In this document: piece by piece, positions 1 to 32,000 of the stretch
Numbering within the stretch: position 1 is the first letter of the stretch
Layout of the letters: the number at the start of each line of letters is the position of its first letter
Assembly (NCBI RefSeq): GCF_964019745.1
Contig: NZ_OZ026462.1
Coordinates: forward strand, 120,001-152,000
Reading direction: 5' to 3'
DNA from: Candidatus Saccharimonadota bacterium
GTDB taxonomy: Bacteria > Pseudomonadota > Gammaproteobacteria > Burkholderiales > Burkholderiaceae
Length of the DNA: 32,000 nucleotides
Translations under genes and position numbers: made by a program
The notes under the pieces: generated by a model
Told to the model about the DNA's origin: nothing
The model's database searches: none
What the model saw: the letters and a program-made list of their open reading frames with translations, nothing else

Positions 1-59
1 TTAATACCTTCAATAGTTTTAGGAGGGAAAAATTCCACACTAAATTTTTTTAATAACAT
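1..59 (-). CDS. metF: 5,10-methylenetetrahydrofolate reductase, N-terminal fragment (the gene runs off the left edge of the window)
   Basis: The reverse complement of 59..1 reads ATG then MLLKKFSVEFFPPKTIEGI. S-x-EFFPPKT-x-EG is the conserved N-terminal MetF motif. Only 19 codons are visible. Confidence 0.55.
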   Translation of the reverse strand, partial: MLLKKFSVEFFPPKTIEGI

Positions 60-221
60 ATTTAATGTGTATAAAATAATAAAAATTATTTATATTTTTT
101 TTAAATTTTAATAAATTTAAATAATACTACAAAAAATATATAAAATATAAAATTTATTTTTTTTTATTAATAATAATTAAATTCTTATAAAAAAAATAAT
201 ATATAAAAAATAAATATAAAT

Positions 222-1094
222 ATGTTTAAAAATATATTTTTAAAATATTTTTCTTTAACAAAACCAAAAATTACATTTTTAGTTATTTTTTGTACTGTTA
301 TAAGTATGTTTCTAGCTATAAATAAACATTTTTATTTAAAAAAAATAATATTTTCTACCATAGGAATATGGTTAATATCAAGCTCAGCATTTATAATTAA
401 TTGTTTAATAGAAAAAAAAAGAGATATTTTAATGAAAAGAACTCAAAATAGAGCAACAGCTAAAAATAAAATAAATATTTATATAATTTTATTAATTTTT
501 AGTATATTTAATTTATCAGGAATATATTTTTTATATACTTTTGTTAATAAATTAACAATGTGGTTAACTATAATAACATTTATAGGATATTCTATAATAT
601 ATACAATATTTATAAAACCTTTTACATCATATAATATAATAATAGGAGGTTTACCAGGAGCTTTACCACCAATATTAGGATGGGCAACTATAAAAAATAC
701 AATTTTTTCAATAAAACCTTGGATACTTGTATTAATAATTTTTTTTTGGACACCACCACATTTTTGGTCATTAGCTATGTTTTATAAAAAAGATTATATA
801 AAATCAAAATTACCAATACTTCCAATAACTCATGGAGAAAAATTTACAAAAATTAATATTTTTATATATACTATTATAGTATTTATAATTTCACTAATAC
901 CATTTTTTATTAAAATGAGTGGTTATATATACATATATATAACAATATTATTAAATTTAATTTTTATAAAATATTCATGGAATTTATTTTATAAATATAC
1001 AAATTATATTACATTAAAAACATTTAAATATTCAATATATTATTTATTTTTAATGTTTATTACATTATTAATAGATCATTATTATTTTTTTTAA
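222..1094 (+). CDS. ctaB: Protoheme IX farnesyltransferase (heme O synthase, UbiA prenyltransferase family; CtaB/CyoE)
   Basis: 290-aa polytopic membrane ORF. It has the Asp-rich UbiA-type motif NCLIEKKRDILMKRTQNRA and the heme O synthase hallmark FFWTPPHFWSLAM. Confidence 0.9.
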   Translation: MFKNIFLKYFSLTKPKITFLVIFCTVISMFLAINKHFYLKKIIFSTIGIWLISSSAFIINCLIEKKRDILMKRTQNRATAKNKINIYIILLIFSIFNLSGIYFLYTFVNKLTMWLTIITFIGYSIIYTIFIKPFTSYNIIIGGLPGALPPILGWATIKNTIFSIKPWILVLIIFFWTPPHFWSLAMFYKKDYIKSKLPILPITHGEKFTKINIFIYTIIVFIISLIPFFIKMSGYIYIYITILLNLIFIKYSWNLFYKYTNYITLKTFKYSIYYLFLMFITLLIDHYYFF

Positions 1095-1100
1095 AAAAAA

Positions 1101-2489
1101 TTATTTTTTTTTAATCATTTTTTTAAAATTAATCCATTTTTCAAATTGTTCTTCTGAAATATAACCTAATTCTAAAGCTGATTTTTTTAAAGTAATATTT
1201 TTATTATAAGCATTTTTAGCTATTTTAGCAGCTTTATCATAACCTATATAAGGAGTTAAAGCTGTAACTAACATCAAAGAATTTTTTAATAAAAAATTTA
1301 TTCTTTTAAAATTTGCTTTTATACCTTTAATACAAAATTTTTCAAAATTAATCATACCATCAGTAAGTAAACGAATACTTTGTAAAAAATTATAAATAAT
1401 TAACGGTTTAAAAACATTTAATTGAAAATTCCCAGAAAATCCTCCTATATTTATAGAAACATCATTACCAAAAATTTGTGCACATAACATAGTTATAACT
1501 TCACATTGTGTAGGATTAATTTTTCCTGGCATTATTGAACTTCCAGGTTCATTTTCAGGAATTATAATTTCTCCTAATCCACATCTAGGTCCAGAAGAAA
1601 GCCATCTTATATCATTAGCAATTTTCATTAAAGTAGAAGATAAAGTTTTTAATACACCATGTGAAAAAACTAAAATATCATGATTTGATAAGGAAGAAAA
1701 TTTATTAGAAGAAATTTTAAATTTACATTTATAAAAAGAATTTAATTCTTTTACTACTAATTTATCAAAATTAATATGAGTATTAAAACCAGTACCTACA
1801 GCAGTTCCACCAATAGCTAATTCTTTAATACCTTCTAACATAAAAATAATAGATGATTTAACGTATTCTAATTGACTAACATATGCAGAAAATTCCTGTC
1901 CTAATGTTAAAGGTATAGCATCTTGTAAATGAGTTCTACCAATTTTTATAATATCTTTAAATTCTTCTGACTTTAATTTTAAAGAAAAAATTAATTTTTC
2001 TAAAGAAGGAATTAATTTTTTTTTAATAAATTCAAAAGAAGATATATGCATAGCAGTTGGAAAAACATCATTAGAAGATTGACCTTTATTAACATCATCA
2101 TTAGGATGTATTAAACGATTTTTTCCTAATTCCCCTCCTAAAATTTTAGATCCTAAATTTGCTAATACTTCATTAACATTCATATTACTTTGTGTTCCAG
2201 AACCTGTTTGCCAAACTAATAAAGGAAATTCATCTTTATATTTTCCTAAAATAATTTCATCAGCAGCTTTAATAATTGCTGAACTTTTTTTTTTATCAAT
2301 TAATCCTAAAGTAAAATTTACTTTTGCACAAGATCTTTTAATAACAATTAAAGCTTTAATAACTTCACTAGGCATACGTTCAAAAGAAATTTTGAAATAT
2401 TTTAAAGATCTTTGAGTTTGAGCCCCCCATAATCTTTTAAAAGGAACATTTAAACAACCAATTGAATCACATTCAATTCTAAATTTCAT
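1101..2489 (-). CDS. fumC: Class II fumarate hydratase
   Basis: 462 aa. The N-terminus has E-x-DS-x-G ... [13 protein letters not shown], and the fumarate-lyase signature [15 protein letters not shown] is present. Length is typical of FumC. Confidence 0.9.
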
Positions 2490-2517
2490 AATTTATATAA
2501 AATAAAAAATATATATT

Positions 2518-2892
2518 TTAAAAAAAATGTTTTTTTTTATAAAAAATCTTCTCTTTTATACGTGCTGATTTACCAAATTTTTTTCTCATATAATATAATT
2601 TTGCACGTCTTACACTACCTCTACGTTTAATTTTTATATTATAAATTAAAGGAGAATATAATTGAAAAGTACGTTCTATTCCTTCACCATAAGAAACTTT
2701 TCTTACAATAAAACTAGAATTAAAACCTCTATTACGTTTAGCAATAACTATACCTTCATATAATTGAATTCTTTTTCTATTACCTTCTATAACATTTATA
2801 CTTACTATTATTGTATCACCTGAATTAAAATATGGAATATTTTTATTCATTTTAATAATTTCTTCTTTTTCTAAAATATCTATTAAATTCAT
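2518..2892 (-). CDS. rplS: 50S ribosomal protein L19
   Basis: 124 aa with [35 protein letters not shown] ... RRAKLYYMR, a typical L19 sequence. Confidence 0.95.
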
Positions 2893-2986
2893 TTTTATAT
2901 TAAAAATTTTTTTTAAAATTTTAAAAATAAATATAATTTAATTAATAATTTTTATAAAATATATATATAAAAAATATTTTTTAAAA

Positions 2987-3235
2987 TTATAATATATTAA
3001 AATGTTTTATTAAACGATTAACAGTATTTGATAATTGAGCACCTAAATTTTTCCAAAAAATTAAACGTTTTTTAAAAATATAAAATTTTTTTTTTTTATT
3101 ATATAAAATACATGGATTATAAAAACCAATTTTTTCTAAAAATTTACCATTTCTTGGACTTTTTGAATCAGCAACAATAATACTAAAAAAAGGACGTTTT
3201 TTAACACCTTTACGAGATAAACGTATAATAACCAT
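2987..3235 (-). CDS. rpsP: 30S ribosomal protein S16
   Basis: 82 aa starting MVIIRLSRKGVKKRPFFSIIVADSKSPRNGKFLEKIGFYNP, the canonical S16 N-terminus. Confidence 0.95.
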   Translation of the reverse strand: MVIIRLSRKGVKKRPFFSIIVADSKSPRNGKFLEKIGFYNPCILYNKKKKFYIFKKRLIFWKNLGAQLSNTVNRLIKHFNIL

Positions 3236-3417
3236 AATTATATATTTTTCAAAAATTATTTTAAAAAAATATTTATATATTTATAATAATATATATTATT
3301 TATATATAATAAAAAAATAAAATATATATAATATATATTATTTTATATATTATTATAAATAATATATATTTAATATATATTAAAATTTAAAAATAATATT
3401 ATTAATATTTATAAAAT

Positions 3418-3555
3418 ATGAAAAGAACTTATCAACCATCTAAAATAAAACGTAAAAGAACTCATGGATTTAGAAAAAGAATGTCAACTAAAAATGGTAA
3501 AAATATTTTAAATTCAAGAAGATTAAAAAAAAGAAAATTTTTAATTAATTTATAA
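3418..3555 (+). CDS. rpmH: 50S ribosomal protein L34
   Basis: Hand translation gives [45 protein letters not shown] (45 aa), the canonical L34 sequence. It is too short for the supplied ORF track. Confidence 0.95.
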
Positions 3556-3569
3556 TTTTTATAAAATTT

Positions 3570-3886
3570 ATGAAAAAAAAAAGTTATATAATAAATAATT
3601 TTATTATTTTTTTTTTTTTAAAAAAAAAAAAAAAATAATTATTAATATTTCTAAAAAAATAATTAAAAAATCTACAAAAAGAAATGCTATAAAAAGAATA
3701 ATTAAAGAACATTTAAAATTTTTTTTTTTTAAAAAAAATATAATTATAAAATTATTTAAAATAAATAATATTTTTGATACTAATAATAATATTATTAAAA
3801 ATAATATTAAAAAAAAAATAAAAATTTTAATTATTTTTTTAAAAAAAAAAAAAATTATAAGCAATTTATTTATTAAAAATAAATAA
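3570..3886 (+). CDS. rnpA: RNase P protein component, with its reading frame interrupted inside a T13/A16 homopolymer pair
   Basis: It sits in the conserved position between rpmH and yidC. The ATG at 3570 opens MKKKSYIINNFIIFFFLKKKKK and hits TAA at 3636. The -1 frame continues from the A-run as IIINISKKIIKKSTKRNAIKRIIKEHLKFFFFKKN... to TAA at 3884-3886. KK-x-x-K-x-x-x-KRNAIKR-x-IKE is the RnpA 'RNR' motif. The downstream frame has no ATG. Confidence 0.65.
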
Positions 3887-3925
3887 AATTTTTTATATTA
3901 TATAATATATATTTTATATTAATTT

Positions 3926-5458
3926 ATGAGAAAAAATAAAATTATAATAATTTTAAGTATTATATATATAATATTTAATTTTAATTATATTCATAATAAA
4001 AATATTTTTTTAAAAAATAAATATTTTTATTTAGAAAAAAATAATATAGATAAAAAATTAAATATTTTAAAAAAAAATACTAATAATATTACAATAATTA
4101 CCAATTTAATGAAAATTACTTTAAATAAAATTGGTGGAGATATTTCAAAAATAGAATTATTAAAATTTAAAAATAATTTTAAAAAAAATAAAAATCTTTT
4201 TTTATTTAAAAATAATAATAAAAATATTTATAAATTACAAACTGGGTTTATTAACAAAAAATTTCCTAATAATAAAACACATTATATATTAAAAAATGTT
4301 ATTAAAAAAAAAAATAAAATAAAAGTAATTTTATCTTCAAAAAATAAAAAAATTAAATTTTTAAAAATTTTTACATTTAAAAATAATAGTTATTATATAA
4401 AAATAAAATTTAATTTATTTAATAATAATTCTAAAATAATTAATCCAAAAATATATTTAAAAATATTACATGATAATAATAAATCTTTAGAAGAAACAAA
4501 ATTTTATAAACCTTTTACTGGTTTTGGAGTATATACAAATAATAAAAAATTTCAAAAAATTAATCTTAACACAATTAATAATAAAAATGGTAAAAATTAT
4601 ATAGTTTCTCATGAAGGATGGATAGCATTTATACAACATTACTTTACATCTGTTTTAATAATGCCTAAAAATTCAATAAATTCATTTTATACAAAAAAAA
4701 TTAATAATAATTTATATGCAATAGGAAATATATTAAAAATAAAAAATATTTTACCTAAACACTCTTTAAATATAACTTTTGGTTTATATTCAGGTCCACA
4801 AAATTTAAATTTTTTAAAAAAAATAAACAATAGTTTAGAATTAATAAAAAATTATGGAAAATTATTATTTTTTATAAAACCTATATATTGGTTATTAATA
4901 AAAATACATACAATTATTAATAATTGGGGATGGAATATAATATTATTAACAATAGTTATTAAAATAATTTTTCTACCAATAACAATATATGTACAAGAAA
5001 AATTTAATAAATTTAATTTATTTTTTAAAAATAAAAAAAATATTAATCAAATTCAACTTAATAATAATTATATAAAAAAAAAAATTAATAATTTATATAA
5101 AAAAGAAAAGATAAGTTTTATTATTAGTATATTCTTTATAATTATTCAATTACCATTTTATTTATCTTTATTTACAGTTTTATCTAACTCAATAGAATTT
5201 AGAAATGCACATTGGATATTTTGGATAAAAGATTTATCTTTACCAGATACATATTTTATATTACCAATTATAATGAGTATTACTTCTCTTTTACAATCAA
5301 ATTTAAATTTTAAAAATAAAAATTCTATAAATATTTCATCAATATTAATTGCAATAAGTTTTATTTTAATATTTTCACATATGCCTTCTAGTATAGTATT
5401 ATATTGGATAACAAATAATTTTTTATCTATTTTACAACAAATAATTTTATTAAAATAA
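3926..5458 (+). CDS. yidC: Membrane protein insertase YidC
   Basis: 510 aa, with an N-terminal TM segment, a long K/N-rich periplasmic-type domain, and a C-terminal 60-kDa-IMP core (WGWNIILLTIVIKIIFLPITIYVQEKF ... multiple TMs). It follows rnpA in conserved synteny. Confidence 0.85.
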   Translation: MRKNKIIIILSIIYIIFNFNYIHNKNIFLKNKYFYLEKNNIDKKLNILKKNTNNITIITNLMKITLNKIGGDISKIELLKFKNNFKKNKNLFLFKNNNKNIYKLQTGFINKKFPNNKTHYILKNVIKKKNKIKVILSSKNKKIKFLKIFTFKNNSYYIKIKFNLFNNNSKIINPKIYLKILHDNNKSLEETKFYKPFTGFGVYTNNKKFQKINLNTINNKNGKNYIVSHEGWIAFIQHYFTSVLIMPKNSINSFYTKKINNNLYAIGNILKIKNILPKHSLNITFGLYSGPQNLNFLKKINNSLELIKNYGKLLFFIKPIYWLLIKIHTIINNWGWNIILLTIVIKIIFLPITIYVQEKFNKFNLFFKNKKNINQIQLNNNYIKKKINNLYKKEKISFIISIFFIIIQLPFYLSLFTVLSNSIEFRNAHWIFWIKDLSLPDTYFILPIIMSITSLLQSNLNFKNKNSINISSILIAISFILIFSHMPSSIVLYWITNNFLSILQQIILLK

Positions 5459-5461
5459 AAT

Positions 5462-6868
5462 ATGAACTTATATTCTCATCCTATAATAGCAATTTCAACA
5501 TCTTTAAATAAAAGTGCTATTGGGATAATAAGAATATCTGGAGAAAATTTATGGATTATAATAAATAAAATTTGTAATAAAAATAAAAATAATTTAAAAC
5601 CACGATATGCAACTTATACAAGTTTTAAAAATATTAAAGGAAATATTATAGATTATGGATTAATTATATATTTTAAAGCTCCTAATTCATATACAGGAGA
5701 AAATTTATTAGAAATTCATTCACATGGAAATCCTATTATTATGAATAGGATATTTTCTAATTGTTTAAAAATTGGAAAAATAATAAATTTAAAAATTGCA
5801 AAACCTGGTGAATTTACACAAAGAGCTTTTTTAAATAAAAAAATAGATTTAATACAAGCAGAAGCTATTGCTGATTTAATAAAAGCTTCTACAAAAAAAG
5901 CAGCAAAATTTGCTATTAATTCATTAAAAGGAAAATTATCATTTTTAATAAATAATATTGAAAAAAAAATTAAAAAATTAAGAATTTTTATAGAAGCATA
6001 TTTAAATTTTCCAGAAGAAATTATTATAAAAAATAAAAATATTAATATATATAAAAAATTAATAAAAATTAAAAAAAAATTAAAACAAATATCTTTAAAT
6101 ATTTCAAAAAAAATTATTTTTAATAATGGTATAAATACATTAATTATTGGAAAACCTAATGTAGGTAAATCATCATTATTAAATATTTTATCTAATACTA
6201 AAACAGCTATAGTAACAAATATTGCAGGTACTACTAGAGATAAATTAATAACAAAAATAGAAATAAAAGGAATAATATTTAATATTATAGATACTGCTGG
6301 TATTAAAAATATAAATAAAAAAAATTTAAAAATTAATATTATTGAAAAAATAGGTATAAAAAAAACTTTAAATGAAATTAAAAATTCAAATATAATTTTA
6401 TATGTTTTTGATATTTGTAAAGGTATTTCTAAAGAAGATAAAAAAAATATTAAAAAAATACCTAAAAATATTAAAAAAATTTTTATTTGGAATAAAATAG
6501 ATATTTTAAATAATAAATTACAAATAAAAAAAAATATAAATAATATTCATATTTTTTTATCAGCAAAAAAAAATATTGGAATAAATTTTTTAAAAAAAAA
6601 ATTAAAAAATAATATAAATTATAATATATATTCAAAACAAAAATATATGATTAATAAAAAACAATTAATAATTTTTAAAAAAATTAAAAAACATTTAAAA
6701 AAAGCTATTTTTTATTCTTATGATAAAAAAAAAAAAAATATAAATATTAATGATTTTTTAGCAGAAGAATTAAAAATAATTCAAAATAAATTAAATAAAA
6801 TTACAGGTAAAAAACATTCAAAAAAAATCTTAAAAAATATTTTTTCAAAATTTTGTATAGGAAAATAA
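5462..6868 (+). CDS. mnmE: tRNA uridine-5-carboxymethylaminomethyl synthesis GTPase MnmE (TrmE)
   Basis: 468 aa with the G1 motif GKPNVGKSSLLN, the G3 motif DTAGI and the diagnostic C-terminal FCIGK. Confidence 0.9.
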   Translation: MNLYSHPIIAISTSLNKSAIGIIRISGENLWIIINKICNKNKNNLKPRYATYTSFKNIKGNIIDYGLIIYFKAPNSYTGENLLEIHSHGNPIIMNRIFSNCLKIGKIINLKIAKPGEFTQRAFLNKKIDLIQAEAIADLIKASTKKAAKFAINSLKGKLSFLINNIEKKIKKLRIFIEAYLNFPEEIIIKNKNINIYKKLIKIKKKLKQISLNISKKIIFNNGINTLIIGKPNVGKSSLLNILSNTKTAIVTNIAGTTRDKLITKIEIKGIIFNIIDTAGIKNINKKNLKINIIEKIGIKKTLNEIKNSNIILYVFDICKGISKEDKKNIKKIPKNIKKIFIWNKIDILNNKLQIKKNINNIHIFLSAKKNIGINFLKKKLKNNINYNIYSKQKYMINKKQLIIFKKIKKHLKKAIFYSYDKKKKNININDFLAEELKIIQNKLNKITGKKHSKKILKNIFSKFCIGK

Positions 6869-6890
6869 TATTTTTAAAAAAAATAAATAA

Positions 6891-8783
6891 ATGTTATTAA
6901 CAGATATATTTGATGTAATTGTTGTAGGTGGTGGACATGCTGGTATTGAAGCAGCATCAGTTGCATCAAGAATGAAATCTAAAACTCTTCTTTTAACAGA
7001 TAATATTGATACAATTGGACAAATGTCTTGTAATCCTTCTATAGGAGGAATAGGAAAAGGACATTTAGTTAAAGAAATTGATGCTATGGGAGGAATTATG
7101 CCTATTATAACAGATAAAGCAGGAATACATTTTAAAACATTAAATACTTCAAAAGGAGCAGCGGTTCAATCCACTAGAGTACAAGTAGATAAAATCTTAT
7201 ATAAAATTTTTATAAGACAAACATTAGAAAAAGAAAAAAATCTTTTAATTTTTCAAGAAACAATTGATAATATTAAAATTAAAAATAATAAAATTATTGG
7301 AGTAATTACTCAATCTGGACTTTTATTAAAATGTAAATCAGTAATATTAACTACTGGAACTTTTTTAAATGGAAAAATTCATATAGGTTCATATAATTAT
7401 AAATCTGGACGTTTAGGTGAAAAATCTTCTATAAATTTATCAAAAAATTTAAATGAATTAAATATTCCTAAAAAAAGATTAAAAACAGGAACACCACCAA
7501 GAATTGATGCAAGAAGTATAAATTTTTTAAAGTTAAAAAAACATAAAGGTGATAAAAATCCTATACCATTTTTTTCTATTATGAGTAATAATGAAAAAAA
7601 TAAAAAACAAAAAAATTGTTGGATAACTAAAACTAACAATAATACACGTGAAATAATTATAAAAAATATTAAAAAAAATCCAATGTATTCAGGGATAATT
7701 AAAGGAATAGGCCCTAGATATTGTCCTTCTATAGAAGAAAAATTTTTAAAATTTCCAGAAAAAAAATCACATAAAATTTATTTAGAAATGGAAAGTTCAA
7801 AAAATAATGAAATTTATCCTAATGGAATTTCTACTAGTTTTTCTTTTGAAATTCAATTAAAAATTTTACATTCTATAAAAGGTTTAGAAAATGCTCATAT
7901 TTTAAGACCTGGATATGCTATAGAATATGATTGTTTTGATCCTAAATTTTTAAAATTAACTTTAGAAACAAAAGAAATTTCAGGTTTATATTTTGCAGGA
8001 CAAATAAATGGAACTACTGGTTATGAAGAAGCAGCTTCACAAGGTTTATTAGCAGGGATAAATGCTTCTTTAAATGCATCTTATAAAGAACAATGGTTTC
8101 CTAAAAGAAATGAAGCATATTTAGGAGTATTAATAGATGATTTAACAACACAAAGTATTAATGAACCTTATAGAATGTTTACTAGTAGAGCTGAATATAG
8201 ATTATATTTAAGAGAAGATAATGCAGATTATCGTTTAACAAAAATTGCAAAAAGTTTAGGTTGTATAAAAAAAAAACAATGGCAACTTTTTAAAAAAAAA
8301 AAAAAAATAATTAATAATGAAATTAAAAGATTAAAAACAATATGGATAAATCCAAAAATTATTAAAAAAAAAGAAATTAAAAGAATTTTATTAAAATCTA
8401 TAAAAAAAGAATATAATTTTTATAATTTATTAAAAAGACCATATATAACTTATGAAAAATTATTATCTATGTTAGATATTAATAATAAATTAATTACTAA
8501 TTATAAAATAACTAATAAAAAAATTTCTAAAGAAATAAATATAAAAATAAAATATGAAGGATATATTAAAAAAGAATATAAAAATATTATTAATCATAAT
8601 AAATACGAAAATATAAAATTACCATATAATTTTAATTATATGAATATTAAAACATTATCTAATGAAGCAAAAGAAAAACTTAATAAATATAAACCAAAAA
8701 CAATTGGTCAAGCTTCTAAAATTTCTGGTATAACTTTTTCATCAATATCAATATTAATAATATTATTTAAATATAAAAAATAA
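6891..8783 (+). CDS. mnmG: tRNA uridine-5-carboxymethylaminomethyl synthesis enzyme MnmG (GidA)
   Basis: 630 aa with an N-terminal FAD fold ([15 protein letters not shown]), plus [11 protein letters not shown] and GYAIEYD motifs typical of GidA. Confidence 0.95.
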
Positions 8784-8793
8784 TTATTTTTAT

Positions 8794-9437
8794 ATGAAAT
8801 ATATAAGTGATATATTAAAAAAAAATTCTAAAAAAATAGGAGTTTTTTTAAAAAAAAATCAAATTAAAAAAATATTAAAATTTATTTTTTTAATAAAAAA
8901 ATGGAATAAAATTTATAATTTAACTTCTATAAAAACATCTAAAAAAATTATTTTTTTTCATATTTTAGATTCTTTAACAATTATAAAATATTTAAAAAAT
9001 AAAAATTATATTTTAGATGTTGGTTCAGGTGTAGGATTACCTGGAATAATAATTGCTATTTTATTAGAAAAAATATCTCCTAAAACTAAAATACATTTAA
9101 TAGATTCAAAAAATAAAAAAATAATATTTTTAAATCAAGTAAAAATAGAATTAAATTTAAAAAATATATCTATATTTTTAACAAGAGTAGAAAATTTTAA
9201 AAAAAAAAATTTTACGATATAATTATATCAAGAAGTTTAACAAATATAAAACAATTTATTAAATGGGCAAAACATTTATTAAAATTTAATGGATTTTTTT
9301 TTGCTATGAAAACAATAATTTCAAAAAAAGAAATTAATAATATACCTAAAAAATGGACAATTATAAAAAAAATATTTTTTAAAATTCCTAAAATTAAAAA
9401 AAAACATTTTTTAATAATAATTTCAAAAAAAAAATAA
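8794..9437 (+). CDS. rsmG: 16S rRNA (guanine527-N7)-methyltransferase RsmG (GidB), interrupted by a frame change in an A11 tract
   Basis: The tracked ORF 8794-9222 carries WNKIYNLTS ... HILDS ... LDVGSGVGLPGIIIAI ... LIDS-x-x-KK-x-x-FL and stops at TAA 9220-9222. The -1 frame continues from the A-run (9199-9209) as FYDIIISRSLTNIKQFIKWAKHLLKFNGFFFAMK... to TAA 9435-9437. This matches the conserved RsmG C-terminal half (FD-x-V-x-SRA ... G ... KG). Confidence 0.8.
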
Positions 9438-9442
9438 TTAAT

Positions 9443-10081
9443 ATGTTTAATATAAATATAATTGATAAAGGTAAAGAAGATTATAAAATAACATTTAAAA
9501 AAATGATTAATTTTATTAAAAAAAGAAATAAAAATACTATTAATGAAATATGGATTGTTGAACATAATCCATGTTTTACATTAGGTTTAAATGCAAATAT
9601 AAAAAATATTATTAATGCACATAATATTCCAATTATTAAAACAGATAGAGGAGGAGATGTAACTTATCATGGACCAGGTCAAATAGTAATTTACTTTTTA
9701 TTAAATTTATTTAAAAAAATTATTAAAAATAAATTTTATTTATTTAAATTTATTAATATTTTAGAAAATTCTATTATTGATACATTAAAAATGTATAACA
9801 TAAATAGTAAAAAAAAAAAAAAACCTGGAATTTATATAAGTAATGGTTTTTGGAAAAATGCAAAAATTGCTTTTTTAGGTTTAAAAATAACTAAAAAATA
9901 TTATACATATCATGGTATTTCTTTAAATATAAATATGAATTTAAAACCTTTTGAATATATTTATCCATGTGGATGTAAAAATATTAAAATTGTAGATATA
10001 AAAACTTTAAATTCTAAAATTTCTAAAAAAAATATAAAAAAAAATTTTATTAAAAAAATAATTTATTATTTAAATAAATAA
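9443..10081 (+). CDS. lipB: Octanoyltransferase (lipoate-protein ligase B)
   Basis: 212 aa with VEHNPCFTLG, the RGGDVTYHGPGQIVIY motif and the catalytic-Cys context YPCG. Confidence 0.9.
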   Translation: MFNINIIDKGKEDYKITFKKMINFIKKRNKNTINEIWIVEHNPCFTLGLNANIKNIINAHNIPIIKTDRGGDVTYHGPGQIVIYFLLNLFKKIIKNKFYLFKFINILENSIIDTLKMYNINSKKKKKPGIYISNGFWKNAKIAFLGLKITKKYYTYHGISLNINMNLKPFEYIYPCGCKNIKIVDIKTLNSKISKKNIKKNFIKKIIYYLNK

Positions 10082-10089
10082 ATTATATT

Positions 10090-10968
10090 ATGAATAATAA
10101 TAAAAAAATAATTAAAAAACCTAAATGGTTAAAAATAAAAACAAATTTTGAAAATAAAAATTTTTTTTCAATGAAAAAAATTTTAAAAATAAATAAAATT
10201 ATTACTGTATGTGAAGAAGCTGCTTGTCCAAATATTATAAAATGTTTTACAAAAGGTATTGCTACATTTATGATAATGGGAAATAAATGTACTAGAAAAT
10301 GTTTTTTTTGTAATATTAAAAATGGAAAACCAACAAAAATTGATATTAATGAACCAAAAAATATAGCAAATATAATTTTAAAATTAAAACTTGATTATGT
10401 TGTTATTACTAGTGTTACTAGAGATGATTTAAAAGATGGAGGTGCTGAACAATTTGCTAAATGTATAAAAAATATACGTAAAATATCTCCTAAAACTAAA
10501 ATAGAAATTTTAGTACCTGATTTTAAAAAAAAAAATAATTTAGCTATTAAAATTTTAAGTAAAAATTTACCAGATGTTATAAATCATAATATTGAAACTA
10601 CTTATAGATTATATAAAAAAATTAAACCAGGAGGAAATTATTTTAATTCATTAAAATTATTAAAAAAAATAAAATTAAATTTTCCTAATTTATTAACAAA
10701 ATCTGGATTAATAATAGGTTTAGGTGAAACTGATGAAGAAATTTTAAATACAATATATGATATTAAAAAAAATAATGTTGATATTTTAACTATTGGACAA
10801 TATTTAATGCCAACAAAAAAACATATTCCAGTTCATAGATATATAAAAAAAATAAAATTTAAAAAATTTAAAAAAGAAGCTTATAAATTAGGTTTTAAAA
10901 CTGTTATATCAGGACCTTTAGTAAGATCTAGTTATAAAGCTAATAAAATTTTTAAAAAAAAAAAATAA
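10090..10968 (+). CDS. lipA: Lipoyl synthase (radical SAM)
   Basis: 292 aa with the auxiliary cluster motif CEEAACPNIIKC, the radical-SAM motif CTRKCFFC and a C-terminal RSSY. Confidence 0.95.
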   Translation: MNNNKKIIKKPKWLKIKTNFENKNFFSMKKILKINKIITVCEEAACPNIIKCFTKGIATFMIMGNKCTRKCFFCNIKNGKPTKIDINEPKNIANIILKLKLDYVVITSVTRDDLKDGGAEQFAKCIKNIRKISPKTKIEILVPDFKKKNNLAIKILSKNLPDVINHNIETTYRLYKKIKPGGNYFNSLKLLKKIKLNFPNLLTKSGLIIGLGETDEEILNTIYDIKKNNVDILTIGQYLMPTKKHIPVHRYIKKIKFKKFKKEAYKLGFKTVISGPLVRSSYKANKIFKKKK

Positions 10969-11095
10969 AATATTTTTTTAAAAATATAAATTTATTGACT
11001 TTTGCAGAAAAAAAGTATATTTTATAAAAATACTCTTTAAAAATTTTTTTTTAAAAAAAAATTTTCTTTTAAAAAAAAAAAAAATATTTTTATAT

Positions 11096-11593
11096 ATAAA
11101 TTATATTTAGAAAATAAATTTTTAATTAAAGATTATTTAAAATTAAATTTAAATTAATAAATTATATTTAGAAAATAAATTTTTAATTAAAGATTATTTA
11201 AAATTAAATTTAAATTAATAAATTATATTTAGAAAATAAATTTTTAATTAAAGATTATTTAAAATTAAATTTAAATTAATAAATTATATTTAGAAAATAA
11301 ATTTTTAATTAAAGATTATTTAAAATTAAATTTAAATTAATAAATTATATTTAGAAAATAAATTTTTAATTAAAGATTATTTAAAATTAAATTTAAATTA
11401 ATAAATTATATTTAGAAAATAAATTTTTAATTAAAGATTATTTAAAATTAAATTTAAATTAATAAATTATATTTAGAAAATAAATTTTTAATTAAAGATT
11501 ATTTAAAATTAAATTTAAATTAATAAATTATATTTAGAAAATAAATTTTTAATTAAAGATTATTTAAAATTAAATTTAAATTAATAAATTATA
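11096..11593. repeat. Tandem array 1: 61-bp unit x about 8.2, all copies identical
   Basis: The unit is AAATTATATTTAGAAAATAAATTTTTAATTAAAGATTATTTAAAATTAAATTTAAATTAAT. In the 60-column listing each successive line is shifted by exactly 1 nt with no substitution. Confidence 0.95.
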
Positions 11594-11624
11594 CAAATAA
11601 TATTTATTAATATTTTATTTAAAT

Positions 11625-11706
11625 TTAATTATTTTTATAATAAATATAAAAATATTATTTAAATAAATTATTTTAATAATTATTATTAATTAATATTTAA
11701 TTAAAT
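11625..11706. repeat. Left copy of an approximately 82-bp direct repeat bracketing array 2
   Basis: TTAATTATTTTTATAATAAATATAAAAATATTATTTAAATAAATTATTTTAATAATTATTATTAATTAATATTTAATTAAATT aligns with 19761-19842, with about 5 mismatches in the hand alignment. Confidence 0.8.
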
Positions 11707-11708
11707 TA

Positions 11709-14700
11709 GTTATTAAATAATGTTTTATTAAATTAATTTTATAACTATTAGATTAGTTTTATAACTATTGGATTAGTTTTATAACGAGTTAAATTATTAA
11801 ATAATATTTTATTAGATTAACTTTATAACAAATTAAGTTATTAAATAATGTTTTATTAGATTAGTTTTATAACTATTAGATTAGTTTTATAACGAGTTAA
11901 ATTATTAAATAATATTTTATTAGATTAGTTTTATAACAAATTAAGTTATTAAATAATGTTTTATTAGATTAGTTTTATAACAAATTAAGTTATTAAATAA
12001 TGTTTTATTAGATTAATTTTATAACTATTAGATTAGTTTTATAACGAGTTAAATTATTAAATAATGTTTTATTAGATTAGTTTTATAACAAATTAAGTTA
12101 TTAAATAATGTTTTATTAGATTAGTTTTATAACAAATTAAGTTATTAAATAATGTTTTATTAGATTAGTTTTATAACAAATTAAGTTATTAAATAATGTT
12201 TTATTAGATTAGCTTTATAACAAATTAAGTTATTAAATAATGTTTTATTAGATTAGTTTTATAACAAATTAAGTTATTAAATAATGTTTTATTAGATTAA
12301 TTTTATAACTATTAGATTAGTTTTATAATGAGTTAAATTATTAAATAATGTTTTATTAGATTAGTTTTATAACAAATTAAGTTATTAAATAATGTTTTAT
12401 TAGATTAGCTTTATAACAAATTAAGTTATTAAATAATGTTTTATTAGATTAGTTTTATAACAAATTAAGTTATTAAATAATGTTTTATTAGATTAGTTTT
12501 ATAACAAATTAAGTTATTAAATAATGTTTTATTAGATTAGTTTTATAACAAATTAAGTTATTAAATAATGTTTTATTAGATTAATTTTATAACTATTAGA
12601 TTAGTTTTATAATGAGTTAAATTATTAAATAATGTTTTATTAGATTAGTTTTATAACAAATTAAGTTATTAAATAATGTTTTATTAGATTAGCTTTATAA
12701 CAAATTAAGTTATTAAATAATGTTTTATTAGATTAGTTTTATAACAAATTAAGTTATTAAATAATGTTTTATTAGATTAGTTTTATAACAAATTAAGTTA
12801 TTAAATAATGTTTTATTAGATTAATTTTATAACTATTAGATTAGTTTTATAATGAGTTAAATTATTAAATAATGTTTTATTAGATTAGTTTTATAACAAA
12901 TTAAGTTATTAAATAATGTTTTATTAGATTAGTTTTATAACAAATTAAGTTATTAAATAATGTTTTATTAGATTAGTTTTATAACAAATTAAGTTATTAA
13001 ATAATGTTTTATTAGATTAGTTTTATAACAAATTAAGTTATTAAATAATGTTTTATTAGATTAATTTTATAACTATTAGATTAGTTTTATAATGAGTTAA
13101 ATTATTAAATAATGTTTTATTAGATTAGTTTTATAACAAATTAAGTTATTAAATAATGTTTTATTAGATTAGTTTTATAACAAATTAAGTTATTAAATAA
13201 TGTTTTATTAGATTAGTTTTATAACAAATTAAGTTATTAAATAATGTTTTATTAGATTAATTTTATAACTATTAGATTAGTTTTATAACGAGTTAAATTA
13301 TTAAATAATGTTTTATTAGATTAGTTTTATAACAAATTAAGTTATTAAATAATGTTTTATTAGATTAGTTTTATAACAAATTAAGTTATTAAATAATGTT
13401 TTATTAGATTAATTTTATAACTATTAGATTAGTTTTATAATGAGTTAAATTATTAAATAATGTTTTATTAGATTAGTTTTATAACAAATTAAGTTATTAA
13501 ATAATGTTTTATTAGATTAGTTTTATAACAAATTAAGTTATTAAATAATGTTTTATTAGATTAGCTTTATAACAAATTAAGTTATTAAATAATGTTTTAT
13601 TAGATTAGTTTTATAACAAATTAAGTTATTAAATAATGTTTTATTAGATTAGTTTTATAACAAATTAAGTTATTAAATAATGTTTTATTAGATTAATTTT
13701 ATAACTATTAGATTAGTTTTATAACGAGTTAAATTATTAAATAATGTTTTATTAGATTAGTTTTATAACAAATTAAGTTATTAAATAATGTTTTATTAGA
13801 TTAGTTTTATAACAAATTAAGTTATTAAATAATGTTTTATTAGATTAGTTTTATAACAAATTAAGTTATTAAATAATGTTTTATTAGATTAGTTTTATAA
13901 CAAATTAAGTTATTAAATAATGTTTTATTAGATTAATTTTATAACTATTAGATTAGTTTTATAATGAGTTAAATTATTAAATAATGTTTTATTAGATTAG
14001 TTTTATAACAAATTAAGTTATTAAATAATGTTTTATTAGATTAGCTTTATAACAAATTAAGTTATTAAATAATGTTTTATTAGATTAGTTTTATAACAAA
14101 TTAAGTTATTAAATAATGTTTTATTAGATTAATTTTATAACTATTAGATTAGTTTTATAATGAGTTAAATTATTAAATAATGTTTTATTAGATTAGTTTT
14201 ATAACAAATTAAGTTATTAAATAATGTTTTATTAGATTAGTTTTATAACAAATTAAGTTATTAAATAATGTTTTATTAGATTAGTTTTATAACAAATTAA
14301 GTTATTAAATAATGTTTTATTAGATTAATTTTATAACTATTAGATTAGTTTTATAATGAGTTAAATTATTAAATAATGTTTTATTAGATTAGTTTTATAA
14401 CAAATTAAGTTATTAAATAATGTTTTATTAGATTAGCTTTATAACAAATTAAGTTATTAAATAATGTTTTATTAGATTAGTTTTATAATAAATTAAGTTA
14501 TTAAATAATGTTTTATTAGATTAGTTTTATAACAAATTAAGTTATTAAATAATGTTTTATTAGATTAATTTTATAACTATTAGATTAGTTTTATAACGAG
14601 TTAAATTATTAAATAATGTTTTATTAGATTAGTTTTATAACAAATTAAGTTATTAAATAATGTTTTATTAGATTAGTTTTATAACAAATAAAGTTATTAA

Positions 14701-17700
14701 ATAATGTTTTATTAGATTAGTTTTATAACAAATTAAGTTATTAAATAATGTTTTATTAGATTAGTTTTATAACAAATTAAGTTATTAAATAATGTTTTAT
14801 TAGATTAATTTTATAACTATTAGATTAGTTTTATAACGAGTTAAATTATTAAATAATGTTTTATTAGATTAGTTTTATAACAAATTAAGTTATTAAATAA
14901 TGTTTTATTAGATTAGCTTTATAACAAATTAAGTTATTAAATAATGTTTTATTAGATTAGTTTTATAACAAATTAAGTTATTAAATAATGTTTTATTAGA
15001 TTAGTTTTATAACAAATTAAGTTATTAAATAATGTTTTATTAGATTAATTTTATAACGAGTTAAATTATTAAATAATGTTTTATTAGATTAGTTTTATAA
15101 CAAATTAAGTTATTAAATAATGTTTTATTAGATTAGTTTTATAACAAATTAAGTTATTAAATAATGTTTTATTAGATTAATTTTATAACTATTAGATTAG
15201 TTTTATAACGAGTTAAATTATTAAATAATGTTTTATTAGATTAGTTTTATAACAAATTAAGTTATTAAATAATGTTTTATTAGATTAGTTTTATAACAAA
15301 TTAAGTTATTAAATAATGTTTTATTAGATTAATTTTATAACTATTAGATTAGTTTTATAATGAGTTAAATTATTAAATAATGTTTTATTAGATTAGTTTT
15401 ATAACAAATTAAGTTATTAAATAATGTTTTATTAGATTAGCTTTATAACAAATTAAGTTATTAAATAATGTTTTATTAGATTAGTTTTATAACAAATTAA
15501 GTTATTAAATAATGTTTTATTAGATTAGTTTTATAACAAATTAAGTTATTAAATAATGTTTTATTAGATTAATTTTATAACTATTAGATTAGTTTTATAA
15601 CGAGTTAAATTATTAAATAATGTTTTATTAGATTAGTTTTATAACAAATTAAGTTATTAAATAATGTTTTATTAGATTAGTTTTATAACAAATTAAGTTA
15701 TTAAATAATGTTTTATTAGATTAATTTTATAACTATTAGATTAGTTTTATAACGAGTTAAATTATTAAATAATGTTTTATTAGATTAGTTTTATAACAAA
15801 TTAAGTTATTAAATAATGTTTTATTAGATTAGTTTTATAACAAATAAAGTTATTAAATAATGTTTTATTAGATTAGTTTTATAACAAATTAAGTTATTAA
15901 ATAATGTTTTATTAGATTAGTTTTATAACAAATTAAGTTATTAAATAATGTTTTATTAGATTAGTTTTATAACAAATAAAGTTATTAAATAATGTTTTAT
16001 TAGATTAGTTTTATAACAAATTAAGTTATTAAATAATGTTTTATTAGATTAGTTTTATAACAAATTAAGTTATTAAATAATGTTTTATTAGATTAATTTT
16101 ATAACTATTAGATTAGTTTTATAACAAATTAAGTTATTAAATAATGTTTTATTAGATTAGCTTTATAACAAATTAAGTTATTAAATAATGTTTTATTAGA
16201 TTAGTTTTATAACAAATTAAGTTATTAAATAATGTTTTATTAGATTAGTTTTATAACAAATTAAGTTATTAAATAATGTTTTATTAGATTAGTTTTATAA
16301 CAAATTAAGTTATTAAATAATGTTTTATTAGATTAATTTTATAACTATTAGATTAGTTTTATAACAAATTAAGTTATTAAATAATGTTTTATTAGATTAG
16401 CTTTATAACAAATTAAGTTATTAAATAATGTTTTATTAGATTAGTTTTATAACAAATTAAGTTATTAAATAATGTTTTATTAGATTAGCTTTATAACAAA
16501 TTAAGTTATTAAATAATGTTTTATTAGATTAGTTTTATAACAAATTAAGTTATTAAATAATGTTTTATTAGATTAGTTTTATAACAAATTAAGTTATTAA
16601 ATAATGTTTTATTAGATTAATTTTATAACTATTAGATTAGTTTTATAACGAGTTAAATTATTAAATAATGTTTTATTAGATTAGTTTTATAACAAATTAA
16701 GTTATTAAATAATGTTTTATTAGATTAGTTTTATAACAAATAAAGTTATTAAATAATGTTTTATTAGATTAGTTTTATAACAAATTAAGTTATTAAATAA
16801 TGTTTTATTAGATTAATTTTATAACTATTAGATTAGTTTTATAACGAGTTAAATTATTAAATAATGTTTTATTAGATTAGTTTTATAACAAATTAAGTTA
16901 TTAAATAATGTTTTATTAGATTAGCTTTATAACAAATTAAGTTATTAAATAATGTTTTATTAGATTAGTTTTATAACAAATTAAGTTATTAAATAATGTT
17001 TTATTAGATTAGTTTTATAACAAATTAAGTTATTAAATAATGTTTTATTAGATTAATTTTATAACTATTAGATTAGTTTTATAACGAGTTAAATTATTAA
17101 ATAATGTTTTATTAGATTAGTTTTATAACAAATTAAGTTATTAAATAATGTTTTATTAGATTAGTTTTATAACAAATAAAGTTATTAAATAATGTTTTAT
17201 TAGATTAGTTTTATAACAAATTAAGTTATTAAATAATGTTTTATTAGATTAATTTTATAACTATTAGATTAGTTTTATAACGAGTTAAATTATTAAATAA
17301 TGTTTTATTAGATTAGTTTTATAACAAATTAAGTTATTAAATAATGTTTTATTAGATTAGCTTTATAACAAATTAAGTTATTAAATAATGTTTTATTAGA
17401 TTAGTTTTATAACAAATTAAGTTATTAAATAATGTTTTATTAGATTAGTTTTATAACAAATTAAGTTATTAAATAATGTTTTATTAGATTAATTTTATAA
17501 CGAGTTAAATTATTAAATAATGTTTTATTAGATTAGTTTTATAACAAATTAAGTTATTAAATAATGTTTTATTAGATTAGTTTTATAACAAATTAAGTTA
17601 TTAAATAATGTTTTATTAGATTAATTTTATAACTATTAGATTAGTTTTATAACGAGTTAAATTATTAAATAATGTTTTATTAGATTAGTTTTATAACAAA

Positions 17701-19759
17701 TTAAGTTATTAAATAATGTTTTATTAGATTAGTTTTATAACAAATTAAGTTATTAAATAATGTTTTATTAGATTAATTTTATAACTATTAGATTAGTTTT
17801 ATAATGAGTTAAATTATTAAATAATGTTTTATTAGATTAGTTTTATAACAAATTAAGTTATTAAATAATGTTTTATTAGATTAGCTTTATAACAAATTAA
17901 GTTATTAAATAATGTTTTATTAGATTAGTTTTATAACAAATTAAGTTATTAAATAATGTTTTATTAGATTAGTTTTATAACAAATTAAGTTATTAAATAA
18001 TGTTTTATTAGATTAATTTTATAACTATTAGATTAGTTTTATAACGAGTTAAATTATTAAATAATGTTTTATTAGATTAGTTTTATAACAAATTAAGTTA
18101 TTAAATAATGTTTTATTAGATTAGTTTTATAACAAATAAAGTTATTAAATAATGTTTTATTAGATTAGTTTTATAACAAATTAAGTTATTAAATAATGTT
18201 TTATTAGATTAGTTTTATAACAAATTAAGTTATTAAATAATGTTTTATTAGATTAGTTTTATAACAAATAAAGTTATTAAATAATGTTTTATTAGATTAG
18301 TTTTATAACAAATTAAGTTATTAAATAATGTTTTATTAGATTAGTTTTATAACAAATTAAGTTATTAAATAATGTTTTATTAGATTAATTTTATAACTAT
18401 TAGATTAGTTTTATAACAAATTAAGTTATTAAATAATGTTTTATTAGATTAGCTTTATAACAAATTAAGTTATTAAATAATGTTTTATTAGATTAGTTTT
18501 ATAACAAATTAAGTTATTAAATAATGTTTTATTAGATTAGTTTTATAACAAATTAAGTTATTAAATAATGTTTTATTAGATTAATTTTATAACGAGTTAA
18601 ATTATTAAATAATGTTTTATTAGATTAGTTTTATAACAAATTAAGTTATTAAATAATGTTTTATTAGATTAGTTTTATAACAAATTAAGTTATTAAATAA
18701 TGTTTTATTAGATTAATTTTATAACTATTAGATTAGTTTTATAACGAGTTAAATTATTAAATAATGTTTTATTAGATTAGTTTTATAACAAATTAAGTTA
18801 TTAAATAATGTTTTATTAGATTAGTTTTATAACAAATTAAGTTATTAAATAATGTTTTATTAGATTAATTTTATAACTATTAGATTAGTTTTATAATGAG
18901 TTAAATTATTAAATAATGTTTTATTAGATTAGTTTTATAACAAATTAAGTTATTAAATAATGTTTTATTAGATTAGCTTTATAACAAATTAAGTTATTAA
19001 ATAATGTTTTATTAGATTAGTTTTATAACAAATTAAGTTATTAAATAATGTTTTATTAGATTAGTTTTATAACAAATTAAGTTATTAAATAATGTTTTAT
19101 TAGATTAATTTTATAACTATTAGATTAGTTTTATAACGAGTTAAATTATTAAATAATGTTTTATTAGATTAGTTTTATAACAAATTAAGTTATTAAATAA
19201 TGTTTTATTAGATTAGTTTTATAACAAATAAAGTTATTAAATAATGTTTTATTAGATTAGTTTTATAACAAATTAAGTTATTAAATAATGTTTTATTAGA
19301 TTAGTTTTATAACAAATTAAGTTATTAAATAATGTTTTATTAGATTAGTTTTATAACTATTAGATTAGTTTTATAACGAGTTAAATTATTAAATAATGTT
19401 TTATTAGATTAGTTTTATAACAAATTAAGTTATTAAATAATGTTTTATTAGATTAGCTTTATAACAAATTAAGTTATTAAATAATGTTTTATTAGATTAG
19501 TTTTATAACAAATTAAGTTATTAAATAATGTTTTATTAGATTAGTTTTATAACAAATTAAGTTATTAAATAATGTTTTATTAGATTAATTTTATAACTAT
19601 TAGATTAGTTTTATAACGAGTTAAATTATTAAATAATGTTTTATTAGATTAGTTTTATAACAAATTAAGTTATTAAATAATGTTTTATTAGATTAGTTTT
19701 ATAACAAATAAAGTTATTAAATAATGTTTTATTAAATTAATTTTATAATAAATTAAGTT
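11709..19759. repeat. Tandem array 2: 44-bp basic unit with a 64-bp variant, about 167 units (8.05 kb), higher-order organised
   Basis: The consensus is GTTATTAAATAATGTTTTATTAGATTAGTTTTATAACAAATTAA. My hand parse gives about 133 units of 44 bp and about 34 units of 64 bp (one of them 84 bp). That sums to 8048 bp against 8051 bp observed. Confidence 0.95.
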
Positions 19760-19760
19760 A

Positions 19761-19842
19761 TTAATTATTTTTATAATAAACATAAAAATATTATTTAAAT
19801 AAATTAATTTAATAATTATTATTAAATAATATTTAAATTAAT
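19761..19842. repeat. Right copy of the approximately 82-bp direct repeat bracketing array 2
   Basis: TTAATTATTTTTATAATAAACATAAAAATATTATTTAAATAAATTAATTTAATAATTATTATTAAATAATATTTAAATTAATT begins 1 nt after the last 44-bp unit. A further partial copy (GTTATTAATTATTTTTAAT) occurs near 19856. Confidence 0.8.
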
Positions 19843-19938
19843 TAATTTTACAATAAGTTATTAATTATTTTTAATATTAAAAATAAAAAGATTATAATAT
19901 AAATATTAATATTTTAATAAATTTATATAAATAAATTA

Positions 19939-22900
19939 TTAGTTATTTTTATAAAAATATTAAAAAATAATTATTAATTTATTAATTTATTAATTTATTA
20001 ATTTATTAATTTATTAATTTATTAATTTATTAATTTATTAATTTATTAATTTATTAATTTATTAATTTATTAATTTATTAATTTATTAATTTAATATCAT
20101 TAATAAGATATAATAAATTAATATTTTTATTAATTTTTGTTTATATAAATAAAATATATATAAATTTATATATATAAATTGTTAATTATTTTTATTATAG
20201 TATTAAAAAATAATTAATAATTTATTAATTTAATATTTTAATAAAACTTAATGAATAAATATTATTATTAATTTTTAAATTTATTTTTTTTATATAGATA
20301 AAATATATATAAATTTATATAGGTAAATTGTTAATTATTTTTATTATAGTATTAAAAAATAATTAATAATTTATTAATTTAATATTTTAATAAAACTTAA
20401 TGAACAAATATTATTATTAATTTTTAAATTTATTTTTTTTATATAGATAAAATATATATAAATTTATATAGGTAAATTGTTAATTATTTTTATTATAGTA
20501 TTAAAAAATAATTAATAATTTATTAATTTAATATTTTAATAAAACTTAATGAACAAATATTATTATTAATTTTTAAATTTATTTTTTTTATATAGATAAA
20601 ATATATATAAATTTATATAGGTAAATTGTTAATTATTTTTATTATAGTATTAAAAAATAATTAATAATTTATTAATTTAATATTTTAATAAAACTTAATG
20701 AACAAATATTATTATTAATTTTTAAATTTATTTTTTTTATATAGATAAAATATATATAAATTTATATAGGTAAATTGTTAATTATTTTTATTATAGTATT
20801 AAAAAATAATTAATAATTTATTAATTTAATATTTTAATAAAACTTAATGAACAAATATTATTATTAATTTTTAAATTTATTTTTTTTATATAGATAAAAT
20901 ATATATAAATTTATATAGGTAAATTGTTAATTATTTTTATTATAGTATTAAAAAATAATTAATAATTTATTAATTTAATATTTTAATAAAACTTAATGAA
21001 CAAATATTATTATTAATTTTTAAATTTATTTTTTTTATATAGATAAAATATATATAAATTTATATAGGTAAATTGTTAATTATTTTTATTATAGTATTAA
21101 AAAATAATTAATAATTTATTAATTTAATATTTTAATAAAACTTAATAAACAAATATTATTATTAATTTTTAAATTTATTTTTTTTATATAGATAAAATAT
21201 ATATAAATTTATATAGGTAAATTGTTAATTATTTTTATTATAGTATTAAAAAATAATTAATAATTTATTAATTTAATATTTTAATAAAACTTAATGAACA
21301 AATATTATTATTAATTTTTAAATTTATTTTTTTTATATAGATAAAATATATATAAATTTATATAGGTAAATTGTTAATTATTTTTATTATAGTATTAAAA
21401 AATAATTAATAATTTATTAATTTATTAATTTAATATTTTAATAAAACTTAATGAACAAATATTATTATTAATTTTTAAATTTATTTTTTTTATATAGATA
21501 AAATATATATAAATTTATATAGGTAAATTGTTAATTATTTTTATTATAGTATTAAAAAATAATTAATAATTTATTAATTTAATATTTTAATAAAACTTAA
21601 TGAACAAATATTATTATTAATTTTTAAATTTATTTTTTTTATATAGATAAAATATATATAAATTTATATAGGTAAATTGTTAATTATTTTTATTATAGTA
21701 TTAAAAAATAATTAATAATTTATTAATTTATTAATTTAATATTTTAATAAAACTTAATGAACAAATATTATTATTAATTTTTAAATTTATTTTTTTTATA
21801 TAGATAAAATATATATAAATTTATATAGGTAAATTGTTAATTATTTTTATTATAGTATTAAAAAATAATTAATAATTTATTAATTTAATATTTTAATAAA
21901 ACTTAATGAACAAATATTATTATTAATTTTTAAATTTATTTTTTTTATATAGATAAAATATATATAAATTTATATAGGTAAATTGTTAATTATTTTTATT
22001 ATAGTATTAAAAGATAATTAATAATTTAATAATTTATTAATTTAATATTTTAATAAAACTTAATGAACAAATATTATTATTAATTTTTAAATTTATTTTT
22101 TTTATATAGATAAAATATATATAAATTTATATAGGTAAATTGTTAATTATTTTTATTATAGTATTAAAAAATAATTAATAATTTATTAATTTAATATTTT
22201 AATAAAACTTAATGAACAAATATTATTATTAATTTTTAAATTTATTTTTTTTATATAGATAAAATATATATAAATTTATATAGGTAAATTGTTAATTATT
22301 TTTATTATAGTATTAAAAAATAATTAATAATTTATTAATTTATTAATTTAATATTTTAATAAAACTTAATGAACAAATATTATTATTAATTTTTAAATTT
22401 ATTTTTTTTATATAGATAAAATATATATAAATTTATATAGGTAAATTGTTAATTATTTTTATTATAGTATTAAAAAATAATTAATAATTTATTAATTTAA
22501 TATTTTAATAAAACTTAATGAACAAATATTATTATTAATTTTTAAATTTATTTTTTTTATATAGATAAAATATATATAAATTTATATAGGTAAATTGTTA
22601 ATTATTTTTATTATAGTATTAAAAAATAATTAATAATTTATTAATTTATTAATTTAATATTTTAATAAAACTTAATGAACAAATATTATTATTAATTTTT
22701 AAATTTATTTTTTTTATATAGATAAAATATATATAAATTTATATAGGTAAATTGTTAATTATTTTTATTATAGTATTAAAAAATAATTAATAATTTATTA
22801 ATTTAATATTTTAATAAAACTTAATGAACAAATATTATTATTAATTTTTAAATTTATTTTTTTTATATAGATAAAATATATATAAATTTATATAGGTAAA

Positions 22901-23186
22901 TTGTTAATTATTTTTATTATAGTATTAAAAAATAATTAATAATTTATTAATTTATTAATTTATTAATTTAATATTTTAATAAAACTTAATGAACAAATAT
23001 TATTATTAATTTTTAAATTTATTTTTTTTATATAGATAAAATATATATAAATTTATATAGATAAATTGTTAATTATTTTTATTATAGTATTAAAAAATAA
23101 TTAATAATTTATTAATTTATTAATTTAATATTTTATTAAAATTTAATAAATAAATATTTTTATTTATATAAATAAAATATATATTT
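19939..23186. repeat. Tandem array 3: 149-bp unit x 19 full copies, plus a degenerate first unit and a partial last unit
   Basis: The unit is TTAATTATTTTTATTATAGTATTAAAAAATAATTAATAATTTATTAATTTAATATTTTAATAAAACTTAATGAACAAATATTATTATTAATTTTTAAATTTATTTTTTTTATATAGATAAAATATATATAAATTTATATAGGTAAATTG. Unit starts are 20182, 20331, ... 23069. Unit lengths are 149 (x13), 157 (x5) and 165 (x1). Confidence 0.95.
19971..20093. repeat. 8-bp microsatellite (TTATTAAT) x about 15, lying inside the degenerate first unit of array 3
   Basis: Perfect period-8 run. The same motif is present in 2-4 copies inside every 149-bp unit. Confidence 0.95.
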
Positions 23187-23214
23187 TTTTAATTAAAAAT
23201 TTTAATAAATTATT

Positions 23215-23316
23215 AATTATTTAAAATTATTTAAAATTATTTAAAATTATTTAAAATTATTTAAAATTATTTAAAATTATTTAAAATTATTTAAAATTAT
23301 TTAAAATTATTTAAAA
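23215..23316. repeat. 10-bp tandem repeat (TTAAAATTAT) x about 10, a phased A4 tract
   Basis: Perfect period-10 run, ending about 300 bp upstream of the 16S 5' end. Confidence 0.95.
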
Positions 23317-23340
23317 AAATATTAAAAATTTTTTTAAATA

Positions 23341-23369
23341 TTGTTTACTTTTTAAATAAAATATAATAT
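23341..23369 (+). promoter_or_regulatory. Candidate sigma70-type promoter for the rRNA operon (weak call)
   Basis: TTGTTT (23341-46) is followed by N15 then TATAAT (23362-67), or by N17 then TAATAT. It lies about 255 bp upstream of the 16S gene. -10-like hexamers occur by chance everywhere in DNA this AT-rich. Confidence 0.2.
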
Positions 23370-23619
23370 AATATATTAAAAGAATATTTTATATTTATAT
23401 AAAAAAAATTATATAATTTAATTTAAAAAAAATTATTTTAATTTTTTGAAAATAATAATATATTGATAATAAAAATTATATTAAAAATTATATATAATAT
23501 TTAATTATATTATATTAATTTAATTAATTTTTAAATATAAATTTTATTTTTATTAAAAGTTTTTTTGTTTTTGTAAAATTTTTATAAGTATTTAAAATAA
23601 ATTATAAGTTATTTTTTTA

Positions 23620-25163
<1,544 letters not shown>

Positions 25164-25292
25164 TAGAGGAACATAAAATTAAATATTTATATTTATTATT
25201 ATTTTATTTTTTACTAAATAGAGTAAGATTTTTTTGAGAAACAAAATATATTAAAAAAATATATTAATTTTTAAGATTTATTTAATATTATA

Positions 25293-28202
<2,910 letters not shown>

Positions 28203-28291
28203 ATGATATTTTTATTTTAAATAAAAAAAAATTTTATTTTTAAATTTTATATAAATTTAAAAATAAAATTTTTAAAATTATTATTTTAATT

Positions 28292-28408
28292 AGCCTGATA
28301 ATCATAGCGAATTGGAACCACTCTTTACCATTCCGAACAAGAAAGTGAAACGATTTTGCGCCGATGATAGTACTATAACTAGTGTGAAAGTAGGTAATTA
28401 TCAGGTTA
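28292..28408 (+). rRNA. rrf: 5S ribosomal RNA
   Basis: AGCCTGATAATCATAGCG ... CCGAAC-x-GAAGTGAAAC ... GCGCCGATGATAGT ... GTAGGTAATTATCAGGTT is collinear with the E. coli 5S. Confidence 0.9.
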
Positions 28409-28437
28409 AAAAAATAATTTTAAAAAAATTATTTTTT
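28409..28437. terminator. All-A/T hairpin between the convergent 5S and infA genes (possible bidirectional terminator)
   Basis: AAAAAATAATTTT (28409-21) pairs perfectly with AAAATTATTTTTT (28425-37) around an AAA loop. It overlaps the infA stop codon. The stem contains no G:C pair, so both stability and significance are doubtful. Confidence 0.25.
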
Positions 28438-28653
28438 CAAATGTCTAAATGTTATTCTACCTTTATTTAAATCATATGGTGAAATTTCTAAAGTAACTTT
28501 ATCACCTGGTAAAATTCTAATATGATTTAAACGTATTTTACCAGATGTATAAGCAATTAATTCATGACCATTTTTTAAAATAACTTTAAATTTTGAATCA
28601 GGTAAAATTTTTTTAATAATTCCTTTAATTTCCAATAATTCTTCTTTAATCAT
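28429..28653 (-). CDS. infA: Translation initiation factor IF-1
   Basis: 74 aa reading [68 protein letters not shown], the canonical IF-1 S1 fold. Confidence 0.95.
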
Positions 28654-28663
28654 ATTTTTATAT

Positions 28664-29275
28664 TTAAAATATTATTTTTTTATAATATATTATATTTTCT
28701 ATATATTTAGAAAAAAAATCCACTTCTATATTAACATTATCATTAATTTTCATATGTTTAAATATTGTATTATTCATAGTATATGGTATAATATTTAAAT
28801 TTATATAATTTTTTTTTTTAATATTAAAAATTTTATTAATTGTTAATGAAACACCATTTATAGCAATTGATCCTTTATATATTATATAATTTTTAATAAA
28901 ATTAGGTATTTTTATAATAAATTTATATGATTCATTAATATTTTGTATATTTTTGATTTTTCCTATATCATCTATATGACCACTTAATAAGTGTCCATTT
29001 ATTTTTTTATTTATTGTTAATGCTTCTTCTAAATTAATTTTTTCAAATTTATTAAATATTTTAATTTTTTTTAAAGTTTCTTTAGATATATTTATATTAA
29101 AAGAAATATTATTTTTTTTAAATATTGTTGTACAAACACCATTAATTGAAATTGAATCTCCTAATTTAATGTTTTTAATAAATATTTTTTGTGCTTCAAT
29201 ATTAATATTAATATTTTTATTTTTTTTTTTAATTTTTGTTATAATACCAATATTATTTATTATTCCAGTAAACAT
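28664..29275 (-). CDS. ribE: Riboflavin synthase (alpha chain)
   Basis: 203 aa starting MFTGII-x-x-IG, with the duplicated lumazine-binding repeats [12 protein letters not shown] and [13 protein letters not shown]. Confidence 0.9.
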
Positions 29276-29298
29276 TTTTAATTTAATAAATTATTTTT

Positions 29299-29685
29299 TT
29301 ATATATTATAAAAATATTGTTGAAGAATTAAAGAAGCTGATTTTGAATCTTTTTTTTTTTTTTTTTTTATTATTATAGAAGAGTAATTTTCATTTATTTT
29401 TTTAATTTTTAATTTAAAATGTAAAAAAAGTTTTTTAGAAAAATTTATACAATATTTGTATATATTACTTTTAATGTAAGGTATTCCTATAATAAAATAA
29501 TTTGGTTTCCAAGTTTTTATAATTAATTTTATTTTTTTAAATGTTTTTTTTATATTACAATTTTTAATTGTTAATAGTGGTCTTGATTTTTTTATTAAAG
29601 TATTACCTATTGCAATTCCAATATTTTTTAAACCTATGTCAAAAGCTATTATAATTTTAATATTTTTATATTTCATCGTAAACAT
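29299..29685 (-). CDS. ruvX: Putative pre-16S rRNA nuclease / Holliday-junction-resolvase-like protein YqgF (RuvX)
   Basis: 128 aa with IIAFDIGLKNIGIAIGN (the YqgF D-x-G-x-K-x-IG motif) and a C-terminal SASLILQQY. It overlaps the upstream yqgE by about 20 bp, matching the conserved yqgE-yqgF pairing. Confidence 0.8.
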   Translation of the reverse strand: MFTMKYKNIKIIIAFDIGLKNIGIAIGNTLIKKSRPLLTIKNCNIKKTFKKIKLIIKTWKPNYFIIGIPYIKSNIYKYCINFSKKLFLHFKLKIKKINENYSSIIIKKKKKKDSKSASLILQQYFYNI

Positions 29686-30286
29686 TACTCAAAAATATTT
29701 TTTTTATTCCTAATGTAGATAATAATTTTTTATATCGTTTTTTAACAGGAGTCTTAAAAAGAAGATCTTCATCTTCTCTCATTAATATCCATGCTACTTT
29801 ATTACTAATTTCTCTTTCTAATTGTCCTGGTCCCCATTTTAAATACCCAAAAGTTATTATTAAATTTTCAATTTTTAAATTATTATGTTTATATTTTTCA
29901 ACAAAAGTATCGTATTCTAAAAAAATAATTTTTTTTTTTATTTTTAAAGTTTTAGGATTTTTTTTTTTTTTAGTATATAAAATAAAACTTTTTTCAGTTT
30001 TAACAATTCCTCCAAACATAATAAAATTGTTAATAGATTTTAAATTAGCAAAAATTTTATCTTTTTCTTCTTGTTTAAAGTTATTTAATAATATTTCTAT
30101 GTTTATATTTGTTATTTTATTTATAATAATTCCTAATGCTCCATCTTTATCATGTTTATATATATAAATAACAGCATCATTAAAAATATGATCTTCCATA
30201 AAAGGCATAGATACTAAAAAAAAATTATTTAATTTTGATTTATAATTTAATATTATTTTTTTATTAGAGTTTTTTTTTTTATTCAT
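29666..30286 (-). CDS. yqgE: UPF0301 family protein YqgE/AlgH
   Basis: 206 aa with F-x-DAVIYIYKHDKDGALGIIINK and GG-x-V motifs, and the characteristic W-x-PGQLE-x-E (KWGPGQLEREI). Confidence 0.8.
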   Translation of the reverse strand: MNKKKNSNKKIILNYKSKLNNFFLVSMPFMEDHIFNDAVIYIYKHDKDGALGIIINKITNINIEILLNNFKQEEKDKIFANLKSINNFIMFGGIVKTEKSFILYTKKKKNPKTLKIKKKIIFLEYDTFVEKYKHNNLKIENLIITFGYLKWGPGQLEREISNKVAWILMREDEDLLFKTPVKKRYKKLLSTLGIKKIFLSNVYDEI

Positions 30287-30433
30287 AAATTTATTTATTA
30301 AAATTATTTTTTATTAAAAATATTTTTTATTAAAAATATTATATATATAATATATATTATATATATTTATAAAAGGTAAATTAATATAAATTGTATAAAT
30401 AGTATTTTATAAAAATTATTAAATATTTTTAAT

Positions 30434-31093
30434 ATGTTTAAATTATTAATTAATAATTTTTTTAAAAAATATGTAAATGATATTTACTATTTAATAAATT
30501 TAATTTTAGATTTTTTAAAATCTAAATTTAACTTATTAAATTTAAAATTTGTTATATCTATTTTTGGATCTTCTAGAATTAAAAAAAATAATTTATATTA
30601 TCTTACATGTTTAAAATTATCAAAATTATTAGTTAATTCTGGTTTTAAAATTTTTACTGGTGGTGGTTTAGGAATTATGGAAGCTGCAAATAAAGGTGCT
30701 TTTAATTTAAAAAAAATATCTTCTATAGGTTTAAATTTTGAATTTTTAAATAATATAAAAAATAATTTTCAAAATATGTCTATAGATTATAATTTTTTAT
30801 TTATGAGAAAAAATTCTTTTTATAAATATTCAAAAGCTTATATTATTTTTCCAGGAGGATTAGGAACTATAGATGAATTTACAGAAATTTTAAATTTATT
30901 ACAAATGAATATGATACGTAAAGTTCCTGTTATTTTAGTTGGTAGTAGTTTTTGGTCTGGATTTATAGATTGGATGAATAATATAATGATTAAAAATAAT
31001 TTTATAAATACTAAAGATTTAAAATTATTTAAAATAATTGATGAACCTATTAAGATTTTAAATTTTATTAAAAATTTTTATAAAAAAAAATAA
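30434..31093 (+). CDS. LOG-family (TIGR00730-type, 'lysine decarboxylase-like') nucleotide 5'-monophosphate nucleosidase / phosphoribohydrolase
   Basis: 219 aa with FGSSR, GGGLGIMEAANKGA and the family-defining PGGLGTIDEFTEIL (PGGxGTxxE). Confidence 0.8.
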   Translation: MFKLLINNFFKKYVNDIYYLINLILDFLKSKFNLLNLKFVISIFGSSRIKKNNLYYLTCLKLSKLLVNSGFKIFTGGGLGIMEAANKGAFNLKKISSIGLNFEFLNNIKNNFQNMSIDYNFLFMRKNSFYKYSKAYIIFPGGLGTIDEFTEILNLLQMNMIRKVPVILVGSSFWSGFIDWMNNIMIKNNFINTKDLKLFKIIDEPIKILNFIKNFYKKK

Positions 31094-31097
31094 TTTT

Positions 31098-31170
31098 TGG
31101 GCTGTGTGGGATTTGAACCCACGACAAACGGATTAAAAGTCCGCTGCTCTACCAACTGAGCTAACAACCC
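31098..31170 (-). tRNA. tRNA-Lys (anticodon UUU)
   Basis: The reverse complement is GGGTTGTTAGCTCAGTTGGTAGAGCAGCGGACTTTTAATCCGTTTGTCGTGGGTTCAAATCCCACACAGCCCA. The acceptor stem GGGTTGT/ACAGCCC has 7 bp including one G:U. The anticodon arm is GCGGA-CTTTTAA-TCCGT and the T-arm contains GGTTCAAATCC. No CCA is encoded. Confidence 0.9.
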
Positions 31171-31174
31171 TTTT

Positions 31175-31292
31175 TATATATATTATATATATTATATATA
31201 TTATATATATTATATATATTATATATATTATATATATTATATATATTATATATATTATATATATTATATATATTATATATATTATATATATA
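31175..31292. repeat. 9-bp microsatellite (TATATATTA) x about 13
   Basis: TT dinucleotides recur every 9 nt from 31183 to 31282. The array lies between the divergent tRNA-Lys and glyA genes. Confidence 0.95.
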
Positions 31293-31376
31293 AACTTTTT
31301 TATATTATAATATATATATTATATATATAATTTATATTTATAACAATTATTTTTAAAAGAAATAAATTTAAAATAT

Positions 31377-32000
31377 ATGATAAAAAAAAAAATTAAATAT
31401 ATAGATCCTAAAATTTGGCAATTAATAAAAAAAGAAGAAAAAAGACAAGAAGAAAATATTGAATTAATTGCTTCAGAAAATTATATTTCTCAAGCTTCTA
31501 TGTATGCACAAGGTAGTAAATTAACTAATAAATATGCTGAAGGTTACCCAAATAAACGTTATTATGCAGGATGTAAATTTGTTGATAAAATTGAAAAATT
31601 AGCAATAAATCGTTTAAAAAAACTTTTTGGTGCTGAATCTGCAAATGTACAACCTCATTCTGGTTCTCAAGCAAATCAAGGAGTTTTTTTTTCTATACTT
31701 AATGCTGGTGATTTAATATTAGGAATGTCTTTAAATTCTGGTGGACATTTAACACATGGTATGAAATTAAATGTATCAGGTAAATTATTTAATGTTATTT
31801 CATATGGATTAGATAAAAATCAAAAAATTGATTATGAATATATAGAAAAAATTGTTTATGAAAAAAAACCTAAATTAATAATTGCTGGTGCTTCATCATA
31901 TTCTTTACATATTGATTTTTCTTTTTTTTCTTATATTGCTAAAAAAAATAAATCTTATCTTTTAGTTGATATGTCACATTATGCTGGATTAGTTGCTGCA
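31377..32000 (+). CDS. glyA: Serine hydroxymethyltransferase, N-terminal 208 codons (the gene runs off the right edge of the window)
   Basis: Hand translation gives [101 protein letters not shown] ... GGHLTHG. It is absent from the ORF track because no stop codon lies in the window. Confidence 0.95.

What the first reader, a model, noticed from the sequence alone, without database searches (positions are those of the whole stretch)
10969..23619. 12.65-kb non-coding satellite island between lipA and the rRNA operon in an otherwise ultra-compact genome
lipA stops at 10968 and the 16S gene starts at about 23620. The 12,651 bp between them has no ORF of 60 aa or more on either strand, no G+C island that could be a tRNA or ncRNA, and no transposase or integrase. 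It is almost wholly tandem repeats from five families (61 bp, 44/64 bp, 8 bp, 149 bp, 10 bp). Elsewhere in the window, spacers are 3-180 bp and some genes overlap. Tiny endosymbiont genomes are known for streamlining and near absence of repeats, so a satellite-like block covering about 40% of a 32-kb window is highly anomalous. Copies are near-identical, which implies ongoing homogenisation or very recent expansion. Possible explanations (all inference):
- a replication origin or terminus, or a nucleoid or host-protein binding platform
- an architectural upstream element of the rRNA operon
- selfish slippage-driven satellite DNA tolerated after loss of repair
- a mis-assembly or chimera with host satellite DNA
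Basis: partly seen in the sequence, partly recalled or inferred. Interest (0 to 1): 0.9.

Follow-up and report, generated by a model that had tools for sequence, protein, structure and literature searches.

The report
Giant tandem-repeat spacer upstream of rRNA operon
A 12.65-kb gene-free block made almost entirely of head-to-tail DNA repeats lies between lipA and the 16S rRNA gene of a tiny spittlebug symbiont (Zinderia of Aphrophora alni); it is real in the sequence and most likely runaway, functionless repeat expansion, an extreme case of something already seen in a few other degenerate symbiont genomes.

Summary
lipA ends at 10968 and 16S starts at 23620. The 12,651 bp between them has no open frame over 54 codons in code 11 or code 4, no Rfam or tRNA hit, and 9.0% G+C.

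Tandem arrays make up 11,811 bp and only about 840 bp is unique. There are three minisatellite families:
- 61 bp x 8.2 copies
- 44 bp (167 units plus 35 partial 20-mers, in higher-order patterns)
- 149/157 bp x about 20

There are also two microsatellites. The 8-bp one is nested in the 149-bp unit. The 10-bp one ends 28 bp before a promoter-like site upstream of 16S.

The window comes from 'Candidatus Zinderia endosymbiont of Aphrophora alni' (336,619-bp contig).

Evidence for in-situ, neutral expansion by slippage or unequal exchange:
- array centres are homogeneous and array edges have decayed to A/T
- G/C positions are the variable ones
- the 44-bp array splits an older ~105-bp repeat
- other spacers in the window also carry repeats

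The strand-composition switch that would mark an origin lies at the rpsP|rpmH spacer (~3.3 kb), not at the island. I found no DnaA boxes, dif, parS, mobile-element features, unusual curvature or surplus promoters.

Precedents exist in Portiera and Nasuia. Read-level validation and a comparison with host DNA are still needed.

The parts
10090..10968 (+). lipA (lipoyl synthase), left boundary gene; last gene of the + strand run rpmH-(rnpA)-yidC-mnmE-mnmG-rsmG-lipB-lipA
   Evidence: ORF. NCBIfam TIGR00510 366 bits. The exact sequence is WP_339045105, Zinderia endosymbiont of Aphrophora alni.
10969..11095 (+). Unique spacer of 127 bp (7.1% G+C). It contains the promoter-like block TTGACT-17 nt-TATTTT at 10995-11023.
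   Evidence: Promoter scan. The block ATTGACTTTTG-N3-AAAAAAAGTATA is conserved downstream of lipA in a second Zinderia-like lineage whose LipA is 80% identical (L082).
11096..11593 (.). 61-bp minisatellite, 8.2 copies, 100% identical, 3.2% G+C (G 16, C 0)
   Evidence: TRF score 996; sequence read; composition.
11594..11725 (.). Spacer A, a remnant of an older ~105-bp repeat. 11625-11700 is about 96% identical to 19761-19836 on the far side of the 44-bp array.
   Evidence: blastn of the two flanks; TRF period 105 at 19707-19934.
11726..19773 (.). 44-bp minisatellite of 8,048 bp: 167 full units plus 35 partial 20-bp units that make 64-bp composite units. Higher-order periods are 152, 196 and 240 bp. 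A 34-unit block is duplicated. The first units and the last unit are degenerate. G+C is 11.7%.
   Evidence: 104 of 167 units are identical to the consensus. Variants C, D, E and F are shared in higher-order patterns.
19774..19970 (.). Spacer B, with decayed copies of the 44-bp unit and of the older ~105-bp repeat; 2.5% G+C
19971..20093 (.). 8-bp microsatellite TTATTAAT x 15.4, 100% identical. It is the expanded form of a motif that occurs 1-3 times inside every 149-bp unit.
20094..23133 (.). 149/157-bp minisatellite of about 20 units: 19 full units, 10 of them identical. Lengths of 149 and 157 alternate because of the nested 8-bp motif. The first and last units have lost their G residues. G+C is 5.1%.
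   Evidence: TRF period 149 (95% matches) and period 306 (98% matches); parsing; sequence.
23134..23214 (.). Spacer C, a decayed partial 149-bp unit, 0% G+C
23215..23316 (.). 10-bp microsatellite AATTATTTAA x 10.2, 100% identical. It ends 28 bp upstream of the -35-like hexamer at 23344.
   Evidence: Predicted curvature is only modest: end-to-end/contour ratio 0.914 against a shuffle mean of 0.965 and shuffle minimum of 0.863.
23317..23619 (+). Unique 303-bp spacer before 16S. The best promoter-like site is TTTACT-17-TATAAT at 23344-23372. Weaker sites start at 23463 and 23571.
   Evidence: Promoter scan: 10 of 12 matches. Such matches are common in this A+T-rich DNA, so this is a candidate only.
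23620..28406 (+). rRNA operon, right boundary: 16S 23620-25163, 23S 25296-28202, 5S 28294-28406. There is no tRNA in the 132-bp internal spacer.
   Evidence: Rfam hits of 1502.7, 2688.8 and 78.6 bits; ARAGORN.

Best explanation
The island is the intergenic spacer between the lipA operon and the rRNA operon of a Zinderia-like spittlebug symbiont. Repeated rounds of tandem duplication have inflated it from under about 1 kb to 12.65 kb.

Proposed mechanism (inferred):
- Replication slippage and/or unequal sister-chromosome exchange in extremely A+T-rich, low-complexity DNA creates short duplications.
- Once two copies exist, misalignment adds or removes whole units and blocks of units.
- Array interiors are therefore continually homogenised, giving near-identical units, higher-order periods and kilobase-scale block duplications.
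- Edge units drop out of the exchange and decay under the genome's extreme AT-biased mutation.

The arrays are nested in time. An older ~105-bp repeat was split by the 44-bp array, and an 8-bp microsatellite grew inside the 149-bp unit.

The DNA is probably carried passively. It persists because selection against extra DNA is weak in a small, clonal, vertically inherited population. It lies in a spacer that has to stay open anyway, because it holds the rRNA promoter and leader.

What is shown: the anatomy, the decay pattern and the absence of coding, RNA, origin or mobile-element features. What is inferred: the slippage mechanism and the lack of function.
For: 1. Anatomy typical of unequal-exchange arrays. 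In the 44-bp array 104 of 167 units are identical. The remaining variation is almost all shared variants arranged in higher-order patterns (AABC, ABE, AD...). A 34-unit block is duplicated 46 units away. The first six units and the last unit are degenerate.

2. Neutral, AT-biased decay. Four-fold sites in the flanking genes have 1.3-2.2% G+C. In the 44-bp unit, 4 of 5 G/C positions vary against 5 of 39 A/T positions (Fisher p=0.004). The terminal unit keeps 1 of 5 G/C. The edge units of the 149-bp array have lost their G residues, and 3 of its 4 SNPs are G/C to A/T.

3. Local origin. The two flanks of the 44-bp array are about 96% identical over about 76 bp and belong to an older ~105-bp repeat. 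The 8-bp array is a motif of the 149-bp unit.

4. A genome-wide habit. The other spacers in the window also carry tandem repeats: 2919-3014, 3255-3424, 30275-30546, and a 9-bp unit x 18.8 at 31174-31342.

5. Composition fits the local neutral strand bias. On the + strand the island's A/T ratio is 0.88, between 1.00 for the left flank and 0.73 for the right flank at four-fold sites. G is at least as frequent as C in every array and in all but the first 127-bp spacer (G 4, C 5), as it is in the rRNA spacers.

6. Nothing functional was detected. There are no ORFs, tRNAs or Rfam hits. Unit folding energies are not below shuffles, with z from -1.2 to +0.6. Predicted curvature is unremarkable. Promoter-like sites in the arrays are at or below shuffle expectation. 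DnaA-box-like matches in the window are fewer than in shuffles and only one lies in the island; there is no parS or dif. Inverted repeats are only about 70% complementary and there is no transposase.

7. Precedent. Portiera from B. tabaci has enlarged repetitive intergenic regions together with loss of dnaQ, mutL and other replication and repair genes (PMC3673631). All Nasuia genomes have a large non-coding region with two tandem repeats and a 98.3% A+T stretch (PMC5533117).
Against: 1. The 44-bp unit has 5 G/C in 44 positions (11.7%), far above the roughly 2% neutral level. A founder unit drawn from equilibrium spacer would rarely have that many (P about 0.002-0.01). The founder may therefore have been a functional or formerly genic sequence, or the G/C positions may be maintained.

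2. A G/C-containing promoter-like block immediately upstream of the island is conserved in a second lineage. The island may therefore be transcribed, and transcription could matter.

3. Positional conservation of a repeat-rich non-coding region across Nasuia genomes hints that such regions may not be pure junk in this symbiont clade.

4. No sister genome could be retrieved for the lipA-rrs interval. Whether the island is lineage-specific is unknown.

5. No reads were available, so copy numbers are unverified.
Confidence: 0.62

Rival explanations
1. Functional upstream region or long leader of the rRNA operon. In one version the arrays act as a spacer-enhancer-like or architectural platform that boosts rRNA transcription by binding nucleoid protein or RNA polymerase. 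In another they are transcribed from the conserved promoter-like site just after lipA as a very long leader. This would parallel the tandem sub-repeats in eukaryotic rDNA intergenic spacers.
For: The island sits directly upstream of the only rRNA operon in the window and is co-oriented with it. A TTGACT-17-TATTTT block at 10995-11023 is conserved in a lineage whose LipA is 80% identical, even though neutral G+C is about 2%. No terminator-like site was found in any of the four stretches scanned (10800-11700, 12040-12530, 20390-20850, 23000-23700). The 10-bp (one helical turn) array ends 28 bp upstream of the best 16S-proximal promoter-like site. The 44-bp unit has more G+C than neutral DNA.
Against: Promoter-like sites inside the arrays are not enriched over shuffles. 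Predicted curvature of the 61-, 44- and 149-bp arrays equals or is below the window median, and the 10-bp array lies within its shuffle range. G/C positions of the units are the most variable positions, not the most protected. No shared motif or structure was found across families. A 12-kb untranslated leader has no bacterial precedent that I know of (own knowledge).
Confidence: 0.12
2. Replication origin or terminus. The arrays would be iteron-like or unwinding elements of a DnaA-independent origin, or a fork-arrest or terminus zone.
For: The island is within about 7.5 kb of the classical origin-proximal gene cluster rpmH-rnpA-yidC-mnmE-mnmG-rsmG. It is extremely A+T-rich. Some other very small symbiont genomes are reported to lack dnaA, so their origins are unknown (own knowledge; whether this genome has dnaA was not determined). 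Insect mitochondrial control regions, which contain the origin, are also A+T-rich tandem-repeat blocks next to the small rRNA gene (PMC4186805, PMC4490450).
Against: The strand-composition switch lies elsewhere. The four-fold-site A/T ratio on the + strand is 2.29 left of 3.3 kb, in genes of both orientations, and 1.00 from rpmH to lipA (p=4e-7). It does not reverse across the island: 1.00 on the left, 0.73 on the right, island 0.88. The arrays contain no DnaA-box-like sites; the only 1-mismatch match in the island is at 11589, and the window total is below shuffle expectation. There is no credible dif and no parS.
Confidence: 0.05
3. Assembly artefact. Either the island is a chimera with host DNA (nuclear satellite or the mitochondrial control region), or array copy numbers are wrong, or lipA and rrs were falsely joined through the 8-kb 44-bp array.
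For: The 44-bp array (8.05 kb) is close to the mean HiFi read length of the host project (68.61 Gb / 7.34 M reads = 9.3 kb; PMC11579584). The host mitogenome is reported as 27.61 kb, about 12 kb larger than other spittlebug mitogenomes (15.2-15.6 kb in PMC4186805). That excess is close to the 11.8 kb of arrays here. Philaenus spumarius has two tandem-repeat blocks in its control region (PMC4490450). No reads or host sequences were available to me.
Against: Both ends of every array grade through decayed units into spacers that look like symbiont DNA (0-7% G+C) and are contiguous with lipA or 16S within less than 4 kb, well inside single reads. The two flanks of the 44-bp array are paralogous, as expected for one locus. 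No mitochondrial gene, tRNA or rRNA fragment lies in the island. G+C of 0-12% is below that reported for cercopid control regions, about 17-24% from the base counts in Table 3 of PMC4186805. A/T and G/C asymmetry match the flanking symbiont DNA. The units are absent from the metagenome and viral collections searched. Copy number could still be imprecise or heteroplasmic.
Confidence: 0.07

Closest known systems
Expanded repetitive intergenic regions of 'Candidatus Portiera aleyrodidarum' from Bemisia tabaci (Sloan & Moran 2013, PMC3673631)
   Same: An obligate insect endosymbiont of about 0.3 Mb in which intergenic spacers have been inflated by proliferating tandem repeats. The repeats are interpreted there as a mutational consequence of lost replication and repair genes and a relaxed deletion bias.
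   Different: Portiera's repeats are mostly short microsatellites (a spike at 7 bp) spread over many spacers. Here one spacer holds 11.8 kb of mini- and microsatellite arrays (8-, 10-, 44-, 61- and 149-bp units) with higher-order structure. The repair-gene content of this Zinderia could not be examined.
Large non-coding region between hisG and gltX in 'Candidatus Nasuia deltocephalinicola' genomes (Mao et al. 2017, PMC5533117)
   Same: A tiny betaproteobacterial symbiont of Auchenorrhyncha. A single large non-coding region contains two tandem repeats plus a 98.3% A+T stretch. Its function is stated to be unknown.
   Different: The flanking genes differ (hisG/gltX against lipA/rrs). The Nasuia region is positionally conserved across genomes, whereas conservation of this island is untested. 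The text I read does not give the region's size, so the scales could not be compared.
Insect mitochondrial A+T-rich control region, including the spittlebug Philaenus spumarius with two tandem-repeat blocks (PMC4490450, PMC4186805)
   Same: An A+T-rich non-coding block built of tandem-repeat arrays, adjacent to the small-subunit rRNA gene, evolving fast by slippage, with variable length.
   Different: This is an analogy only. The control region contains the replication origin and transcription promoters, whereas the skew switch here lies 7.5 kb away from the island. The island is flanked by bacterial genes, has lower G+C, and contains no mitochondrial genes.
Eukaryotic rDNA intergenic spacer with tandem sub-repeats (spacer promoters or enhancers); own knowledge, not tested against any sequence
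   Same: Several different tandem arrays lie immediately upstream of the rRNA transcription unit.
   Different: The units here do not duplicate the promoter region, and promoter-like sites are not enriched in them. There is no evidence of enhancer function. The system is bacterial with a single operon.
Bacterial VNTR or minisatellite loci
   Same: Head-to-tail repeats generated and resized by slipped-strand mispairing.
   Different: Typical bacterial VNTRs are tens to hundreds of bp (own knowledge). This block is 12.65 kb, or 3.8% of a 336.6-kb contig.

Membership tests
Tandem-repeat (mini/microsatellite) array evolving by slippage or unequal exchange | Head-to-tail copies with a fixed period and high identity | tested here: met
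   TRF: 61 bp x 8.2 (100%), 8 bp x 15.4 (100%), 10 bp x 10.2 (100%), 149 bp x 20.2 (95%; 98% at period 306), 44 bp x about 180.
Tandem-repeat (mini/microsatellite) array evolving by slippage or unequal exchange | Homogeneous centre, degenerate edges, higher-order repeats and block duplications | tested here: met
   Unit string. A 34-unit block is duplicated. The edge units I, G, J, K, G, L and N are degenerate. The last unit keeps 1 of 5 G/C.
Tandem-repeat (mini/microsatellite) array evolving by slippage or unequal exchange | Length polymorphism between and within individuals | not testable with these tools
   Needs the HiFi reads of ihAphAlni1 or PCR.
Portiera/Nasuia-type inflated repetitive intergenic region of a reduced endosymbiont | Obligate insect endosymbiont with a tiny, A+T-rich genome | tested here: met
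   Exact protein matches to 'Ca. Zinderia endosymbiont of Aphrophora alni', contig 336,619 bp. Window G+C is 16.7%.
Portiera/Nasuia-type inflated repetitive intergenic region of a reduced endosymbiont | Non-coding spacer far larger than its neighbours and built of tandem repeats | tested here: met
   12,651 bp against no more than about 210 bp for the other spacers. 93% of it is tandem arrays.
Portiera/Nasuia-type inflated repetitive intergenic region of a reduced endosymbiont | Associated loss of replication and repair genes (dnaQ, mutL, mutS, recA...) | not testable with these tools
   Only 32 kb of the genome is available. ruvX is present at 29299-29685. The rest of the genome is not in the searchable indexes.
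Bacterial chromosomal origin (oriC) | Cluster of DnaA boxes | tested here: not met
   TTATNCACA with up to 1 mismatch: 33 matches in the window against 54 expected. One lies in the island (11589) and none inside an array unit.
Bacterial chromosomal origin (oriC) | Switch of strand compositional asymmetry at the locus | tested here: not met
   The four-fold-site A/T ratio on the + strand switches at about 3.3 kb (2.29 to 1.00, p=4e-7). It does not reverse across the island (1.00 against 0.73).
Bacterial chromosomal origin (oriC) | A+T-rich unwinding element | tested here: inconclusive
   Every spacer in this genome is 93-100% A+T, so the criterion does not discriminate.
Replication terminus | dif site for XerCD | tested here: not met
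   The only dif-consensus matches are low-complexity (TA)n-like sequences, essentially outside the arrays.
CRISPR array | Direct repeats separated by unique spacers of similar length; cas genes nearby | tested here: not met
   Units abut each other with no unique spacers. There are no cas-like ORFs in the window.
Mobile element, prophage or integron | Transposase or integrase gene; terminal inverted repeats | tested here: not met
   No ORF reaches 55 codons. Inverted repeats are only about 70% complementary, as expected for A+T-rich DNA.
rRNA upstream activating region (UP element or curved DNA) | Intrinsically curved or phased A-tract DNA directly upstream of the -35 element | tested here: inconclusive
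   Wedge-model end-to-end/contour ratios: 61-bp array 0.98, 149-bp array 0.974, 44-bp array 0.944, window median 0.958. The 10-bp array gives 0.914, within its shuffle range (minimum 0.863). The model parameters were recalled from memory. A phased A-tract control gave 0.51.
Host mitochondrial control region or host satellite (chimera) | Sequence identity to host mtDNA or nuclear DNA; flanking mitochondrial genes | not testable with these tools
   Host sequences are not in any accessible collection. There are no mitochondrial tRNA or rRNA hits in the island. The host mitogenome is 27.61 kb, so the comparison should be made.

The most novel reading that the evidence does not exclude
The island is not junk. 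It is a functional non-coding module of a symbiont that has lost canonical regulators. One possibility is a transcribed region driven by the conserved promoter-like site at 10995. Its strongly G-over-C non-template strand (G:C 3.5:1) might support transcription-primed, DnaA-independent replication initiation. Another possibility is a protein-binding platform that sets rRNA operon output. Either would be a bacterial counterpart of the mitochondrial control region or of the eukaryotic rDNA spacer.
Probability: 0.1. Interest if true: 0.85.

Novelty: new variant of a known kind. Interest (0 to 1): 0.5.

Why it matters
If the assembly is right, about 3.8% of a 336.6-kb symbiont chromosome is a single block of satellite-like DNA. 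That runs against the textbook picture of deletion-biased, repeat-free, maximally compact symbiont genomes. It extends the Portiera and Nasuia observations to minisatellite arrays with higher-order structure.

Short-read assemblies would collapse or break at such blocks, so published sizes and 'coding densities' of tiny symbiont genomes may be biased.

The contrast between homogeneous centres and A/T-decayed edges gives an internal clock for repeat turnover relative to the AT-biased mutation rate. This makes the locus a convenient marker for within-host heteroplasmy and bottleneck studies.

The locus also lies next to the rRNA operon and near the likely origin. A cheap RNA-seq or read-depth test could show whether such regions have any role in genomes that have lost most regulatory proteins.

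Tried and rejected
- Sister-genome comparison failed.
  - A GTDB genome scan with LipA found nothing above 55% identity.
  - All three protein searches (LipA, RibE, MnmG) returned only two close relatives. Both are Logan contigs of 1.1-1.2 kb that end 2 and 77 bp after lipA. These contigs are short at both ends, so the break after lipA is not evidence of repeats there.
  - The window's own genome is not in the contig index.
  - A metagenome scan with LipA found no relative.
- Repeat units were searched in the metagenome and viral collections, with no match.
- Rfam at E<=1 over the island found nothing.
- Single-strand folding of the units did not differ from shuffles.
- I looked for rRNA processing stems between the 16S flanks. 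The best duplex was no better than shuffles: 137 of 200 shuffles did as well.
- I looked for unit homology to any other part of the window, such as gene fragments that could have founded the arrays. Nothing exceeded shuffles.
- DnaA-box, parS and dif scans were negative.
- An inverted-repeat scan for mobile-element ends found only about 70% complementarity.
- Curvature modelling showed nothing unusual in the arrays.
- The literature gave no description of this genome or of repeats in Zinderia. I could not obtain the P. spumarius control-region repeat sequences to compare.
- GC-skew windows alone were rejected as origin evidence, because they partly follow coding strand and protein composition. 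Four-fold-site A/T counts were used instead.

Full report
**1. Identity of the window**

Four proteins encoded in the window are exact matches to RefSeq proteins of 'Candidatus Zinderia endosymbiont of Aphrophora alni'. All are on one contig of 336,619 bp. The host genome project used PacBio HiFi: 68.61 Gb in 7.34 M reads, so a mean of about 9.3 kb (PMC11579584).

Gene order:
- cyoE (+), fumC (-), rplS (-), rpsP (-)
- rpmH (+, 3418-3555), a broken rnpA-like stretch, yidC, mnmE, mnmG, rsmG, lipB, lipA (all +)
- the island
- 16S-23S-5S (+)
- infA, ribE, ruvX, yqgE (-)
- a LOG-family gene (+), tRNA-Lys (-), glyA (+)

**2.

lipA ends at 10968 and 16S begins at 23620. In the 12,651 bp between them:
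- the longest stop-free frame is 49 codons (code 11) or 54 codons (code 4)
- ARAGORN finds no tRNA
- Rfam finds nothing even at E<=1
- G+C is 9.0% against 16% in the flanking coding DNA, with G 882 against C 254

TRF and my parsing resolve ten segments:

| Coordinates | Segment |
|---|---|
| 10969-11095 | 127-bp unique spacer |
| 11096-11593 | 61-bp array, 8.2 copies, 100% identical |
| 11594-11725 | spacer A |
| 11726-19773 | 44-bp array, 8,048 bp |
| 19774-19970 | spacer B |
| 19971-20093 | 8-bp array, 15.4 copies, 100% identical |
| 20094-23133 | 149/157-bp array, about 20 units |
| 23134-23214 | spacer C |
| 23215-23316 | 10-bp array, 10.2 copies, 100% identical |
| 23317-23619 | 303-bp unique spacer |

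Arrays sum to 11,811 bp and unique sequence to about 840 bp.

**3. Fine anatomy**

The 44-bp array has 167 full units, 104 of them identical to the consensus, with mean identity 97.9%. It also has 35 copies of a 20-bp partial unit. Each of these is usually followed by one particular variant, giving 64-bp composite units.

Almost all variation is shared. Variants C, D, E and F recur in patterns such as AABC, ABE and AD, which produce the 152-, 196- and 240-bp higher-order periods TRF reports. A block of 34 consecutive units is repeated 46 units further on. Private, degenerate units are concentrated in the first six positions and the last position.

The 149-bp array has 19 full units, 10 of them identical. 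Lengths alternate between 149 and 157 bp because an internal TTATTAAT motif is present 1-3 times. The same motif is expanded to 15 copies at the left edge of the array, and that expansion is the '8-bp family'. The leftmost and rightmost units have lost their G residues.

The two flanks of the 44-bp array (11625-11700 and 19761-19836) are about 96% identical. They belong to an older repeat of about 105 bp that still shows as 2.2 decayed copies at 19707-19934. The 44-bp array therefore grew inside an earlier array.

**4. Signs of neutral evolution in place**

Four-fold degenerate sites of the 17 genes have 1.3-2.2% G+C. That estimates the mutational equilibrium. The spacers and the 61-, 8- and 10-bp arrays sit at that level (0-3%). 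The 149-bp array (5.1%) and the 44-bp array (11.7%) are above it.

Within the 44-bp unit, 4 of the 5 G/C positions vary among copies but only 5 of the 39 A/T positions do (Fisher p=0.004). The terminal unit keeps 1 of 5 G/C. In the 149-bp array, 3 of 4 SNPs are G/C to A/T, and the edge units have lost G.

This is the pattern expected if the units are unconstrained, interiors are repeatedly re-amplified from a few copies, and edges decay under AT-biased mutation. It also shows that the arrays have been resident in this A+T-driven genome long enough for their edges to decay. That argues against a recent foreign insertion or a chimeric join.

One point does not fit simple neutrality. A founder unit with 5 G/C in 44 bp is unlikely to arise from equilibrium spacer (P about 0.002-0.01).

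**5. Not an origin or terminus by the tests available**

I expressed base counts at four-fold sites on the + strand.

| Region | A/T ratio at four-fold sites |
|---|---|
| Four genes left of 3.3 kb (both orientations: cyoE +, fumC/rplS/rpsP -) | 2.29 |
| rpmH to lipA | 1.00 |
| Genes right of 28.4 kb | 0.73 |
| Island (all bases) | 0.88 |

The left-to-middle change is abrupt (p=4e-7). It falls at the 182-bp rpsP|rpmH spacer (3236-3417), which is the classical position of dnaA/oriC next to rpmH (own knowledge). There is no reversal across the island (p=0.06, same direction).

DnaA-box-like sites are fewer than in shuffles, and none lies inside an array unit. There is no parS and no credible dif. 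The island is therefore about 7.5 kb to one side of the likely polarity switch. Its G>C and T>A composition fits that strand.

**6. No support for the other functional readings**

- Unit folding energies are not lower than shuffles.
- A wedge-model curvature scan puts the 61-, 149- and 44-bp arrays at or straighter than the window median. The 10-bp array is within its shuffle range (model parameters recalled from memory, positive control passed).
- Promoter-like matches inside the arrays are at or below shuffle expectation.
- No unit matches any other part of the window better than shuffles.
- Inverted repeats are only about 70% complementary and no transposase or integrase is present.

Two candidate regulatory sites flank the arrays:
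- TTGACT-17-TATTTT at 10995-11023. The block ATTGACTTTTG-N3-AAAAAAAGTATA is conserved downstream of lipA in a second Zinderia-like lineage whose LipA is 80% identical. That is notable where neutral G+C is about 2%.
- TTTACT-17-TATAAT at 23344-23372, about 250 bp before 16S and 28 bp after the 10-bp array.

Whether the first site drives transcription into the island is unknown.

**7. Assembly and chimera question**

I could not see reads or host DNA. Every junction between an array and unique sequence grades through decayed units. lipA is within 750 bp of the 44-bp array and 16S is within 3.9 kb of it. Ordinary HiFi reads would therefore anchor both sides, and only the 8-kb 44-bp array needs long reads. 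The paralogous flanks of that array indicate a single locus.

One caution remains. The host mitogenome is reported as 27.61 kb. That is about 12 kb more than other spittlebug mitogenomes, an excess similar to the 11.8 kb of arrays here. Spittlebug control regions also carry tandem repeats next to the small rRNA gene. The island has no mitochondrial genes, lower G+C than reported cercopid control regions, and symbiont-like strand bias, so I consider this a coincidence. A direct BLAST should still be run.

**8. Comparison with what is known**

The closest precedents are:
- Portiera from Bemisia tabaci. Its intergenic regions are inflated by short tandem repeats, together with loss of dnaQ, mutL and other replication and repair genes (PMC3673631).
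- Nasuia. All sequenced genomes have a large non-coding region with two tandem repeats and a 98.3% A+T stretch between hisG and gltX, of unknown function (PMC5533117).

The published Zinderia CARI genome is 208,564 bp, and its paper mentions no tandem or genomic repeats.

This island differs from the precedents in several ways:
- scale: 12.65 kb, 3.8% of the contig
- unit sizes: minisatellites with higher-order structure
- concentration in one spacer
- position directly upstream of the rRNA operon

I class it as a new variant of a known kind.

**9. Verdict**

The feature is real in the sequence and striking in scale. The best explanation is runaway, probably functionless tandem-repeat expansion in the rRNA-upstream spacer of a degenerate symbiont genome (confidence about 0.6).

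Rival readings:
- a functional or transcribed upstream module, about 0.12
- assembly error or host chimera, about 0.07
- origin or terminus, about 0.05

Read-level validation, a host-DNA comparison, sister-genome comparison and RNA-seq are the decisive missing steps.

Noticed in passing
window 3236-3417 (rpsP|rpmH spacer), with flanks 1-3235 and 3418-10968: The A/T ratio at four-fold sites on the + strand drops abruptly from 2.29 to 1.00 here, whatever the gene orientation (p=4e-7). The spacer is about 6% G+C with low-complexity tandem repeats (3255-3424) and lies next to rpmH. It is a candidate replication origin, or at least a strand-polarity switch, in a genome where no dnaA is seen in this neighbourhood.
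   Followed up: partly
window 10994-11023 and L082 1167-1196: The block ATTGACTTTTG-N3-AAAAAAAGTATA (sigma-70-like TTGACT-17-TAxxxT) just downstream of lipA is conserved between this genome and a Logan contig from ERR14886530 whose LipA is 80% identical. Neutral G+C here is about 2%. It is probably a functional promoter or other signal, with an unknown target.
   Followed up: partly
window 3570-3925: An rnpA-like reading frame between rpmH and yidC (it contains a KRNAIKR-type motif) is interrupted by stops around long poly-A and poly-T runs. It is either a pseudogene or a gene that depends on slippage at homopolymers.
   Followed up: no
window 8794-9442: rsmG is only 142 aa and matches positions 2-109 of the 183-position profile. 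It is followed by a 220-bp spacer with unusually high G+C (12.3%) and short tandem repeats. The 3' part of the gene appears to be decaying.
   Followed up: no
window 31171-31376: The tRNA-Lys|glyA spacer is almost filled by a 9-bp microsatellite (TTATATATA x 18.8). Tandem repeats also occupy 2919-3014 and 30275-30546. Repeat-driven spacer growth is a general habit of this genome.
   Followed up: partly
all 17 coding sequences in the window: There are 35 in-frame TGG codons, no in-frame TGA, and every complete gene ends in TAA. This lineage therefore shows no sign of the UGA-to-Trp recoding reported for Zinderia CARI, where 96% of Trp codons are UGA (PMC2953269). It also carries ribE, lipA, lipB, ruvX and yqgE, and ribE and lipA had no close relative in the protein searches other than two Zinderia-like short contigs for LipA. 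The CARI 16S signature oligonucleotide is not found within 8 edits. This 'Zinderia' is much less reduced than the type genome and quite divergent from it.
   Followed up: partly
window 25164-25295: The 16S-23S internal spacer is only 132 bp and contains no tRNA genes.
   Followed up: no
literature (PMC11579584), not in the window: The host Aphrophora alni mitochondrial genome is reported as 27.61 kb, about 12 kb larger than other spittlebug mitogenomes. That excess is similar to the 11.8 kb of arrays in the symbiont island. It is probably a coincidence, or a parallel repeat expansion in two cytoplasmic genomes of the same host, but a direct sequence comparison is worth making.
   Followed up: partly
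window 11726-19773: The 44-bp unit carries 5 G/C in 44 positions, about five times the neutral G+C of this genome. The founder sequence may have been a piece of formerly functional DNA. No match to any other part of the window was found.
   Followed up: partly

What the first reader, a model, noticed from the sequence alone, without database searches (positions are those of the whole stretch)
11709..19759. 8-kb 44-bp satellite with alpha-satellite-like higher-order repeat structure
The array is not a simple monomer run. By hand I distinguish these unit types:
- N: ...GATTAGTTTTATAACAAATTAAGTT..., the majority type
- G: GATTAGCTTT...
- K: ...AACAAATAAAGTT
- R: one copy, TATAATAAATT at about 14485
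- X: a 64-bp unit, GATTAATTTTATAACTATTAGATTAGTTTTATAA(C/T)GAGTTAAATT. It carries an internal 20-bp duplication and a rearranged tail, and comes in C and T subtypes.
- Y: X with a normal tail, seen at 16090, 16330 and 18385

The 64-bp units punctuate the array at spacings of 152, 196, 240 or 284 bp (64 + k x 44, with k = 2-5). G units usually sit second after an X unit. T-subtype X units dominate the left half (12295-14323) and C-subtype plus K units dominate the right half. This is a gradient typical of arrays evolving by local unequal exchange. Such organisation is characteristic of eukaryotic centromeric satellites. I do not know of it in reduced bacterial genomes.
Basis: seen in the sequence. 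Interest (0 to 1): 0.8.

Follow-up and report, generated by a model that had tools for sequence, protein, structure and literature searches.

The report
Giant structured tandem repeat in Zinderia
A tiny insect-symbiont bacterium (Zinderia of the alder spittlebug) carries an 8-kb non-coding run of about 167 copies of a 44-base unit whose variants recur in a fixed multi-unit order, most likely a by-product of slippage-prone DNA copying and not a working element.

Summary
Positions 11712-19759 are a head-to-tail array of about 167 units: 44-bp units, plus 64-bp units that carry a 20-bp internal duplication. Unit order is strongly non-random. Long units always lie 3-8 units apart. The G and K variants sit two units after a long unit 18 times, against 5.6 expected (0 of 20,000 shuffles reach this). 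A 240-bp pentamer is the commonest block. An 832-bp stretch is present in three exact copies, two pairs of which extend to about 960 bp.

The window is bacterial: Candidatus Zinderia endosymbiont of Aphrophora alni, on a 336,619-bp contig. The array is the largest part of a 12.65-kb non-coding block between lipA and the rRNA operon. That block also holds a perfect 61-bp array, a 149/157-bp array with its own dimeric higher-order pattern, and perfect 8-bp and 10-bp runs.

I found no ORF, RNA family, DnaA box, parS site, hairpin, curvature signal or promoter excess. No related array turned up in public collections.

The best reading is a neutral, slippage- or unequal-exchange-driven satellite. 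Its closest parallel is the hypervariable 72/79-bp array of the sister symbiont Nasuia. "Higher-order repeat" is supported. "Alpha-satellite-like or centromeric" and "unknown in reduced bacteria" are not. It is a new, larger variant of a known kind, of moderate interest.

The parts
11712..19759 (+). Main array: about 167 head-to-tail units of 44 bp (consensus ATTAAATAATGTTTTATTAGATTAGTTTTATAACAAATTAAGTT), punctuated every 3-8 units by 64-bp units that carry a 20-bp internal tandem duplication and a 3-substitution tail. The modal higher-order block is 240 bp (one long unit plus four 44-bp units). All units have the same orientation.
14735..15693 (+). First copy of a roughly 960-bp segment repeated exactly inside the array (unit string ...NN SNN CNN TNGNN CN...). 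It is identical to 17179-18137. Its 832-bp core, 14862-15693, is also identical to 18398-19229.
   Evidence: 959-bp exact run at shift 2444; 832-bp at shift 3536
17179..18265 (+). Second copy of the internally duplicated segment. 17179-18137 equals 14735-15693, and 17306-18265 equals 18398-19357.
18398..19357 (+). Third copy of the internally duplicated segment (960 bp, identical to 17306-18265).
   Evidence: 960-bp exact run at shift 1092
11624..11710 (+). Left copy of a direct repeat of about 90 bp that brackets the array. It is the remnant of an older, degenerate unit of about 105 bp from which the 44-bp unit was amplified.
   Evidence: local alignment of left and right flanks; 105-bp period at 19707-19934
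19760..19850 (+). Right copy of the bracketing direct repeat of about 90 bp. The terminal array units on both sides share the G-poor variant TTAAATTAATTTT.
11096..11593 (+). Neighbouring array: 61-bp unit x 8.2, 100% identical copies, 3.2% G+C.
19971..20093 (+). Perfect (TTATTAAT) x 15 run at the left edge of the 149-bp array. The same 8-mer forms the tail of each 149-bp unit.
20067..23130 (+). Second large array, about 20 units of 149 bp (A) or 157 bp (B, which is A plus one extra TTATTAAT). The unit string is CAAAAADBABAEABABAF: monomeric on the left, a 306-bp A-B dimer higher-order repeat on the right.
23215..23316 (+). Perfect (AATTATTTAA) x 10 run, about 300 bp upstream of the 16S gene.
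10969..23619 (.). The whole non-coding repeat block between the lipA stop codon and the 16S rRNA start: 12,651 bp, 9.0% G+C, GC skew +0.55 throughout. It has no ORF longer than 31 aa and no RNA family hit.

Best explanation
The array is a non-coding minisatellite in the chromosome of the spittlebug symbiont Candidatus Zinderia (host Aphrophora alni). It was built by DNA-copying accidents, not for a function.

Proposed history (inferred):
1. An older repeat of about 105 bp lay between lipA and the rRNA operon.
2. Its 44-bp portion was amplified.
3. A slippage event duplicated 20 bp inside one unit, creating the 64-bp type.
4. A five-unit block (long unit, N, G or K, N, N; 240 bp) was then amplified as a whole.
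5. Gains and losses of single 44-bp units produced the 152, 196 and 284-bp versions.
6. Most recently, in-register duplications of 1-2.4 kb produced three exact copies of a segment of about 900 bp in the right half.

The likely drivers are replication slippage and unequal exchange between the many chromosome copies of a polyploid endosymbiont with weakened repair and weak selection against extra DNA. The higher-order pattern is the footprint of those multi-unit events.

Shown: the anatomy, the non-random order, the nested duplications, and the absence of coding or known cis-element signals.

Inferred: the mechanism, the neutrality, and the copy-number instability.
For: - Organism and setting. 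MnmG, YidC and LipA encoded in the window are 100% identical to proteins of Candidatus Zinderia endosymbiont of Aphrophora alni, on a 336,619-bp contig. The window has an rRNA operon and ordinary housekeeping genes on both sides of the block.
- Nested tandem duplication at every scale within one 12.65-kb block: 8- and 10-bp perfect runs, a 20-bp intra-unit duplication, 44/64-bp units, 240-bp blocks, and 960-bp exact repeats at shifts of 1092 and 2444 bp. The neighbouring 149/157-bp array independently shows the same behaviour, with an 8-bp slippage variant forming a 306-bp dimer repeat. The 61-bp array has 8.2 identical copies.
- The array edges are degenerate and bracketed by a direct repeat of about 90 bp. 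Both terminal units share the same G-poor variant. This is the classic picture of a homogenised interior with non-homogenised edges.
- Recombinant unit types exist: Y (X head with N tail), S (X without the duplication) and Z.
- No functional signal was found:
  - no ORF of 32 aa or more;
  - no Rfam hit at E <= 1;
  - no DnaA box in the block;
  - no parS site;
  - promoter-like sites 229 against 227 +/- 14 expected, and no terminators;
  - single-strand folding z-scores near 0;
  - predicted curvature and 11-bp phasing within the range of shuffled units;
  - no copy of the unit elsewhere in the window or on the other strand.
- Slippage-prone context. rsmG and rnpA are each interrupted by one frameshift in a long homopolymer. 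Other spacers are modestly enriched in tandem repeats: 24.5% covered, against 15 +/- 4.7% in shuffles.
- Precedent. The Nasuia 72/79-bp array varies from 7 to 53 copies among reads of one sample (PMC7952229). Portiera BT shows proliferation of repeats together with loss of replication and repair genes (PMC3673631).
Against: - The array has 11.7% G+C, well above the 1.6-5.1% of the surrounding non-coding DNA. The degenerate flank copies have lost 3 of the 4 G positions. Either the amplification is recent or the G positions are maintained by constraint or biased conversion.
- Outside this block the window is gene-dense. Extra DNA is therefore not tolerated everywhere, and it is unexplained why 12.65 kb accumulates just here, next to the only rRNA operon seen in the window and about 7 kb from a candidate origin.
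- Nasuia genomes keep a large non-coding repeat region across species (PMC5533117), which hints at function in the sister lineage.
- The presence or absence of recA, mismatch-repair genes or dnaQ in this genome could not be checked.
- No reads were available, so copy-number instability is assumed and not shown.
Confidence: 0.66

Rival explanations
1. The array is a working cis-acting chromosome element. It would be a long row of binding sites for a nucleoid, segregation or replication protein, for example a DnaA-independent origin or a centromere-like partition region. It would be kept long and homogeneous by selection, and would be functionally equivalent to the conserved non-coding repeat region of Nasuia.
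For: - The block lies about 7 kb from a candidate origin. That candidate is the 182-bp rpsP-rpmH spacer with 99.5% A+T, divergent gene orientation on either side, the rpmH-rnpA-yidC-mnmE-mnmG-rsmG cluster next to it, and a weak change of GC-skew sign at 3-6 kb.
- In a free-living relative, parA and parB follow rsmG. Here they are replaced by lipB-lipA.
- The unit keeps 4 G and 1 C, while the flank copies lost most of their G.
- The Nasuia repeat region is conserved between species, function unknown (PMC5533117).
Against: - No DnaA boxes in the block, no parS site, and no adjacent rep or par gene.
- GC skew is uniformly +0.55 across the block, with no switch inside it.
- There is no curvature or phasing signal beyond shuffled units.
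- No related array exists in 185,579 representative genomes, in metagenomes or in viral contigs.
- Four or five unrelated repeat families sit side by side, which looks like a mutational hotspot and not one designed site array.
Confidence: 0.12
2. The block behaves like a eukaryotic rDNA intergenic spacer. It would be transcribed or regulatory DNA upstream of the rRNA operon, either a very long leader started at a conserved promoter just after lipA, or repeated enhancer or 'spacer promoter' units that load RNA polymerase.
For: - A promoter-like element, ATTGACTTTTG...AAAAAAAGTATA (TTGACT, 17 nt, then TATTTT or TAAAAT), lies directly 3' of lipA and points into the block. It is conserved in a relative whose LipA is only 80% identical.
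- The block ends about 300 bp before the 16S gene.
- No terminator-like site occurs anywhere in the block.
- T-type long units carry TTTATA-16-TATAAT.
- G>C and T>A skew on the + strand fits a non-template strand.
- From general knowledge, Xenopus 60/81-bp and Drosophila 240-bp rDNA spacer repeats have a similar layout.
Against: - Promoter-like sites are no more frequent than in shuffled sequence: 229 against 227 +/- 14.
- Zero terminators is also what the shuffles give.
- The boxA-like TACTCTTTAAAAA at 11031-11043 is not conserved in the relative, and its core occurs at chance frequency.
- The skew fits leading-strand replication equally well.
- No expression data were available.
Confidence: 0.06
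3. The unit types are real, but the long-range order and total length are partly an assembly product. On this reading the contig shows one path through, or a collapse or expansion of, a population of heteroplasmic array versions. The exact 1-2.4 kb duplications would be the most suspect part.
For: - The host was sequenced with PacBio Revio: 7.34 million reads and 68.61 Gb, so about 9.3 kb on average (PMC11579584). That is barely longer than the 8.05-kb array and shorter than the 12.65-kb block.
- Three exact copies of an 832-960-bp segment lie within 4.6 kb, which is hard for an assembler to resolve.
- In Nasuia the comparable array ranged from 7 to 53 copies among reads (PMC7952229).
- That the symbiont contig came from these same reads is my inference.
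Against: - The position-specific variants (G or K at +2) recur in the left half too, where there are no long exact duplications. The higher-order pattern therefore does not depend on the suspect part.
- All unit lengths are exact, with no indel noise.
- Unique degenerate flanks join the array to bacterial genes on both sides.
Confidence: 0.2
4. The array is a host (insect) satellite joined to the symbiont contig by mistake.
For: - Higher-order satellites are typical of eukaryotes.
- The assembly comes from whole-insect DNA (PMC11579584).
Against: - This would need two chimeric joins, because bacterial genes flank the block on both sides of one contig.
- The array grades into degenerate copies and into other arrays with the same extreme A+T content and the same +0.5 GC skew as the rest of the block.
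- At 88% A+T it matches Zinderia non-coding DNA.
- The host genome could not be searched here.
Confidence: 0.02

Closest known systems
Hypervariable 72/79-bp tandem array of Candidatus Nasuia deltocephalinicola (Waneka et al. 2021, PMC7952229), and the conserved large non-coding region with two tandem repeats in Nasuia genomes (PMC5533117)
   Same: - Sister betaproteobacterial symbiont of Auchenorrhyncha with a tiny, extremely A+T-rich genome.
- Non-coding array of very G+C-poor units.
- Two unit lengths that differ by a short internal tandem duplication: 72/79 there, 44/64 and 149/157 here.
- More than one repeat family in a single non-coding region.
- Function unknown.
   Different: - Larger here: about 167 units and 8 kb, in a 12.65-kb block that is 3.7% of the contig. 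Nasuia has a modal 22 units, about 1.6 kb.
- Different position: lipA-rrs here, hisG-gltX in Nasuia.
- An explicit higher-order order and kb-scale internal duplications are shown here and were not described there.
- Copy-number heterogeneity was shown there and not tested here.
- Sequence similarity between the two units was not tested.
Expanded repetitive intergenic regions of Candidatus Portiera aleyrodidarum BT (Sloan and Moran 2013, PMC3673631)
   Same: - Obligate insect endosymbiont in which tandem repeats proliferate in spacers.
- Tandem arrays vary within single insects.
- The repeats are attributed to lost replication and repair genes and a relaxed deletion bias.
   Different: - Portiera's expansion is genome-wide (69% coding), dominated by 7-bp microsatellites plus a 6.1-kb unit.
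- Here the rest of the window is gene-dense and the repeats are concentrated in one block of minisatellites.
Primate alpha-satellite higher-order repeat arrays
   Same: - Head-to-tail monomers.
- A multi-monomer unit with position-specific variants, amplified as a whole.
- Near-identity between copies of the larger unit.
- Degenerate array edges and local variant domains.
   Different: - Monomers here differ by only 2-9% plus one indel, against 20-40% in alpha-satellite.
- Irregular block length.
- 8 kb, not megabases.
- Bacterial chromosome with no kinetochore, and no evidence of any segregation role.
Sub-repeat arrays of eukaryotic rDNA intergenic spacers (Xenopus 60/81-bp, Drosophila 240-bp; from general knowledge)
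   Same: - Several different tandem repeat families stacked directly upstream of the rRNA genes.
- Unit-length dimorphism caused by a roughly 20-bp indel.
   Different: - Those repeats contain demonstrable promoter or enhancer copies.
- Here the units show no similarity to the rRNA promoter region and no promoter excess over chance.
- This is a single bacterial operon, not an rDNA array.

Membership tests
Alpha-satellite-type higher-order repeat (HOR) satellite | Long head-to-tail array of monomers of fixed length | tested here: met
   About 167 units of 44 or 64 bp over 8,048 bp. Autocorrelation at 44 bp is 0.87.
Alpha-satellite-type higher-order repeat (HOR) satellite | Distinguishable monomer types occupy fixed positions in a multi-monomer unit that is itself repeated | tested here: met
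   A long unit sits at position 0. G or K sits at +2 in 18 cases, against 5.6 expected (0 of 20,000 shuffles reach this). Autocorrelation at 240 bp is 0.865, close to the 0.87 at 44 bp. The fourteen 240-bp blocks are 97.1-100% identical.
Alpha-satellite-type higher-order repeat (HOR) satellite | Monomers within one HOR unit are strongly diverged (about 20-40%) while HOR copies are nearly identical | tested here: not met
   N versus G or K: 1 difference in 44. N versus the X-type (S): 4 differences in 44 plus a 20-bp duplication.
Alpha-satellite-type higher-order repeat (HOR) satellite | Regular HOR period across the array | tested here: not met
   Block lengths are 132, 152, 196, 240, 284 and 372 bp. 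Only 14 of 37 blocks are 240 bp.
Alpha-satellite-type higher-order repeat (HOR) satellite | Centromere or kinetochore association | not testable with these tools
   The chromosome is bacterial. No segregation-related motif or gene was found nearby.
Hypervariable non-coding tandem arrays of tiny insect-endosymbiont genomes (Nasuia 72/79-bp type) | Located in a highly reduced, extremely A+T-rich obligate insect symbiont genome | tested here: met
   Candidatus Zinderia endosymbiont of Aphrophora alni, 336,619-bp contig. Genes in the window have 12-23% G+C.
Hypervariable non-coding tandem arrays of tiny insect-endosymbiont genomes (Nasuia 72/79-bp type) | Intergenic, with no coding or structured-RNA content | tested here: met
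   No ORF longer than 31 aa, no Rfam hit at E <= 1, and folding z-scores near 0.
Hypervariable non-coding tandem arrays of tiny insect-endosymbiont genomes (Nasuia 72/79-bp type) | Mixture of two unit lengths that differ by a short internal tandem duplication | tested here: met
   44 versus 64 bp (20-bp duplication), and 149 versus 157 bp (8-bp duplication) in the neighbouring array. Compare 72/79 bp in PMC7952229.
Hypervariable non-coding tandem arrays of tiny insect-endosymbiont genomes (Nasuia 72/79-bp type) | Copy number differs among genome copies or reads of one sample | not testable with these tools
   No reads were available. The source genome is not in the contig collections.
Hypervariable non-coding tandem arrays of tiny insect-endosymbiont genomes (Nasuia 72/79-bp type) | Sequence or positional homology with the Nasuia region | not tested
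   The Nasuia unit sequence was not at hand. The positions differ: lipA-rrs here, hisG-gltX there (PMC5533117).
Bacterial replication origin (oriC) or iteron array | Cluster of DnaA boxes, or iterons next to an initiator gene | tested here: not met
   TTWTNCACA gives 4 hits in the window (3.25 expected), none between 10969 and 23619. There is no initiator gene next to the block.
Bacterial replication origin (oriC) or iteron array | GC-skew sign change at the element | tested here: not met
   Skew is uniformly +0.47 to +0.60 across the block. The only sign change in the window lies at about 3-6 kb.
ParABS centromere-like site | parS palindromes near parAB | tested here: not met
   The only 3-mismatch parS-like hit lies inside mnmG. 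parA and parB are absent after rsmG, where a free-living relative has them.
CRISPR array | Identical repeats separated by unique spacers of similar length | tested here: not met
   The units abut directly, with no unique spacers.

The most novel reading that the evidence does not exclude
The 12.65-kb repeat block is a maintained chromosomal organ of the betaproteobacterial symbionts Zinderia and Nasuia, not junk. It would be a protein-binding or transcribed array that took over replication initiation, chromosome segregation or rRNA-operon control after dnaA/parAB-type systems were lost. Its higher-order homogenisation would be the bacterial counterpart of centromeric or rDNA-spacer satellite dynamics.
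Probability: 0.1. Interest if true: 0.8.

Novelty: new variant of a known kind. Interest (0 to 1): 0.42.

Why it matters
Ancient insect endosymbionts are the textbook case of compact, structurally frozen genomes under deletion bias. Here, a 337-kb genome spends 3.7% of its length on stacked satellite arrays.

The main array records a readable history: unit, then internal duplication, then five-unit block, then kb-scale duplication. It shows that satellite-type turnover, normally studied in eukaryotic centromeres, also runs in a minimal bacterial chromosome.

Because the unit map is so informative, the locus could serve two purposes:
- a natural recorder of slippage and unequal-exchange rates in an unculturable, polyploid symbiont;
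- a fine-scale marker of symbiont lineages between host individuals.

If the block turned out to be conserved or bound by a protein, it would bear on the open question of how dnaA- and par-poor symbionts replicate and segregate their chromosomes.

Tried and rejected
- **Coding repeat protein.** Rejected. 44 is not a multiple of 3 and there is no ORF of 32 aa or more in the 12.65 kb.
- **Known RNA.** Rejected. No Rfam match at E <= 1 and no tRNA.
- **Hairpin or cruciform-forming unit.** Rejected. DNA folding z-scores were -0.08, -0.41 and +0.01. Inverted repeats are only about 70-74% complementary, which is A+T noise.
- **Bent-DNA satellite.** No support. The 11-bp AA/TT phasing is reached by 12% of shuffled units. 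Predicted end-to-end ratio is 0.88, against 0.91 +/- 0.06 for shuffled units (the wedge parameters were recalled from memory, so this is only a rough test).
- **oriC, iterons or parS.** Motifs are absent.
- **Promoter array.** No excess over shuffles.
- **rRNA antiterminator boxA after the lipA-proximal promoter.** There is an 11/13 match at 11031-11043. It is not conserved in the relative, and its core occurs at chance frequency.
- **CRISPR.** There are no spacers.
- **Dispersed copies of the unit.** None elsewhere in the window on either strand.
- **Related arrays elsewhere.** The pattern ATTAAATAATRTTTTATTARATTA gave only single chance matches in representative genomes (3), metagenomes (14) and viral contigs (2). 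The source genome itself is not in those collections. Exact-protein look-ups for LipA and MnmG found no contig.
- **Array of a relative.** I found lipA contigs of two related symbionts (LipA 81% and 80% identical). They end 2 and 77 bp after the stop codon, so nothing can be said about their arrays.
- **One script timed out**. It was rerun without the block.

Full report
**1. What the window is**

The window carries a bacterial rRNA operon: 16S at 23620-25163, 23S at 25296-28202 and 5S at 28294-28406. It also carries a tRNA-Lys and ordinary housekeeping genes of 12-23% G+C.

The gene order is:
- cyoE, fumC, rplS, rpsP
- rpmH (3418-3555) and rnpA
- yidC, mnmE, mnmG, rsmG, lipB, lipA (ending at 10968)
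- a 12,651-bp gene-free block
- rrs, rrl, rrf
- ribE, ruvX, yqgE, a LOG-family gene, tRNA-Lys, and a gene start that I did not characterise

MnmG, YidC and LipA are 100% identical to NCBI proteins of "Candidatus Zinderia endosymbiont of Aphrophora alni", on a 336,619-bp contig. The next-best MnmG hits are free-living Oxalobacteraceae at about 55-57% identity.

This is the betaproteobacterial co-symbiont of a spittlebug. The host was sequenced by PacBio Revio, with a mean read length of about 9.3 kb (PMC11579584). That the symbiont contig derives from those reads is my inference.

**2. The observation**

Tandem Repeats Finder finds a 44-bp array (11766-19597, 179.5 copies, 83% matches). It scores the same stretch better at period 240 (89% matches, 4% indels).

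Cutting at the invariant anchor ATTAAATAAT gives 167 units:

| Type | Length | Description | Copies |
|---|---|---|---|
| N | 44 bp | majority unit | 100 |
| G | 44 bp | T26C | 17 |
| K | 44 bp | T39A | 9 |
| C | 64 bp | long unit, ...AACGAG | 17 |
| T | 64 bp | long unit, ...AATGAG | 11 |
| Y | 64 bp | long head with an N tail | 3 |
| S | 44 bp | long-unit tail, no duplication | 3 |
| Z | 64 bp | long unit with G in the first 20-mer | 2 |
| edge units | various | unique | 4 |

A long unit is an N-like unit with a 20-bp internal tandem duplication (TATTAGATTAATTTTATAAC | TATTAGATTAGTTTTATAAC) and three substitutions in its tail.

Every unit is exactly 44, 64 or 84 bp, and each variant recurs identically. 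Read error is therefore excluded.

The unit string is:

abZcN CNNNGN TNGNNN TNGNN TNNNN TNNN CNN TNNGNN CNNNN TNGN TNNN TNGdN CNKNN CNGNN SNN CNN TNGNN CNN CNKNNKNN YGNNN YGNGNN CNKN CNGNN CNKN CNGNN SNN CNN TNGNN CNKNNKNN YGNN SNN CNN TNGNN CNKNN ZNGNN CNKe

**3. Is the order more than chance?**

Yes. Against 20,000 shuffles of the 162 core units:

| Measure | Observed | Shuffled |
|---|---|---|
| G or K exactly two units after a punctuating unit | 18 | 5.6 +/- 1.9 |
| Minimum spacing of punctuating units | 3 | 1 |
| Variance of that spacing | 1.6 | 15.1 |
| Adjacent non-N pairs | 4 | 23.4 |
| Distinct unit 5-mers | 74 | 118 |

No shuffle reached the observed value for any measure.

Base-level self-similarity is 0.870 at a shift of 44 bp and 0.865 at 240 bp, then 0.833 at 196 and 0.829 at 480. 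The fourteen 240-bp blocks are 97.1-100% identical to each other.

On top of this there are large exact duplications:
- 14735-15693 equals 17179-18137 (shift 2444).
- 17306-18265 equals 18398-19357 (shift 1092).
- An 832-bp core is therefore present three times.
- There are also 682-bp and 648-bp exact repeats.

The left/right gradient is real but modest. T versus C position gives p = 0.038, and K, S and Y occur only in the right two thirds. It is partly a by-product of those duplications.

**4. The surroundings change the picture**

The 44-bp array is only the largest tenant of a 12.65-kb block made almost entirely of tandem repeats:
- a 61-bp unit x 8.2 with 100% identity (11096-11593);
- the 44-bp array;
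- (TTATTAAT) x 15, perfect (19971-20093);
- a 149-bp array (20067-23130);
- (AATTATTTAA) x 10, perfect (23215-23316).

The 149-bp array has its own higher-order pattern. Its units are 149 bp (A) or 157 bp (B, with one extra TTATTAAT). The string CAAAAADBABAEABABAF is monomeric on the left and a 306-bp A-B dimer on the right.

The 44-bp array is bracketed by a direct repeat of about 90 bp (11624-11710 and 19760-19850). Its two terminal units share the same G-poor variant. The array therefore grew inside an older, now degenerate repeat of about 105 bp, and its edges escaped homogenisation.

The whole block has 9.0% G+C and a uniform GC skew of about +0.55. All units point the same way, and none occurs elsewhere in the window.

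**5. Tests for function**

All tests came out negative:
- no ORF of 32 aa or more;
- no Rfam family at E <= 1;
- no DnaA box in the block;
- no parS site;
- promoter-like sites at the shuffled expectation (229 against 227 +/- 14) and no terminators;
- no single-strand structure, with z-scores near 0;
- no curvature or 11-bp phasing beyond shuffled units;
- only A+T-noise inverted repeats.

The unit has no relatives in 185,579 representative bacterial and archaeal genomes, in JGI metagenomes or in IMG/VR. Only single chance matches were found.

**6. Mechanism**

Tandem duplication is nested at 8, 10, 20, 44, 61, 149, 240, 306 and about 1000-2400 bp in one spot. There are recombinant unit types (Y, S, Z) and degenerate edges.

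This is what replication slippage and unequal exchange between sister or sibling chromosomes produce, and a higher-order pattern is its expected footprint. I therefore read the array as a largely neutral satellite.

Supporting context:
- rsmG and rnpA are each broken by one frameshift in a long homopolymer. Both give full-length family matches when the frames are joined.
- Other spacers are modestly enriched in tandem repeats: 24.5% covered, against 15 +/- 4.7% in shuffles.

Published parallels:
- In the sister symbiont Nasuia, a mixed 72/79-bp array (79 = 72 + a 7-bp tandem duplication) ranges from 7 to 53 copies among nanopore reads (PMC7952229).
- Nasuia genomes share a large non-coding region with two tandem repeats, of unknown function (PMC5533117).
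- Portiera BT shows repeat proliferation together with loss of replication and repair genes (PMC3673631).

**7. What does not fit neatly**

- The array has 11.7% G+C, while neighbouring non-coding DNA has 1.6-5.1%. The flank copies have lost 3 of the 4 G positions. Either the amplification is young or those positions are held.
- The rest of the window is gene-dense, so it is unexplained why this site tolerates 12.65 kb.
- The block lies about 7 kb from a candidate origin: the 182-bp, 99.5% A+T rpsP-rpmH spacer, with divergent genes on either side, the rpmH-yidC-mnmG cluster next to it and a weak skew switch.
- It also lies directly upstream of the only rRNA operon seen in the window.
- A promoter-like element just after lipA is conserved in a relative with only 80% LipA identity, and it points into the block.

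These points keep a functional reading alive at roughly 10-20%. That reading would be a protein-binding or segregation element, or rDNA-spacer-like transcribed or regulatory DNA.

**8. Reliability of the long-range map**

With reads of about 9 kb, an 8-kb array holding three exact copies of about 900 bp is near the limit of what an assembler resolves. In Nasuia the equivalent array is heteroplasmic.

The unit types and the local grammar (long unit, N, G or K, N, N) are safe, because they also recur in the left half, which lacks long duplications. The exact length and the kb-scale duplications should be treated as one plausible version until single reads confirm them.

**9. Verdict**

- The "higher-order repeat" interpretation is supported.
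- The "alpha-satellite-like or centromeric" flavour is analogy only. Monomer divergence and regularity both fail the family test.
- The claim of no precedent in reduced bacteria is incorrect.
- It is a new, unusually large and well-structured variant of the non-coding tandem arrays already known from tiny insect symbionts.
- Interest is moderate. It would be higher if the block proved to be conserved, bound by a protein or transcribed.

Noticed in passing
window 8794-9430 (+): rsmG is interrupted by a one-base frameshift in an A10 run at about 9200-9210. The table-11 ORF stops at 9222, but joining the two frames gives a full-length GidB match (PF02527 positions 1-179 of 184, E = 4e-49). It could be a real frameshift rescued by polymerase slippage, a young pseudogene, or a homopolymer sequencing error.
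   Followed up: partly
window 3570-3884 (+): rnpA lies between rpmH and yidC but is split by one frameshift in a T12A16 homopolymer at about 3610-3637. The joined product matches Ribonuclease_P (PF00825, 24.7 bits against a cut-off of 22.3). Its C-terminus aligns with the partial ORF upstream of yidC in a related symbiont contig (L022).
   Followed up: partly
window 3236-3417: The 182-bp spacer between the divergent rpsP (-) and rpmH (+) genes has 1 C and 0 G (99.5% A+T) and is full of short A/T repeats. Gene orientation diverges here and GC skew changes from negative to positive within the next few kb. It is a candidate replication origin or unwinding element, with no DnaA box nearby.
   Followed up: partly
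window 10993-11025 (+); L024 1167-1200: A promoter-like element directly 3' of lipA (ATTGACTTTTG...AAAAAAAGTATA; TTGACT, 17 nt, then TATTTT or TAAAAT) is conserved in a related symbiont from run ERR14886530, whose LipA is only 80% identical. It points into the repeat block. What it drives is unknown.
   Followed up: partly
window 20067-23130: The neighbouring 149-bp array has its own higher-order structure. Seven monomeric 149-bp units are followed by alternating 149/157-bp units (a 306-bp dimer). The 157-bp form carries one extra TTATTAAT, and that 8-mer is expanded to 15 perfect copies at the array's left edge (19971-20093).
   Followed up: yes
window 11096-11593: A 61-bp unit is repeated 8.2 times with 100% identity (3.2% G+C, 16 G and 0 C). 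This implies very recent amplification or very efficient homogenisation.
   Followed up: no
whole window, 14 complete ORFs: All 33 Trp codons are TGG, there is no in-frame TGA, and all 14 stop codons are TAA. This window gives no sign of the UGA=Trp reassignment reported for Zinderia in the literature (PMC3787670). This genome is also much larger than I recall for the first sequenced Zinderia genome (about 208 kb, from memory).
   Followed up: partly
window 8783-10968 compared with L020 8872-11267: In a free-living Oxalobacteraceae relative, mnmG-rsmG is followed by parA-parB and the atp operon. In this Zinderia, rsmG is followed by lipB-lipA and then the repeat block. parAB are therefore missing from their usual place.
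   Followed up: no
L022, L023, L024 (Logan contigs of ERR14886530 and SRR21069227): Two further Zinderia-like symbionts exist in public read sets (LipA 80-81% and YidC 57% identical to the window). They have the same lipB-lipA and rnpA-yidC-mnmE order. Both lipA contigs end 2 and 77 bp after the stop codon, the longer one in (TA)-rich low-complexity sequence.
   Followed up: partly
window 31174-31375: A (TTATATATA) x about 19 microsatellite (88% matches) fills the spacer after tRNA-Lys, just before a gene start that I did not characterise.
   Followed up: no
window 11712-19759 compared with 19760-20066 and 23131-23619: The 44-bp array has 11.7% G+C, well above the adjacent non-repetitive non-coding DNA (1.6-2.0%) and the other arrays (3.2-5.1%). 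The decayed flank copies of the unit have G-to-A changes at 3 of its 4 G positions. This is unexplained: the array may be young, under constraint, or subject to biased conversion.
   Followed up: partly

What the first reader, a model, noticed from the sequence alone, without database searches (positions are those of the whole stretch)
19939..23186. 149-bp satellite with a nested, length-variable 8-bp microsatellite and a 306-bp dimeric higher-order phase
Nineteen full units start at 20182, 20331 ... 22904. They are more than 99% identical; I saw only a handful of substitutions, for example at about 20256, 21146, 22014 and 23061. Unit length varies only at an internal (TTATTAAT)n tract. The first eight units are 149 bp. 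From 21374 to 22904 the units alternate strictly 157/149 bp, giving five 306-bp dimers. The last full unit is 165 bp. In the degenerate first unit the same microsatellite has expanded to about 15 copies (19971-20093). This is a repeat within a repeat, showing slippage at two scales and a dimeric higher-order phase.
Basis: seen in the sequence. Interest (0 to 1): 0.65.

Follow-up and report, generated by a model that had tools for sequence, protein, structure and literature searches.

The report
Tandem-repeat DNA in a tiny endosymbiont genome
The 149-bp repeat array is real and exactly as described, but it is non-coding repeat DNA in a very small, extremely AT-rich bacterial endosymbiont-type genome, one part of a 12-kb block of repeats just upstream of the ribosomal RNA genes, and it most likely arose by copying errors rather than for any function.

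Summary
There are 19 full units starting at 20182–22904, with lengths 8×149, then 5×(157,149), then 165 bp. Only 5 substitutions occur in 2,887 bp. All length variation sits in one (TTTATTAA)n tract, and the same octamer runs to 15.4 perfect copies in the diverged first unit.

The window is bacterial: 16.7% GC, MnmG closest to Oxalobacteraceae at 55–57%, and its own contig is 336,619 bp. The array lies in a 12,651-bp spacer between lipA and the 16S-23S-5S operon. That spacer also holds a perfect 61-bp ×8 array, an 8-kb 44-bp array with its own higher-order mosaics, and a perfect 10-bp ×10 array.

I found no ORFs, no excess of promoter-like sites, no helical phasing, no notable single-strand structure, no DnaA boxes and no copies elsewhere.

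Best explanation: functionless intergenic minisatellites made by replication slippage and out-of-register exchange. The 306-bp phase comes from one octamer gain followed by two-unit duplications. The kind is known (Wolbachia VNTR-141/-105, Portiera, Evansia, Ehrlichia ruminantium). Only the scale is unusual, at 3.6% of a 337-kb genome in one locus. Copy numbers need confirmation with long reads.

The parts
19939..20181 (+). Diverged first unit of the 149-bp array (243 bp). It contains the expanded octamer microsatellite at 19971-20093 (TTATTAAT x15.4, 100% perfect).
   Evidence: TRF; alignment to the unit consensus; 88% identity with the microsatellite trimmed.
20182..21373 (+). Eight consecutive 149-bp units with one octamer copy each. 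Two singleton substitutions, at 20256 and 21147.
21374..22903 (+). Five 306-bp dimers, each a 157-bp unit (two octamers) followed by a 149-bp unit (one octamer). The third dimer carries two private substitutions, at 22013 and 22029.
   Evidence: period 306, 98% matches; permutation 81/200,000.
22904..23068 (+). Last full unit, 165 bp (three octamers), with G>A at 23061.
23069..23200 (+). Truncated, diverged terminal unit (two octamers, 21-bp internal deletion) that grades into unique spacer sequence.
   Evidence: 91% identity.
11096..11593 (+). Context: 61-bp array, 8.2 copies, 100% identical, 3.2% GC.
11746..19764 (+). Context: 44-bp array of 199 units in 12 sequence types. About 165 are full 44-mers, interspersed with 33 truncated 20-bp units. 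This gives variable higher-order periods (196, 240 ...) and kb-scale re-duplicated motifs.
11595..11750 (+). Context: left copy of a ~100-150-bp direct repeat that brackets the 44-bp array. The right copy is at 19719-19879.
   Evidence: Local alignment, 83% identity, z = 10.8 against shuffles.
19719..19879 (+). Context: right copy of the bracketing direct repeat. It lies in the junction zone between the 44-bp and 149-bp arrays (TRF period 105, 19707-19934).
23215..23316 (+). Context: perfect 10-bp array (AATTATTTAA x10.2) between the 149-bp array and the best rRNA-promoter candidate.
23344..23372 (+). Context: best sigma-70-like promoter candidate for the rRNA operon (TTTACT-17-TATAAT, 10/12). 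This is a consensus match only.
23620..28406 (+). Context: 16S (23620-25163), 23S (25296-28202) and 5S (28294-28406) rRNA genes immediately downstream of the repeat block.
   Evidence: Rfam.
10090..10968 (+). Context: lipA (radical SAM lipoyl synthase), the last protein gene before the 12,651-bp repeat-filled spacer.

Best explanation
The 149-bp array is a non-coding intergenic minisatellite (VNTR-type locus). It sits in the chromosome of a tiny, extremely AT-rich betaproteobacterial endosymbiont-type genome. It is one of four unrelated tandem arrays that have inflated the lipA-rRNA spacer to 12.65 kb.

Proposed mechanism (inferred, not shown):
- Almost pure A+T spacer DNA provides many short self-similar tracts.
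- Slipped-strand mispairing during replication changes the octamer count inside a unit. This is the small scale.
- Out-of-register template switching or unequal exchange between sister or sibling chromosome copies adds and removes whole units and keeps them nearly identical. This is the large scale.
- One unit gained one octamer (149 to 157 bp). Later duplications happened in a two-unit (306-bp) register and produced five 157+149 dimers.
- Units at the array edges take part in fewer exchanges. They have therefore diverged, and their microsatellites have drifted to 15, 3 and 2 copies.

The array most likely has no sequence-specific function. It persists because selection against extra DNA is weak in such genomes and, probably, because repair and recombination control is reduced.
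For: Shown:
- Exact tandem structure and 99.8% unit identity.
- Length variation confined to the octamer tract.
- Diverged edge units.
- Alternation unlikely under random placement (81/200,000).
- No ORF of 25 aa or more anywhere in 10969-23619 apart from one 31-aa chance ORF.
- Promoter-like sites not enriched (229 found, 226.8 +/- 13.4 in shuffles) and no terminators.
- No 10-11-bp AA/TT phasing in the unit (0.2 against a null mean of 0.48).
- Single-strand folding no better than shuffles (z = -0.13).
- No Rfam family in the spacer and no DnaA boxes.

The neighbouring arrays show the same behaviour independently:
- The 61-, 44- and 149-bp units are not significantly similar to each other (z between -1.3 and 1.6).
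- The 44-bp array has 12 unit types in variable higher-order blocks and lies inside an older ~100-bp direct repeat.

Composition matches the genome's own spacers. The arrays are 3-12% GC and the spacer at 3236-3417 is 0.5% GC. G>C and T>A skew is as expected for the leading strand.

AT-richness alone does not explain the arrays. In 80 mnmG-centred loci from other genomes (1.45 Mb), including a 16.9%-GC beetle symbiont, the highest TRF coverage is 1,770 of 21,848 bp. The window has 14,945 of 32,000 bp.

Precedents from the literature:
- Slippage-driven tandem repeats and enlarged spacers in Portiera (PMC3673631; PMC7821994).
- Tandem repeats of 100-330 bp in Evansia (PMC4122945).
- 141- and 105-bp VNTRs with 98-99% identical periods and internally shortened periods in Wolbachia, attributed to slippage plus concerted evolution (PMC3287509).
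- Repeat-associated indels make up about 90% of indel density in Sulcia and Nasuia (PMC13345377).
Against: Nothing here measures function directly. The absence of recognisable motifs in 95% A+T DNA is weak evidence of absence.

Four separate arrays in the one spacer that precedes the rRNA operon in this window, within about 20 kb of the likely origin, could reflect something local rather than neutrality. Examples are a selected role or a local mutational hotspot.

The near-perfect identity could be exaggerated by consensus polishing of the assembly.

The inferred weakness of repair cannot be checked, because only 32 kb of the 337-kb genome is available. No second strain or relative was found to show copy-number variation.
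Confidence: 0.75

Rival explanations
1. The array is real, but its fine structure is partly an assembly or polishing artefact. This would cover exactly 19 units, strict 157/149 alternation and 99.8% identity. Real molecules would carry a mixture of copy numbers and a less regular order.
For: Near-identical 149-bp units spanning 3 kb, next to an 8-kb 44-bp array, are hard to assemble. Consensus polishing homogenises units. Endosymbiont populations are polyploid and are known to be structurally heterogeneous at repeats (PMC3673631). No independent assembly could be found.
Against: The array carries five singleton substitutions and a defined gradient of diverged edge units, which collapsed or invented repeats usually lack. 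The alternation is confined to one contiguous block, as a duplication series predicts. The same multi-scale pattern appears independently in the 44-bp array.
Confidence: 0.12
2. The repeat block is a selected upstream element of the rRNA operon. It would be a bacterial analogue of UP-element, Fis or curved-DNA activation, or of eukaryotic rDNA spacer repeats. Its role would be to concentrate RNA polymerase or a nucleoid or host protein, or to insulate the operon.
For: Position: all four arrays lie directly upstream of, and co-oriented with, the 16S-23S-5S operon. A perfect 10-bp-period array (23215-23316) ends 28 bp before the best promoter candidate at 23344-23372. The layout of several sub-repeat families ahead of rRNA genes resembles eukaryotic rDNA spacers (my own knowledge, not tested).
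Against: The 149-bp array ends about 145-215 bp upstream of the candidate -35 hexamer, and most of it lies 0.3-3 kb away. Its unit has no promoter match of 10/12 or better, and promoter-like sites are not enriched in the spacer. There is no helical phasing and no boxA-like signal above chance. The three large arrays share no motif. No comparable arrays occur in 80 other loci, but those loci are centred on mnmG, not on rRNA operons.
Confidence: 0.07
3. The block functions in chromosome replication or segregation. It could be an easily melted zone for DnaA-independent initiation, or a centromere-like platform replacing the parABS system near the origin.
For: The block lies 8-20 kb from the GC-skew switch and the rpmH-rnpA-yidC-mnmE-mnmG-rsmG cluster, which marks origin regions in proteobacteria. 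In a free-living relative, parA-parB follow rsmG, but they are absent from that position here. The DNA is 88-97% A+T.
Against: The skew minimum is at about 3-6 kb, not inside the arrays, which all show the same strong positive skew. There are no DnaA boxes in the spacer. The sequence holds almost no C, so a parS-like palindrome is impossible. The three arrays are unrelated in sequence.
Confidence: 0.03
4. The arrays are host (eukaryotic) satellite DNA wrongly joined into the bacterial contig.
For: The 149-bp unit length and the higher-order pattern look eukaryotic.
Against: Bacterial genes flank the block on both sides in one consistent replication orientation. Array composition (3-12% GC, G>C, T>A) matches this genome's own spacers and leading-strand skew. 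The arrays grade into unique sequence through diverged units.
Confidence: 0.02

Closest known systems
Wolbachia intergenic VNTR loci VNTR-141 and VNTR-105 (Riegler et al. 2012, PMC3287509)
   Same: Both are non-coding intergenic tandem arrays in an intracellular bacterium. Periods are 105-141 bp, close to 149 bp. Periods are 98-99% identical. Arrays mix full periods with periods altered by short internal indels or sub-repeats. The interpretation given there is slipped-strand mispairing plus concerted evolution.
   Different: Wolbachia arrays have at most ~7 copies (about 1.3 kb) in 1.1-1.5-Mb genomes, and their periods contain 23-bp hairpins. Here there are 20 copies (3.2 kb) inside a 12.2-kb multi-array block in a 337-kb genome. 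The unit has no notable hairpin. The internal variable element is a true octamer microsatellite. Copy-number polymorphism is documented for Wolbachia but is untested here.
Genome instability and repeat-rich enlarged spacers in 'Candidatus Portiera aleyrodidarum' of Bemisia and Singhiella (Sloan & Moran 2013, PMC3673631; Santos-Garcia et al. 2020, PMC7821994)
   Same: Both are tiny obligate-symbiont genomes (about 0.28-0.36 Mb) with abnormally long intergenic regions full of tandem repeats. Both show a characteristic short repeat unit (7 bp in Portiera, 8-10 bp here). Both run against the usual deletion bias.
   Different: Portiera repeats are mostly short microsatellites spread over many spacers, and they are tied to loss of dnaQ, mutL and other genes. 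Here the repeats seen are concentrated in one spacer as long minisatellite arrays with higher-order structure. The repair gene content is unknown, because only 32 kb is visible.
Tandem repeats in 'Candidatus Evansia muelleri' and in Ehrlichia ruminantium
   Same: Both have tandem repeats in reduced intracellular genomes. Evansia (357 kb) has eight. E. ruminantium is cited as the bacterium with the highest tandem-repeat content.
   Different: Evansia's repeats are 100-330 bp in total each, which is one to two orders of magnitude smaller than the arrays here.
Eukaryotic satellite DNA with higher-order repeats (e.g. alpha satellite), and organelle tandem-repeat regions (e.g. the 4.4-kb repeat region of the Ciliophrys mitogenome, bioRxiv 10.64898/2026.03.27.714854)
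   Same: The formal pattern matches: roughly 150-bp monomers, multi-monomer periodicity, homogenised core units and diverged edges. Organelle genomes show that multi-kb non-coding tandem blocks can persist in small, polyploid, uniparentally inherited genomes.
   Different: This is not eukaryotic chromatin and has no centromere context. The 'higher order' here is defined by a single 8-bp indel, not by diverged monomer types. Statements about alpha satellite rest on my own knowledge.

Membership tests
Bacterial intergenic VNTR / minisatellite locus | Head-to-tail copies of one unit (period about 10-500 bp) | tested here: met
   TRF period 149, 20.2 copies. Exact spacing list. 20 motif matches against 0 expected.
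Bacterial intergenic VNTR / minisatellite locus | Located in non-coding DNA between genes of a bacterial chromosome | tested here: met
   Lies between lipA (10090-10968) and 16S (23620). No ORF of 25 aa or more within the 149-bp array.
Bacterial intergenic VNTR / minisatellite locus | High identity among periods (concerted evolution) | tested here: met
   5 substitutions in 2,887 bp.
Bacterial intergenic VNTR / minisatellite locus | Copy number varies among isolates or molecules | not testable with these tools
   No second assembly, relative or reads were found.
Portiera-type endosymbiont genome instability | Enlarged, tandem-repeat-rich intergenic regions in a genome under 0.5 Mb | tested here: met
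   The contig is 336,619 bp. The spacer is 12,651 bp. 14,945 of 32,000 bp fall in TRF arrays, against at most 1,770 of 21,848 bp in 80 control loci.
Portiera-type endosymbiont genome instability | Loss of replication, repair or recombination genes (dnaQ, mutL, ruvC, ...) | not testable with these tools
   Only the 32-kb window is available, and the rest of the genome could not be retrieved.
Eukaryotic satellite DNA with higher-order repeats | Resides in a eukaryotic chromosome (centromeric or heterochromatic) | tested here: not met
   Bacterial rRNA operon and bacterial housekeeping genes flank it. MnmG is closest to Oxalobacteraceae.
Eukaryotic satellite DNA with higher-order repeats | Multi-monomer blocks more alike than neighbouring monomers, with diverged monomer types | tested here: inconclusive
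   Period 306 scores 98% against 95% for period 149. However, the two monomers differ only by one octamer and have no diagnostic substitutions.
rRNA promoter upstream activating region (UP element / Fis sites / curved DNA) or spacer-promoter repeats | Units carry promoter-like or phased A-tract signals and lie within about 150 bp of the promoter | tested here: not met
   No enrichment of promoter-like sites. No 10-11-bp phasing in the unit. The array ends at least 145 bp upstream of the candidate -35 hexamer at 23344.
CRISPR array | Short repeats separated by unique spacers of similar length | tested here: not met
   Whole 149-bp units are identical and there are no unique spacers.
Replication origin (DnaA boxes / iterons) | Cluster of DnaA boxes at the GC-skew switch | tested here: not met
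   Four TTWTNCACA matches in the window (3.25 expected), none in the spacer. The skew switch is at about 3-6 kb.

The most novel reading that the evidence does not exclude
The 12-kb block, including the 149-bp array, could be a selected structure rather than junk. It might be a bacterial counterpart of the eukaryotic rDNA intergenic spacer, with sub-repeat arrays that load polymerase or a nucleoid or host-supplied protein ahead of the rRNA operon. Alternatively, it might be an easily melted or centromere-like zone near the origin, in a genome where parAB are missing from their usual place next to rsmG. My tests found no motif, phasing or structure to support either idea. They are weak tests in 95% A+T DNA and do not exclude it.
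Probability: 0.05. Interest if true: 0.8.

Novelty: new member of a known kind. Interest (0 to 1): 0.38.

Why it matters
Tiny obligate-symbiont genomes are the textbook case of relentless DNA loss and near-total coding density. Here one spacer holds 12.2 kb of near-perfect tandem repeats, 3.6% of a 337-kb genome. That is another, unusually large, exception of the kind first seen in whitefly Portiera. It suggests that expansion by slippage can locally outrun deletion.

In practice, the 149-bp array with its embedded octamer, and the neighbouring arrays, would make very sensitive markers for strain typing. They could also be used to measure within-host heteroplasmy and RecA-independent repeat dynamics in an unculturable bacterium.

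The locus also warns annotators. Satellite-like sequence with a higher-order phase is not proof of eukaryotic origin.

Tried and rejected
- **Naming the organism or finding a second assembly.** Exact-protein look-ups for LipA, RibE and MnmG found nothing. The unit motif is absent from genome contigs, metagenome contigs and viral contigs. The 44-mer is absent from metagenome contigs. blastn of a dimer against plasmids and phages found nothing.
- **Looking for relatives.** Relatives of MnmG in genome contigs are all 58% identical or less. The best protein hit (P0002, 57%) is a free-living Burkholderiales contig. Comparative analysis of the spacer was therefore impossible.
- **Literature candidates.** Several were checked and rejected as the source: 'Ca. 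Mirabilia' (a gammaproteobacterium, 166 kb), the Eriococcidae Burkholderia (870 kb, 37% GC) and the Ciliophrys symbiont (Rickettsiales, 1.5 Mb). A search for the contig length found nothing relevant.
- **Common ancestry of the arrays.** A shared origin for the 149-, 44- and 61-bp units is not supported.
- **Promoter arrays.** Not supported.
- **Intrinsic curvature from phased A-tracts.** Not supported for the 149-bp unit.
- **Hairpin-driven slippage as in Wolbachia VNTRs.** No special single-strand structure.
- **Coding potential.** None.
- **DnaA boxes or origin.** None in the spacer.
- **rRNA antitermination boxA.** No signal above chance.
- **Alternative genetic code.** Not needed. All 14 ORFs end in TAA and Trp is encoded by TGG.
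Full report
**Observation.** Tandem Repeats Finder reports an array of period 149 at 20067-23130 (20.2 copies). It scores the same span at period 306 (10.1 copies) with 98% matches, against 95% at period 149. It also reports a perfect 8-bp array, TTATTAAT x15.4, at 19971-20093.

The spacings are 149 x8, then 157/149 x5, then 165. A MAFFT alignment shows that the 19 full units differ from their consensus by five substitutions only: 20256 C>T, 21147 G>A, 22013 A>G, 22029 T>A and 23061 G>A. All length differences are 1, 2 or 3 copies of the octamer TTTATTAA at one place in the unit.

The unit before the array (19939-20181) is an 88%-identical copy in which that octamer has grown to 15 copies. The unit after it (23069-23200) is a 91%-identical, internally deleted copy. 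A 28-nt unit motif matches 20 times, against 0 expected in shuffles. Given the mix of unit lengths, an alternating run as long as the one observed arises in 81 of 200,000 permutations.

**What the sequence is.** The window is not eukaryotic. Rfam finds full-length bacterial 16S (23620-25163), 23S (25296-28202) and 5S (28294-28406) genes immediately downstream of the array. The genes upstream are:
- ubiA, fumC, rplS and rpsP;
- then, on the other strand, rpmH, a weak rnpA, yidC, mnmE, mnmG, rsmG, lipB and lipA.

Overall GC is 16.7%, third-codon-position GC is 2-8%, and all 14 ORFs end in TAA. MnmG is 55-57% identical to Oxalobacteraceae proteins. The window's own protein sits on a single 336,619-bp contig. 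This is the profile of a highly reduced obligate endosymbiont of betaproteobacterial origin. I could not name it, and no close relative exists in the collections available.

GC skew changes sign at about 3-6 kb, next to the rpmH-yidC-mnmG cluster. The repeat region therefore lies on the leading strand, 8-20 kb from the probable origin.

**The wider locus.** The 149-bp array is one tenant of a 12,651-bp spacer between lipA and 16S. That spacer is almost entirely tandem DNA:
- a 61-bp array, 8.2 copies, 100% identical (11096-11593);
- an 8-kb array of 199 units of a 44-bp repeat (11746-19764). It has 12 sequence types, and 33 truncated 20-bp units create variable higher-order periods (196, 240 ...) and kb-scale re-duplicated motifs;
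- the 149-bp array;
- a perfect 10-bp x10.2 array (23215-23316).

The 44-bp array is itself bracketed by two copies of an older ~100-bp repeat (83% identity, z = 10.8). The 61-, 44- and 149-bp units are not detectably related to each other (z from -1.3 to 1.6). Several independent amplifications therefore occurred at one locus. 'Repeat within repeat' with higher-order phases is the rule there, not a peculiarity of the 149-bp array.

The block is 12,221 bp, or 3.6% of the contig. In a control set of 80 mnmG-centred loci from other bacteria (1.45 Mb), the highest TRF coverage was 1,770 of 21,848 bp. That set includes symbionts of 17-29% GC. The window has 14,945 of 32,000 bp. AT-richness alone does not produce this.

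**Tests for function.** I looked for evidence of function and found none:
- No ORF of 25 aa or more lies in the 149-bp array.
- No Rfam family matches in the spacer.
- Sigma-70-like sites are not enriched (229 against 226.8 +/- 13.4), and no terminator-like sites occur.
- The 149-bp unit has no match of 10/12 or better. The best candidate rRNA promoter (TTTACT-17-TATAAT, 23344-23372) lies at least 145 bp beyond the array.
- AA/TT helical phasing in the unit is below the shuffled mean.
- The unit folds as single-stranded DNA no better than shuffles (z = -0.13).
- There are no DnaA boxes in the spacer and no boxA-like signal above chance.

These are weak tests in DNA that is 88-97% A+T, but none points to function. 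The arrays do share the composition of this genome's other spacers (down to 0.5% GC at 3236-3417) and the leading-strand bias G>C, T>A. That argues they are native and have been shaped by this chromosome's mutation pattern. It argues against a chimeric join to host satellite DNA.

**Most likely mechanism.** This part is inferred. Slipped-strand mispairing changes the octamer number within a unit. Out-of-register template switching or unequal exchange between chromosome copies changes the number of whole units and homogenises them. One octamer gain produced a 157-bp unit. Later duplications in a two-unit register produced five identical 157+149 dimers. Two private substitutions in the third dimer arose afterwards. 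The edge units, which are rarely involved in exchange, have diverged, and their microsatellites have drifted to 15, 3 and 2 copies.

Because the two monomers of a dimer differ only by that one octamer, this is a very young duplication series. It is not a diverged higher-order repeat.

**Comparison with known cases.** The kind is known.
- Wolbachia VNTR-141 and VNTR-105 are intergenic arrays of 141- and 105-bp periods. The periods are 98-99% identical, and complete periods are mixed with internally shortened ones. They are explained by slippage and concerted evolution (PMC3287509).
- Portiera of Bemisia and Singhiella has enlarged, repeat-rich spacers and a 7-bp repeat spike. These features are linked to loss of dnaQ and other repair genes (PMC3673631; PMC7821994).
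- Evansia (357 kb) has eight tandem repeats of 100-330 bp (PMC4122945).
- In Sulcia and Nasuia, repeat contexts account for about 90% of indel density (PMC13345377).
- Organelle genomes can also hold multi-kb tandem blocks.

What differs here is scale and concentration: 12.2 kb in one spacer of a 337-kb genome, with arrays of 20 and about 200 units. I found no report of a comparable block in a genome this small, but my literature search was limited. I therefore file the finding as a new, unusually large member of a known kind.

**Caveats.**
- The exact copy numbers, the strict alternation and the near-perfect identity come from one assembly and cannot be checked without reads.
- Whether copy number varies, and whether repair genes are missing, could not be tested.
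- A functional role upstream of the rRNA operon or near the origin is not excluded. I put it at about 5-10% in total.

Noticed in passing
window 11746-19764: 8-kb array of a 44-bp unit: 199 units in 12 sequence types, with 33 truncated 20-bp units that create variable higher-order periods (196/240 bp) and kb-scale re-duplicated unit motifs. It is bracketed by two copies of an older ~100-bp repeat (11595-11750 and 19719-19879).
   Followed up: yes
window 11096-11593: 61-bp array, 8.2 copies, 100% identical, 3.2% GC with no C at all. It begins 128 bp after the lipA stop codon.
   Followed up: partly
window 23215-23316 and 23344-23372: Perfect 10-bp array (AATTATTTAA x10.2), whose period is close to the DNA helical repeat. 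It ends 28 bp before the best rRNA promoter candidate (TTTACT-17-TATAAT). It could act as curved or UP-like upstream DNA, but this was not tested beyond the consensus scan.
   Followed up: partly
window 8794-9437: rsmG (gidB) is split by a frameshift inside an A11 run at about 9198-9208. The N-terminal ORF matches GidB profile positions 1-113 and the C-terminal frame matches positions 113-179. It is either a pseudogene or a gene rescued by slippage at the poly(A) tract, as described for other endosymbionts.
   Followed up: yes
window 3236-3925: Small genes missed by the 80-aa ORF list: rpmH (3418-3555, L34, E = 1e-21) and a weak rnpA-like ORF (3599-3886). The 182-bp rpsP-rpmH spacer (3236-3417) is 0.5% GC and full of AT microsatellites. 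It lies between divergently oriented genes close to the GC-skew switch, so it is the probable replication origin. It has no DnaA boxes.
   Followed up: partly
window 25164-25295: The 16S-23S spacer is only 132 bp and contains no tRNA gene, unlike the usual tRNA-Ile/tRNA-Ala spacer of proteobacteria.
   Followed up: no
window 31174-31342: A 9-bp microsatellite (TTATATATA x18.8, 88% matches) directly beside tRNA-Lys (31098-31170, minus strand). This shows that repeat expansion is not confined to the lipA-rRNA spacer.
   Followed up: no
window 8794-10968 compared with L081 8872-11267: In the closest free-living relative found, mnmG-rsmG is followed by parA-parB and the atp operon. In the window, rsmG is followed by lipB-lipA and the repeat block, so parAB are missing from this position.
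   Followed up: partly
window, all 14 ORFs: Every ORF of 80 aa or more starts with ATG and ends with TAA. Third-position GC is 2-8%. Tryptophan is TGG, so there is no sign of UGA recoding, unlike the betaproteobacterial symbionts Zinderia and Nasuia (that comparison is from my own knowledge).
   Followed up: yes
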